Source of the DNA: Defluviitaleaceae bacterium
GTDB taxonomy: Bacteria; Bacillota; Clostridia; Lachnospirales; WQUN01
DNA length: 36,282 nucleotides
Reading direction: 5' to 3'
Assembly (NCBI GenBank): GCA_009782245.1
Contig: WRKK01000360.1
Coordinates: 1 to 36,282 of the forward strand
In this document: positions 1-36,282 of the stretch, one piece after another
Layout of the letters: every line of letters starts with the position of its first letter
Position numbering within the stretch: the stretch's first letter is position 1
Notes under the pieces: generated by a model
Databases searched by the model: none
What the model was told of the DNA's origin: nothing
What the model saw: the letters and a program-made list of their open reading frames with translations, nothing else
Program-made: the position numbers and the translations under genes

Positions 1-1
1 T

Positions 2-325
2 GCGATGCTCCTTGTCTTCTGGGATAATGGGCGTTCCCGTTGCAATAAAATAGTTGACAACTTTGCAAAAATCGCCCGCTTTTTTAAGGCAAGTCATGGT
101 AAAACGGCACAGAATTTTATCGCCGCCGCTTTTCTGCTTGACGTAAAGCAAACCGCAACCAACGCCAGCTTTTACAAGCACTTCTTCCAAATGGATTGCG
201 TTTACTGTGAAAGATGGCTCGTCTGGCGGATTTACGGTAATTGTGCCGTCTTCGGTAAATTGCACGTTGCCTTGCTGTGGTTGACGGCTCATTGTTAGGT
301 CATATTCAAATTTGTAGGTTTTCAT
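2..325 (-). CDS. hypothetical protein, 5' part only (ORF stays open to the left window edge)
   Basis: It is absent from the ORF track because it has no stop inside the window. The reverse strand has ATG at 325-323 after a GAGGT SD (atcgaggtataaaaATG) and reads MKTYKFEYDLTMSRQPQQGNVQFTEDG...CGLLYVKQKSGGDKILCRFTMTCLKKAGDFCKVVNYFIATG, open to base 2. Family not recognised; a vague resemblance to N-terminal extensions of some clostridial ABC exporters is unverified. Confidence 0.5.
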   Translation of the reverse strand, partial: MKTYKFEYDLTMSRQPQQGNVQFTEDGTITVNPPDEPSFTVNAIHLEEVLVKAGVGCGLLYVKQKSGGDKILCRFTMTCLKKAGDFCKVVNYFIATGTPIIPEDKEHR

Positions 326-420
326 TTTTATACCTCGATATAGGAATTACAAGCAACAAGTCCGCACAAATAGCGGACTTATGTTGTTAGTTGTATGGGA
401 TTTTCAGATGCAAAGTCCAA

Positions 421-442
421 TCCCATACAAAACCAGTATATA
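421..442. repeat. 22-bp perfect direct repeat, copy 1 (TCCCATACAAAACCAGTATATA)
   Basis: Identical to 1195-1216. It contains the -10 box and first transcribed bases of a minus-strand promoter. Confidence 0.95.
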
Positions 443-463
443 ACAGCATTGTGCAGTTGTCAA
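435..463 (-). promoter_or_regulatory. sigma-A type promoter for the left-edge gene
   Basis: The minus strand reads TTGACA (463-458), a 17-nt spacer, then TATACT (440-435). Confidence 0.65.
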
Positions 464-504
464 GATATTTCGCAAAATTCGCAGAAATATTTTTCAGCAC
501 AAAA

Positions 505-801
505 CTACAGGGAAAACCCCAGTATTTTAGCAATACCGATAATTCTTTTCTCGCTCTCCTGCATGGCAATATCCGAGCCAACATTAAGATATGGCGTAAT
601 CTCGTGCGTTGCGTCCTCTTCCACCGAAAACAAGCCCAAAGTAACTGAATACTCCCTGCCTTGCAAATATACATCGTCGTTGCTTTCTATTATGCTTGAA
701 AACAGCTTGCCGTCTCCAAAGTTCAAAATTGGTCGGATATACTTGGGCGAATACGATTTGCCTTCAACCGTAAATTCTGCAATGGCTTTGATTTTAATCA
801 T
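505..801 (-). CDS. hypothetical small protein (98 aa), possibly an EF-Tu domain-3-like beta-barrel
   Basis: The ORF starts 9 nt downstream of 811-1149 on the same strand and has a non-repetitive, balanced composition. The pattern Y.P..RP...F......S.I......L..G......L.........L..G......E....IG.A.I resembles translation-factor beta-barrel domains. This is unverified. Confidence 0.6.
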   Translation of the reverse strand: MIKIKAIAEFTVEGKSYSPKYIRPILNFGDGKLFSSIIESNDDVYLQGREYSVTLGLFSVEEDATHEITPYLNVGSDIAMQESEKRIIGIAKILGFSL

Positions 802-810
802 GGTTTCCTC

Positions 811-1149
811 CTACAGTTCGTGTTTTATATTTTTGATTGCACTGTTAAAACAAGGCAAATTGGCGGCTGTGATTATTGCCGTCCCACTTTTGAAGAGATA
901 TGTATCAATGTGGGTAAAATCCGCCAAATTTTGCAACTTAGCCGCATCAATTTCTACCGAAATAATGGCTACAACTTCAACGTTGAACAGCATATCGGCA
1001 AATTTTAAGGTTTCTTCAAAGTTTAGCCCAAAATATTTTACATCAACGCCTAAATTGTGCAAAGAAAATTTTCCTGTTCGCTTTATGGAAAAATATTCTT
1101 CAACGCCCACAGCCCTGTACAATTTTGTTACTGGAAAAAAATTGCTCAT
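811..1149 (-). CDS. hypothetical small protein (112 aa)
   Basis: The ORF has a GGAG-type SD upstream and is served by the promoter at 1209-1237. No family recognised. Confidence 0.6.
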   Translation of the reverse strand: MSNFFPVTKLYRAVGVEEYFSIKRTGKFSLHNLGVDVKYFGLNFEETLKFADMLFNVEVVAIISVEIDAAKLQNLADFTHIDTYLFKSGTAIITAANLPCFNSAIKNIKHEL

Positions 1150-1194
1150 TTTGGTTGGTTCTCCAGATTATTGCGAATTTTTAGGGATAAAACT

Positions 1195-1216
1195 TCCCAT
1201 ACAAAACCAGTATATA
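1195..1216. repeat. 22-bp perfect direct repeat, copy 2
   Basis: Identical to 421-442. Confidence 0.95.
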
Positions 1217-1237
1217 CCGCCATTCCCCATTTGTCAA
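1209..1237 (-). promoter_or_regulatory. sigma-A type promoter for the two-gene cassette 1149->505
   Basis: The minus strand reads TTGACA (1237-1232), a 17-nt spacer, then TATACT (1214-1209). Confidence 0.65.
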
Positions 1238-1241
1238 TCCC

Positions 1242-1266
1242 TTTTGCCAAAATTATTTTGGCAAAA
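1242..1266. promoter_or_regulatory. perfect inverted repeat TTTTGCCAAAA-tta-TTTTGGCAAAA (candidate operator)
   Basis: Two 11-bp arms are separated by a 3-bp spacer. The repeat lies between the -35 of the minus promoter (1232-1237) and overlaps the -35 of the plus promoter (1258-1263). Confidence 0.6.
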
Positions 1267-1286
1267 CCGCCCAATCATGCTATAAT
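1258..1286 (+). promoter_or_regulatory. sigma-A type promoter for the ATPase/nuclease operon
   Basis: TTGGCA (1258-1263), a 17-nt spacer, then TATAAT (1281-1286). Confidence 0.6.
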
Positions 1287-1437
1287 AAAACAAAAACCAG
1301 AGGTAAAACATTGCGAGAACGAAAAAACGGAATGGCAAAAACAGACAAGCAAAGAATTGGCAAAGCAATATCAGCTATACCAACTTTGATAGAAAAAATA
1401 GACCTTAGAGGTCAAGTATACAAGGGGGACTAGTACA

Positions 1438-1632
1438 ATGAATGCAGTCGCACAAATACATGATATAGCCGAAAGGCTAGATAAACCAGAGCAAGAGTTA
1501 GTTTTAGCACTAATGAAAAGGCTATTACCAGACTACATAGCCACCGCCGAAGATATAGCCGATATAGCCAAAGCAAGAGAAGAATACGCACAAGGCAAAA
1601 CAGTAAACTTTGACAACCTTGATTGGGATTGA
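1438..1632 (+). CDS. small helical protein (64 aa), first gene of the operon; antitoxin- or regulator-like size
   Basis: ATG lies 8 nt after the AAGGGGGA SD. The gene ends about 20 nt before the next gene. No DNA-binding motif recognised. Confidence 0.6.
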   Translation: MNAVAQIHDIAERLDKPEQELVLALMKRLLPDYIATAEDIADIAKAREEYAQGKTVNFDNLDWD

Positions 1633-1652
1633 TTAACAGAAAGGGGAATAAA

Positions 1653-2690
1653 ATGACAAATCTTCGTGAAGAGCAAATAAGCCGAATTACAATAAACGGC
1701 TATAAATCAATAAAATCCGCCGATATTAAGCTGGAAAATATTAACGTGCTTATCGGCTGCAACGGTGCGGGCAAATCTAATTTTGTTTCGGTTTTTGAAT
1801 TGTTGCAAGCAAGATTATATGGAAAAACTTGCGAATACGGAATAAAAAAGGGAGCAAGCACTCTATTTTACAACAGTCCAAAAGTTACTGAAAAAATTTT
1901 GTTGCAGTTTTACGATAACGGCGGCATAAATACCACATATAGATTTGGACTGTCCGAGGAAAGTGAACTTATAAATTTGAACCCTACAACAGTTGTTGGA
2001 AATTATTGGGATTCTATAGATAAATATGCGAAATCTCAACGCCAATGGAAAATATACCATTGCAACGATACAAGCCCAATGGCAAAAATCAAGCAAGACA
2101 GCGACATTGCCAACAACGAAATGCTTTTGCAAGATTTTCGCAACTTGTCGGCGTTCTTGTATCGGCTAAAAAACGATTATCCAAAAAATTACGCTGATAT
2201 TGTGCAAACAATTCAACTTATAGCCCCATTTTTTGCGGATTTTGTGCTAATCCCACAAGGAGAACACCAGCAATATATTGTGCTACGTTGGCAAGAAAAA
2301 GCCTTTGAAGATACTTTCTCCGCATCGCAACTATCGGACGGCACATTGCGGTTTATCTGCCTTGCAACCTTACTATTACAGCCGCCAGAATTACAACCAG
2401 CCACAATTATAATTGACGAGCCAGAATTAGGCTTGCACCCTGTTGCAACCACAATTTTTGCGGAATTGGTCAAAAAAGCCGCCACAAACAAGCAAATAAT
2501 TTTGTCAACCCAATCTGTGGAACTGCTAAATCATTTCGCCGTCGAAGATGTTATTGTGGTTGACAGGGACGAAAACGGCTCACAATTTAAGCGGCTAAAC
2601 TCCGCACAGCTTGCGGATTGGCTTGAAGATGATTACACTTTGGGCGATTTGTGGAAGAAAAATATTATCGGCGGGAGGTTTGCACAATGA
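1653..2690 (+). CDS. ABC-type AAA family ATPase (AAA_15/AAA_21, COG4637-like)
   Basis: The preferred start is ATG 1653 after the AAAGGGG SD. Motifs seen: Walker A GCNGAGKSN, signature-like SQLSDGTLRF, Walker B IIIDEPELGLHP, ILSTQS, and the C-terminal LGDLWKKNIIGG typical of this ATPase class. Confidence 0.85.
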   Translation: MTNLREEQISRITINGYKSIKSADIKLENINVLIGCNGAGKSNFVSVFELLQARLYGKTCEYGIKKGASTLFYNSPKVTEKILLQFYDNGGINTTYRFGLSEESELINLNPTTVVGNYWDSIDKYAKSQRQWKIYHCNDTSPMAKIKQDSDIANNEMLLQDFRNLSAFLYRLKNDYPKNYADIVQTIQLIAPFFADFVLIPQGEHQQYIVLRWQEKAFEDTFSASQLSDGTLRFICLATLLLQPPELQPATIIIDEPELGLHPVATTIFAELVKKAATNKQIILSTQSVELLNHFAVEDVIVVDRDENGSQFKRLNSAQLADWLEDDYTLGDLWKKNIIGGRFAQ

Positions 2691-3307
2691 GTCGACTTTT
2701 GGTATACTGTGAGGGTGCAACCGAAGAACTTTTCATTAAAGATGTGCTTGCTCCGTATTTGCTAACTGCAAATATTTACGCAAAGCCGATTGGAGCAGAC
2801 GGTGCAAGCAAATACAGCAAGATAAAAACAGAGTTGACAAAATTAGGCAAAAATGATTCGCAAGCAATAATAACAACAATGTTTGATTATTACGCATTAC
2901 CCAACGAAACGCCAGGCGTTAAAAATGCAACAGGCTCGCTATATGAAAAAATACAGCATATCGAATCCGCCGTTAATACGGATTTAGGATTACCAAACGT
3001 GTTTTTCAACTTGATTGTGCATGAATTTGAGGGATTATTATTTGCAGACACAACCGCATTTGCCGATATTGCAAACGAAACCCAACTTGTAGATTTAGCA
3101 AAAATAAGGCAAAAATTTAATTCGCCAGAGCATATAAATAAATCTTACGAAACTGCTCCGTCAAGGCGTATTTTGGGAATTATTCAAAATTATAGCAAAG
3201 TTTTGGACGGCACAAAAATAGCAAAAATCATTGGAATTAACAAAATTTCGGCGGAATGTCCGCATTTTGCCGATTGGGTTAAAAATATATCCCCCAAGGA
3301 GGAATAA
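2687..3307 (+). CDS. DUF4276-like (Toprim/OLD-nuclease-like) partner protein
   Basis: An ATGA start/stop overlap links it to the ATPase gene. The N-terminus MSRLLVYCEGATEELFIKDVLAPYL matches the conserved EG.tE start of DUF4276 proteins, which are usually encoded next to this ATPase class. Confidence 0.75.
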   Translation: MSRLLVYCEGATEELFIKDVLAPYLLTANIYAKPIGADGASKYSKIKTELTKLGKNDSQAIITTMFDYYALPNETPGVKNATGSLYEKIQHIESAVNTDLGLPNVFFNLIVHEFEGLLFADTTAFADIANETQLVDLAKIRQKFNSPEHINKSYETAPSRRILGIIQNYSKVLDGTKIAKIIGINKISAECPHFADWVKNISPKEE

Positions 3308-3309
3308 AA

Positions 3310-4200
3310 ATGGCAATTATTGGCATAAGCATAAAAAACGTGCTTGCTTTTCAACAGAATTTCACAGCGGATTTTTGCACTGGTATAAATGTAATTATCG
3401 GCGAAAACGGCGTAGGCAAAACAACACTACTAAAAGCCCTTCACGATAGCGAGGATATATATGAAATCAACAGAACAAAGCCAATTCCATCTTTTGGAAA
3501 AGAAGAGGAAAAAAGTTCTGTTTCTCTTGAATGTGCAGGCAAAATTGATTATCAAATATACATCCCAGAAAAAGATATCTTGGAAAACGCCAGAGGATTA
3601 TTACCATTCGTAATGAAAAAAGACACAGCGTTTAGCGATATATACAAAAATGTATTGATTTCAGCACAAGATATACCAACAAGCGAGCAAACCGAAACAC
3701 AACGCTCGCTAGGCGAAAAAATAAGCAACATAATTGGCGGAACTGTCGAATGGGTTGCAAGCGAGGGAACTTATTACACAATAAAAAAAACAGGCTTGCG
3801 AGTGCCTTTTTTACGGGAGGCATCTGGTTATAAAAAACTGGGCTATTTAGGAATACAAATCGCCAGCGGACAACTAGAACCAGGCAGCATACTTTTTTGG
3901 GATGAACCCGAAAATAGCTTAAATCCTGCACTTGCATCACAATTAGTTGACATTTTGCTAGAGCTTTCCCGCAGCGGCGTGCAAATTTTTATTGCAACCC
4001 ACAATGAAGTTTTTGCAAGCTATTTTGCTGTCAACCGCCAAAACGGCGACAACGTTCTGTTTACATCTCTCTACAAAGACGGCGAGGAGATAAAAGCCGA
4101 TACAAGCCACCGTTTCGACTTTCTTACTCCCAACAGCTTAACGGCAGAGCCTGTTAAACTTTACGAAAAACATCTCGAAAAGGGGCTTGGCAATGATTGA
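3310..4200 (+). CDS. second ABC-type AAA family ATPase (296 aa)
   Basis: It starts 2 nt after the previous stop. Motifs seen: Walker A GENGVGKTT, signature-like ASGYKKLGYL, Walker B ILFWDEPENSLNP and an H-loop-like IATHN. Confidence 0.85.
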   Translation: MAIIGISIKNVLAFQQNFTADFCTGINVIIGENGVGKTTLLKALHDSEDIYEINRTKPIPSFGKEEEKSSVSLECAGKIDYQIYIPEKDILENARGLLPFVMKKDTAFSDIYKNVLISAQDIPTSEQTETQRSLGEKISNIIGGTVEWVASEGTYYTIKKTGLRVPFLREASGYKKLGYLGIQIASGQLEPGSILFWDEPENSLNPALASQLVDILLELSRSGVQIFIATHNEVFASYFAVNRQNGDNVLFTSLYKDGEEIKADTSHRFDFLTPNSLTAEPVKLYEKHLEKGLGND

Positions 4201-4723
4201 AATTATTGAAGAAAGTGGCATGAATTTTATTGCCGAAAACGCTTTTTACATTGAAAAATCTCCAATATATGCGGCGTTAAACAAACGTACAAAACAAAAC
4301 GAAAAGGGCATTAGTTCGGTGGAATTTATTCGCCGCAAGGGAGGAAAATTGCTATTTATCGAGGCAAAAACCACTTTTCCCAATCCTGATAATCCGCCAA
4401 AAGAAAATCCCCAGCGATTTGCGGAAGCGGTCGCCGAAATTTGCGAAAAATTTATACATTCGCTAAACTTGTACTATGCCATTTTGGCGGGCGTTCACAG
4501 CGAATCACAAATTAACAATATCAATGCAAGCGACAATTTAACCATTGCATTTGTGCTAGTTATAAAGGTTAGTCAGCCAGACTGGTGCAGAATAATAGAA
4601 ACAAAAATAAATGAAACATTACCAATCTACATAAAAAAAATTTGGGATCCAGAAGTTTTTGTAATGAATCACGAAAAAGCCATAGGGCGAAATCTGGCAA
4701 CCCAAAAAAAGGAAAAACCATGA
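4193..4723 (+). CDS. hypothetical protein (176 aa) with a PD-(D/E)xK-like motif
   Basis: ATG 4193 follows the AAAAGGGG SD and overlaps the upstream stop (ATGATTGA). The segment SSVEFIRRKGGKLLFIEAKT has the E/D...ExK spacing of restriction-endonuclease-fold nucleases. This is an inference. Confidence 0.6.
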   Translation: MIEIIEESGMNFIAENAFYIEKSPIYAALNKRTKQNEKGISSVEFIRRKGGKLLFIEAKTTFPNPDNPPKENPQRFAEAVAEICEKFIHSLNLYYAILAGVHSESQINNINASDNLTIAFVLVIKVSQPDWCRIIETKINETLPIYIKKIWDPEVFVMNHEKAIGRNLATQKKEKP

Positions 4724-4830
4724 GCGACTTAAACACCCAACTATGGGCAAGTGCCGACCAACTGCGCGGCACTTTACGTGAAAGAACACGGAATACCCCA
4801 GCCATGCGGAGCAATTTGCGGTGTTGCTAA
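4720..4830 (+). pseudogene. hsdM: 5' stub of a type I restriction-modification methylase gene
   Basis: An ATGA overlap joins it to the preceding gene. It reads MSDLNTQLWASADQLRGTL, the characteristic HsdM N-terminus (LW..AD.LRG). It then continues as unrelated sequence to a stop after 36 codons. Confidence 0.65.
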
Positions 4831-4847
4831 ATTGACACGAAGACAAT

Positions 4848-4873
4848 GCCTGCCTGACGGTGGTCAGGCAGGC
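4848..4873. terminator. 11-bp stem hairpin between the convergent island operon and the GH3 gene
   Basis: GCCTGCCTGAC-ggtg-GTCAGGCAGGC. There is no clean U-tract on either strand. Confidence 0.45.
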
Positions 4874-4921
4874 CTCCACGAAAACCAAAGACTACCACAA
4901 ATAAAATCCCCATAAACCCCG

Positions 4922-7324
4922 TCAACCAGCCGCCAGCACAAACCGCAAAACGTGCCCCGCAGTCCGTTGCATTTCCGCCAAACTAATGCCGCCCTCTTTG
5001 CCATGCGATTCCAACAAAGAGCCGTCGCCCTCCGTGGCAAAAAAACTTTTTCCGCCTGGCATAAGCAAGTCCACCTGTGCCCGAACCCTGTACGCATCGT
5101 TGAAAACCGCTGGAAAATCGGGGTCAATGCCTGGCCGCATCCACCAATCCGTCATAACAAGCCCCGCAAACTGCCACTCGCCGCGCAATACCGTCGTGCA
5201 TAACTCGTGGTGATAATGCCCGTAAACGCCGTTAATCTTGTTGTACGACGACATTACCGTCCGTGGATTGCTCTCTTTTACGCAAATTTCAAAGCCTTTC
5301 AAATGGATTTCCCGCAAAGCCCGCTCGCTTAGCCGTGAATCGTTCTTTATTCTAAAGGTTTCCTGATCGTTGCAGGCGAAATGCTTGGGACAGCCCGCCA
5401 CGCCCTGCGACTGCAAGCCCACCACAACCGCTGCGCCGATTTTGCCCACCAGCAACGGGTCTTCCGAAAAATATTCAAAATTGCGACCGCACAAAACCGC
5501 ACGCATTACCTGCAAGCCAGGTGCCAACAGCACATGAGCCTTTTTGTCGGCAATTTCTGCACCGTTTTTGGTCGCCAGTTCTTTTACAAGTTGCGTGTTC
5601 CATGTCGCCGCCAACGCTGTTGCACAGGGCAACAATGCACAATAATACCGCAACCGTATACCAGAAGGCCCATCGCAAGCGGTAACGGGTGCAACGCCGT
5701 AATCTCGTAGGGCTTGCGTTGTGCCGCCGAAAACGCCAGCATTGCCCAAAACGCCCAGCGGACTGTTCATTATGTAATCGCCACGTGTCAAGCCCTCCAA
5801 CTCCTCGGCGGTTAGCTGTGCAATAAAATCTTCCAACGAAACCTTGCCAGCCGCAACGTCCACCAACTTGTAGCCCTTATCGCCCGTTTGCGGGATTTCT
5901 TGCGGCAACTGTGCGATAATCCGCTCTTTTAGGTTGACCGTTCGCAACGGAACAGGCTCATATTTTTTCGCAAAAGTGCCGTCCGCTTGCGGTGTGGTCG
6001 CATCTGGGATAAGCCTGTCAAAAGCCGCTACTGGAGCGGCTACTTCCTGCAACTGCTCGACAACCTGCAATTTGTCCACCGTTACCACGCCGATTTTTTT
6101 GGCGGAACGCACACATTGCCCTACAAAAATCCCGTATTCGCCAGGCTCTAGCACATAGGCGGATTTATTGCCCGTTTTGCCGCCGTCATCGTAAGATGCC
6201 ATGCTCGCCGCCGCAAACGAAATTTCCAAGGTCGTTTGCTGTTGCGGTGCTAAAATTTCAGTTTTTTGGAATGCCGCAAGTGCCAAACTCGGCTTACCAA
6301 GCAGTCCCTGCGGTGCGGCGTAATAAACCTGCACAACTTCTTTGCCCGCAAATTTGCCGTTGTTGGCAACTTTTACCGAAATATTAACGTTGCCGTCCTT
6401 TTCAACAGGGTTTTCCGCCGAAATCGCAAAATCCGCATAACTAAGCCCAAATCCAAACGGGAACAGAACATCATTTTTCGCAAACGTCTCAAAATAGCGG
6501 TAGCCCACGTAAATATCTTCCACGTAATTATTGAACTCCTCCGCGCCGAAGTTTTCGTAGGTTGGATAGTTTTCGTAACGCTTGGCGATGGTGGTTGTAA
6601 GTTTGCCGCTGGGGCTGATTTCGCCGTAAAGTGCGTCCGCAACGGCGTTTCCGCTCTCCATGCCGCCCTGCCACACGTACAGCAACGCATTTATTTTGGA
6701 TTCATATTTTTCTAGCCACGAAAAATCTATGATATTTCCGCTGTTTATCAGCACTACAACCTTGCTAAAGGCAGCTGTTACCAAATCTAACATTTGCAAT
6801 TCCTGTTTCGTAAGGAAAAAACTTCCCTCTTCAAGCAAGCTGTCCCTGTCTTCGCCAGCACTGCGCCCAATCACGACAACCGCCGTATCCGAGACCGCCG
6901 CCGCATTTTTCACAAGTTCGGCGGTCAGCGGCATTTCGGCAAAGTTGGTTGGCCACTTGCCCCATTCGCCCGTTTCTGGCACGTTTTCGCCGCACCATTT
7001 GCGGTAAATCTCGCAAAGTTCCTTGTTGTAGCTTGCCCCTTTTTTGGCGGACATTGCAGAAATGCCGTCCATTAGGCTGATTCTGTACGGCGGAATGACA
7101 TCGCCGCCAGAGCCGTAACCAACGTAAAAATAATCATGCTGCACCCTGCCAAAAACCGAGATGTTATCGTTAAGCGGCAAAACGCCGTCATTTTTCAGCA
7201 AAACGATTCCCTCGCCAGCCGCTTTGCGGCACAACGCCTTGTAATCTTCCGCCAATTCCCTTGAACCCAGCACCTGCACAGAATCATTGTGCGTATCTTG
7301 TGCCAATAAGTTTTGTTCGTCCAT
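4922..7324 (-). CDS. glycoside hydrolase family 3 (beta-glucosidase-like)
   Basis: 800-aa ORF. GH3 motifs seen: KHFACNDQETFR, and GLVMTDWW holding the nucleophile Asp. The C-terminal part looks like a sandwich/FnIII-type domain. A strong AGGAGGA SD precedes it. Confidence 0.9.
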   Translation of the reverse strand: MDEQNLLAQDTHNDSVQVLGSRELAEDYKALCRKAAGEGIVLLKNDGVLPLNDNISVFGRVQHDYFYVGYGSGGDVIPPYRISLMDGISAMSAKKGASYNKELCEIYRKWCGENVPETGEWGKWPTNFAEMPLTAELVKNAAAVSDTAVVVIGRSAGEDRDSLLEEGSFFLTKQELQMLDLVTAAFSKVVVLINSGNIIDFSWLEKYESKINALLYVWQGGMESGNAVADALYGEISPSGKLTTTIAKRYENYPTYENFGAEEFNNYVEDIYVGYRYFETFAKNDVLFPFGFGLSYADFAISAENPVEKDGNVNISVKVANNGKFAGKEVVQVYYAAPQGLLGKPSLALAAFQKTEILAPQQQTTLEISFAAASMASYDDGGKTGNKSAYVLEPGEYGIFVGQCVRSAKKIGVVTVDKLQVVEQLQEVAAPVAAFDRLIPDATTPQADGTFAKKYEPVPLRTVNLKERIIAQLPQEIPQTGDKGYKLVDVAAGKVSLEDFIAQLTAEELEGLTRGDYIMNSPLGVLGNAGVFGGTTQALRDYGVAPVTACDGPSGIRLRYYCALLPCATALAATWNTQLVKELATKNGAEIADKKAHVLLAPGLQVMRAVLCGRNFEYFSEDPLLVGKIGAAVVVGLQSQGVAGCPKHFACNDQETFRIKNDSRLSERALREIHLKGFEICVKESNPRTVMSSYNKINGVYGHYHHELCTTVLRGEWQFAGLVMTDWWMRPGIDPDFPAVFNDAYRVRAQVDLLMPGGKSFFATEGDGSLLESHGKEGGISLAEMQRTAGHVLRFVLAAG

Positions 7325-7339
7325 AAAAGTTCCTCCTAG

Positions 7340-7361
7340 AAAATTAAGTTAAAATTAAGTT
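7340..7361 (-). repeat. 2 x 11-nt tandem repeat (AACTTAATTTT on the gene strand) between the MATE stop and the GH3 SD
   Basis: Read directly from the sequence: aaaattaagtt aaaattaagtt on the plus strand. Confidence 0.9.
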
Positions 7362-8677
7362 CACACGCTCTTAACCACGTGCAGCCACTTTTTCTGCCAC
7401 ATTCGTATTATACACCAAATGCTCTTTATCAGCAAGTCCACCCGCAGTAGCACGGCAATCCAAAATGGCGACAAAAACAGCACAAACCCCGCCAAATAGC
7501 CCAGCGGAATAGACGCAACCCACATAAAAAGTACGTCCGCCACCATTAAAAATTTTGTATCGCCGCCGCCGCGCAAAACGCCCTTTGTTAGCACGTTGGA
7601 AATCACGTGAAACGGCATTGCTGCGACCATTGCCCACATTAAGCCGTCCAAAATTAGCAGGGTTTCGGGCTCGATGTCGTAAAAAATCAGCAAAATTGGC
7701 GTAAATATCAAAATCGCAACGCTAGAGATTAGCCCCAAAACGGCACTTAGCAACAGATATGTAAAGCCCCGTGCCTCGGCTTTTTGCAGGTCGTTTTCGC
7801 CGATTGCCGTGCCAACCATTATGCTGCTTGCATTGGACATTCCCATGATAAACACGCCCGCCAACTGCGTTGCGACCATGATAATTGCGTTCGCCGCCGC
7901 CATTGCACTACCCAGCCAGCCCCAAATCATGGCAAGTGCGGTTGTGCCGAACGCCAAAATTAAATCGCCGATAATAACAGGCGAACCGATACGCAAATAT
8001 TCTGGGATAAGCTGTCCGCAAGGTTTTAGCAGGTCTTTCAGGCGATAGCGGACACGTTTTTCTGCAAAAAACAGGTAGCCCGCCACAACAGCGAACTCGA
8101 TGAACCTAGCAATAACGGTCGCCAACGCCGCACCAGCAATCTCCATGCGGGGCGCACCGAGGTTGCCAAAAATGAACACCCAGTTAAAAAACGCCGCCGC
8201 CGCAAACGAGAGAACGCTCGCAATTAGCGGCACACGCACAACGCCGAAAGAACGCCCGATTATGGCTAAAGTTGTGCCTAATCCCATAAAAATGAACTGG
8301 AACGCAATAATTTGCAAATAAAGCGCGCCAACCGCAATAACGTCCGCCTCGGGCGTGTAAATTCGCATTATGCCCTGCGGCACAAAAAACGTTACCAAAG
8401 TGAATAAAAATGCAAACACTAAAATAATGCGTATTGCCAAGGTAATAACTTGCTTAACGGCGGGAATATCGCCTTTGCCCATATATTGCGATGTCATAAC
8501 CATAGCGCCGCCGCCAACGCCGAAACAACATATCATAAAGAAAAACACAAACTGGTTGCCCAAAGATGCCGCCGCTATGGCGGTTTCGCCCAGCCCGCCG
8601 ACCATAACAGTACCCAAAATGCCAACGCCCATGTTTACCATGCTTTGTAGCGATGCGGGTAACATTATGCGCCACAT
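7361..8677 (-). CDS. MATE family efflux transporter
   Basis: 438-aa polytopic membrane ORF with a MATE-like N-terminus (MLPASLQSMVNMGVGILGTVMVGGLGETAIAAASLGNQ). An in-frame TGA lies 21 codons upstream of the ATG. Confidence 0.85.
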   Translation of the reverse strand: MWRIMLPASLQSMVNMGVGILGTVMVGGLGETAIAAASLGNQFVFFFMICCFGVGGGAMVMTSQYMGKGDIPAVKQVITLAIRIILVFAFLFTLVTFFVPQGIMRIYTPEADVIAVGALYLQIIAFQFIFMGLGTTLAIIGRSFGVVRVPLIASVLSFAAAAFFNWVFIFGNLGAPRMEIAGAALATVIARFIEFAVVAGYLFFAEKRVRYRLKDLLKPCGQLIPEYLRIGSPVIIGDLILAFGTTALAMIWGWLGSAMAAANAIIMVATQLAGVFIMGMSNASSIMVGTAIGENDLQKAEARGFTYLLLSAVLGLISSVAILIFTPILLIFYDIEPETLLILDGLMWAMVAAMPFHVISNVLTKGVLRGGGDTKFLMVADVLFMWVASIPLGYLAGFVLFLSPFWIAVLLRVDLLIKSIWCIIRMWQKKWLHVVKSV

Positions 8678-8844
8678 ATCTTTGTAGAACGCCTTTTCTT
8701 TTATTGGTTTTATTAGTGGTTTTATCTGGATTATTGGGGTTCACGCTCCTTTTTTTGAGGGGTGTATATTTATGCAAATTGTGGGAATTGTTACAATCCA
8801 TTTTTACACTCAGCCAACCCATATTTTTATTAAGCCGCACGAGT

Positions 8845-9324
8845 CTAATACACCACCGAAACACTGCCATCTCTGCCAATAGCACGAAAACAATTCGTAT
8901 AAACCTCAATAAATTCGTATCCTCCGTGTATGGCAATCGAGCGGGCTTTTTCAAGTCCATCTGGCAACGGCTGACCTCTTCTGTAATGCTCAATAATATC
9001 GTCGATAATATCAAGGCGATGCACCTCGTAATCCTCGCCCAAATGGCATTTTGACACTATGCCCATAAAATCGCCGTCAAGTTCTATTTCAGGAAATTCT
9101 TGACGAAGTGCTTCGATAATTTCTTTGGCTTTGCCGTGGTTGTGGATTTTGCCGCCAACATCTAGCTTGCTTACGGTTTCCATATATTGCTTGGAACGCT
9201 GTTTTCTTAATAATTTGTCAATTTTTAGCGGGTCGCCGCCTGCTTTTGTTTCGGTTTTAGCTGTTAAACTTAGCATATAGTCCGTTTCTGTCTTTTGCCT
9301 AGTTCCTAGCATTGGTTTTGGCAC
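8845..9324 (-). CDS. hypothetical protein (159 aa), last gene of the five-gene operon
   Basis: A GTG start at 9324 lies 6 nt after the AGGAGGA SD. No signal peptide or TM segment. No family recognised. Confidence 0.7.
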   Translation of the reverse strand: MPKPMLGTRQKTETDYMLSLTAKTETKAGGDPLKIDKLLRKQRSKQYMETVSKLDVGGKIHNHGKAKEIIEALRQEFPEIELDGDFMGIVSKCHLGEDYEVHRLDIIDDIIEHYRRGQPLPDGLEKARSIAIHGGYEFIEVYTNCFRAIGRDGSVSVVY

Positions 9325-9336
9325 GTTTTCGTCCTC

Positions 9337-9363
9337 CTAATTTTTCTAACGTTTCTAATTTTG
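9337..9363 (-). repeat. 3 x 9-nt imperfect tandem repeat (CAAAATTAG/AAACGTTAG/AAAAATTAG on the gene strand)
   Basis: It spans the AAA+ stop codon and runs into the SD of the next gene. It gives three in-frame TAGs 9 nt apart. Confidence 0.85.
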
Positions 9364-10932
9364 AACAAACATTTTGCGTGATTTTTGGCTTGGTTTCGCA
9401 ATATCCTCTAGCCCTATCGGTTTTCCAGATGCTGGCACAGCACGGTGCCGCCCCCAGTTTCTCACATTTTCAATGCGTTCTGGGGTTGTCTGCGAAAGTG
9501 GAATAACCGAGTCAAATGCGGCAATTACGCTTTCTTCGCTCAAAACAAAGTTGCTATTTGACAAAGTTGCATAAGCAAGATCGCGCAATGTAGATTCTAA
9601 ATCAGCACCCGTAAAACCACTAGTAATTTCCACGACTTGTGCCATAAGAGTTTGCGAAAAGGTTGTTTTTAGGTATCGGCGAGCATACAGCGAAATAATC
9701 TCGTCTCTTTCTTTTGCGGTGGGCAAATCGACAAAGAAAAGTTCGTCAAATCTTCCACGGCGCAAAAGTTCACTGGGCAATAACGATATATCATTGGCGG
9801 TAGCCACAACGAAAACTTGTTTTTTACATTCCTGCAACCAAAACAAAAATTGCCCAACCATTCTGGTAGAAACTCCGCCGTCCCTACTGCCGCTTGTTGC
9901 ACCCGATAAACCTTTTTCAATTTCGTCAATCCACAATATGCACGGCGAAACGTGTTCCGCTGTAATTAGTGCATCTTTAAGCTGTTGCTCTGATTGCCCA
10001 ACGTAACTGCCCTGAACAGTCGCAAAATCCAGCCTGTAAAGCGGCAAATTCCAATTTAGGGCAATCGATTTTGCCGACATTGATTTTCCGCAGCCTGGAA
10101 CGCCCACCAACAAAATTCCTCTGGGCGGCTGTAATCCTCTGGCGCGCAATTCGTCTCTTTTTTCCGCAGTCAAAAGAATCCGCTTTTCATCTAGCCATTT
10201 GCGAAGACCCTCCAAACCGCCCACGTTAGCAAGGTTGGAATCCACTTCAACGCGTTCTAAGCCAGAAATATCGGCAAACAGGCGATCTTTAGCAAAACGC
10301 ACCTCGTTCAAATCGTCTTTTGTGATTTTTCGTTTCGCTATCAAAGCGGCTATTACATTCTGTGCCTCAATCCGAGTTACGCCCGAAAGCATAGATGCCG
10401 CCTCTCGTATGTCTTCGTTGTCCCAATCAATGGGGATTTCGGTGCGATAGTCGTCGATGTATTCTTTTATAATTTCAAACATTTCGGATTCGTCTGGCAA
10501 ATCAACGTTTAGCACCATGCCAAGCCGTTGCAGCTGATTCCAAACAGGGCTGTTGGTAAGTATAATTATAGCACCGCTCGATTCCTCTGCTAATGTAACT
10601 AAATCCAGCATTTGCCGTGCATCGCTGCTATCGGTGCTTAAATCTGGCGTTTCTGTTAGTATCAATGTAAGATACTGGCGGCGTTTCATTTGTTCGCTCA
10701 TAAAATCTATAGCGCCGTATACTGTTTTGTCGTCGCTTACTGCTTTTTCGCTGGCTAAATCGTAAATTCCTTTTGACAAGGTGTGAACAAAAAAGGTCAT
10801 CGATAAATCTGTTGATATATTTTTAAGCATTTCTAATGTGCGACCACGTTCAATAGTGTTTATGGCTATGAATGGGATTCTTGCCACCGCATAGCGGTGC
10901 AAAAGGTCTTTACATTCAGCAATATTACTCAT
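9355..10932 (-). CDS. classical AAA+ ATPase, Ycf46-like (525 aa)
   Basis: Motifs seen: Walker A GVPGCGKS (K283), Walker B ILWIDEIEK (E337), sensor-1 VVATAND and SRH/Arg fingers LLRRGRFDE. The block GKSMSAKSIALNWNLPLYRLD...VSPCILWIDEIEK and the tail IPLSQTTPERIENVRNWGRHRAVPAS resemble Ycf46-type ATPases. The N-terminal ~240 aa look like a degenerate nucleotide-binding domain. A strong AAAGGAG SD precedes the gene. Confidence 0.85.
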   Translation of the reverse strand: MSNIAECKDLLHRYAVARIPFIAINTIERGRTLEMLKNISTDLSMTFFVHTLSKGIYDLASEKAVSDDKTVYGAIDFMSEQMKRRQYLTLILTETPDLSTDSSDARQMLDLVTLAEESSGAIIILTNSPVWNQLQRLGMVLNVDLPDESEMFEIIKEYIDDYRTEIPIDWDNEDIREAASMLSGVTRIEAQNVIAALIAKRKITKDDLNEVRFAKDRLFADISGLERVEVDSNLANVGGLEGLRKWLDEKRILLTAEKRDELRARGLQPPRGILLVGVPGCGKSMSAKSIALNWNLPLYRLDFATVQGSYVGQSEQQLKDALITAEHVSPCILWIDEIEKGLSGATSGSRDGGVSTRMVGQFLFWLQECKKQVFVVATANDISLLPSELLRRGRFDELFFVDLPTAKERDEIISLYARRYLKTTFSQTLMAQVVEITSGFTGADLESTLRDLAYATLSNSNFVLSEESVIAAFDSVIPLSQTTPERIENVRNWGRHRAVPASGKPIGLEDIAKPSQKSRKMFVQN

Positions 10933-10946
10933 TAAAATTCTCCTTT

Positions 10947-10996
10947 GATTTTAGTTGATTTTAGTTGATTTTAGTTGGTTTTAGTTGATTTTAGTT
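10947..10996 (-). repeat. 5 x 10-nt tandem repeat (AACTAAAATC on the gene strand) abutting the SD of the AAA+ gene
   Basis: gattttagtt x5 on the plus strand, with one G variant. It sits between the stop of the 152-aa gene (11004) and the SD at 10940-10946. Confidence 0.95.
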
Positions 10997-11003
10997 AAAT
11001 CCA

Positions 11004-11462
11004 TCAAATCTCGTTTATTTTATAATTCCGAATAAGTACGCTCATTTTGCCACTTCTGTCCGATCGTGCCGAACTTTCCAAGGAAGATTGCATACGGTCG
11101 GCGTGTTCCCGAACAAGGGAGCAATAATGCACCCTGTCCTTTTTGGGAAGTGCGGGCATATCCATTATATCTAGCAAAAACGACAATTCTTTTCGCAAGG
11201 AAAGCAACGCTTGCACGATTGCCCTTTCTTGCCCGTTTGCTCTGGAGATTTCTTTTTGGAATTTTTCCGCAGCGGCATCTAATCTAGCGTTGACTGTGTC
11301 AATTAGTTTTTTGGCAAAACGCTCGGCAACGCCAGATTGCCAGGCAATTTTGCCTTGTTTTAACGCCGTGCGGACGTTTTCGTCGTCGGTTTTTTGCTCT
11401 AGCATATTCAATAATTCCACCCACTCTGCGTAAGTAGTGGGTGGCTGTATCATGCCGCTCAT
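11004..11462 (-). CDS. hypothetical all-helical protein (152 aa)
   Basis: Its start overlaps the upstream stop (ATGA at 11459-11462). No family recognised. Confidence 0.7.
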   Translation of the reverse strand: MSGMIQPPTTYAEWVELLNMLEQKTDDENVRTALKQGKIAWQSGVAERFAKKLIDTVNARLDAAAEKFQKEISRANGQERAIVQALLSLRKELSFLLDIMDMPALPKKDRVHYCSLVREHADRMQSSLESSARSDRSGKMSVLIRNYKINEI

Positions 11463-12163
11463 AATGCCCTAGGCTTACGCCTTATTGCAATGACTGGCGG
11501 TTCAATGCTCCAATCCGGAAGACCCTTAGCCAAAGGAGAATCGTCAATAATATCGATGGTGTCAACAGTCTCAACAGTCTCAACAGTCTCAATAATATCA
11601 ATAGTTTGGGCTGTGCCGTCATATTTTTCAGCGGGGCTTTCTGGTTTTTCTGGTTTTTCTGGTATAATTTCTTCGGGTGCAACATTTGCTACAACTGGCG
11701 TTTCTGGTAAATAAGGCTCTATTTTAGGCGTTATTTCCTTTGTTTCAGGTTCTATTTCAATTTTTATTTCAGTCTCTATTTCAGGTTCTATTTCGGGCTC
11801 TATTTCAAGTTCTATTTCAGGTTCTATTTCAATTTTTATTTCGGGCTTTATTTCCGCATTTTGGGCGGTTTCCATTGTTGGATTAGGAACAGCGGTATCA
11901 ACATCAGCGGCTGCTCCACAAAATTCGCAAAATCTGCCAAATTCTGGTATTTTTGCACCGCATTTGGTACAAAATACAGTCGTTATCGCCGCATTTTCAT
12001 TAGAAAAATTTGGAAAATTTGGCTCTATTTCTGCATTTTGGGCGTTTTCCGTTATTGGATTATGAGCAGAAGTATCAATTTCAACGGCTGCTCCGCAAAA
12101 TTCGCAAAATCTGCCAAATTCTGGTATTTTCGCACCACATTTATTGCAAGTGTCATTTGCCAT
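11459..12163 (-). CDS. double zinc-ribbon protein with an acidic repeat region (234 aa)
   Basis: It has two near-identical C.KCGAKIPEFGRFCEFCGAA modules (CxxC-x11-CxxC). These are followed by EIKPEIKIEIEPEIELEIEPEIEPEIETEIKIEIEPE and IDIIETVETVETVDTIDIID repeats. Confidence 0.8.
   Translation of the reverse strand: MANDTCNKCGAKIPEFGRFCEFCGAAVEIDTSAHNPITENAQNAEIEPNFPNFSNENAAITTVFCTKCGAKIPEFGRFCEFCGAAADVDTAVPNPTMETAQNAEIKPEIKIEIEPEIELEIEPEIEPEIETEIKIEIEPETKEITPKIEPYLPETPVVANVAPEEIIPEKPEKPESPAEKYDGTAQTIDIIETVETVETVDTIDIIDDSPLAKGLPDWSIEPPVIAIRRKPRAL
11559..11594 (-). repeat. 4 x 9-nt in-frame coding tandem repeat (ETV units)
   Basis: gtgtcaaca gtctcaaca gtctcaaca gtctcaata on the plus strand. 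Confidence 0.9.
11745..11855 (-). repeat. degenerate 12-nt in-frame coding tandem repeats (PEIE/IEIK units)
   Basis: Recurring ttctatttcagg / ttctatttcaat / ttttatttc units on the plus strand. Confidence 0.85.
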
Positions 12164-12191
12164 TGTTAATAAATTCCTTTCTAATTTCTAT

Positions 12192-12227
12192 GTCTGTATT
12201 GTCTGTGTTGTCTGTGTTGTCTATGTT
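12192..12227 (-). repeat. 4 x 9-nt tandem repeat (AACACAGAC-type on the gene strand) between the 589-aa gene stop and the zinc-ribbon gene SD
   Basis: gtctgtatt gtctgtgtt gtctgtgtt gtctatgtt on the plus strand. Confidence 0.95.
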
Positions 12228-13996
12228 TACGCCACTTTTAAGCGGCGGCTAGTATCCGACAGTTTGCGGACGTATTCTTCGGGTTTAATTTGCTCCAGCA
12301 GGTTCAAAACTTTTGTGCTTTCGGAATCTTTTTTCGCAAAATATGCCCTAAAATCAACCACTTCGGCAATGACAGCACGGATAATTCCAACTCCGTCTTT
12401 CTTTTTTTTGTCAAATTCATAAGCAATCTGTTGGCGGCGAAGTTCAACTGCTTTTTTTCTGGAAAAATGGTGCAAAATTAAGCCAATGCCGCCTGCTATG
12501 CCCAACAAGCCAAGAAACACCCAGCCGCCACCGTTAAGCATTGCCAATAGCCCAATTACAGCAACTCCGATGCCGCCATACATACAATATTGCTCAAAAA
12601 CTGTCATAGTGTTGGCGGCGTTGGCAACGCTTATTTCCCCTGCGACCATTTTCTCAAATTTGGCGACAAGTTCCGCCTCGTTTTTCCCGTCTACAGTGTT
12701 ATCGTTAAAATTATCAACATTTATCTCGATATTGTGGGGAATTTCCATGCGATTTTTTGCTACAATATCGTTGTAGGCGTTGGAAATCCAATCACGGGAA
12801 AGGGCTATTGCAAATTTTTGCGTAGAAATACTGGCGTGTGCGGTTTCGGGTTTCATTGCGGCATCGGTAAGCAGTTGGGTAAAATCTTTGTGTGTTTCAA
12901 AGGTTGTTTGCAGCGACTGCATATCTTGTTTTGCACGGTTTTCGTCGCCGTCATATTCAATAACTAGTTCCGTTTGCTTGTATTCCTGGCGTAGCGGGAT
13001 TTCTTCCTCATCAAAATCTGTTACCAAAGAAGATAGTATTTCGTCAAGTTGCTCCCGCAGAGCCATTCCAGAGGATTGCTGTTCAAAAATATTTTCAAAA
13101 TACGCATATATTTCTTCGTGAAGATGTGCGCCTTCCATTATTTTTTGCAGTTTAGACCACGTTTTGCTATATTTTTTGAGATAGGTGTATGAATCTCCGC
13201 TAAACGGCTTTTTTTTGAGATTTATAGCCTCCGACCACTGGCTAGTTTGTTGGTCTACAAAGCCAGCTTTATCCGCCAGACGTGTCAGCCATTCCTCTAG
13301 TTGTCGGGCTACAATTCCCTCGGAATCTGCACCGAGCAAACCCGATGCAAAAGCATCAAGTATGATAACGGTTTTTCTGTCAAGCCTTTCTTCGTCTTGG
13401 TTGGCTAGATAGCGTTGTATCCATTTTAGGCAAGGTGCTTTACGTTCGGCACGGCGGCAAATTAAGCCAAATAGCAGAGAAGTTTTTTCGTCGTCGCGTT
13501 TTATGGCCTCACGGACGGCTCTATCGGCTAATTCTTCGTTATCGTTAATCCATGCGGAAATTGCAACCAAACAAGGTGCCAGCCAATAGCCAGGAGCGGC
13601 TAACATTAGTTCTTCGGTTACGGTTGTAATTGTTTCTTTGCGTACTATTTCCAGATCGTCGGCTTGCAAAATGCCGACCGTGTGTTTTCGCACCGTTTCG
13701 TGATGTCCAAATTGGTCTTTTAGTTTATCTCGCAAGTTGCCAATTTTCGCCTCCGCACGAATTAGTGCTTTTTGTTTTATGTCTGTTTGTACAAACTCGG
13801 CAAAATCTGCTGCAAGTTTTGCTACTTCGCTGTTAATTAGCCTGACGTTGTCGTCAACTGTGATTACATGGTTATCAATAACTCTAAGATTGCTACGTAC
13901 TTCGTTGAAACCATCGTTTAGGTTAGCGTTGATGTTCTCGTTGACTCTACTTAAGTTCTTGTTTATTGCGTTAATGATGTCTACTCCATCAGCCAT
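12227..13996 (-). CDS. coiled-coil protein with a C-proximal Gly-rich two-helix membrane hairpin (589 aa)
   Basis: A strong SD precedes it (ataGGAGGAacgtataATG). The N-terminal ~110 aa are an N/I/V/L-rich heptad-like region, followed by a long helical middle. The TM hairpin is YCMYGGIGVAVIGLLAMLNGGGWVFLGLLGIAGGIGLILHHF (aa 470-511, nt 12464-12589), followed by a 78-aa charged tail. Confidence 0.8.
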   Translation of the reverse strand: MADGVDIINAINKNLSRVNENINANLNDGFNEVRSNLRVIDNHVITVDDNVRLINSEVAKLAADFAEFVQTDIKQKALIRAEAKIGNLRDKLKDQFGHHETVRKHTVGILQADDLEIVRKETITTVTEELMLAAPGYWLAPCLVAISAWINDNEELADRAVREAIKRDDEKTSLLFGLICRRAERKAPCLKWIQRYLANQDEERLDRKTVIILDAFASGLLGADSEGIVARQLEEWLTRLADKAGFVDQQTSQWSEAINLKKKPFSGDSYTYLKKYSKTWSKLQKIMEGAHLHEEIYAYFENIFEQQSSGMALREQLDEILSSLVTDFDEEEIPLRQEYKQTELVIEYDGDENRAKQDMQSLQTTFETHKDFTQLLTDAAMKPETAHASISTQKFAIALSRDWISNAYNDIVAKNRMEIPHNIEINVDNFNDNTVDGKNEAELVAKFEKMVAGEISVANAANTMTVFEQYCMYGGIGVAVIGLLAMLNGGGWVFLGLLGIAGGIGLILHHFSRKKAVELRRQQIAYEFDKKKKDGVGIIRAVIAEVVDFRAYFAKKDSESTKVLNLLEQIKPEEYVRKLSDTSRRLKVA

Positions 13997-14044
13997 TATA
14001 CGTTCCTCCTATGATTCTATATTGAGATTTTATTTCCCGCACAT

Positions 14045-14073
14045 AGTATACAGGTTGGCAAGCTGTTTGTCAA
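14045..14073 (-). promoter_or_regulatory. sigma-A type promoter of the five-gene operon
   Basis: The minus strand reads TTGACA (14073-14068), a 17-nt spacer, then TATACT (14050-14045). It lies about 45 nt upstream of the start codon. Confidence 0.65.
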
Positions 14074-14115
14074 TAGGTAAAATAAGTTTTGCTAGAAAAA
14101 TTTTTTGGTGGATTT

Positions 14116-14129
14116 TGCATATTTATGCA
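14116..14129. promoter_or_regulatory. palindrome TGCATA-nn-TATGCA upstream of the operon promoter (candidate operator)
   Basis: tgcatatttatgca is a perfect 6-bp inverted repeat. A 13/14 match lies at 8763-8776 upstream of the MATE gene. Confidence 0.4.
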
Positions 14130-14173
14130 GAATGTGAAGATTGCACAGTTGGATAATTGGAAAAATTATCAAC

Positions 14174-14764
14174 CTAAATTTCCAGATAGTTAAATCGGCT
14201 TGTCATAAAGTTGGATATTTTGTTTTGGCGGTCGGTTTCTAGCCAATGTTTGCCGTTTGGGGTTAATTCGAAGTTGTAGATTGCGTTGTTGATGTCTGGG
14301 TTGTAGTTGGTTTTTAGGTATTTTAGGACGTTTTCGCCAACGATAAATTTTAATTTAGGAGAATCCATTAACCTAACTGTGATTTTTTCAAGGCGTATCG
14401 GCTGCGACGATAACGAACGCACACCGAGAGTCAAATAATCCAAACAAACCTCATAAGCCCTAATCTTGGTATTATCGCCTAATATGGTGGCTTTTTCCAT
14501 CATTGGCAATGTTTCAAATGTAAAATCGGCTGGAGATTTTAAGCCCAAAAGTTTCATAAGTGGCGGATTTTCTTCGAAAAGTAGCTCATCTAATCCCATA
14601 GTTTTCCACAAAGGATAGGTCATATGGCAAACCGTAGCACCTGTGTCGAAAAGTGAAATCCATTCGCCGCTTTTTTCGCCACATTCTAATTTTACGTTGC
14701 CGTATAAAAATTTACCTTTGTTGATGTCAATTCGGCAAATAGAGGTCATAAACACCCAACCCAT
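14174..14764 (-). CDS. retropepsin-like (clan AA) aspartic protease
   Basis: SLFDTGATVCHM contains the D-T-G-A active-site motif, and KFIVGENVLKYL matches the C-terminal hhG.d.L motif. There is no signal peptide or TM segment. An alternative start at 14749 (MTSICRIDINKGKF) is possible. The gene overlaps the upstream gene by 23-38 nt. Confidence 0.75.
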   Translation of the reverse strand: MGWVFMTSICRIDINKGKFLYGNVKLECGEKSGEWISLFDTGATVCHMTYPLWKTMGLDELLFEENPPLMKLLGLKSPADFTFETLPMMEKATILGDNTKIRAYEVCLDYLTLGVRSLSSQPIRLEKITVRLMDSPKLKFIVGENVLKYLKTNYNPDINNAIYNFELTPNGKHWLETDRQNKISNFMTSRFNYLEI

Positions 14765-14987
14765 CTATTAACGAAAGCCCCTCGCCAACGCTGTATTTTT
14801 GCGGAATTGGTCTAGGTAAATCGTAGTATTCTTGCGGCGTAAGTATTGCCACAATATCGCCCTTTATTCGGGAGTTTTCCGAATGACCATTGATTATTAT
14901 TAAATATTTATCGTGATATTCCTGCATCATGTCGTCAATTATTACGTCATGTTCCAAAATTTCGTGTTCGCTGTCAAAATTAAACAT
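14727..14987 (-). CDS. small protein (86 aa), paralogue B
   Basis: MFNFDSEHEILEHDVIIDDM... is about 50 percent identical to the product of 14992-15315. It has an AAAAGGGG SD and starts 4 nt after the upstream stop. Confidence 0.75.
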   Translation of the reverse strand: MFNFDSEHEILEHDVIIDDMMQEYHDKYLIIINGHSENSRIKGDIVAILTPQEYYDLPRPIPQKYSVGEGLSLIDGLGVYDLYLPN

Positions 14988-14991
14988 AATT

Positions 14992-15315
14992 TTACCCCTT
15001 TTCTAGTTTTTGTTGGTGTTTTTGATACATTTCATCGGCTAACGCCCATTTGTATAATAAGAAGTCCGTGTTGTGGGTATCGTCCATTTGCAATGAAATT
15101 CCCACCCAAACGCTGTAACCTCGCGGCATTGGTTTAGGAAATTTTATTTTGCTGTACTCCGCAGGAGTTAATATTGCCAAAACATCGCCGTGAATCCGAC
15201 TATCTGTGGACGGCCTGCTGACCGCTATCATAAATTTATCGGGATATTTGTCTTCCATATCCTCGATTATCACGTCATGTTCCAAAATTTCGTGTTCTCC
15301 GTCAAAACTGAACAT
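14992..15315 (-). CDS. small protein (107 aa), paralogue A
   Basis: The preferred start is ATG 15315 (MFSFDGEHEILEHDVIIEDM...). This is by analogy to paralogue B and because an AAAGGGA SD lies 7 nt upstream. The ORF track start at 15357 lacks an SD. Confidence 0.7.
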   Translation of the reverse strand: MFSFDGEHEILEHDVIIEDMEDKYPDKFMIAVSRPSTDSRIHGDVLAILTPAEYSKIKFPKPMPRGYSVWVGISLQMDDTHNTDFLLYKWALADEMYQKHQQKLEKG

Positions 15316-15347
15316 AAAATCGTCCCTTTCTGCTAACCGTTTTTTCC

Positions 15348-15376
15348 AGTATAACACAAAATTTGCTGATTATCAA
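15348..15376 (-). promoter_or_regulatory. sigma-A type promoter of the paralogue/protease operon
   Basis: The minus strand reads TTGATA (15376-15371), a 17-nt spacer, then TATACT (15353-15348). Confidence 0.55.
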
Positions 15377-15430
15377 CCTAGCAAAATTTGCCAAAATTAC
15401 GAAAAAAAGTGCGTTCTCCGCCGAAAACTT

Positions 15431-15459
15431 TTGACAAGGCAGTTTTCATTTGGTATAAT
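15431..15459 (+). promoter_or_regulatory. consensus sigma-A promoter
   Basis: TTGACA (15431-15436), a 17-nt spacer, then TATAAT (15454-15459). Confidence 0.7.
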
Positions 15460-15494
15460 TTCAGCATAACAACCCACGAAACGGAGTGATTACA

Positions 15495-15899
15495 ATGAAA
15501 TACACAAGAGCAGACGAAAACGCCATTAGTTTTCGCCAATACATAGAAAATTTGGAACAGCGGTATCAAGAGGATAGGCGTGAATCCGAGCGACGCTATC
15601 AAGAACACATAGCCGCAGTTGAACGCCGCCGCCTAATCGATTACAAGCAACTGGAACGCCGCCGCATAAAAGCCGAAGAGCAAGCCGAAAAACGTTACAA
15701 CGAAGCAGAAGAGCGCCGTCAAAAAGCAGAAGAACAAGCCGAAAAACGTTACCTTGAATCCGAAAAACGCTACACAGCCGCCGAGCAAGCCCGCATAAAA
15801 GAATACAAAAGCATGAAATGGTTTATCATGGGTAGCGTATTTTTACCTTTTTTGATTGCCTTGATGGTCGCACTATTTCCGACAATACAGCAAAATTAG
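15495..15899 (+). CDS. tail-anchored coiled-coil protein (134 aa)
   Basis: ATG 15495 lies 8 nt after the ACGGAG SD. The protein is R/E/Q/K-rich with internal repeats (AEEQAEKRY x2, RRYQE x2) and one C-terminal TM helix (WFIMGSVFLPFLIALMVALF). Confidence 0.7.
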   Translation: MKYTRADENAISFRQYIENLEQRYQEDRRESERRYQEHIAAVERRRLIDYKQLERRRIKAEEQAEKRYNEAEERRQKAEEQAEKRYLESEKRYTAAEQARIKEYKSMKWFIMGSVFLPFLIALMVALFPTIQQN

Positions 15900-15994
15900 C
15901 AAAATATAAATGCACAGCAACCGCAACCACAACAGCCCACAATCGCAGAAACCGCCACAACAGAATAACCAAATCCCCAAAAACCCCCACCAAC

Positions 15995-16023
15995 AAAAAA
16001 ACGAGTTTTTCAAAACTCGTTTT
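15995..16023. terminator. bidirectional intrinsic terminator
   Basis: AAAAAA-ACGAGTT-tttcaa-AACTCGT-TTT, between the convergent genes ending at 15899 and 16043. Confidence 0.7.
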
Positions 16024-16042
16024 AGATACACATTTTGCAAAT

Positions 16043-17500
16043 TTACTTCTTATAACGTTTTCTCAATAAATCCGCCATATCTGCACGTTCGGATTTCTCT
16101 AACCGTTGAATATACCCCGCTAAATGGGCATCGTGGGCATGGTGCGGGCCGCCCTCTCGATACACCGTCCACATGGGGTCTACGTCTCTGGCAGATTTTT
16201 TCAGCATTTCCTCTTGCCAATCTAAAATAATTTTTGCACCTTTTGCACAAATCTCTGGGTGCTGTGCCTTTATGTCAAATTGCTGGTGCGGATCGGCTGT
16301 TATGTTGAACAGCATTTCGTCGTCAAATAGCTGAAAGCCGTCCCGTATGGTGCGAATGTACAGCCAATCGCCAAAACGGGTGCTACGCTGGCATACGTGC
16401 GCCTGCTGCGATAATACTAGGCTTTCTCTGGTGGATATATTTTTTCCGTCAATAATCAAGCCAGCGTAACTTTCGCCGTCCCAATCTGGGTTGACGGGAA
16501 AATTCAGCAACTCGGCTATTGTGGGCAATAAATCAATGTTGCACCGCAAGCCGCTATCTTTGCCAGTTTTGCCGTTTGGCCATTTTATTATCATCGGAAT
16601 GTTGCAAGTGCTGTGGTCGGCGGTGGCGTGTTCGGCGTATAGCCCCAACTCGCCCATGTTTTCGCCATGGTCGGACGATATTATTATTGCCGTATCTTCG
16701 TAAATGCCCTGTTTTTTAAGCAAATCTAGCACTTTTCCCAATAAATAATCGGCGTATTTTATGCCGCAATCGTATTGATCAATAAAATTTTTAACCTCTG
16801 CCAAATTTTTTACCGAGCCAGGGTGCCGCGGATATTGCGGGTTTGACCAATCTCCGTGGCCGCCAATATCTCTGGCACTGTGCGGCCCCGCTTTTTTTAG
16901 ATGTTCCGCAAAAATTTCCTCCGTAATCCAATCGTCCGCTAATGGGATATTTTCAAACGGATTGCCAAATTCGGCGGGTGCACGATACGGCGTGTGCGGA
17001 TCCCATAAATGCAGGTGCAAAAACCAATCCTTTTTGTCGCTGTTCCTGTTAAGCCAATCTAAAGCGGTGGGCAGTATAACTTCGCCCGATTCCATGCCGC
17101 CGCTACCCTCGTTGTAGGTTTCGTTAAAGCCAGCGTTAAACCACCAAGCAGAGTGCCGCTCTGCAAAAGTGCTGATAGATGCCGTATACAAGCCCGCTTT
17201 GCGAAATTGGTAAAACAAATTGTTCCGCTCGTCTAAATCTTGAAAATCCCGTTTTGCACCCGTTAGCGGACGATCGGCTGCCGTGCCGCCGTGTCCCACA
17301 ACGCCGTTGCGTATGCCAAACTTTCCCGAAACCAACGCCGAACGAGACGGCAAACACGGCGCATCGGAACAATAATAATTTTCAAAAATTACACCCTCTT
17401 TTGCCACTTTGTCCAAATTGGGCGTTGTGTCCCGTGCGTAGCCGTAACAACCCATGTGATCTGGGCGCAATGTGTCAATGTCTATATACAAAATTCTCAT
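16043..17500 (-). CDS. sulfatase (Cys-type, formylglycine-dependent)
   Basis: The preferred start is ATG 17500 (MRILYIDIDTLRPDH) after the AAAGGAGG SD. SDAPCLPSRSALVSGK contains the C-x-P-x-R motif, and the metal-binding DIDTLRPDH N-terminus is present. Confidence 0.9.
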   Translation of the reverse strand: MRILYIDIDTLRPDHMGCYGYARDTTPNLDKVAKEGVIFENYYCSDAPCLPSRSALVSGKFGIRNGVVGHGGTAADRPLTGAKRDFQDLDERNNLFYQFRKAGLYTASISTFAERHSAWWFNAGFNETYNEGSGGMESGEVILPTALDWLNRNSDKKDWFLHLHLWDPHTPYRAPAEFGNPFENIPLADDWITEEIFAEHLKKAGPHSARDIGGHGDWSNPQYPRHPGSVKNLAEVKNFIDQYDCGIKYADYLLGKVLDLLKKQGIYEDTAIIISSDHGENMGELGLYAEHATADHSTCNIPMIIKWPNGKTGKDSGLRCNIDLLPTIAELLNFPVNPDWDGESYAGLIIDGKNISTRESLVLSQQAHVCQRSTRFGDWLYIRTIRDGFQLFDDEMLFNITADPHQQFDIKAQHPEICAKGAKIILDWQEEMLKKSARDVDPMWTVYREGGPHHAHDAHLAGYIQRLEKSERADMADLLRKRYKK

Positions 17501-17566
17501 AAAAAAACCTCCTTTTGAGATTGTGAAACATACCCTATTATATTTTGCCGCTTGCAAATAGTCAAG

Positions 17567-17594
17567 TAAAATTTCCTAGCTAAAAAGCCGATTT
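17567..17594 (+). promoter_or_regulatory. sigma-D/FliA (sigma-28)-like promoter
   Basis: TAAA (17567-17570), 16 nt, then GCCGATTT (17587-17594). The consensus is TAAA-N15-GCCGATAA. Confidence 0.4.
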
Positions 17595-17634
17595 TTGGGA
17601 TTAGTTGAAAATTCAAAAAAATTTCAAAAAAATT

Positions 17635-17663
17635 TTGACAATCCTAAAAGACTATTGTAGAAT
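17635..17663 (+). promoter_or_regulatory. sigma-A type promoter directly upstream of the flagellin gene
   Basis: TTGACA (17635-17640), a 17-nt spacer, then TAGAAT (17658-17663). The leader would be very short. Confidence 0.45.
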
Positions 17664-17683
17664 GTAATTAGGGAGTGATAAGA

Positions 17684-18628
17684 ATGATTGTCAACGTAAG
17701 AACAAACATGATGTCGCTAAATTCTTATAGAAATTTGCGGTTGGTTGCAACAAGGCAAAACAGGGCTTCGCAGCGGCTTTCTTCGGGTTTTAGAATTAAC
17801 ACAGCCGCCGATGATGCCGCAGGTTTGTCTATATCCGAAAAAATGCGAGCCCAAATCAAGGGCTTGGATCAAGCGGCACAAAACGCACAAGATGCAAACA
17901 GTCTTATTCAGACGGCAGAGGGGGCAATGTCAACCATTAACGAGATGGTTGTGCGTATTCGGGAATTAGTGGTGCAGGCGGCAAACGACACCAATGCACA
18001 CGATGCCACCGATGCCGCCGCATGGTCGCAATCAGACCGCACACGCATACAAGCCGAAATCAACCAACTTTTAGCCGAAATTGACGCAACCACAGACCGC
18101 ACACAGTTTAACACTCGCAACTTAATAGACGGCACTTTAAGCGCCGACCGTGCAATCGGCAGAGAGTTGTGGTTTCAGGTGGGTGCTAACGTGGGGCAGG
18201 GTATGCGGCTTAGCATAGAGGCGATAAACGTTGAGGCACTTAGTCAAGTCGGGCTTTCTTTTGCTAGTGCTGTGCCAGCGGGCTTTAGCTTTGCAGAGTT
18301 GCGCACCGTGGACACCAGCATTGCGGCGGCTGGGCAAGGAATACTACGTGAAAACGGCGAAGAAATAAGCAAGTTTATCACCGCCATAGATTTTGCACTA
18401 TCTTTTGTAACCGAACAACGGGCTAAATTAGAGGATTTGGAAGACATAATAGAAAACCTTAACATAGCCGCCGAAAACCTAACAGCCGCAAAATCACGCA
18501 TACAAGATGCCGACATGGCAAAAGAAATGATGCAGCTAACGCAAGCCAATGTACTGCAACAAGCGGCGTTATTTATGCTCGCCCAAGCAAATCAAGCACC
18601 GCAAACGGTGTTGCAGTTGCTGAATTAG
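17684..18628 (+). CDS. fliC: flagellin
   Basis: ATG 17684 lies 8 nt after the TAGGGAG SD. The N-terminus LSSGFRINTAADDAAGLSISEKMRAQIKGLDQAAQNAQDANSLIQTAEGA and the C-terminus AKSRIQDADMAKEMMQLTQANVLQQAALFMLAQANQAPQ are the canonical conserved flagellin ends. Confidence 0.9.
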   Translation: MIVNVRTNMMSLNSYRNLRLVATRQNRASQRLSSGFRINTAADDAAGLSISEKMRAQIKGLDQAAQNAQDANSLIQTAEGAMSTINEMVVRIRELVVQAANDTNAHDATDAAAWSQSDRTRIQAEINQLLAEIDATTDRTQFNTRNLIDGTLSADRAIGRELWFQVGANVGQGMRLSIEAINVEALSQVGLSFASAVPAGFSFAELRTVDTSIAAAGQGILRENGEEISKFITAIDFALSFVTEQRAKLEDLEDIIENLNIAAENLTAAKSRIQDADMAKEMMQLTQANVLQQAALFMLAQANQAPQTVLQLLN

Positions 18629-18661
18629 GTAAAATCAAGCCACATAAAAATTATGCACAAA

Positions 18662-19204
18662 CTACAAAGACATATGCCGTAAATCCAATGCCAAACCGCT
18701 GTGCGTAACCAAAATTTCTTTTAATGTTTGCGATTTTAGCTTTGCCGTTCCCAGATATTTGGCGACGGTATTTTTGTGCTGAAAAATATACCAATGCTCC
18801 GTTATGGGGGAAGTTTCGTATAACGCTTGCTTTAGTTTCCTTTCGGGGGGCTTGTTGGAATTTGACCAGACTTCTATAATTAAATCTGGATACCCCGCTA
18901 CTTTAGTTTCGTCTCGGCTAAGGATATATTTGTGCTTGTCAAACAGCATAATATCGGGGATATAGCTGGGAAGAGAATCCAAATAATCCCTGTCTTTGGC
19001 ATCGCTTAATTTGATGTTTAGCAGCTCCGCTTTGTGGTTGTCTTCCAAAGAACGCCTGTATATCAAGCCCATGTTTTCCTGTTTTATGAACGGCTTGATT
19101 TCAAAATTATTTCCAAAATTATTTCTAAGATAATAAAACAATTCGCCCGTCAAATCGGAATGACGGTTTTGTGGAGAAGACATTTCTGCAAAATATACAC
19201 CCAT
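18662..19204 (-). CDS. Uma2 family (DUF820) restriction-endonuclease-fold protein
   Basis: SSPQNRH, PDIMLF and PDLIIEVWSNSN...EHWYI match the SP..H / PDl / PDlvvEv.S / eYWiv motif series of Uma2 proteins. Confidence 0.65.
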   Translation of the reverse strand: MGVYFAEMSSPQNRHSDLTGELFYYLRNNFGNNFEIKPFIKQENMGLIYRRSLEDNHKAELLNIKLSDAKDRDYLDSLPSYIPDIMLFDKHKYILSRDETKVAGYPDLIIEVWSNSNKPPERKLKQALYETSPITEHWYIFQHKNTVAKYLGTAKLKSQTLKEILVTHSGLALDLRHMSL

Positions 19205-19300
19205 AATTTTTCCCCCTTGTTTAGCAAAATCACGCTAAATTAGCCAAAAAAGCCGCTGGCAATTATAGGTTGACAACGGCTTTTTTGATAAATTTCAACT

Positions 19301-19350
19301 ATTTTCAAGCATTTTCAGCCATTTTTAGCCATTTTCAGCCATTTCAAGCC
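19301..19350 (-). repeat. 5 x 10-nt tandem repeat (GGCTGAAAAT-type on the gene strand) starting at the GH2 stop codon
   Basis: attttcaagc attttcagcc atttttagcc attttcagcc atttcaagcc on the plus strand. Confidence 0.95.
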
Positions 19351-22300
19351 ACCCTAAACCACATCAAATCAATATCACAACCAGGCAAGAAAATAAACGA
19401 CAACGTTCCCTTGCCGACCAGCGGCGTTTCTAGTTGGTATGTGTTGCTTGTGTAATCTTCGCTGGCAAGCACCGTTACCATGTTTACGCTTTCTGCTCCG
19501 TTTTCGGGTGCAAATGCTAACCTTATGCTGTTTTTATCCTGCTGGGAGCGGCTGTTTATTTCTATTGTTTTGGCGGGATTGGTAAATTCCATGCTGCTGA
19601 ACGTTATCGTTACATTGTTGCCGATTTTTTCTACTGCGGTGGGCGTTACGGTAAATGTATCGCCGTAAATTCCGTTGTTTTCGGTAAAGCCGATTTGGCT
19701 GTATGCACGGCTCTGTTTGGCGAAAATAAAGCCCTTTATGTGCACTTTTTGCCGCAACAAAAACGAAACTGTCGCAATACCTTGCAATCGCTTGGGCAAT
19801 TTGTACGTTACTTCCTGGTACGTGTTCCAAATAGAGCCTTTGTCGTACGTTACTGTGCATAAATGTGTGCCAACTTCGGGCATTCCTAGCCAAATTTCTA
19901 TTGGAAACGGCTCGTGTTGCAACGGGAACAACCACAGCGTTATCTCGTCAGAGCCGTCTGTGCCGAAATCTAGGTCGGTAAAACCTACGTGGCTGTCGCG
20001 GTCGCGCAAGGTCGCAACGCCGCGCTCGTTGCCGTTTGTCATTGGCTCGTTGCTAAGATTGTACAGCCCACCCGCCACAAATTCGTAGGGGTTCAAAAAT
20101 GGCTTGCCGTAGCCGCTTATCGTGAACGGCAACACCGATATTATGCTTGCGTGGTCTCTTTCGTTGTCAACCGCACAACGCACGTATGCCTCGCCGTCTC
20201 CTTTTGGCAAAATTTCCGCCGAAAGCCCGTCTTCTGCTACTTTTATTGTTCCCAAAGGGCTGTCAATGCCGTTTGCATCGGTTAGCCGCCAAGTTAGCTT
20301 GCCCACGTTGTTTGCGGTCGCATTTTTCGGGAAAATTTCCGCCGTTATCGTAAACTCCCGTTTTGTCAACTCAATTTTGCGTACGGGAATATCCATTTCG
20401 TCTAAATCGGCAAATAGTGCAAAATTGCCGTTTTCGGGCTTGGATATTGCCAAAAGTTTCCCGTTAAAAAGCCGCTTGCTGGCACTTTTATAGGATTCTC
20501 GGTCGGTAGAATCGCCGTTATCTGTACCCAACAGTTCGCCGTCTGTAATCGTGATGTTTACTCGGTTGTTGGCGTTTTCTACGGGCTTGCCCGAGGCATC
20601 TACGGCGATAATATCCGTAAAAACCAACTCGCCAACAGAAGTATGGTGCAACTTTAACTGCACAGCATCGCCAAAAGAATAGCGGAAATCTTCGGCTATA
20701 ACGCTGCCGTTTCGGGCATACGCACAAGCCCGTAATGTTCCGCTTTCGTACGGCACAATGTAATTTCCCACAAGGTCAATATCCTGCACACCAAGCGATT
20801 TATTATTAAGAAACAACTCCACTTTTGAGACATTGGAGCAAACCCGAACATCAATCGGTTGCCCAGCCGACCAATCCCAGTAGGGCAAAATATGCACAAA
20901 CGGCGTACGGCGGTGGTCTGTCCAGCCAGCCTTAAAAATGTAGTAGGAATCCTTGGGAAAACCAGCGGTGTCAATTTGCCCAAAATAGGAGTTTTTCGTG
21001 TGATACGGCGTAGGTTCGCCGATATAATCCGTGCCAGTCCAGATAAATTGCCCAAAAATAAACGAGCGGTCTCTGTGGTCTTTTATGCAATGTTCGGCAC
21101 TTTTTGCACCCCAACTTGTGGTGCTGTTGCCCAGCGAAGAGCATTGCAGGTCGTCATCGCTAAGCACAGATGCCGTCAGCGGAAAGTGATAAACGCCCCG
21201 ACTTTGCACTGTTGATGCCGTTTCGCCGCCGTAGATAATCCAATCTGGGTGGGCGGCGTGATGTTCGTCATAAAGATACTCGGCGTAATTATAGCCGACA
21301 AGTTTCAGAATTTCCACGCATTTTTGCGTGTTTTCCCAAGCCATGTAATTGGAGCAAAGTGTGATGTGTGCGTGTTCGCCTGGGTCGTGCTGGCGGACAA
21401 GCCCAACTAGCCGTTGCAAAGTCAGCAAGCCGTCCACATAATCGGCGTGAGTATCGTAAATTTCGTTGCCAACGCTCCACATTATGATAGAGGGGCAGTT
21501 GCGGTCGCGGCGAATCCAAGCGGCAACGTCTTTTTCGATCCAATCCTCAAAAAAACGGGCGTAATCGTACTTATTTTTGGGGCGTTTCCACATATCAGAA
21601 ATTTCCGACATTATCAAAAAGCCCATTTCGTCGGCAAGTTCCATAAAAATTTTTGCGGGCGGATTATGGGCGGTGCGAATCGCATTTACGCCCATGCTTT
21701 TCAGCATAATAAGCTGGCGGCGCAAGGCATCGGGGTGAACCGCCGCGCCCAAAGCGCCCAAATCGTGGTGCTGGCACACGCCGTTAATTTTTATATTGCG
21801 ACCGTTCAGAAAAAACCCTTTTTGCGGGTCAAATTTAATTTCACGAAAGCCAAACCGAGTGGAAACTTTATCTACAACCTGCCCGTTTACCAATAATTCC
21901 GAGATTATGACGTAACAAACGGGGTTGAACAGGCTCCACAGTTGCGGCGAGGTAAATTCTATATCGCCGTGGGGCAGGGTTTTAATGCCCACGCTAAGGC
22001 TGTCAACCTTATGCTGAACCGTGTACGTTTCATTTCCGCTAGAAACCACTTCGGCGGCGACGTTGATGTGCCAAACATCGTTAAGATGGCGTTTTGTGTT
22101 TATATAAATGCCGTCTATTGCGAAACGGGTACTATTTTTGATTAGCAGGTAGCAATCTCGGTAAATGCCAGCGCCCGTGTACCAGCGAGAGTTGGGCGAT
22201 TGGTAGTTGACTTTCAGCATAATGGTGTTATCAGCGGGGTCTAGCAGGTTGATAAAATCGGTTATATCAAAATGGAACGCCGTGTAACCGTATTTCCACA

Positions 22301-22565
22301 CGCCGACAAGCTGCGAGTTTACAAACAGTTCGCAATCCATATAAACGCCGTCAAAGCAGAGGATAGCACGTTGGCCAGGCTGCAAATCACTAGCGTCCCA
22401 TGCTTTTTTGTAGTAGCCAATGCTAGTTTCGTAAAGGTTGTTACTGTCGGCTATTAGCCAATCGTGCGGAAGGGTTACTGGCTGCCAATCGGTAGTTGTT
22501 ACCGCTAAATTAGCTTGCTGCACTTCTTTTCTAAAAAACCAGTCGTTGTTAAAATTTTTTGCCAT
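19344..22565 (-). CDS. glycoside hydrolase family 2 (beta-galactosidase-like), 1073 aa
   Basis: Seen: a GH2 sugar-binding N-terminus, NAIRTAHNPPA, WSVGNEI (acid/base Glu) and long C-terminal beta-sandwich extensions. Confidence 0.9.
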   Translation of the reverse strand: MAKNFNNDWFFRKEVQQANLAVTTTDWQPVTLPHDWLIADSNNLYETSIGYYKKAWDASDLQPGQRAILCFDGVYMDCELFVNSQLVGVWKYGYTAFHFDITDFINLLDPADNTIMLKVNYQSPNSRWYTGAGIYRDCYLLIKNSTRFAIDGIYINTKRHLNDVWHINVAAEVVSSGNETYTVQHKVDSLSVGIKTLPHGDIEFTSPQLWSLFNPVCYVIISELLVNGQVVDKVSTRFGFREIKFDPQKGFFLNGRNIKINGVCQHHDLGALGAAVHPDALRRQLIMLKSMGVNAIRTAHNPPAKIFMELADEMGFLIMSEISDMWKRPKNKYDYARFFEDWIEKDVAAWIRRDRNCPSIIMWSVGNEIYDTHADYVDGLLTLQRLVGLVRQHDPGEHAHITLCSNYMAWENTQKCVEILKLVGYNYAEYLYDEHHAAHPDWIIYGGETASTVQSRGVYHFPLTASVLSDDDLQCSSLGNSTTSWGAKSAEHCIKDHRDRSFIFGQFIWTGTDYIGEPTPYHTKNSYFGQIDTAGFPKDSYYIFKAGWTDHRRTPFVHILPYWDWSAGQPIDVRVCSNVSKVELFLNNKSLGVQDIDLVGNYIVPYESGTLRACAYARNGSVIAEDFRYSFGDAVQLKLHHTSVGELVFTDIIAVDASGKPVENANNRVNITITDGELLGTDNGDSTDRESYKSASKRLFNGKLLAISKPENGNFALFADLDEMDIPVRKIELTKREFTITAEIFPKNATANNVGKLTWRLTDANGIDSPLGTIKVAEDGLSAEILPKGDGEAYVRCAVDNERDHASIISVLPFTISGYGKPFLNPYEFVAGGLYNLSNEPMTNGNERGVATLRDRDSHVGFTDLDFGTDGSDEITLWLFPLQHEPFPIEIWLGMPEVGTHLCTVTYDKGSIWNTYQEVTYKLPKRLQGIATVSFLLRQKVHIKGFIFAKQSRAYSQIGFTENNGIYGDTFTVTPTAVEKIGNNVTITFSSMEFTNPAKTIEINSRSQQDKNSIRLAFAPENGAESVNMVTVLASEDYTSNTYQLETPLVGKGTLSFIFLPGCDIDLMWFRVA

Positions 22566-22581
22566 TATTTTCCCCTTTGCT

Positions 22582-22615
22582 ATTTTTTTGATTTTTTTGA
22601 TTTTTTTGATTTTTG
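22582..22615 (-). repeat. about 3.7 x 9-nt tandem repeat (CAAAAAAAT on the gene strand), 4 nt upstream of the GH2 SD
   Basis: atttttttg x3 plus a partial unit on the plus strand. Confidence 0.9.
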
Positions 22616-22736
22616 CTTTTTTAGTACATTTTTAGTATAACACTTTTACGCCGTTGTTGCAAAATTTAATCAAAAAATTTTTTATGGAATACAATGGGAA
22701 GTGTGGGCAATTTTCAAAATTTTTACCCCAAAATTT

Positions 22737-23546
22737 TTACCCCAATTTTTGCAACAGCCACGTAAAACACACCAAAGAATCATCGTTTTCAATATCGGCG
22801 TATTCGTTTTGTTGGCTTGTTACGTAACTTTGGAACAATTCCGCCTTATCGGGATATGCTTTTGTTAGTTCGTTGGCACGGTTGGCTACTGCGGCAGCGC
22901 CTGTGGTGCTGTCTAAATTTTCGGCGTTTTCGCTTGTATCGCTGATGTTTTCCGTTGCGATAAGTTTTAATTTTTGGGTTTGCAAAAGTTTATCCCATTC
23001 ATTTTTGGTTAAATATTCTGCATCGTACTTTGCGGCGGCGTTTTTGCTTGTTAGATAGGCATCGTCTATTAAAATATAGCCGCCGTTTTTCAGCAACGGC
23101 AATATTTTTGCAAAAGTTGTACTATAATCGCCCAAAATTGACCCTATTGCACCCAAGATAATGCAGTCATATTGGGTTTTTTCGGTTATTACATCGTTAA
23201 TGTCTTTTACCGCAAATGTGCATAAATCGGCTACGCCAAATTCTTCGGCTTTTGCCTGGGCAACCGCTATAAATGACGGCATTATGTCCACGCCAGTTAT
23301 TGGGATTTTTAACTGTTGGGCGATTTTTACTGATACTGCACCTTTTCCGCAGCCTAAATCCAATATAGCGGCGTTTTGGGGCAATTTTGCGTGGTTGCTA
23401 ATTAAATTTATCATTATGGCTGGCTCGCTGCCTAATTCCCAAAAATCTTGCAGCAGATAGGGCAAAAAAGGCAGAAGTTCCACGCTTTCCGCCGTTAAAG
23501 ATTTTGCCAAACGGTTTTTTACATCTTCATTTTCTGGTGCTGACAT
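22737..23546 (-). CDS. class I SAM-dependent methyltransferase
   Basis: Motif I is AILDLGCGKGAVS. The post-I/II pattern is GVDIMP...FAVKD...YDCIILGAI. The protein is 269 aa. Confidence 0.85.
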   Translation of the reverse strand: MSAPENEDVKNRLAKSLTAESVELLPFLPYLLQDFWELGSEPAIMINLISNHAKLPQNAAILDLGCGKGAVSVKIAQQLKIPITGVDIMPSFIAVAQAKAEEFGVADLCTFAVKDINDVITEKTQYDCIILGAIGSILGDYSTTFAKILPLLKNGGYILIDDAYLTSKNAAAKYDAEYLTKNEWDKLLQTQKLKLIATENISDTSENAENLDSTTGAAAVANRANELTKAYPDKAELFQSYVTSQQNEYADIENDDSLVCFTWLLQKLG

Positions 23547-23660
23547 GAATATCCCTCCGCTAACAAACGGGCATTTTTGCCGTTTGTGTTGATGTTGTTA
23601 TTGGATTATTATAACATATTTCCGCGGCACAAAATAACAAAATAAAATTTTTGCCAAAAT

Positions 23661-23689
23661 TTGACACACCCGCCGCAACGTGCTATAAT
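23661..23689 (+). promoter_or_regulatory. consensus sigma-A promoter of Rpn-like gene copy 1
   Basis: TTGACA (23661-23666), a 17-nt spacer, then TATAAT (23684-23689). Confidence 0.75.
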
Positions 23690-23708
23690 ATCCAAAAGGG
23701 GTAATAAA

Positions 23709-24689
23709 ATGAGCAAATTAATCGAACAAACCAAACCAAAGAAACGCAGGCGAATATTTTGGCACGATGCCTTTGCGTGGGGCTACAAAGCCGAGTTCGC
23801 CGAAGAGGCGGACAAGCTGGAATTTATTGAAGAGTACGAACTAAGCAAACAAGCCCTAAAAATGGACGTTCTCGTCATAAAAAAGCCGCCAGACGTTACT
23901 ATCCACAAAAATATAGGCAAAATTTTTAGAGAGCATAACATCACAGAATACAAATCGCCCACGGACAACCTTAATATTTGGGATTACCAAAAAGTGCTGT
24001 CGTATGCCTATTTGTACTCGTCTTCTAAGAAGATTGCACCTAGCAAAATTACGCTAACCTTTGTACTAACAATCCGCCCACGGGATTTATTGAAATATTT
24101 TAAGGCGGAAAATCTGCAAATAACAGAGGTTGAAAGCGGCATAACTTATGTAACTGGCGGGGTTTTTCCTGTGCAAATTTTAGAGAGCAAAAAGTTGTCC
24201 GCCGAAACTAACCTATACTTGCAACACCTGCGGAGCAACTGGACTAAGGAAGATTTTGCAAAGGTTATACAAAAATTTGAAGAGACGAATCAGTTTGATT
24301 TTAAGAACATCTATTTGAGCAGAACGTGTGCTGCTAATGAAGAGGTAACGAAAGGAGAGGGATCGGATATGTTATCGGTAGAGGATATTATGATGGAACG
24401 AGTCAACGAAAATGAAGCCTTTAGAGAGCGGATTTCACAGAAAGTTGATGCTGAAAATTTAGAGGATATTGTACAGAAAAAAGCCGCCAAAGATAAGACC
24501 TTTAGAGCACAAATGTTGAAAAGTTTAGGCGGCGAAGACCCTGAAACGGCTCAAAAATTAGGCTTTACACAAGCAACTCTTGCACTACTTAAAGAGGGTT
24601 TTGGTACAAAAAAAATTGCAGAAATGCTTAACCAGCCCTTAGAATGGGTAGAAAACTTAGCAAAAACCCAGCAACCAGACGGCGTATAG
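23709..24689 (+). CDS. Rpn/YhgA-like PD-(D/E)xK nuclease (putative transposase family), copy 1
   Basis: ATG 23709 (MSKLIEQT) follows the AAAGGGG SD. HDAFAWGYK..., ALKMDVLVIKK and NITEYKSPTDNLNIWDYQKVLSYAYLY fit the hD..f / D / E.(Q/K)S motif order of this family. Confidence 0.7.
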   Translation: MSKLIEQTKPKKRRRIFWHDAFAWGYKAEFAEEADKLEFIEEYELSKQALKMDVLVIKKPPDVTIHKNIGKIFREHNITEYKSPTDNLNIWDYQKVLSYAYLYSSSKKIAPSKITLTFVLTIRPRDLLKYFKAENLQITEVESGITYVTGGVFPVQILESKKLSAETNLYLQHLRSNWTKEDFAKVIQKFEETNQFDFKNIYLSRTCAANEEVTKGEGSDMLSVEDIMMERVNENEAFRERISQKVDAENLEDIVQKKAAKDKTFRAQMLKSLGGEDPETAQKLGFTQATLALLKEGFGTKKIAEMLNQPLEWVENLAKTQQPDGV

Positions 24690-24699
24690 CAACGTATGC

Positions 24700-24815
24700 T
24701 GCTAATTAAATTTATCATTATGGCTGGCTCGCTACCTAGTTCCCAAAAATCTTGTAGTAGATAGGGCAAAAAAGGCAAAAGTTCCGTGCTTTCCGCCGTT
24801 AAAGATTTTGCCAAA
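24700..24815 (-). pseudogene. duplicated 116-bp fragment of the methyltransferase gene 5' region
   Basis: 109/116 identical to 23396-23511. It would encode KSLTAES.ELLPFLPYLLQDFWELGSEPAIMINLIS. It has no start and is not part of an intact gene. Confidence 0.85.
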
Positions 24816-24817
24816 AC

Positions 24818-24846
24818 TTGACAAACCCGCCACAACGTGTTACAAT
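24818..24846 (+). promoter_or_regulatory. sigma-A promoter of Rpn-like gene copy 2
   Basis: TTGACA (24818-24823), a 17-nt spacer, then TACAAT (24841-24846). Confidence 0.7.
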
Positions 24847-24865
24847 ATCCAAAAGGGGAAATAAA

Positions 24866-25834
24866 ATGAGCAAATCGATCGAACAAACCAAACCAAAGAA
24901 ACGCAAGCGAATATTTTGGCACGATGCCTTTGCGTGGGGCTACAAAGCCGAGTTCGCCGAAGAGGCGGACAAGTTGGAATTTATTGAAGAGTATGAACTA
25001 AGCAAACAAGCCCTAAAAATGGACGTTCTCGTCATAAAAAAACCGCCAGACGTTATAATCCACAAAAATATAGGCAGAATTTTCAGAGAGTACAACATCA
25101 CAGAATATAAATCGCCCACGGACAACCTTAATATTTGGGATTACCAAAAAGTGCTGTCGTATGCTTATTTGTACTCGTCTTCTAAGAAGATTGCACCTAG
25201 CAAAATTACGCTAACCTTTGTACTAACAGTCCGCCCACGGGATTTATTGAAATATTTTAAGGCGGAAAATCTGCAAATAACAGAGGTTGAAAGTGGTATA
25301 ACGTATGTAACTGGCGGGGTTTTTCCAATACAAATTTTAGAGAGCAAAAAGTTGTCCGCCGAAACTAATTTGTATTTGCAACACCTGCGTAGCAACTGGA
25401 CTACGGAAGATTTTGCAAAGGTAATACAAAAATTTGAAGAGATACAGCAGTTCGATTTGAAAAATATTTATTTGAGTAGAACGTGGGCTGCTAATGAAGA
25501 GGTAACGAAAGGAGAGGGATCGGATATGTTATCGGCAGAAGATATTATGATGGAACTAGTCGACGAAAATGAAGCCTTTAGAGAACGGATTTTACAGAAA
25601 ATTGATACTAAAAATTTAGGAAATGCTATGCAAAAAAGAGCCGCCAAAGATAAGGCCTTTAGAGAACAAATGTTGAAAAGTTTCGGCGGCGAAGACCCTG
25701 AAACTAGGGCAAAAGAAAACGCCTTAAAATGGCTGAAAAAAGGTTTTAGCATACCAGATATTGCCAACTTGCTTGATACAACCATCGAATGGGTAGAAAC
25801 CCTAGCAAAAACCCAACAACCAGACGGCACATAG
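24866..25834 (+). CDS. Rpn/YhgA-like PD-(D/E)xK nuclease, copy 2
   Basis: Paralogue of 23709-24689. It is near-identical over the first ~200 aa and divergent in the C-terminal ~60 aa. Confidence 0.7.
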   Translation: MSKSIEQTKPKKRKRIFWHDAFAWGYKAEFAEEADKLEFIEEYELSKQALKMDVLVIKKPPDVIIHKNIGRIFREYNITEYKSPTDNLNIWDYQKVLSYAYLYSSSKKIAPSKITLTFVLTVRPRDLLKYFKAENLQITEVESGITYVTGGVFPIQILESKKLSAETNLYLQHLRSNWTTEDFAKVIQKFEEIQQFDLKNIYLSRTWAANEEVTKGEGSDMLSAEDIMMELVDENEAFRERILQKIDTKNLGNAMQKRAAKDKAFREQMLKSFGGEDPETRAKENALKWLKKGFSIPDIANLLDTTIEWVETLAKTQQPDGT

Positions 25835-25903
25835 CACGGAAACAAAAAAACACCACCTAGTGCCCTGCACCGAATTACAGCAAACCTCTCTGCAAAAATC
25901 AAC

Positions 25904-25932
25904 TTGACTAACCCGCAAAAATATCTTATACT
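25904..25932 (+). promoter_or_regulatory. sigma-A type promoter upstream of mfd
   Basis: TTGACT (25904-25909), a 17-nt spacer, then TATACT (25927-25932). Confidence 0.55.
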
Positions 25933-26005
25933 AGTACCCTGTGCAAGTTTGCAATATAACAACATTTTGGGTTTTTGATAGATATTTAGATTTTTTGGAG
26001 GTATT

Positions 26006-29000
26006 ATGCAAGCTATTTTTTCGTTTCTTAATCTGGTGGACAGCTACAATCAGGTGGCGTTGCCAAATTTTTTAGGCTTGAAATCAAATGAAGAGCCAGA
26101 AGATGCAACGCTGATAACGGGCTTAGTTGGCTCGCAGAAGTGGCATTTGGCGGCGGCACTTATGCAGCAACAAAACCGCCCAGGGCTTATTGTTACCTAT
26201 TCCGAGATAAGTGCAAAGGCGGCTTTTGACGATATGCAATATTTTTCGGCACAAAATTGTTTGCTGTACCCCGCCCGTGATTTGCTTTATTATGCGGCAG
26301 ATGTCAAAAGTGCCGATGTTTCCCGCAAGCGGTTTTCTGTGCTGGCGGCTATTTTGGCTTGTCTGCCGAACGGGCAGGCTTGCCCGTCCAGCCTGTCTGC
26401 CGAGCGGGCAAGCAACAACCCCGTCATAGTGCTATCTGCCGAAGTTTTGCTAGAACGCATAATATCCAAGCAGGAACTTGCCGACAGCATTATAACGCTA
26501 ACCGTCGGCGAACGCTATTCTACGGATAATTTGCTGGCAACCCTCGCAAAAATGGGCTATGTGCGTACTTATCAAGTTGAGGGTGCGGGACAATTTGCCG
26601 TGCGCGGCGGCATTATCGATATTTGCACAATGCTAGAAGAAGAACCCGCTATCCGTCTGGAATTTTTTGACGATGAACTGGATTCCATTCGTACGCTAGA
26701 TGTTATCTCGCAACGCTCGGGCAATAGCATAAAAACCGCCAAAATTTTCCCAATAGCCGATTTTTCTGCTGAATATTCCACAAATTTACTGGATTATCTG
26801 CCAAAAGATACTATCCTGTTTTTTGACGAGCCAAATTTTATTGAAACGCACATAAAAACCGTGTGGTCGGAATACGAGGAAAATATTAAATCGCAGCTGC
26901 TAAAAACTGCCCAACTGCCGCAAAATATCATGCTAACTTTTGCCGAGGCTAAACAACTGGCAAAAGCCTTTGATATTGTCATGCTGGCGGATATGACAAT
27001 GCAGACAAGCAGTTTTAACCACAAACCGCCGCTGCATTTTACCGTAAAATCTTGTCCCCCATTGCGGCAAAATCCCGCCGAACTTAAAGAGGATATTTCC
27101 TATTGGCTTAACCAAAATTACAGCATTGTCCTGCTTACCGCCCACGAAAAAAATTGCCAGCATTTAGCGGATTCGCTGACGGATATGGAAATTCCCGCAC
27201 GATATGACGAGCATTTGCGGGAAATTCCGCCAAAAACAGTTACAGTTACAGGCGGAACGCTCTCCACGGGCTTTGAATACCCAGAATGCAAACTGGTTGT
27301 TATCACCGACAAAGAAATGTTCCCCCAATTCAACAAATCCCGCAAACGCAGACGGCGCTCTAAATTAGGCTCTAAAATTGACAATTTTACCGATTTGGTT
27401 ATCGGCGATCATATAGTCCATTACAGCCACGGAGTAGGCATTTTTGCTGGCATCGAGCAAGTTGTAATTGACGGGCTTAGCCGCGATTATCTGAAGATTA
27501 AATATGCCGATGGCGAACTTAAAGTGCATACAGGACAAATGGATCAACTGCAAAAGTACATCGGTAACGCCGCTAATTTGCGGCTAAACAAGCTAAGCGG
27601 CACAGAATGGGCAAAATCAAAATTGCGCGTAAAAGGTGCAGTAAAAATTTTGGCAAGCGATTTAGTTGCACTATACGCCAAACGCCAAGCGTCCAAGGGC
27701 TTTGTGTACTCAAAAGATACCGTGTGGCAATCCGATTTTGAAATGGATTTTCCCTACGAAGAAACGGACGACCAAATAGCCGCAATAGACGACATAAAAA
27801 TGGACATGGAATCGGAGCGGATTATGGATAGGCTGCTTTGCGGCGATGTGGGCTACGGTAAAACCGAAGTAGCCGTGCGTGCGGCTTTTAAGGCTATTCA
27901 AGACAGCAAACAAGTTGCCTATCTTGTGCCAACCACAATTTTAGCCCAACAGCATTACATAACTTTTGTCAACCGCATGAAAAATTATCCCGTTACAATA
28001 GAGCGGCTTTCACGGTTTCAAACGGCAAAGGAGCAAAAAACGGCACTAAAACGCATAACCAGCGGCGAAGCGGATATTGTCATTGGAACGCACAGGTTGC
28101 TCTCAAAAGATGTCCAGTTCAAGGAACTGGGCTTGATTATAGTGGACGAAGAACAGCGGTTCGGCGTTTCGCACAAAGAAAAGCTGAAAAACATAAAAGC
28201 AGACGTTGACGTGCTAACGCTAACCGCAACGCCTATCCCGCGCACCCTGCATTTAAGCATGACAGGCTTGCGGGATATGAGTATCCTCAACGAGCCGCCC
28301 AGCGAGCGGCGACCCGTGCAAACGTACGTTATGGAATACAACAAAGATTTTATCCGAGAGGCGATAAACCGCGAACTTTCCCGCAACGGGCAAGTGTATT
28401 ATCTGCACAACCGAGTGCGTAACATAGTGGAAGAAACCGCCAAATTACAGGCTATCGTGCCGTACGCAGAAGTCGCTTTTGCCCACGGGCAAATGTCGGA
28501 GCGTGAACTGGAGAACATTATGCTGGACTTTATAAACGGCGAAATTGACGTGCTGGTTTGCACCACAATAATAGAAACAGGGCTGGATATTCCAAATGTA
28601 AACACGCTAATAGTGCAAAACGCTGATTATATGGGACTAAGCCAGCTGTATCAGTTGCGCGGCAGGGTTGGCAGGTCTAATCGGTTGGCTTATGCCTACT
28701 TAATGTATCGCAAAGACAAAATTTTGGACGAAATTGCCCAGCGGCGGTTGCAAACTATTCGTGATTTTACCGAGTTTGGTGCAGGTTTTAAGATTGCTCT
28801 GCGAGACCTAGAAATTAGAGGAGCGGGCAACCTACTAGGTGCAGAACAGCACGGACACATGGACAGCGTGGGCTACGAAATGTATTGTAAACTGCTAGAA
28901 GAGGCCGTCCAAGAACTGCAAGGCAACCAGCCGCTGCCAACCTTTGAAACTTCGGTTGACATAGCAATAAACGCCTATATCCCGACATACTATATAGAAG

Positions 29001-29374
29001 ACGAAATGCAAAAGCTAGAGATATACAAAAAAATTGCCATGATTAGAACCCAGCAAGACAGCAACGATATGCAAGAAGAAATAGAAGACCGTTTTGGCGA
29101 TTTGCCAAAAACCGTACAAAACCTGCTAGACGTAGCATTATTAAAAGAAAAAGCCAACCAAATAGGCATAACCGCCATAAAAGAAAAAGCCAACCAGCTA
29201 ATAATTATATTCAAGCACGATGCCACCGTCGACTTTGACAAACTAACAACATTCATCATGCAAGAAAGCGACCAAGCAACATTCAAAATGCTCTCCAACC
29301 CCCGCCTAACTTACAAAATAAAGCAAAATTCTAAAGAAAGTTTGGCGTATATTTTGGGTAAGTTGGCGACTTAA
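26006..29374 (+). CDS. mfd: transcription-repair coupling factor
   Basis: 1122 aa. Seen: the RNAP-interacting CarD-like block IGDHIVHYSHGVGIF, helicase motif I GDVGYGKTEVA, motif II IVDEEQRFG, TATPIPRTL and QLRGRVGRS. Confidence 0.95.
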   Translation: MQAIFSFLNLVDSYNQVALPNFLGLKSNEEPEDATLITGLVGSQKWHLAAALMQQQNRPGLIVTYSEISAKAAFDDMQYFSAQNCLLYPARDLLYYAADVKSADVSRKRFSVLAAILACLPNGQACPSSLSAERASNNPVIVLSAEVLLERIISKQELADSIITLTVGERYSTDNLLATLAKMGYVRTYQVEGAGQFAVRGGIIDICTMLEEEPAIRLEFFDDELDSIRTLDVISQRSGNSIKTAKIFPIADFSAEYSTNLLDYLPKDTILFFDEPNFIETHIKTVWSEYEENIKSQLLKTAQLPQNIMLTFAEAKQLAKAFDIVMLADMTMQTSSFNHKPPLHFTVKSCPPLRQNPAELKEDISYWLNQNYSIVLLTAHEKNCQHLADSLTDMEIPARYDEHLREIPPKTVTVTGGTLSTGFEYPECKLVVITDKEMFPQFNKSRKRRRRSKLGSKIDNFTDLVIGDHIVHYSHGVGIFAGIEQVVIDGLSRDYLKIKYADGELKVHTGQMDQLQKYIGNAANLRLNKLSGTEWAKSKLRVKGAVKILASDLVALYAKRQASKGFVYSKDTVWQSDFEMDFPYEETDDQIAAIDDIKMDMESERIMDRLLCGDVGYGKTEVAVRAAFKAIQDSKQVAYLVPTTILAQQHYITFVNRMKNYPVTIERLSRFQTAKEQKTALKRITSGEADIVIGTHRLLSKDVQFKELGLIIVDEEQRFGVSHKEKLKNIKADVDVLTLTATPIPRTLHLSMTGLRDMSILNEPPSERRPVQTYVMEYNKDFIREAINRELSRNGQVYYLHNRVRNIVEETAKLQAIVPYAEVAFAHGQMSERELENIMLDFINGEIDVLVCTTIIETGLDIPNVNTLIVQNADYMGLSQLYQLRGRVGRSNRLAYAYLMYRKDKILDEIAQRRLQTIRDFTEFGAGFKIALRDLEIRGAGNLLGAEQHGHMDSVGYEMYCKLLEEAVQELQGNQPLPTFETSVDIAINAYIPTYYIEDEMQKLEIYKKIAMIRTQQDSNDMQEEIEDRFGDLPKTVQNLLDVALLKEKANQIGITAIKEKANQLIIIFKHDATVDFDKLTTFIMQESDQATFKMLSNPRLTYKIKQNSKESLAYILGKLAT

Positions 29375-29386
29375 TTTCAAACATTA

Positions 29387-29745
29387 AAACCGTGGGGCGC
29401 TGCCCCACACCCCGCAAGGGACTTCGCCCCTTGACCCCGTAAAATTTTGTGGTTTTTAAGTTAAGGTAATGACGTTGAAATTTTTCGTTTGCATTTGTGA
29501 TATTTTGCCGTAGGGGCGACCGTCCCGCCCAGCAGGTGGACGGTCGCCCGTTTGCCCATTCCGATATTTCTACAAATAAACCACAGGCAAAACAGGCAAC
29601 CGCAAAATATCAACATCACTTAACAATAAAAAAAATTAACAAAATTAGCGGGTCAAGGGGCGCGCTCCTTGCGGGGTCAAGGGGCAGCGCCCTTGCGGGG
29701 TGTGGGGCAGCCTGCCCGCCGGCAGGCGGGCGCCCCACGGTTTTT
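29387..29745. repeat. about 360-bp GC-rich nested palindromic element (REP/MITE-like)
   Basis: The outer arms are 29387-29439 and 29671-29745 (AAAACCGTGGGGCGC...CCCCACACCCCGCAAGGG...CCCCTTGACCCCG and its complement). Inner inverted pairs are TGTGGTTT/AAACCACA and TGATATTTTGC/GCAAAATATCA. The core is a 12-bp stem GGGCGACCGTCC/GGACGGTCGCCC (29514-29549). Confidence 0.8.
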
Positions 29746-29764
29746 GTTTGCAAAAATTTTTTTA

Positions 29765-29793
29765 TTGCGTTGCACAAAAAAATATGTTACAAT
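29765..29793 (+). promoter_or_regulatory. sigma-A type promoter of the chemoreceptor gene
   Basis: TTGCGT (29765-29770), a 17-nt spacer, then TACAAT (29788-29793). Confidence 0.5.
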
Positions 29794-29841
29794 GGTTTGT
29801 GTTGAATTAACAATATCCCACTATACAAAGGAGTTTTGACC

Positions 29842-32109
29842 ATGGAATTTTTTAGAAACATGAAACTTACGAAAAAGTTGATTTTGGGCTTCTCGCTGCT
29901 GTTGGTTATTAACATTACTACTAGTGTGCTTTTGGTTACAAACTTGATTAATGTAGATAGCCGTTACGCCTATGTACTGGAACACCCGTTTGTTAGGTAC
30001 AGCCTATTGCGAGATATTGAAGTAGGCATACTAAGCACAGGGCGGCTTGTCAATCGGGTTTCTTCTTTTGCTGGCGATGCAAGTACCATTAATGCTTACG
30101 AACAGCAAATAGCCCTTTGGCGAACAGAAGTTACTGCCGCATTACAGCGATATACCGAAAGTTTGGATAGCGATATTATGGTAACACCCGAAACAGAAAT
30201 AGCCCACAGGCTAGAACTGTTTTCCACTATGGAGCGTGTTTCGCTGCAATACATAAACCAACACGCAAACGATGTTGTAGCCGCCTCTAGGGCGAACGAT
30301 GCCGAACTAATACACGATCTTCTGGCTCAATCTTCAAATTTGCTAGATGAATTTTATGGTAGCTATAGTTACCTTATAAACGTAACCCGCGAATACGTGG
30401 AAGATATTGGGATAGACTTAGAACAACGTACGCAAACCACTATTATTGTTTTGTCGCTTTTTTCGATTGTTACTTTTGCAATAGGCTTAACGATTGCGTT
30501 GCTTATCTCACGTTCGATACTTAACCCTATTAAACGGCTTATAAACCTAGTCGGCACGGTTGCACACGGCAACTTTAACATTAATACCGACCGCTCGCTG
30601 CTTACCAACGACGAAGTGGGCGTGCTTACCCGAGATGTTTTTACCCTTATTAACACCGTAAAAAACGTTATGGTTGACATTGAAGAATTTTATCGGCAAT
30701 TCCACGTGCTGGGCGAATTTGACTATCAAATGGACGCTAACAAATACCAAAATGGCTACAAAGATTTAGTTACTAACATAAACTCGCTTACTAAATTGTT
30801 TATTTCGGATATGCTGAAAGTTGTGCACGTCATCGAGCAAATAGTGGCGGGCGACTTTAATATTTCGCTAGAACGCTGGCCTGGCAAAAAAATTCTTGTA
30901 AACAACACATTCGATGCCTTGAAAAAAAATCTGGAAGACGTGGAATCTACCATAAATTCCATTATCGAGGCGGCAAGCCAACGGGGCGATTTAAGTTTTA
31001 GTGCAGATGCCAGTAAATACGACGGTAGCTGGAGCAAAGTTATCGCTGGGCTTAACGGCATAGTAAAATCCATAAACGCACCAGTTGTGGAAATTCGTGA
31101 TGTAGTTTCCAATATTTCTGAAGGAAAATTTGACAAAAAGGTTACGGGCAACTATAACGGCGACTTTTTGGCTATTTCTAGCGATGTTAATAATATCGTG
31201 GATATACTTTCAAGCTATATTTCGGAAATATCCAACATATTGGGGCAAATATCCCAAAACGATTTAACGCACTCCATAACACGGGAATACGCTGGCGATT
31301 TTTACGCAATCAAAGAATCCATTAACCATATTTCCACCACGCTTAACCGCACTATTGCCGAAATATCAACTGTTTCGGGGCAAGTGCTAAATGGTGCAAA
31401 ACAAATATCCGCAAGTGCCAATAGTTTAGCGGAAGGTGCAACCGAGCAAGCAAGCTCCGTGGAAGAACTAAACGCATCGATAGACTTGATTAATGAGCAA
31501 ACCAAGCAAAACGCCGATAACGCCGATAACGCCAGCCAATTATCCAATAAATCCACCAAAAACGCAACCAGCGGCAACGAGGCAATGACACAAATGTTAG
31601 ATGCAATGGCTCAAATTAAGGATTCTAGCACAAGTATATCCCGCATTATTAAGGTTATACAGGATATAGCATTTCAAACTAACTTGCTATCTCTTAACGC
31701 CGCCGTCGAGGCCGCCCGTGCTGGCGAACATGGCAAAGGCTTTAGCGTTGTAGCTGAAGAGGTTCGCAGCCTTGCCAGCCGCACCCAAGCCGCCGCCACC
31801 GAAACTACAGGCTTAATAGGCGATTCCATTGACAGGGTTGACAGCGGTTCTGTTATCGCAGAAAGCACCGCCGAGGCTCTTAACTTGATTGTGGCAAACG
31901 CTACCGAAGTTATGCACATTATACAAAATATCTCCAACGCCTCCCGCGAACAAGCCGAGGCCATCGACCAAGTTAGCGTTGGGCTTGGCCAGATTTCTTC
32001 CGTTGTGCAAAACAATTCGGCTGTATCGGAAGAAACCGCCGCCGCCGCCCAAGAACTTAACTCGCAAGCGGAAGTGCTGCAAGAACTAGTTTACGCTTTT
32101 AAGCTGTAA
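29842..32109 (+). CDS. methyl-accepting chemotaxis protein with an extended HAMP-like array
   Basis: ATG 29842 lies 8 nt after the AAAGGAG SD. Two TM segments flank a periplasmic region of about 170 aa. G(N/D/K)F-containing HAMP-like units repeat. The signalling hairpin is [37 protein letters not shown]. Confidence 0.9.
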
Positions 32110-32124
32110 CCCGCCAACATAACA

Positions 32125-33405
32125 ATGACTATGACAAAAAAAATACAACAGCCGCAAAAAAAATTGTTAATCGATAGTTGCGAAAACTCGGTGCGTATGG
32201 CTTGTTTAACCGATAATAAACTAACCGAAATTTTTATTGATATAAAAAACGATATAAAAACCGACACAAAAAACGATACAAAAACCGACACAAAAACCAG
32301 CATAACAGTCGACGAAACCAGCCAAAAATCAATAGTTGGCAACGTTATATTAGGAACGGTAAAAAGAATTTTGCCCAGTAGGTTTGCTTTTATAGATATT
32401 GGCAGCGAAAAAAACGCTTTTATGAATTTAGAGGAGCATCATCGGCTTAATCTAGGCGAAAAAATTATTGTTCAGGTTACAAAAGATGCAACGGGTACTG
32501 CGATGACGGCGAAAGGCGCAAAAGTGCAATCCACAATCCGCCTAAAGGGGCGTTTTGTAATATTACAGCCGTCCCAAGACTGCACGGTGGGCGTGTCAAA
32601 AAAAATTGCCGATGCCACCGAACGCAAACGCTTACGCAAACTTGCCCAAAAGCTGTTGCCTGTTGGGTTTGCTTGCGTGTTGCGCACCCAAAGCACCACC
32701 GCAACCTACCAAGACATACAAGCCGAATTTGCCGCCCTGCAAACACTACATACCAGCATTGTCCAGCAAGCACAAACCGCCGCCGCGCCAAAATTGTTGC
32801 ACAAAGAAGAATTTATATATAGCGACCTTTTAACCGACGAACTACAGCAAATTATCGTGAACAATGCGGCGGAATATTCCGCTTTGCTGGCAAAAATGCC
32901 GCAATATGCACCAAAAATAAAGCTATGGAACGCAGAAACTAGCCTGTTTGCAACCTACGGAATAGAGCACCAAATAACGCAAGCACTAAACCGCAATATT
33001 TGGCTAGACAGCGGCGGTTTTGTTACGTTCGATCCTGTAGAAGCTTGCGTTGTTATCGATGTTAATACGGGCAAATATTCTGGCAAAGGCGGCTACCGTG
33101 AAACTGCACTAAAAATCAACCTAGAGGCGGCGGAAACCATCGCCAGCCAAATTGCATTACGCAACCTTTCTGGGATAATAATAGTGGATTTTGTGGATAT
33201 GCCAAGCAAAACCGACCAGCAAAAATTACTAGAAACTTTCAAAACAGCACTAAACCAGCTACGCATACCGCCAACCGCCGTTAGCATGACCGATTTTGGG
33301 CTAGTACAAGTAGCCCGTCGCAAACAACGAGAACCATTATATAAACTTTTGCAAACATCTTGCCCTTGTTGTAACGGGCTGGGCAGGGTAACTAAAATAA
33401 ATTAA
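32125..33405 (+). CDS. rng: Rne/Rng family ribonuclease (RNase G-like)
   Basis: Seen: the S1 domain GNVILGTVKRILPSRFAFIDIGSEKNAFM, the catalytic-core blocks VVIDVNTGKY and GIIIVDFVDM, and a C-terminal CPCCNGLG. The start is uncertain because no clear SD precedes 32125. Confidence 0.85.
   Translation: MTMTKKIQQPQKKLLIDSCENSVRMACLTDNKLTEIFIDIKNDIKTDTKNDTKTDTKTSITVDETSQKSIVGNVILGTVKRILPSRFAFIDIGSEKNAFMNLEEHHRLNLGEKIIVQVTKDATGTAMTAKGAKVQSTIRLKGRFVILQPSQDCTVGVSKKIADATERKRLRKLAQKLLPVGFACVLRTQSTTATYQDIQAEFAALQTLHTSIVQQAQTAAAPKLLHKEEFIYSDLLTDELQQIIVNNAAEYSALLAKMPQYAPKIKLWNAETSLFATYGIEHQITQALNRNIWLDSGGFVTFDPVEACVVIDVNTGKYSGKGGYRETALKINLEAAETIASQIALRNLSGIIIVDFVDMPSKTDQQKLLETFKTALNQLRIPPTAVSMTDFGLVQVARRKQREPLYKLLQTSCPCCNGLGRVTKIN
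32239..32298 (+). repeat. 5 x 12-nt in-frame tandem repeat inside the RNase gene (DIKN/DIKT/DTKN/DTKT/DTKT)
   Basis: gatataaaaaac gatataaaaacc gacacaaaaaac gatacaaaaacc gacacaaaaacc. Confidence 0.95.
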
Positions 33406-33431
33406 ACCAAACTAGCAAAGGAGAGTTTTTT

Positions 33432-34418
33432 ATGAGATTAGTAACCAGAGCCGATTTTGACGGCTTGGCTTGTGCCGCTATTTTAGCCGAAGTGGGAATA
33501 GTTGACAGCCTAAAATTTATCCACCCAAAAGATTTACAAGACGGCAGCGTAGAAATTACCGACAGAGACGTGCTGGCAAATGTGCCTTATGCACCTGGCT
33601 GTAATATGTGGTTTGACCACCATTCTAGCGAAGAAGAGCGGTTAGGCTTTAACTTTAATTTTGAGGGCGAAAGCCGTGCCGCACCTAGCTGTGCCAGAAT
33701 AGTTTACGAATATTACGGCGGACTTAAAACAATGCCGCAGTTTGAAACCATGATTGCCGCCGTCGATAAAGTTGATGCAGGGCTTTTAACACAAGAAGAA
33801 ATCATCGACCCGCAAGGCTGGGTATTGCTCGGCTTTATTATGGACCCGCGCACGGGCTTTGGGCGGTTCAAAAATTTTAAGATGAGCAACTTTGACCTTA
33901 TGGAGCGGCTTATCCAAGATTGCCGCACAATGAAAATAGAGGAAATTTTAGCATCGCCCGACATAGTAGAACGCCTGGAAACGTACCACGAGCAAACCGA
34001 ACTGTTCAAAAACATGATATTAAAGCACACCCGCATCGACTGGGAAGTTATAATTACCGATATTCGCGGCGTAAGCCCAATTTACACGGGCAACCGTTTT
34101 CTAATTTACAGCTTGTTCCCAGGGCAAAATATCTCCGTGTGGATTTCGGACGGTAAAGATAAGGAAAATATATCTATTGCGGTGGGTTACAGCATACTTA
34201 ACCGCACGGCACGGGTTGACGTTGGCGGTCTTATGCTAAAATACGGCGGCGGCGGACATTTTCGGGTTGGCACTTGCCAAGTATCCCACGAAAAAGCCGA
34301 CCAAATAGTATCCGAAATAATAGAAGAAATAAAAGAACAAAACCGCCGCGAAGACTTAAACGAATCTGAAATGACCGACCTGTTAGACGATATTGATAGC
34401 TTGCTGGCGGATATTTAG
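33432..34418 (+). CDS. DHH superfamily phosphohydrolase (NrnB/COG2404-like)
   Basis: TRADFDGLACAAIL (DxD motif), MWFDHHSS (DHH motif) and GGGGHFRVG near the C-terminus. AAAGGAGAG SD. Confidence 0.65.
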   Translation: MRLVTRADFDGLACAAILAEVGIVDSLKFIHPKDLQDGSVEITDRDVLANVPYAPGCNMWFDHHSSEEERLGFNFNFEGESRAAPSCARIVYEYYGGLKTMPQFETMIAAVDKVDAGLLTQEEIIDPQGWVLLGFIMDPRTGFGRFKNFKMSNFDLMERLIQDCRTMKIEEILASPDIVERLETYHEQTELFKNMILKHTRIDWEVIITDIRGVSPIYTGNRFLIYSLFPGQNISVWISDGKDKENISIAVGYSILNRTARVDVGGLMLKYGGGGHFRVGTCQVSHEKADQIVSEIIEEIKEQNRREDLNESEMTDLLDDIDSLLADI

Positions 34419-34455
34419 CGCGGCTAAAAACGGGGTTGAAAAGGTTGAAAACACG

Positions 34456-34491
34456 GGCTGTTGCAAATCACAAAAATGGTTTGCAACAGCC
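34456..34491 (+). terminator. 12-bp stem hairpin between the DHH gene and guaA
   Basis: GGCTGTTGCAAA-12 nt-TTTGCAACAGCC with a weak U-tract. It may be a terminator or an attenuator. Confidence 0.4.
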
Positions 34492-34525
34492 TGTGCAATT
34501 TAATTTTGCGAAAAAGGAGACTAAC

Positions 34526-36067
34526 ATGAACCAACTTATTTTGGTATTAGATTTTGGCGGGCAGTACAAGGAACTAATAGCGCGAACAATCCGCAATTTG
34601 AACGTATACGCCGAAATACACCCAGGAAATATATCCATAGAAACGATAAAAAAAATGAAACCGATTGGCATTGTTTTAACGGGTGGGCCGCAAAGCGTTA
34701 ATGCGGAAAACGCTCCAAAGGCGGATAAACAGCTGTTTAGCTTGGGCGTTCCCGTGCTGGGGATATGTTACGGTATGCAGCTGATGTGCAAAACGCTAGG
34801 CGGCAGCGTTGCAACGGACGGCAACGGCGAATACGGCAGAATAGCGGTGCAAGCTGAACCGCCTAGCCAACTTATGAAAAACGTACAGAGGCAATTTACC
34901 GCACTAATGAGCCATTCTGATGCGGTTACGCAACTGCCGAGCGGGTTTATCGCCACAGCCGCCACCGAAAAATACATCGCCGCTTGCGAAAACGCCAGCC
35001 AAAAGTTATACGGCGTGCAATATCACCCAGAATCAGCACACACAGACAACGGGCGCGAAATTATGCGCAATTTTTTATTTGACATCTGCGGTGCGGCTGG
35101 CGATTACAAACTGGACGACTACATAACAAAAGAAGTGCAAAAAATCCGCCAAACAGTAGGCACGGAAAAGGTTTTGCTGGCACTTTCTGGCGGTGTGGAT
35201 TCTTCTGTTTGTGCGATGTTGCTGGCAAAGGCTATACCCAGCCAACTTTATTGCATTTTTATCGACCAAGGTTTAATGCGGCTAAACGAGGGCAACGAAA
35301 TAGAACAGGTTTTCAGCCAGCAACCGCAACTAAATTTTATCCGCATAAACGCCAAGGAGCGTTTTTTGGCGAGACTAAAAAATATTACCGAGCCAGAAAC
35401 CAAACGCAAAATTATCGGCGAAGAATTTATTAGGGTTTTTGAGGAGGAAGCCCAAAAATTGGGTAATATAAAATTTTTGGCACAAGGTACGATATATCCC
35501 GATATTGTGGAATCTGGCGGCGCACACGGGGCAACTATAAAAAGCCACCATAATGTCGGCGGCTTGCCCGAAAACCTTAACTTTGAACAGATTATCGAGC
35601 CGCTATCGGGCTTGTTCAAAGACGAGGTGCGAATTTTGGGCGAAAAACTGAATCTTCCCGCAACAATACTTAAACGTCAGCCGTTTCCTGGGCCAGGGCT
35701 GGCTGTACGCATAATCGGCGAAATTACCGAAGATAAGCTAATCACGTTGCAAAAAGCCGATGCTATTTTTAGGGAAGAAGTTTTGAAAGAAGTGGAAAAA
35801 TCGGAAAAAACAACTTTACCAAACCAATATTTTGCGGTGCTAACAGATACTTATTCCGTTGGCGTAAAGGGCGACGACCGAACCTACAACCCAGTTATAG
35901 CACTTAGAGCAGTAGATACAGCAGACTTTATGACCTGCGAATGTTCCGAACTGCCGCTAAAAATGCTAACGCACGTGGCACAACGCATAACAAACGAACT
36001 ACCAGCAGTAAGCCGAGTGGTATATGATATAACATCAAAACCGCCAGGCACTATAGAGTGGGAATAG
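34526..36067 (+). CDS. guaA: GMP synthase (glutamine-hydrolysing)
   Basis: ATG 34526 (MNQLILVLDFGGQY) follows the AAAGGAG SD. Seen: GATase LGICYGMQL and QYHPE, the ATP-PPase P-loop SGGVDSS and the C-terminal KPPGTIEWE. Confidence 0.95.
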   Translation: MNQLILVLDFGGQYKELIARTIRNLNVYAEIHPGNISIETIKKMKPIGIVLTGGPQSVNAENAPKADKQLFSLGVPVLGICYGMQLMCKTLGGSVATDGNGEYGRIAVQAEPPSQLMKNVQRQFTALMSHSDAVTQLPSGFIATAATEKYIAACENASQKLYGVQYHPESAHTDNGREIMRNFLFDICGAAGDYKLDDYITKEVQKIRQTVGTEKVLLALSGGVDSSVCAMLLAKAIPSQLYCIFIDQGLMRLNEGNEIEQVFSQQPQLNFIRINAKERFLARLKNITEPETKRKIIGEEFIRVFEEEAQKLGNIKFLAQGTIYPDIVESGGAHGATIKSHHNVGGLPENLNFEQIIEPLSGLFKDEVRILGEKLNLPATILKRQPFPGPGLAVRIIGEITEDKLITLQKADAIFREEVLKEVEKSEKTTLPNQYFAVLTDTYSVGVKGDDRTYNPVIALRAVDTADFMTCECSELPLKMLTHVAQRITNELPAVSRVVYDITSKPPGTIEWE

Positions 36068-36083
36068 TTACTAAATTTGTGAA

Positions 36084-36124
36084 CAGGCGTATATTGCGGG
36101 ATGTACGCCTGTTTGTTTTTTTTG
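36084..36124 (+). terminator. intrinsic terminator of guaA
   Basis: CAGGCGTA-12 nt-TACGCCTG followed by TTTGTTTTTTTTTG. Confidence 0.75.
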
Positions 36125-36184
36125 TGGTATTGTTTTGGTATTTTTATTTTTTTGGGGAGGGTTGCGAAAATTACTGCAAAACAG

Positions 36185-36226
36185 GGTGGACAAACGGGGG
36201 TGGACAAACGGGGGTGGACAAACGGG
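36185..36226. repeat. 3 x 14-nt perfect tandem repeat (GGTGGACAAACGGG)
   Basis: Read directly from the sequence. The last unit runs into the hairpin at 36220-36249. Confidence 0.95.
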
Positions 36227-36249
36227 CGACCGAGGACGGTCGCCCGTTT
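36220..36249. repeat. 13-bp stem palindrome AAACGGGCGACCG-agga-CGGTCGCCCGTTT (REP-like unit)
   Basis: It shares the 16-mer GGACGGTCGCCCGTTT (36234-36249) with the core of the 29387-29745 element (29538-29553). Confidence 0.9.
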
Positions 36250-36282
36250 ATCCCCAACCATTACGCCCGTCCCCCCCCCCCC

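Follow-up and report, generated by a model that had tools for sequence, protein, structure and literature searches.

Five plus-strand genes, g1–g5, occupy positions 1438–4723 of the window, the 36,282-nt stretch of DNA analysed here as a whole, and a single strong promoter-like site lies 5' of them all. Reading of the sequence confirmed the arrangement originally described, with a gap of 20 nt between g1 and g2, an ATGA overlap between g2 and g3, a gap of 2 nt between g3 and g4, and an 8-nt overlap, ATGATTGA, between g4 and g5. A sixth start codon at 4720 is joined to g5 by an ATGA overlap and opens a 36-codon ORF. Every start is preceded by a Shine-Dalgarno-like motif 8–9 nt upstream and no plus-strand terminator-like site was found within 1438–4723; we infer that g1–g5 are co-transcribed. 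The GC content of the five genes is 0.37–0.40, versus 0.51 in neighbouring genes (GH3), and the right edge of this low-GC island is marked by a GC-rich hairpin (4848..4873, minus strand; 11-bp stem with eight GC pairs) downstream of the convergent GH3 gene (4922–7324, minus strand). The sequence is present in one DNA run only, and across the databases searched the best identity of the window's proteins to other sequences is at most 51–65%.

The presumed operon promoter is a sigma-70-like site on the plus strand, TTGGCA-17-TATAAT with a TG-extended -10 (1258–1286; 11/12 matches), which is the best-scoring plus-strand promoter-like site. Promoter-like sites as such are no more frequent in the region than expected by chance (14 observed versus 11.8 expected), so this one is favoured only by how good it is and where it lies. 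Overlapping its -35 hexamer, between two divergent promoters, is a strand-neutral 25-nt palindrome, TTTTGCCAAAAT-T-ATTTTGGCAAAA (1242–1266), with 12-nt arms around a central T; it is unique in the window, where 0 matches are expected by chance. The promoter had been described as palindrome-controlled: the palindrome itself is real, whereas control by it is retained here as a suggestion, the palindrome being a candidate operator. On the minus strand, a promoter-like site TTGACA-17-TATACT (1209..1237; 11/12 matches) may drive a divergent pair of genes of 112 and 98 aa, and a second copy, likewise with 11/12 matches, lies at 435–463. A 57-nt direct repeat, D1, spans 421–477 and 1195–1251 (77% identity). 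The genes 5' of the operon promoter are small minus-strand genes of unknown kind, not restriction-modification (R-M) genes.

The plus-strand gene g2 (from an ATG at 1653 to 2690; 345 aa) encodes an ABC-type ATPase and g3 (2687–3307, plus strand; 206 aa) a DUF4276 protein. The ATPase and DUF4276 assignments of the original prediction are upheld by Pfam profile search, in which g2 matches AAA_21 (E = 1.5e-30) and AAA_15 (E = 2.4e-16), and g3 matches DUF4276 as its sole family (E = 7.9e-48). In PADLOC-DB v2 the two genes match the HEC-01A profile PDLC04175 (E = 3.1e-119, 396 bits) and the HEC-01B profile PDLC04188 (E = 1.5e-67), so that HEC-01A and an adjoining HEC-01B, the two marks of HEC-01 membership, are both present. 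Walker A, signature, Walker B and H-loop of g2 are all intact, its GxNGxGKS, LSDGT, DEPELGLHP and T-Q-S coinciding with positions invariant in 50 homologues; in g3 the conserved residues are E9, G10, E13, D67 and H112-E113-x-E115. The AF2 model of g3 (pLDDT 95) has as its top PDB fold match the C-terminal Toprim region of the Xanthomonas OLD protein (6njv; E = 1.8e-5, prob 1.0) and also matches retron Eco8; g3 is presumed to be a Toprim-fold, OLD-like nuclease effector. DUF4276 is a member of the Toprim superfamily, represented by Mad4 of MADS and also by a Menshen effector domain. [quoted passage not shown] 2024, bioRxiv 10.1101/2024.01.29.577857), so that its function is still thinly supported by experiment. 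In a 2026 study, by contrast, a HEC-01 from a cold seep gave protection against one or more of T4, T5 and T7. The opinion that AAA/DUF4276 pairs are experimentally uncharacterised is thus out of date, with one negative and one positive test on record.

The second pair, also on the plus strand, consists of g4 (3310–4200; 296 aa), a short ABC-type ATPase, and g5 (4193–4723; 176 aa), a presumed NERD-like PD-(D/E)xK nuclease. They match the HEC-02A profile PDLC04213 (E = 1.1e-68) and the HEC-02B profile PDLC04221 (E = 6.6e-35) of PADLOC-DB v2. In Pfam, g4 matches AAA_21 (E = 7e-22) and AAA_15 (E = 8.8e-19), and g5 matches no family, NERD included. The catalytic motifs of g4 are intact, with Walker A GxNGxGKT, ASGYK, DEPE and T-H conserved among eight homologues. 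Across 43 sequences, residues E21, E57-A58-K59 and K86 of g5 are invariant and E44 is present in at least 90%; E57-A58-K59 represents the (D/E/Q)xK motif of HEC-02B, and the pair therefore comprises HEC-02A and an adjoining HEC-02B with its motif. The top PDB fold matches of the g5 AF2 model (pLDDT 92) are FokI, Mus81, BspD6I, Shedu and Hjc-type proteins, solely PD-(D/E)xK nucleases, although individually they are non-significant (best E = 0.048, TM ≤ 0.40). Together with the family-invariant motif they support the PD-(D/E)xK-like reading first proposed for g5, which is presumed to be a NERD-like nuclease effector of this fold. HEC-02, an ABC ATPase with a NERD-like PD-(D/E)xK nuclease, protects E. 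coli, and both genes are needed (Payne et al. 2024, bioRxiv 10.1101/2024.01.29.577857). The block is consequently not the unnamed system it was taken for, as PADLOC-DB names both HEC-01 and HEC-02, the latter experimentally validated; a match to a named, validated system had been set down in advance as grounds for giving up that claim. The short-ATPase subtype of HEC-02 (296 aa) has so far been met almost exclusively in termite-gut metagenomes.

Directly 3' of g5, on the plus strand, lies the two-piece remnant of an hsdM pseudogene (4720–4850), recognised by tblastn with HsdM of three other loci (L024, L027 and L032). Codons 1–19 (4720–4776; 68–74% identity) are in frame and ATGA-coupled to g5, and codons ~52–74 (4782–4850; 37–57% identity) follow in a different frame; the region also gives a weak MTase_I match. 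The remainder of hsdM is absent and no HsdS or HsdR match was found anywhere in the 36-kb window, so this is not an intact type I R-M system of hsdM, hsdS and hsdR. That the block once ran on into a type I R-M gene, as had been proposed, is supported. As the contig stops 44 nt past the window, with a branch in the assembly graph at 248–277, embedding is shown on the hsdM side only. Relatives are found in comparable surroundings: HEC-01 lies between hsdM and hsdS in L027 (hsdR-hsdM-HEC-01A-HEC-01B-hsdS), and other orders are hsdM-hsdS-hsdR-HEC-01 (L029), SNF2-HEC-01-MTase-RhuM-ResIII (L051) and ResIII-HEC-01-JetABC (L073), with ResIII helicase-HEC-02-MNT/HEPN-N6_N4 MTase in L003 and L002. HEC stands for Hma-embedded candidate, both HEC-01 and HEC-02 having been found within Hma loci, and such cassettes are described as embedded in Hma, type I R-M, BREX and DISARM operons (Payne et al. 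2024, bioRxiv 10.1101/2024.01.29.577857).

The other flank is decayed as well. The first gene, g1 (1438–1632, plus strand; 64 aa, helical, Shine-Dalgarno AAGGGGG), follows the 3' remnant of a RelE/HigB-like toxin gene (1385–1433, plus strand), of which the last ~14 codons and the stop are left (...EKIDLRGQVYKGD*). The remnant is 81% identical over 16 codons (tblastx) to the end of a 60-aa ORF in the toxin-antitoxin (TA) locus L091, and blastn homology to that locus begins at position 1385; since the homology starts within the toxin's last codons, g1 evidently arrived with the toxin. Directly 3' of the 60-aa ORF, with the same 4–5-nt spacer, is the sole close homologue of g1 (66% identity), which has a metallo-beta-lactamase-fold gene on one side, a GNAT gene on the other and no ATPase near. 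The RelE/HigB assignment of the partner comes from weak matches in this single 1.5-kb contig: 8 of the 9 PDB sequence matches of the ORF are RelE/HigB toxins, all in a weak range (E = 0.02–0.4), with RelE3 best at E = 0.021 and HigB at 0.2–0.3. The g1 family is small and uncharacterised; its 56 representative clusters are uniformly about 65 aa long and match nothing in Pfam or the PDB. The 5' part of the toxin gene is deleted, so no intact RelE/HigB-type module is present. By its homology, g1 is evidently an antitoxin-position partner from a decayed TA module and belongs to neither HEC-01 nor HEC-02, rather than being part of the defence block in which it had been counted.

We think it probable that four separate units, presumably transcribed together, make up the block as a patchwork: a TA leftover in which g1 is the surviving antitoxin-side gene and no more than the last ~14 codons of the toxin gene escaped deletion, HEC-01 and HEC-02, each intact, and the 5' stump of hsdM. 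Two defence cassettes would have been stacked 5' of hsdM within an operon for type I R-M, a subsequent deletion would have taken out the R-M genes, and the cassettes would have remained as a low-GC island beside core chromosomal genes, the order of these decay events being our reconstruction. With decay on either side of them, the intact-looking pairs might likewise be heading for loss. Another reading takes the whole block for a functionally silent relic, its HEC genes beyond selection and disabling mutations yet to come, in keeping with the pseudogenes on both flanks and with a low identity to any other sequence that leaves no population evidence of purifying selection. We consider it unlikely, as none of the four ORFs is truncated, their Shine-Dalgarno sites and translational coupling are kept, all family-invariant catalytic residues checked are intact, the promoter-like site scores 11/12, and HEC systems mostly stand outside host systems and act autonomously (Payne et al. 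2024).

The patchwork reading also draws on the gene neighbourhoods of the relatives. HEC-01A is directly 5' of HEC-01B in 77 of 80 HEC-01 loci, the remaining three being cut by contig ends, and HEC-02A is directly 5' of HEC-02B in every HEC-02B locus. No homologue of g4, g5 or g1 occurs in the 80 HEC-01 loci, 36 of which extend 1.5 kb or more on the downstream side; none of the roughly 11 distinct HEC-02 loci contains DUF4276/HEC-01 or a g1 homologue, and no plasmid record with relatives of both g3 and g5 was found. The doubled arrangement is thus as rare as had been supposed, and pairs that were said to be fused into one system are separate in all other loci examined. Alignment of g2 with g4 is confined to the Walker A and Walker B segments. 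Judged by these comparisons, the HEC-01 and HEC-02 pairs are evidently independent modules. That they are nonetheless kept as a cooperating, coupled two-layer module, with the antitoxin-like g1 recruited as regulator after R-M loss, strikes us as quite improbable. Synergy has been reported for some co-occurring defence systems, and cooperation of this kind might consist in synergy or in guarding against phage inhibitors of the other pair. A single integrated machine of four mutually dependent components, in which one pair senses and the other executes or the ATPases form a hetero-oligomer, would fit the 2-nt spacing of g3 and g4, the single promoter-like site with no internal terminators and the similar GC content of all four genes; the missing co-occurrence in the loci and plasmid records examined, the sufficiency of HEC-02 alone in E. 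coli, the restriction of g2–g4 similarity to Walker motifs and the usual close packing of cassettes stacked in R-M operons make it very improbable. It is hardly credible that g1 serves the HEC operon itself as a small dedicated regulator or an accessory subunit, such as a repressor at the palindrome, despite its place as first gene, 20 nt before g2 and just 3' of the palindrome-bearing promoter, given the absence of homologues from the HEC loci examined, its origin beside a toxin and the failure to detect a DNA-binding family in it (Pfam, PDB).

We conclude that the block is not a new system but a stack of two known ones, each represented by a divergent member, within a decayed type I R-M operon; the locus is an ordinary, if tidy, part of a defence island in a termite-gut bacterium. 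On the model of PARIS, OLD and Gabija, and in line with HEC-02 genetics, an ABC ATPase dimer or oligomer would probably serve in each pair as sensor and scaffold and would keep the cognate nuclease inactive. A phage cue, presumably sensed by the ATPase, would make it bind or hydrolyse ATP and thereby free or activate the Toprim (HEC-01) or PD-(D/E)xK (HEC-02) nuclease, which would cut nucleic acid as its presumed substrate and halt infection. The two pairs would then give a wider phage range rather than form one four-protein machine. The finding adds little in principle. It does provide a clean natural case of embedded defence cassettes, two of which were stacked within a type I R-M operon and have outlasted that host system, as well as divergent termite-gut representatives of HEC-01 and HEC-02 usable for testing. 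Unrelated modules and gene stumps can together make up a tight, translationally coupled operon, and membership of its first gene in the system that follows therefore cannot be assumed.

Compared with other HEC-01 systems, g2 and g3 share the order of an ABC ATPase (AAA_15/21) followed by DUF4276/Toprim, the 4-nt ATGA overlap, very strong matches to both PADLOC profiles, and relatives that sit within type I R-M and other R-M-like operons. They differ in their identity to the nearest relatives (at most 65% for g3, about 66% for g2), in an ATPase about 20 residues shorter than most, and in having a second system directly 3' and a deleted R-M host. Likewise, g4 and g5 share with HEC-02 the two-gene order, an 8-nt overlap kept in relatives, strong matches to both profiles and the (D/E)xK motif, but are just 34–57% identical to relatives, and Pfam NERD is undetected by sequence. 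PrrC and RloA-RloB-RloC ("restriction-linked ORFs") are also ATPase-nuclease defence genes nested within type I R-M operons, possibly as a back-up once restriction is blocked; here neither RloB (PF13707) nor a PrrC anticodon-nuclease domain is present, and a pseudogene stump is all that is left of the R-M partner.

MADS combines an AAA ATPase (Mad3) with DUF4276 (Mad4), and g2 partially matches NCBIfam antiphage_MADS3, at 106 bits against a cut-off of 420 (NF047739); no methyltransferase or other mad gene occurs in the window, the hsdM stump excepted, and the locus does not qualify as MADS. OLD, Gabija GajA and the retron Eco8 effector have N-terminal ATPase motifs in common with the locus, and the Toprim fold of g3 is nearest to the C-terminal region of Xanthomonas OLD. 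Here, however, ATPase and Toprim are separate polypeptides, which sets the locus apart from the ATPase-Toprim fusions of this class; the Old and GajA profiles match the N-terminal P-loop segment only, and neither a UvrD-like GajB nor a reverse transcriptase is present. In PARIS, an AAA_15/21 ABC ATPase (AriA) acts as sensor and scaffold for a separate Toprim-fold effector (AriB). The AriB of PARIS is a DUF4435 protein and g3, with DUF4276, matches no AriB profile, so the locus is not PARIS; the AriA matches of g2 (1e-28) and g4 (7e-23) are of the generic AAA_21 type, far weaker than the match of g2 to HEC-01A, and a trigger or tRNA target is known for PARIS, not for the pair here. The OLD/PARIS-like logic of ATPase and nuclease that was originally recognised in the block is nevertheless supported, and by analogy PARIS would be the best mechanistic model for HEC-01.

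We consider it likely that the genes at window 1438-4723 comprise two independent pairs of known kind, in each of which an ATPase would activate a nuclease, stacked in a type I restriction-modification (R-M) operon that has since been deleted and preceded by a gene from a decayed toxin-antitoxin (TA) module. The five consecutive plus-strand genes were found where, and joined as, the original prediction described them: g1 (1438-1632, 64 aa), g2 (1653-2690, 345 aa) after a 20-nt gap, g3 (2687-3307, 206 aa) sharing an ATGA overlap with g2, g4 (3310-4200, 296 aa) after a 2-nt gap, and g5 (4193-4723, 176 aa) with a ATGATTGA overlap with g4. A Shine-Dalgarno-like motif lies 8-9 nt 5' of each start. 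At 4720 a sixth start, coupled to g5 by ATGA, initiates a 36-codon ORF with an HsdM-like beginning. Among plus-strand promoter-like sites between 300 and 5100, the best is a TG-extended TTGGCA-17-TATAAT (1258-1286, 11/12 matches), whose -35 hexamer is overlapped by a 25-nt palindrome (1242-1266) occurring once in the window; no terminator-like sites were found on the plus strand inside the block. GC content is 0.37-0.40 in the block vs 0.50-0.51 in the adjacent GH3 and MatE genes.

Profiles of PADLOC-DB v2 identify g2 as HEC-01A (E 3.1e-119) and g3 as HEC-01B (E 1.5e-67), and Pfam bears out the ATPase and DUF4276 assignments made originally (AAA_21/AAA_15 in g2 and g4, DUF4276 in g3). Matches of AriA, AbiLi, Old, GajA, PtuA and mad3 profiles are far weaker than the HEC ones and generic to the ATPase. 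Every family-invariant motif is kept in g2 (GxNGxGKS, LSDGT, DEPELGLHP, T-Q-S). At the H-loop position of HEC-01A (g2 residues 286-288, window ~2508-2516), T-Q-S is invariant in 50/50 homologues, with Gln in place of the usual ABC His, while HEC-02A retains T-H. The AlphaFold model of g3 (pLDDT 95) has as its nearest match the Toprim region at the C terminus of Xanthomonas OLD (6njv, E 1.8e-5, prob 1.0) and also matches the retron Eco8 effector. Conservation is seen at E9, G10 and E13 (following strand 1), at D67 (following strand 3) and at H112-E113-x-E115. HEC-01B (g3) has a Toprim fold, as modelled.

The second pair was likewise assigned by PADLOC-DB v2, g4 as HEC-02A (E 1.1e-68) and g5 as HEC-02B (E 6.6e-35). 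All family-invariant motifs are retained in g4 (GxNGxGKT, ASGYK, DEPE, T-H). No Pfam family, NERD included, was detected in g5, and its model (pLDDT 92) gives weak PDB fold matches (best E 0.048), headed by the PD-(D/E)xK nucleases FokI, Mus81, BspD6I, Shedu, OkrAI and Hjc. Across 43 aligned relatives, g5 residues E21, E57-A58-K59 and K86 do not vary and E44 is almost invariant, a classic E...E...ExK arrangement that provides a putative PD-(D/E)xK signature for HEC-02B. Both ABC ATPase genes of the block are intact, and each is coupled in translation to a nuclease-fold gene that is intact too. We regard the block as unlikely to be a silent relic.

Whether g2-g5 make up one integrated four-gene system was surveyed from the HEC-01 and the HEC-02 side. 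Scanning metagenomes with an alignment of DUF4276 yielded 80 HEC-01 loci; a HEC-01A homologue lies directly upstream in 77, mostly with the same 4-nt overlap, and contig ends truncate the remaining three. None of the 80 carries a homologue of g4, g5 or g1, and 36 of them extend 1.5 kb or more downstream. From the HEC-02 side, g5 has 49 database relatives (identity to g5 at most 51%), and HEC-02A is always directly upstream in the ~11 distinct HEC-02 loci (L002-L010, L093-L097), from all of which DUF4276 is absent. A scan of genome contigs gave only four HEC-02B loci, three of them from MAGs with isolate/contig labels matching termite-gut metagenome contigs already found, and the fourth from a Planctomycetales genome. 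In PLSDB, g5 matches 1 record and g3 matches 13, with none in common, and no relatives of g5 (HEC-02B) were found among IMG/VR viral contigs. We conclude from these surveys that the HEC-01-HEC-02 tandem is a one-off among everything reachable, and that each pair behaves as a module independent of the other. The doubled arrangement is therefore as unusual as had been proposed; the fusion of the pairs into one system did not hold up, as each occurs without the other across the surveyed loci. A single four-gene system was rejected on this synteny, and an integrated g2-g5 machine is very unlikely, co-occurrence of the two pairs being absent from the surveyed loci and plasmid records. Recent duplication of one ATPase-nuclease pair was also rejected: similarity between g2 and g4 is confined to the Walker A and B segments, so they are not a duplicated pair, and the effector folds differ.

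Neighbour genes of relatives, identified by Pfam, show HEC-01 nested in defence operons. The pair lies within hsdR-hsdM-HEC-01A-HEC-01B-hsdS in one locus (L027), directly downstream of hsdM in two others (L024, L032) and at the end of hsdM-hsdS-hsdR-HEC-01 in a fourth (L029); further arrangements are SNF2-HEC-01-N6_N4 methylase-RhuM-ResIII (L051) and ResIII-HEC-01-JetABC (L073). HEC-02 is nested likewise: it adjoins SNF2, methylase and ResIII genes in L094, and in a Spirochaetia MAG (L003:5925-10835 and L002:1-4883) a ResIII helicase, HEC-02A/B, an MNT/HEPN pair and a 990-aa N6_N4 methylase form one string; the system is Hma-like, with two cassettes embedded in it, and gives a further example of stacking. 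In a termite-gut relative (L017:1464-3214), HEC-01A-HEC-01B sits in a housekeeping operon between cysS and mini-RNase III on one side and SpoU/RlmB methyltransferase and YacP NYN on the other, so cassette insertion also occurs outside defence loci.

The former continuity with a type I R-M gene is supported by an hsdM remnant at 4720-4850, ATGA-coupled to g5. By tblastn with HsdM of L024, L027 and L032, window 4720-4776 corresponds to HsdM residues 1-19 (68-74% identity) and window 4782-4850, in a different frame, to residues ~52-74; about 32 codons were lost between the two pieces and everything beyond residue ~74 is deleted. The homology stops at a GC-rich hairpin (4848-4873) that follows the convergent GH3 gene; across the whole window, neither HsdS nor HsdR was matched.

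The 5' flank is also decayed. The single close homologue of g1 (66% identity, L091) directly follows a 60-aa ORF (...YRLREGNWRIIFSW...EKIDLRGQVYKGV), of which 8/9 PDB sequence matches are RelE/HigB toxins (RelE3, E 0.021) and which has a weak HigB-like match in Pfam. The last ~14 codons of such a toxin ORF remain in the window at 1385-1433 (EKIDLRGQVYKGD, then a stop), with the same 4-5 nt spacer to g1 as in L091, pointing to a 5' deletion that removed the toxin and kept its downstream partner. Proteins of the g1 family are ~65 aa long (64-66 aa) and unnamed, forming 56 representative clusters in an exhaustive HMMER search, with no Pfam, NCBIfam or PDB match by profile search. From the L091 arrangement, the toxin stump and the shared spacer, g1 is best read as the gene in the antitoxin position of a TA module that has decayed, and not as part of HEC-01. 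Its reading as a HEC component or regulator was rejected, a dedicated regulator being highly improbable given that none of the 80 HEC-01 loci has a g1 homologue and that the remnant at 1385-1433 is homologous to a TA locus.

Further upstream, the two copies of a 57-nt direct repeat (421-477 and 1195-1251, 77% identity) each contain a near-consensus promoter on the minus strand, TTGACA-17-TATACT (463..435 and 1237..1209). One copy lies 5' of a minus-strand gene pair (112 aa, 811-1149; 98 aa, 505-801), the other 5' of a gene on that strand which encodes at least 123 aa and runs past the window start; the 98-aa, 112-aa and 123-aa proteins have no match in Pfam, PADLOC or NCBIfam. The sequence, from a termite-gut metagenome, occurs in one DNA run only and in no RNA run. 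Logan unitigs of that run branch at 248-277, a variant (depth 37 vs 90) diverging within this last gene (at least 123 aa), which is the probable reason why the contig ends 44 nt beyond the window's left edge. Elsewhere the window is made up of ordinary chromosomal genes (GH3, MatE, AAA ATPase, sulfatase, flagellin, GH2, Mfd, MCP).

We suggest that in each pair the ATPase may sense a phage cue and release or activate its own nuclease, which would then cut nucleic acid, so that infection is aborted or blocked. Together the pairs would widen coverage without forming a joint machine. They probably once sat in tandem 5' of hsdM, within a type I R-M operon since lost to deletion.

HEC systems have been described as cassettes embedded between genes of the host system Hma, and embedded cassettes are frequent also in type I R-M, BREX and DISARM loci (Payne, Hughes, Fineran, Jackson; bioRxiv 10.1101/2024.01.29.577857). 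[quoted passage not shown] A 2026 study (Nat Commun, PMC12881386) reports that E. coli B was protected by a cold-seep HEC-01 from one or more of T4, T5 and T7. DUF4276 has been assigned to the Toprim superfamily; it is Mad4 of MADS and a C-terminal effector domain in some Menshen NsnC proteins (PMC12065111), and the AAA15/21 tree published with PARIS includes it. Given these HEC-01 tests and the DUF4276 literature, the view of the AAA/DUF4276 pair as uncharacterised is out of date, and the HEC-02 match is to a named, validated system; of the original prediction, the observation and the protein families stand and the new single system does not. In PARIS, the Toprim nuclease AriB is scaffolded by the ABC ATPase AriA; as for MADS, the sole NCBIfam match, of g2 to MADS3, is sub-threshold (106 bits vs a cut-off of 420). 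The two pairs are divergent members of two known systems, and their stacking is unusual but unsurprising.

Follow-up and report, generated by a model that had tools for sequence, protein, structure and literature searches.

A conserved, horizontally mobile five-gene cassette encoding a predicted AAA+ unfoldase and a predicted membrane-anchored helical protein

The first-pass annotation of the window (the whole 36,282-nucleotide stretch of DNA analysed here) picked out five consecutive minus-strand open reading frames, 13996->8845, as an operon that matched no system known to it. This raises the question of whether the five genes are a genuine unit and, if so, what such a unit could do.

Layout and inheritance of the cassette

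The open reading frames of g1 to g5, encoding G1 to G5, were recovered at the same coordinates, together with the promoter, the strong Shine-Dalgarno sequence, the ATGA overlap and the 30-71-nt junctions described previously (Table 1): 63 nt separate g1 from g2, the overlap joins g2 to g3, and 71 and 30 nt precede g4 and g5, respectively. Since promoter-like sites in general are not enriched over shuffles (19 vs 17.1 +/- 4.3), the promoter counts only as a match to the consensus. Same-strand genes upstream stop 177 nt short of g1 with no terminator predicted in the gap, so that read-through into g1 is possible. Internal terminator hairpins had been reported as absent; there is indeed no strong one, and a single weak terminator-like match occurs within the operon on its own strand (13593..13579, 6 pairs). 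The GTG start of g5 is supported because G5 homologues likewise begin with MPxPML.

Table 1. Coordinates of the cassette features within the window
Feature	Position	Strand	Evidence or remark
Promoter, sigma-70-like, TTGACA-17 nt-TATACT	14045..14073	-	11/12 consensus match
Shine-Dalgarno AGGAGG	14005..14010	-	8 nt 5' of g1 ATG
G1, 589 aa, predicted helical scaffold	12227..13996	-	AF2 model, hydropathy
G1 predicted membrane hairpin, aa 469-512, Gly-rich	12461..12592	-	hydropathy
G2, 234 aa	11459..12163	-	Zn ribbons, acidic low-complexity linker, C-terminal motif
G2 Zn ribbon 1, CxxC-x10-CxxC, aa 6-23	12095-12148	-	
G2 Zn ribbon 2, CxxC-x10-CxxC, aa 65-82	11918-11971	-	
G2 conserved C-terminal motif, SPLAKGLPDWSIEPPVIAIRRKPRAL	11462-11542	-	
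G3, 152 aa, basic, probably helical	11004..11462	-	translational coupling to G2 via ATGA overlap
G4, 525 aa, classical-clade AAA+	9355..10932	-	PF00004 8e-28
G5, 159 aa, GTG start	8845..9324	-	AF2 model, homologues

Synteny was assessed by searching 80 independent species-level genome loci that carry G1 with the window proteins (tblastn). G3 and G4 were each found in 74 of these and G5 in 68, in an order that never changed; G1, G3, G4 and G5 are collinear and complete in 68/80 loci, and a contig end explains every incomplete cassette except that of locus L050. The C-terminal motif of G2 is present in 62/68 loci and in no protein other than G2. On Komagataeibacter and Comamonas plasmids all five genes recur in the permuted order G5-G1-G2-G3-G4. 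The five genes are thus confirmed, far beyond chance, as the real, conserved, syntenic unit that had been proposed, and their products are co-inherited across Firmicutes, Fusobacteria and Proteobacteria. Identity to G1 shows no gradient, staying at 53-62% in Bacilli, Clostridia, Negativicutes and Erysipelotrichales, and G4 is 69-75% identical across Firmicutes (about 57% for G1 and 70% for G4 across classes).

The cassette is also horizontally mobile between distant bacteria, both monoderm and diderm. G1 occurs in only 127 of ~185,000 representative species in a pattern-limited scan, and it differs among strains within one Streptococcus species group. The cassette sits at the cargo end of the Streptococcus satellite prophage Javan368 and on small, non-mobilizable plasmids of 26 and 38 kb, the annotated 26-kb one having IS elements and a RelE/ParE toxin gene adjoining it; among 50,697 phage records G1 has one match only. 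Most copies are chromosomal with no element genes adjoining, certain ones lying within core genes (nusA-infB-truB, rpsD, greA-lysS). Flanking genes differ and are unrelated from locus to locus, mostly metabolic or housekeeping, with MADS, AbiL, type I methyltransferase and AriA matches in a few. In the window, the PADLOC candidate defence pairs HEC-01 (3e-119 / 1e-68) and HEC-02 (1e-68 / 6e-35) lie ~4 kb away, which, with the mobile carriage, agrees with the accessory context suggested earlier; the neighbouring orphan module u1-u4, also pointed out then, is unrelated (present in 0/80 loci). As the first-pass annotation had supposed, the cassette matches no described system: it is absent as a system from PADLOC v2 (candidate systems included), Pfam, NCBIfam and PHROGs, and a full-text literature search found no paper describing it.

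Component proteins

G4 has a degenerate N-domain without a P-loop (aa 1-230), followed by an active AAA module (aa 273-402) and a lid. In line with what had been noticed at first sight, the Walker motifs are intact (A at 277-284, including K283; B with D336/E337), as are the SRH arginines (391-394) and the pore loop (Y310-V311-G312); the closest solved relatives of G4 are the D2 domains of VAT/p97/Cdc48 (E 4e-53). On this evidence, G4 is a predicted Cdc48-D2-like AAA+ unfoldase of hexameric type. It matches phrog_8638 over its full length (3e-101), and full-length G4-like ATPases are present in Pseudomonas and mycobacterial phages. Its best PADLOC match is IetA (7.5e-32); at 86.7 bits, its match to the NCBIfam model IteA stays below the threshold of 510. 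Neither an MIT-type domain in G4 nor a protease domain alongside the AAA+ was found.

The AF2 model of G1 (pLDDT 80) consists of a helix (5-115), a TPR-like region (120-260), bundles (280-417), a hairpin (466-515) and a long C-terminal helix, and no catalytic motif is present. Model and hydropathy together describe a predicted all-helical cytoplasmic scaffold, held at the membrane by a C-proximal two-helix hairpin. The hydrophobic hairpin claimed earlier was borne out and is followed by a basic stretch, therefore both termini are predicted to be cytoplasmic. Six hairpin glycines (474, 475, 482, 496, 503 and 505) are at least 90% conserved among Firmicutes homologues, and proteobacterial homologues retain the hairpin with fewer glycines. 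The strongest conservation is in the cytoplasmic parts, the hairpin being conserved mainly in character, a pattern as compatible with an anchor as with a channel. The family comprises 910 clusters at 50% identity, nearly all full length (560-600 aa). G1 itself is matched by no Pfam, NCBIfam or PHROG model; in PADLOC, its aa 314-534 match the LeoBC model weakly (1.6e-5). There was no significant structural neighbour among the top 50 Foldseek matches, the sole fold matches being the alpha-pore-forming toxins AhlB, SmhB and MakA (E 0.008-0.1; TM-scores 0.13-0.30; not significant).

The duplicated zinc ribbons of G2 were found as described and match Pfam Zn_Ribbon_1 (1.3e-9) or DZR. The proposal that they form a core sensor did not survive comparison: they are missing from G2 of Streptococcus, locus L053, Komagataeibacter and Comamonas. 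Overall, the streptococcal G2 proteins, part of the clostridial ones and every proteobacterial one have no ribbons and retain just the C-terminal motif of ~25 aa. G2 is largely disordered, with optional ribbons and a C-terminal GLPxW..PP..RR peptide as its sole universal part.

The two remaining proteins, G3 and G5, are small, soluble and obligate partners of the others. G3 accompanies G4 in 74/74 loci and has detectable proteobacterial homologues (E 1e-36), with no family match, no PDB sequence match and no significant structural neighbour. G5 likewise follows the module into Proteobacteria despite the permuted order (E 8e-43). Its model (pLDDT 74) has a disordered N-terminal tail of ~30 aa, which includes MPxPML, and then a compact alpha/beta domain; twelve polar residues are invariant (R40, R43, S44, Y47, D55, E76, C93, E100, H102, H113, R128 and E140). 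Neither G3 nor G5 was matched by any model of Pfam, NCBIfam, PADLOC or PHROG, and for G5 Foldseek returned no structural neighbour (best E 0.33).

Extended relatives and candidate functions

In 15 loci, a protein with a Zn ribbon and a TM segment (c6) and a DUF87/HerA ATPase (c7, 4.7e-8) are encoded directly 5' of G1. A protein with [FY]xDC repeats lies between G4 and G5 in 12 of these 15 and in none of the loci without c7; further homologues were found independently at this position in L095 and L096-98. Dorea sp. YH-dor226, Faecalicatena contorta ET51 and Lachnospiraceae bacterium P6A3 are among the strains with an extended cassette. These proteins are signal-less and share an acidic [FY]xDC-repeat leader, while their variable C-termini are of WHH/colicin-DNase, Tox-PL1 deamidase or one of three HExxH types, and the small gene 3' of each tracks the toxin type. 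We interpret them as polymorphic, interbacterial toxins, and the small downstream genes as matching immunity genes. They were never seen encoded away from the module, although cases are few and the search is hampered by low-complexity sequence. The toxin-bearing loci hold no other secretion genes, and genes for cell-wall enzymes (GH3, M15, class-A beta-lactamase-like) are found repeatedly in their vicinity. About three quarters of cassettes, including the streptococcal, proteobacterial and window copies, have neither HerA nor toxin, so toxin export cannot be a task common to all copies of the core. The cassette in the window is of this minimal type without toxins.

We tentatively infer that the cassette belongs to the mobile conflict gene pool and encodes an AAA+ platform that is docked at the membrane and handles proteins. 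G4 would dock on the cytoplasmic side of a G1 oligomer, with G2 as a tail-motif adaptor whose optional ribbons may bring in clients or further membrane proteins that carry a ribbon tag, and would thread or remodel clients at the membrane for insertion, translocation or release. The disordered tail of G5 and body of G2 would suit AAA+ engagement. We envision that in the extended relatives the Zn-ribbon membrane protein and the HerA/FtsK-type pump join this platform, giving the sole plausible exit for signal-less toxins encoded in the operon with their immunity genes; in the minimal form, the client could be a subunit of the cassette itself or the product of a gene located elsewhere. Several points weigh against such a platform: most cassettes lack HerA and toxin, the conservation of the G1 hairpin is equally compatible with a plain anchor, none of the proteins has homology to a known translocon, and diderm hosts carry the cassette without any outer-membrane component.

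The main rival, which is possible if rather doubtful, is abortive-infection-type defence against phages or plasmids, where a cue sensed via G2, G3 or G5 would lead ATP-driven G4 to turn an anchored, closed G1 bundle into an oligomer perforating or depolarising the cell's own membrane, the extended-locus toxins being add-on effectors. Defence systems typically reside in mobile sites such as PICI and P4 satellites, and the patchy, HGT-like distribution with plasmid and satellite-prophage cargo carriage accords with this, as do hosts of both envelope types (compatible with an attack on the cytoplasmic membrane from within), the nearby HEC pairs and the defence genes in some flanks. The IetA match of G4, the Gly-rich hairpin and the pore-former matches of G1 point the same way, but those last are not significant, the mostly metabolic flanks leave a modest defence-island signal, and no sensor, nuclease or NTP-signalling domain is recognisable. 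Conservation is, moreover, unusually high for a defence system, the cassette is absent even from PADLOC's candidate systems, and toxins with type-matched immunity genes signal interbacterial antagonism, not suicide effectors. The likeness to abortive-infection or remodelling modules drawn initially is only partly upheld: the HerA and toxin/immunity extensions speak no less for the handling or export of proteins than for abortive infection.

A housekeeping role in membrane stress or membrane-protein quality control, Psp/ESCRT-III-Vps4-like or by FtsH/Msp1-like extraction, is unlikely. An AAA+ unfoldase beside a membrane-anchored helical protein recalls such machines, and all five proteins are strongly conserved, at some loci among core genes; rarity, strain-level variation, plasmid and satellite carriage, the association with polymorphic toxins, the missing protease domain and the lack of any PspA_IM30, Snf7, SPFH or MIT signal speak against it. 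Least probable is service to a mobile element (plasmid or satellite maintenance, competitor exclusion, or a transfer or packaging step): the non-mobilizable plasmids, the prophage-end position and the phage G4-like ATPases would fit, but most copies are chromosomal, phage records hold a single G1 match, and the cassette encodes no domain for DNA binding or replication.

Comparison with known systems

The PspA/Vipp1/ESCRT-III and Vps4 machinery, proposed earlier as an analogy, also sets an AAA+ ATPase beside helical membrane-associated proteins; the cassette, however, is mobile and patchy. No PspA_IM30 or Snf7 match appeared at E<=1 in G1, G3 or 43 G3 homologues, and no such fold was among the top 50 structural matches of G1; with G4 also lacking an MIT-type domain, the analogy is unsupported. 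The weak LeoBC match of G1 covers the stalk/paddle part of that Eleos (LeoA, LeoBC) protein, and the order of long helical region, membrane hairpin and C-terminal helix recalls the bacterial dynamin-like protein BDLP and mitofusin, but G1 and its whole family lack a GTPase domain and no BDLP fold was among the 50 Foldseek matches listed. ClyA-family toxins share long helical bundles and a hydrophobic hairpin with the G1 model; G1 is twice as long, with both ends predicted to be cytoplasmic.

IetAS (IetA AAA+ ATPase and IetS subtilase) is likewise a small mobile operon around a classical-clade AAA+, whereas the cassette has no IetS protease, four unrelated partners and an extra degenerate N-domain in G4, of which only the AAA module (aa 251-476) is covered by the IetA match. 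With type VII secretion (T7SSb EssC and LXG toxins; mycobacterial ESX and the EccA AAA+ chaperone), the extended relatives have no more than a general logic in common: an ATPase of the FtsK/HerA superfamily and an AAA+ ATPase occur with membrane proteins and small helical proteins, and one operon also encodes signal-less polymorphic toxins together with their immunity genes. They lack WXG100, LXG, EssA/B, EsaA and a multi-domain EssC, their HerA is a single DUF87 module and their toxin leader an acidic [FY]xDC repeat, and most cassettes, the window's included, have no HerA pump. In eCIS/PVC, the Cdc48-like loading ATPase Pvc15/Afp15 is a two-domain AAA+ with one domain inactive, and toxins are loaded via a disordered N-terminal leader. 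Whereas sheath, tube and baseplate genes occur in no cassette locus, the inactive-plus-active arrangement of G4 and the disordered acidic leader of the associated toxins resemble this system in layout.

A five-gene cassette inherited as one unit on mobile DNA

The first-pass annotation had described five consecutive minus-strand ORFs (g1 to g5, encoding G1 to G5), and these are present exactly where it had placed them (table). Between g1 and g2 lie 63 nt, between g3 and g4 71 nt and between g4 and g5 30 nt, and g2 overlaps g3 by ATGA; AGGAGG lies 8 nt 5' of the g1 ATG, and the operon indeed holds no convincing internal terminator, nor is an obvious one seen between g5 and the MATE gene downstream (7361-8677). 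Since shuffling the sequence leaves about as many promoter-like sites (17.1 +/- 4.3 expected, 19 found), the operon promoter is plausible by its consensus only. An Rfam scan of the whole window gave no match, and the window has no tRNA genes.

Coordinates of the features discussed (window positions unless a locus or accession is named)
Feature	Location	Strand	Remarks
g1	12227-13996	minus	589 aa
g2	11459-12163	minus	234 aa
g3	11004-11462	minus	152 aa
g4	9355-10932	minus	525 aa
g5	8845-9324	minus	159 aa, GTG start
Operon promoter	14073..14045	minus	TTGACA-17-TATACT, consensus score 11/12
u1-u4, four small orphan ORFs upstream of the operon	14174-15357 and 15486-15899	minus and plus, respectively	
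Promoter of u4	15431-15459		12/12 consensus
HEC-01 pair	1623-3307	plus	PADLOC
HEC-02 pair	3310-4723	plus	PADLOC
Flagellin gene	17675-18628		
Uma2-family endonuclease-like gene	18662-19204	minus	PDC-S03, 2e-13
Methyltransferase gene	22737-23546	minus	MADS mad2-like match, 4e-20
Cassette in L091, Streptococcus satellite phage Javan368	MK448457.1, 9674-14257		
c6 example	L058:6339-7253		
c7 example	L009:7212-9884		
Zn-ribbon accessory examples	L039:14789-15676, L084:13926-15023, L007:19278-19808		
[FY]xDC toxin loci	L007, L008, L009, L015, L019, L035, L046, L047, L054, L058, L052, L084, L095, L096		between G4 and G5 homologues

A species scan with one genome per species returned 127 species, and 80 loci bearing G1 homologues were analysed by tblastn with the window proteins as queries. 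G1 is present in all 80, G3 and G4 in 74 each and G5 in 68, with gene order unchanged throughout; all incomplete loci but one stop at a contig edge, which bears out the earlier proposal that the operon is a syntenic unit. G2 is too variable for BLAST detection; its C-terminal motif, [SA]xFAxGLPxW[SD][IL]xPPxxxxRR, was found in 62 of 68 loci, where it is confined to this one protein family. The one incomplete locus away from a contig edge is L050, from an uncultured Ruminococcus sp. (CAMMBV010000020.1), in which 10 kb of sequence downstream of the G1 homologue holds large unrelated ORFs (686, 1175 and 636 aa) and no G3, G4 or G5. More than 1,800 close G1 homologues are on record, all annotated as hypothetical and lacking Pfam domains; an exhaustive profile search resolves the family into 910 clusters at 50% identity, nearly all of full length (560-600 aa) and without an added catalytic domain.

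The hosts recovered in the species scan include Lachnospiraceae, Oscillospiraceae, Acutalibacteraceae, Phascolarctobacterium, Erysipelotrichales, Mogibacterium and Clostridium as well as Streptococcus mitis, S. oralis and S. sanguinis, and identity to the window G1 is 53-62% whatever the host class, the pattern expected of horizontal spread. Annotated collections add homologues in Fusobacterium vincentii (49%), on a 643-kb plasmid of Comamonas antarctica (36%) and on two small plasmids of Komagataeibacter nataicola (33%). Two annotated proteobacterial loci were analysed, one on the Comamonas plasmid and one on the Komagataeibacter plasmid of 26 kb; both have the full set of five genes, arranged G5-G1-G2-G3-G4 (by hmmsearch, G5 at E 8e-43, G3 at 1e-36, G4 at 1e-216 and the G2 motif at 1e-5). 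The deposited sequence of the S. oralis satellite phage Javan368 has its integrase, regulator and replication genes first and closes with the cassette, which accounts for the last 4.6 kb. The five proteins thus form one unit inherited together across phyla and on mobile DNA.

The Javan368 record stops exactly at the stop codon of the G5 homologue, and the cassette there could be either true satellite cargo or an adjacent islet. In other streptococci it adjoins rpsD, with a short ORF between rpsD and G1 whose cluster has full-length members of about 420 aa; our guess is that this ORF might be an integrase remnant.

Flanking genes vary by locus and are mostly metabolic or housekeeping, with defence genes (MADS, AbiL, type I methyltransferase, AriA) scattered in some flanks. 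Proximity to defence islands, raised at first pass, finds weak support: only a few of the 148 non-redundant flanking proteins match defence genes, and the majority are metabolic. In the window itself, the 3' end of the operon is followed at a distance of about 4 kb by two candidate defence pairs from PADLOC that adjoin each other, HEC-01A/B (3e-119 and 1e-68; an ABC-type ATPase plus DUF4276) and HEC-02A/B (1e-68 and 6e-35). Among the small upstream ORFs, u2 and u3 (86 and 121 aa) are paralogous, u1 (196 aa) gave faint DUF7738 and aspartyl-protease matches and nothing else, and u4, which has a promoter of its own, encodes a coiled coil with a TM helix at the C-terminus. Membership of u1-u4 in the system is ruled out, as none of the 80 cassette loci carries them.

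A membrane-anchored scaffold and a Cdc48-type unfoldase

The hydrophobic membrane hairpin claimed for G1 is upheld (aa 469-512, followed by a basic stretch). The AF2 model (pLDDT 80) is all-helical and comprises a 110-residue N-terminal helix, a TPR-like array, bundles, the membrane hairpin and a long C-terminal helix, with both termini predicted to be cytoplasmic. Conservation peaks in the cytoplasmic body, for example at RRDDEKTS and LLTDAAMKP, and within the hairpin falls mainly on glycines. G1 is thus a membrane-anchored scaffold. A second highly conserved hydrophobic helix, PGYWLAPCLVAxxAWI (aa 130-148, given as window 12553-12609), lies within the TPR-like region; it is TM-like by hydropathy, yet buried in the model, and could be a latent membrane-insertion element.

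The best Foldseek matches of G1 are the ClyA-family alpha-pore-forming toxins AhlB, SmhB and MakA (E 0.008-0.1, TM 0.13-0.30), with TPR proteins next; the BFVD viral library returned no match, and neither the G1 nor the G5 model matched the PDB at E<=0.001. Because no Foldseek match reached that threshold, we make no assignment by fold, be it to pore-forming toxins, TPR proteins or dynamin stalks. Profile searches with the G1, G3 and G5 alignments against all PDB sequences gave coiled-coil noise only (haemagglutinin HA2, de novo helical designs, annexin), and family scans with Pfam, NCBIfam, PADLOC and PHROGs, which covered G1 to G5 as well as the four upstream ORFs, recognised solely Zn ribbons and the AAA domain.

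Classical-clade AAA+ proteins (Cdc48/p97, VAT, PAN, FtsH) share a Walker A motif GxxGxGK[ST], a Walker B motif hhhhDE, a pore loop 1 of aromatic-hydrophobic-Gly type and a second region of homology (SRH) with arginine fingers. G4 has all of these: GVPGCGKS at 277-284, ILWIDE at 332-337, Y310-V311-G312 and LLRRGRFDE at 389-397 (PF00004, 8e-28), so that the Walker A/B motifs and arginine fingers read at first pass hold up (K283, D336/E337 and the SRH arginines), and a YVG pore loop is there as well. The N-terminal domain, described at first pass as degenerate, has no P-loop. That domain (1-230) has no MIT or other Pfam match and is conserved as a degenerate nucleotide-binding-like domain. G4 is closest to the D2 domains of VAT, p97 and Cdc48 (VAT/p97 D2, E 4e-53); full-length relatives were found in phrog_8638 and among 'AAA+ ATPase' genes of Pseudomonas and mycobacterial phages. 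G4 is a Cdc48-type unfoldase.

The zinc-ribbon repeats noted in G2 are real, two ribbons of one type (CxxC-x10-CxxC), but the proposed role as a conserved sensor is ruled out: G2 proteins of Streptococcus (58 aa), L053 and Proteobacteria (61-64 aa) lack the ribbons and keep the C-terminal motif. G3 gave no family, PDB or PspA/Snf7 match in searches with 43 members. In G5, a disordered tail of about 30 residues precedes a compact alpha/beta domain that has no structural neighbour and in which Arg, Asp, Glu, Cys and His residues are invariant.

Extended loci with a HerA-type ATPase and polymorphic toxins

In 15 loci, two further genes lie directly upstream of G1: c6, for a protein of about 300 aa that carries a Zn ribbon at its N-terminus and TM helices at its C-terminus, always precedes c7, for an ATPase of about 890 aa with a single DUF87/HerA module and an uncharacterised N-terminal region of about 380 aa. 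The pair was seen only directly upstream of G1 homologues or, in L080, downstream. Cultured carriers of the extended form are Dorea sp. YH-dor226, Faecalicatena contorta ET51 and Lachnospiraceae bacterium P6A3, among others. A large protein is encoded between G4 and G5 in 12 of the 15 c7 loci and in no locus without c7. These proteins, here called [FY]xDC toxins, have an acidic N-terminus with 2-4 [DE]x[FY][DENS]DC repeats, a coiled-coil middle and a variable C-terminus, which in some is a WHH HNH nuclease/colicin DNase (5.9e-13), in others a Tox-PL1 glutamine deamidase (4.3e-15) and in the rest belongs to one of three HExxH types. Each toxin type has its own kind of small gene downstream, the hallmark of toxin-immunity pairs as Zhang et al. 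2012 (PMC3482391) define them for polymorphic toxin systems. The constant N-terminus, variable toxin C-terminus and downstream immunity gene are thus found together in related loci and not in the window, where the 30-nt g4-g5 gap holds no toxin. Some cassettes are thus joined on the DNA to a HerA ATPase and to pairs of polymorphic toxin and immunity genes.

In additional contigs, proteins with a homologous toxin N-terminus, found independently, likewise lie between G4 and G5. A search for [FY]xDC toxins outside the module returned five proteins, all within modules, from a candidate list saturated by low-complexity words. By eye the toxins show no signal peptide; we could match them to no described trafficking domain, and the toxin-bearing loci hold no other secretion genes. 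Zn-ribbon-tagged accessory proteins recur nearby (ribbon-TM-C-type-lectin-like, ribbon-TM-M48 peptidase and C-terminal-ribbon proteins), which suggests that the ribbon may be a shared docking tag in the Firmicutes versions, and so do cell-wall enzymes (GH3, an M15 D-Ala-D-Ala dipeptidase and a class-A beta-lactamase-like protein). The window, a minimal five-gene form, lacks c6, c7, toxin, ribbon-tagged accessories and these cell-wall enzymes.

Possible functions and comparison with known systems

We tentatively favour a reading in which G1 to G5 together would form an AAA+ machine docked at the cytoplasmic membrane and handling proteins there, with G2 as a putative tail-motif adaptor; in the extended form, it may be through this machine that the [FY]xDC toxins are exported or released. 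We prefer it because the toxin genes sit inside the operon without another candidate exporter; about three quarters of cassettes lack both toxin and HerA, which weighs against toxins as the universal client. A more specific proposal, which we consider rather doubtful, is that the cassette is the conserved core of an unrecognised protein-export and toxin-delivery apparatus of Firmicutes and some diderms. Its parts would be the hairpin-anchored scaffold G1, the Cdc48-like G4, the tail-motif adaptor G2, G3 and G5, to which the full form would add the Zn-ribbon membrane protein and the HerA pump; signal-less polymorphic toxins would be recognised through their acidic [FY]xDC-repeat leader. Such an apparatus would follow a logic like that of type VII secretion and consist of unrelated parts.

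Mobile carriage, the defence genes among the neighbours and the presence of the cassette in monoderm and diderm hosts alike would also suit an abortive-infection defence, in which G4 would activate G1 to damage the host membrane; given proteins without a sensor or effector domain, toxins paired with immunity genes and high protein conservation, we hold this, the main rival, possible but somewhat unlikely. The first-pass annotation had suggested testing an analogy to PspA/ESCRT-III with Vps4, for which the searches gave no support: no PF04012 or PF03357 match was found at E<=1 in G1, G3 or 43 G3 homologues, the top 50 Foldseek matches of G1 include no PspA/Snf7 fold, and the G4 N-domain has no match to the N-terminal MIT domain expected of a Vps4-type ATPase. 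A housekeeping Psp/ESCRT-like role and a role in element maintenance are both improbable.

G1, G3 and G5 belong to large families without a domain model, structural neighbour or literature, co-inherited with their two partners from Streptococcus and gut Clostridia to Acetobacteraceae plasmids. Were the membrane-docked machine borne out, it would represent a new way to couple a Cdc48-type unfoldase to the membrane and, in the extended form, a new interbacterial toxin-delivery route in dominant Gram-positives of gut, rumen and oral communities, where to our knowledge T7SSb/LXG alone is well established now. Were its role defence instead, the known immune systems would gain one that has several components, acts on the membrane and travels on satellites and plasmids. 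Either way, a widespread 'hypothetical' cassette gains testable roles, and a new toxin leader, the [FY]xDC repeats, is defined together with new toxin-immunity pairs.

The earlier failure to match the operon to a named defence system stands, as no PADLOC-DB v2.0.0 system fits, PDC candidates included: G3 and G5 gave no match, G2 spurious Cas12 Zn-finger matches and G4 a generic IetA match. Passages on HerA, CDC48/classical AAA, Zn-ribbon and Tox-PL1 in Zhang et al. 2012 (PMC3482391), and those on HerA, CDC48/classical AAA and Zn-ribbon in Kaur et al. 2020 (PMC7159879), hold no description of the cassette. Nor was one found in the full-text literature, of which coverage is incomplete; on this evidence, in which defence catalogues are covered to 2023, we regard the cassette as new as a system, in the sense of not found rather than proven absent.

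A Ycf46-like AAA+ protein has some 500 residues, divided into an N-terminal half that lacks catalytic function and a single classical AAA module at the C-terminus, and belongs to the Ycf46 family by direct sequence membership. G4, which the first pass likened to Ycf46, fits this architecture (N-domain 1-230 without a P-loop, AAA 273-402) and is a candidate member; Pfam, NCBIfam, PADLOC and PHROGs as searched contain no Ycf46 model. From IetAS the cassette differs in that G4 scores 86.7 bits against the 510-bit cut-off of NCBIfam IteA_antiphage, the PADLOC IetA match is restricted to the AAA module, and the adjacent subtilisin-like protease IetS is absent, with no peptidase S8 match in the five proteins or their neighbours. 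Eleos and other bacterial dynamin-like systems have a GTPase domain that is missing from G1, in which Pfam and NCBIfam detect no P-loop or GTPase; the sole signal is a weak PADLOC match to LeoBC (dynamin stalk/paddle, 1.6e-5). In contrast to T7SSb/ESX, the window has no multi-domain EssC/EccC FtsK-type ATPase, no WXG100 protein and no LXG or PE/PPE substrates; in the extended loci, the DUF87/HerA protein has one module and the toxins carry neither WXG nor LXG domains. What the cassette shares with T7SS, and with the loading ATPases of eCIS, is general logic only.

Follow-up and report, generated by a model that had tools for sequence, protein, structure and literature searches.

A horizontally mobile cassette encoding a predicted retropepsin-like aspartic protease and a small putative partner protein in termite-gut Firmicutes

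The 36,282-nt stretch of DNA analyzed here (the window; contig WRKK01000360.1 of a Defluviitaleaceae bacterium) raises the question of why a putative protease of the retroviral type should be encoded in a bacterium side by side with two small paralogous proteins. To our knowledge, few retropepsin-like proteases exist in bacteria, and studies have been limited to APRc, RimB, Rlo, SpoIIGA and PerP; we know of none among them with a dedicated small partner or as part of a mobile cassette.

Gene layout and regulatory sites

Three tightly packed genes on the minus strand lie behind a promoter-like site of the sigma-70 type (15348-15376, minus strand), which consists of TTGATA, a 17-nt spacer and TG-n-TATACT and matches at 10 of 12 positions in addition to the extended TG. 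This arrangement, including the gap and the overlap described below, had been proposed in the preliminary description and is confirmed. The first gene (14992-15315, minus strand) encodes small partner protein A, which is read as 107 aa from an ATG because the family start is MFSF; an alternative GTG at 15357 would give 121 aa. After a gap of 4 nt comes the gene for small partner protein B (14727-14987, minus strand; 86 aa), a canonical member of the family, and its 3' end runs into the Shine-Dalgarno sequence and the start of the putative protease gene (14174-14749, minus strand; 191 aa). Since the protease frame is open to an ATG at 14764 (196 aa), the overlap is either 23 nt (start at 14749) or 38 nt (start at 14764). 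The 191-aa product with the 23-nt overlap is most likely, as all 12 homologues start with M-x-S-I-C and the gene caller also picks 14749.

The -35 box of the window cassette is flanked by two copies of GCAAATTTTG. In most related cassettes a common promoter-like -35/-10 pair can be aligned, the equivalent elements being TTGCCT and TATACT at an equal distance from the small gene, and several of them end in a terminator hairpin. In addition, the cassette is bracketed by a 12-nt direct repeat, TAGGTTGATAAT, whose upstream copy (15369-15380, no strand assigned) contains the -35 box and whose downstream copy (14165-14176, no strand assigned) begins at the protease stop codon TAG; such a repeat is expected by chance ~0.01-0.03 times per locus and is weak evidence. 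Repeats and palindromes overlap the -35 box both in the window and at related loci. An integron attC-like reading of the upstream hairpins was rejected, given that no integrase was found, the evidence was weak and the hairpins could equally well belong to a terminator or operator. Because both gene families recur in ~22 other loci and are under purifying selection (dN/dS 0.04-0.13 for both genes), the cassette is far beyond chance.

Conserved gene pair and small proteins

Comparison of ~22 unrelated contexts revealed that the conserved unit is one small gene followed by the protease gene. A small gene lies directly upstream of every protease gene or protease remnant, usually with an overlap of 14-17 nt, and a protease without a small gene was found at 0 of the ~22 distinct loci; even a very divergent pair keeps the small-then-protease arrangement. 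Two small genes are present at just 2 of the ~22 loci, where the duplications were independent. The linkage that underlay the earlier proposal of a co-transcribed trio is therefore upheld at ~22 loci, but for a pair instead of a trio. Moreover, the pairwise identities of the small proteins and of the proteases are strongly correlated (r = 0.95), indicating co-divergence, and one homologue, P0085, is a natural in-frame fusion with a small domain at residues 9-77 and a protease at residues 90-272 (hhalign probability 99.35%, E 6.6e-21). The invariable upstream position, the co-divergence and the fusion support the view that the small proteins are probably dedicated partners of the protease. A termite-gut metatranscriptome contig spans the junction of small B and the protease.

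Relative to the small gene, the protease frame is shifted by +1 in the window and L003 and by +2 in L001, where the overlap is reduced to ATGA. A programmed frameshift producing a Gag-Pro-like fusion was rejected, because the offset varies and no frameshift is conserved; translational coupling of the two genes thus appears to be the simpler reading.

Decay of the pair was also observed. At four loci (L005, L012, L013 and L028) the small gene is intact and the protease has been destroyed by deletion or truncation, at L037 the protease is decayed and the ATG of the small gene is lost too, and in P0080 a small domain is joined to a protease with an internal deletion; the damaged small genes are those of L037, P0082 and P0087. 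On its own, the surplus of decayed proteases does not reach significance, as the protease is a 2.2-fold larger mutational target (5/5, p ~0.15) and the search was partly biased towards intact small genes. The dN/dS values were discarded as proof of selection on orphan small genes after protease loss, since the remnants have equally low values and dS is saturated; the low values in the remnants suggest instead that protease decay is recent.

In BLASTP, small A and small B share 57% identity over 75 aa (E 2e-29); the multiple alignment gives 53%, close to the ~50% first estimated. Both are acidic (pI 5.1 and 4.3, respectively), as are the small proteins throughout the family (pI 4.3-5.8), which has 42 representatives among 1.84 billion. 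Small A consists of the family core and a unique 30-aa C-terminal extension that replaces the usual GLGxYGxYL tail. The typical small protein (~88 aa) is conserved over its entire length, with flexible aromatic termini (MFSF at the N-terminus, GLGxYGxYL at the C-terminus) that are conserved as well. Its structural model (pLDDT 83) comprises a compact domain with values above 90 and a region of low values at residues 76-86, and the predicted order of elements is b-a-b-b-a-b(-a). No significant structural match of this model was found in PDB (best E 0.8) or BFVD (best E 1.2), and no RHH, HTH or AbrB-like fold or family match was found for the small protein; as modelled, it is a previously undescribed fold. 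The ubiquitin-like or beta-grasp fold once suggested for these proteins was ruled out by the same Foldseek searches. A RiPP-like precursor, with a leader followed by a variable core, was also discarded, because conservation and predicted folding extend over all 88 aa. It is tempting to regard the GLGxYGxYL tail as a pseudo-substrate; however, the protease Shine-Dalgarno sequence and the beginning of M-x-S-I-C-K lie within the tail codons, and this overlap means that the conservation of the tail may act at the nucleotide level.

The predicted protease and its relatives

The putative catalytic motif D35-T-G-A38 is encoded at 14636-14647 (minus strand) and I-V-G-E-N-V-L, which corresponds to the hydrophobic-hydrophobic-Gly-x-Asn/Asp motif of retropepsins, at 14324-14344 (minus strand). 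In the family alignment, L-F/L-D-T-G-A is invariant in 12/12 homologues, and in the second motif, F-I-V-G-W/E-N-V-L, residues F135, G138, N140, V141 and L142 are invariant in the same proportion. The fused homologue P0085 has DTGG and IIGRNVLNYL at these places, and the divergent L046 protein has DTGA. The AF2 model of the protease has a pLDDT of 80 and a pTM of 0.76, one of five models being confident. The best PDB match found by Foldseek is APRc (5c9f; E 5.6e-7, target-normalized TM 0.74), followed by the RVP domain of Ddi1 (E ~1e-3) and the proteases of RSV and HTLV-1, and all of the top 25 PDB matches are APRc, Ddi1 RVP or retroviral proteases. The predicted fold is hence a single-lobe beta-barrel of the retroviral protease type, and by its motifs and modelled fold the DTGA protein is a retropepsin-like aspartic protease, as originally supposed. 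It has no TM segment or signal peptide; a helical insert (residues 45-67) follows DTGA, and the C-terminus is extended by 40 aa that are conserved. The enzyme is presumably cytosolic, single-lobe and homodimeric.

None of the three proteins matched an entry in Pfam, NCBIfam, PADLOC or PHROGs, and profile searches of PDB sequences with the protease and small-protein families found nothing. Below the gathering scores, gag-asp_proteas was hit by 7/12 protease family members (best E 1.9e-4) and Asp_protease_2 by 6/12 (best E 1.1e-3). A DUF7738 match (E 0.002) was confined to 1/12 members and was treated as spurious. No clan AA family model in Pfam or NCBIfam reached its curated cut-off for the protease, the NCBIfam search being empty, and the protease therefore appears to form a new family inside clan AA rather than to belong to an existing one.

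Among characterized enzymes, the closest in structure is the retropepsin-like aspartic protease APRc (RC1339) from the bacterium Rickettsia conorii (PDB 5c9f; PMC4140852), which shares the single lobe and the DTG-type active site. However, APRc is anchored in the membrane, processes itself, lacks a dedicated small partner gene and is 11-15% identical to the window protease, which differs in its lack of a TM segment or signal peptide, its insert at residues 45-67 and its 40-aa extension. RimB (of RimABK) and RloA of Pseudomonas are soluble or secreted retropepsin-like proteases (PMC11957791, PMC12239564); like the window protease, they are free-standing bacterial enzymes that work with partner proteins from their own operon, and a natural RimB-RimK fusion recalls P0085. 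Their partners are ATP-grasp and other enzymes, whereas the partner here is a ~88-aa protein of predicted novel fold, and they occur in Proteobacteria, whereas the present pair belongs to termite-gut Firmicutes and has no RimK-like neighbor. The Pfam family of RimB and RloA gave no match to the window protein at E <= 0.1. Contrary to the earlier remark that free-standing cytoplasmic retropepsin-like proteases are rare and poorly understood in bacteria, RimB is a characterized precedent (PMC11957791). The analogy with eukaryotic Ddi1/Ddi2, which are UBL-RVP-UBA shuttle proteases, is borne out for the protease domain, and the order of P0085, in which an N-terminal domain of ~80 aa precedes the protease, is Ddi1-like; it fails for the small protein, which is not ubiquitin-like in the Foldseek comparison, and a UBA domain is absent here.

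Mobility and possible roles of the partner

All pair loci come from termite-gut metagenomes, and their hosts are uncultured Firmicutes. The family is confined to a few such metagenomes and its position differs from genome to genome, with two MAGs carrying two copies each. Its neighbors include HicA/HicB and YafQ/RelB; one pair lies on a mobilizable element with a serine recombinase and a relaxase, several lie between housekeeping genes (e.g., SecA, transketolase and MreB), and one adjoins an AgrB / radical-SAM / Rce1-like / ABC cluster. A phage or plasmid origin was rejected, as searches of IMG/VR yielded no relative for either protein, and those of the GenBank phage and PLSDB plasmid collections none for the protease. 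The window locus is an autonomous, horizontally mobile cassette of ~1.2 kb.

With regard to function, we tentatively favor a cassette in which the small protein would bind its cognate retropepsin-type protease and restrain its activity. The fusion, the co-divergence and the pattern of decay support this indirectly. It might act as a detached pro-segment or as an antitoxin and might itself be cleaved; if it were lost or displaced, the freed protease could cleave cellular or invader proteins, and the second small gene in the window would represent an extra dose or a variant of the restraining partner. Inhibitory pro-segments are well known from zymogens such as pepsinogen, and the pro-regions of subtilisin and alpha-lytic protease work in trans. 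The ~80-aa N-terminal module, fused to the protease in one lineage and elsewhere encoded just upstream with probable translational coupling, resembles them, although we know of no folded pro-domains in retropepsins.

Such a cassette might behave like a type II toxin-antitoxin (TA) or abortive-infection module. This is suggested by its own promoter-like -35/-10 pair, its multicopy occurrence, the neighboring TA loci, the mobilizable element, the independently mobile AAA+ cassette adjoining it in the window, the acidic small protein and the decay of the protease. Similarity to type II TA modules and fused TA proteins extends to the overlapping two-gene operon with an acidic small first gene, the variable sites near TA loci or mobile elements, the patchy distribution, the decay of the second gene beside an intact first gene and the occasional fusion of both. 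However, neither protein falls in a known toxin or antitoxin family (Pfam, NCBIfam, PADLOC, PHROGs), and the small protein has no recognizable DNA-binding domain, which most type II antitoxins have; this counts against the TA reading. No precedent for an aspartic protease as a TA toxin was found. That the cassette is a TA or abortive-infection module, with a retrovirus-type aspartic protease as toxin and a novel-fold partner as detachable pro-domain, is a rather doubtful proposition, and it would be the first of its kind.

Alternatively, the small protein could be a substrate or cargo of the protease, whose cleavage (in cis where the two are fused, in trans where they are split) would yield an active fragment or peptide, as in Gag-Pro maturation. 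The fused homologue has the same small-to-protease order as Gag-Pro, the aromatic termini are conserved and flexible with low pLDDT at residues 76-86, tandem paralogues that could serve as substrates are found at two loci, and the AgrB-containing neighborhood would suit such a product. Nevertheless, this processing model seems unlikely: the small protein is a compact domain conserved throughout instead of a leader with a variable core, the neighborhoods compared show no conserved export, modification or receptor genes next to the pair, the conservation of the C-terminal tail is confounded by the gene overlap, and orphan small genes persist after loss of the protease.

It is similarly improbable that the small protein serves regulated proteolysis of a housekeeping kind as an adaptor, activator or obligatory subunit, delivering specific cellular substrates or switching the protease on much as the partners of RimB and of other bacterial proteases do, in a cassette neither toxic nor selfish. 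Obligate pairing, co-divergence and fusion, the strong purifying selection on both genes and the loci between housekeeping genes such as SecA, transketolase and MreB would all agree with this, and characterized bacterial retropepsin-like enzymes do work with partner proteins (PMC11957791). However, the family has very few members, all from a handful of termite-gut metagenomes, it is multicopy, differently placed in each genome and repeatedly decayed, and surroundings such as a mobilizable element and TA loci are untypical of a housekeeping function.

Far less probable still is that the DTGA protein is a catalytically dead scaffold or that its fold is a modelling artefact. The single confident AF2 model, the unreached family cut-offs and the empty PDB sequence profile search could be read in this way, but D-T-G-A/G and the second retropepsin motif are kept down to ~28% identity, the top structural matches are all retropepsin-like, and the weak gag-asp_proteas matches center on DTGA independently in 7/12 members.

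The preliminary description had also linked the three genes to the five-gene AAA+ operon downstream. A 177-nt gap preceding the 589-aa gene of that operon contains its own promoter-like site (14045-14073, minus strand; TTGACA, 17 nt, TATACT; 11/12), outside the protease cassette. No terminator-like hairpin was found between the protease gene and this site, so that read-through may occur. Although the operon is adjacent on the same strand and its AAA+ protein matches IetA models (E 7.5e-32), the idea that both form one proteolytic or defense machine comparable to the ATPase-plus-protease pair IetAS is hardly credible and largely refuted by distribution: AAA+ genes were found at 0 of ~21 other pair loci, and Streptococcus satellite phage Javan368 and a Komagataeibacter plasmid each carry the AAA+ cassette but not the pair. 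Pair and AAA+ cassette are together in this window only, the protease gene does not co-occur with an IetA-like ATPase elsewhere, and the protease of the IetAS pair, IetS, is of the serine rather than the aspartic type. The AAA+ operon is a separate, independently mobile cassette. As for the points on which the preliminary description most depended, the DTGA aspartate is conserved in the homologues, the small and protease genes are linked at other loci, and the small proteins belong to no well-known family unrelated to proteolysis.

The family is tiny and so far known from uncultured termite-gut Firmicutes only, and everything beyond the fold and the gene linkage is inference. If the partner is an inhibitor, the cassette would introduce the principle of a protein inhibitor or pro-domain, and hence a new mode of regulation, for retropepsins, and would bring a new class and chemistry of proteolytic toxin to TA or defense biology. 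The small protein would, in addition, represent a new fold family.

Gene layout and protein families

On the minus strand of the window, a promoter-like site (15376->15348; TTGATA, 17 nt and TATACT with an upstream TG, 10 of 12 positions matching) precedes three tightly packed ORFs: small A (14992-15315, 107 aa), small B (14727-14987, 86 aa), which follows after a 4-nt gap, and a protease ORF (14174-14764) that overlaps small B and carries the DTGA codons at 14647-14636 and the IVGENVL codons at 14344-14324. This layout agrees with the preliminary description, except for the protease length of 196 aa given there. Since M-x-S-I-C opens all protease homologues and 14749 is the start in the public gene call, a length of 191 aa and a 23-nt overlap with small B are most likely. 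The sole evidence of expression is a 172-nt termite-gut metatranscriptome contig spanning the small B/protease junction. Pointing away from the promoter of the cassette, a perfect sigma-70-like promoter (TTGACA-17-TATAAT with TG; 15431-15459, plus strand) precedes a 137-aa ORF (region 15431-15899) with a 54-nt tandem repeat (15641-15748, an EEQAEKRY-type coiled coil) and a hydrophobic C-terminal segment, for which no family match was found.

None of the three cassette proteins has a significant match among Pfam, NCBIfam, PADLOC or PHROG models. Among 5.8 billion proteins, a word-indexed search retrieved only 12 relatives of the protease, all from termite-gut metagenomes or MAGs (Defluviitaleaceae, Bacillota and 'Turicibacter'). 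L-x-D-T-G-A and F-x-x-G-x-N-V-L-K-Y-L are invariant across them, including the DTGA aspartate, whose conservation had been proposed as a check. When the family members were scanned with Pfam, weak matches centred on DTGA were obtained to gag-asp_proteas (7/12, best E 1.9e-4) and Asp_protease_2 (6/12). AlphaFold2 on the protease alignment produced one confident model (pLDDT 80, pTM 0.76) and four poor ones. The top Foldseek matches of this model in the PDB are all retropepsin-type, led by Rickettsia APRc (5c9f, E 5.6e-7, TM 0.74) and including Ddi1 RVP domains and the RSV and HTLV-1 proteases. The motifs, model and matches thus bear out the proposed retropepsin-like nature of the protein. RimB and Rlo of Pseudomonas are, with the Ddi1 RVP domain, among its nearest known proteins; APRc, the best structural match, is itself membrane-anchored, whereas our protease has no signal peptide or transmembrane segment. 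Its active-site strand is followed by a helical insert, and its C-terminus is extended by ~40 conserved aa, the last 14 of which are modelled with low confidence. The motifs and predicted fold support membership of clan AA, and the score falls short for any existing curated family. We conclude that the protein represents a new clan AA family of single-lobe aspartic peptidases, presumably dimeric and catalytically active.

The two small proteins are indeed paralogous (57% identity by BLASTP, E 2e-29). A profile search of the indexed collection yielded 40 relatives, and an exhaustive HMMER scan found only 42 among 1.84 billion cluster representatives; the family is therefore very small. Its members are acidic throughout (pI 4.3-5.8), share the signature MFSF...E....KY.DK[FY]MI..N......L.GD[IV][IV]AILTP.EY, and have no match in Pfam or among PDB sequences. 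The AlphaFold2 model (pLDDT 83) shows the element order b-a-b-b-a-b(-a) with flexible ends. Structure search gave nothing significant in PDB (best E 0.8) or BFVD, which speaks against the ubiquitin-like or beta-grasp fold suggested previously. In a different metagenome (3300042635), a 2.3-kb contig (L045) encodes a 152-aa protein (18-476) whose C-terminus is a borderline distant homologue of the small-protein domain (E 7e-4); the next gene encodes a hydrophobic protein of 87 aa that probably spans the membrane, and the contig yielded no protease.

The small gene and protease gene as a conserved pair

HMM scans of all fetched loci for both families, together with two lineages found later, gave ~22 distinct loci. 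In every one, the small gene lies directly before the protease gene or its remnant, usually with an overlap of 14-17 nt, and no protease without a small gene was found. Only the window and the contigs L001/L009 have two small genes. Linkage of the genes elsewhere, another proposed check, thus holds throughout for the pair, and for a second small gene in L001/L009 alone. Small A and small B resemble the single small gene of contig L003 (66% and 64% identity, respectively) more than each other (53%), and the L001 copies are 86% identical; the two duplications were therefore independent.

Pairwise identities of the small proteins and proteases are strongly correlated (r = 0.95, 13 intact loci), and dN/dS is 0.04-0.13 for both genes alike. 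Most telling of all is P0085, an in-frame fusion of 312 aa from the same termite sample, with the small domain at residues 9-77 and the protease domain at residues 90-272. The latter retains the motifs DTGG and IIGRNVLNYL, and hhalign aligns P0085 with the protease family at a probability of 99.35% (E 6.6e-21). Moreover, a very divergent pair (110 aa + 202 aa) keeps the arrangement without overlap. A conserved frameshift fusion was also considered and is excluded, because the frame offset varies among loci.

Four loci have an intact small gene beside a destroyed protease: only residues 160-190 are kept in L005, internal deletions are present in L012 and L028, and the L013 protease breaks off after residue 65. 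L037 has kept just the first protease residues and lacks the small-gene ATG as well, and in P0080 the small domain is fused to an internally deleted protease. This pattern resembles toxin loss in a toxin-antitoxin (TA) module, although it is not decisive. Protease decay in five of five cases has p ~0.15 because the protease is a 2.2x mutational target, and sampling was partly biased towards small genes. In addition, damaged small genes occur in L037, P0082 and P0087, and dN/dS does not separate orphan small genes from protease remnants.

An autonomous, mobile and multicopy cassette

The cassette is an autonomous, mobile and multicopy unit of ~1 kb without a recombinase, and its context differs at each locus. 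It directly follows HicA/HicB in L005, adjoins YafQ/RelB in L017, ends a mobilisable element (TnpW, serine recombinase, MobC and relaxase) in L018, stands beside resolvase or recombinase genes in L031 and L033, and lies between housekeeping genes in L010, L012 and L046. In L014 (1-5952), a bacterial serpin gene and a cluster of AgrB, radical-SAM, Rce1-like and ABC-transporter genes lie immediately upstream of it. Two MAGs carry two copies each. Further contigs from the same termite-gut DNA run align with the window only over 14888-14918 and 15221-15291, where the 5' coding part of the small genes is conserved, and differ beyond it, so several paralogous cassettes coexist in this metagenome. 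No relatives of either protein were found in IMG/VR viral contigs, nor of the protease in GenBank phage and PLSDB plasmid collections.

Most related cassettes have a common promoter-like pair (-35 TTGCCT, -10 TATACT). In four, a strong hairpin with a ~20-bp stem, whose 3' arm carries the -35 box, is present (L013 ~5633-5683, L034 ~21-68, L038 ~291-333 and L018 ~5891-5922); in L018, pairing is kept with a different stem sequence. The hairpin may serve as an insulating terminator, as an operator or as a recombination site. Terminator-like hairpins 3' of the protease were found in L003, L014, L018, L031 and L035. Direct repeats of 104 nt (98% identical) bracket the module in L003 (9621-9724 and 10707-10810; also in L004/L008/L023). 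They comprise the RBS and first 29 codons of the downstream class I methyltransferase gene, and the upstream copy terminates in a stub ORF of 43 aa; this suggests an insertion by which the target gene had its 5' end duplicated or restored. In L042, repeats of ~284 nt (4638-4921 and 5819-6101, 91-97% identical) bracket the fused small-protease gene (5001-5939). They contain many GGGGCAGAGCCCC palindromes, a 100%-complementary inverted arm lies just upstream of the gene, and the last ~40 codons of the ORF fall inside the repeat (GC 0.71). In the window, an identical 12-nt repeat, TAGGTTGATAAT, brackets the cassette exactly (15369-15380, including the -35 box, and 14165-14176, beginning at the protease stop codon); this could be chance, the expectation being ~0.01-0.03 per locus.

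Downstream of the protease lies a five-gene AAA+ operon (8845-13996, minus strand) with its own promoter-like site (14073->14045, minus strand, 11/12 matches); no terminator-like hairpin was found between them. Its products are a coiled-coil protein of 589 aa whose hydrophobic C-terminal segment probably spans the membrane, a double zinc-ribbon protein of 234 aa, and proteins of 152 aa, 525 aa (the AAA+ ATPase, IetA-like, E 7.5e-32; phrog_8638, E 3e-101) and 159 aa. These genes are in none of the other pair loci, and the cassette they form recurs at two places, both without a small-gene or protease homologue. The 589-aa, 152-aa, AAA+ and 159-aa proteins are 54%, 54%, 69% and 48% identical in Streptococcus satellite phage Javan368, where the zinc-ribbon protein has a 22-residue match only, and 33%, 30%, 52% and 42% identical in a Komagataeibacter plasmid. 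The functional link to this operon that had been suggested thus finds no support; here two independent mobile cassettes are neighbours rather than parts of one system. Such adjacency fits an island of mobile and defence-type genes, and the AAA+ operon appears to be a hitherto undescribed mobile cassette with a possible role in defence.

Possible function

The protease thus combines a predicted retropepsin-type fold and intact motifs with a small partner that is obligate, co-diverging and occasionally fused. Our tentative reading, a real possibility that falls short of being probable, is that the partner, acting as a pro-segment in detached form or as an antitoxin, would bind the protease and restrain it, and that the cassette would act like a TA or abortive-infection module. 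The nucleotides encoding the conserved C-terminal tail of the small protein are also the Shine-Dalgarno sequence and first codons of the protease, a caveat for any pseudo-substrate idea. It is unlikely that the small protein is instead the substrate, cleaved in the manner of a polyprotein. Equally unlikely is ordinary regulated proteolysis in which the small protein serves as adaptor or activating subunit, a part that RimB partners play (PMC11957791). A pseudo-protease or modelling artefact is very improbable given the invariant motifs, and coupling of the trio with the AAA+ cassette is hardly credible, as each occurs without the other elsewhere.

Full-text literature searches found no retropepsin-like protease tied to TA or phage-defence systems. 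Significance is limited because the family is so narrowly distributed, in uncultured Firmicutes of the termite gut, and because its function is a prediction. Within these bounds, we rate as new a predicted clan AA family with a dedicated partner of apparently novel fold in a mobile cassette.
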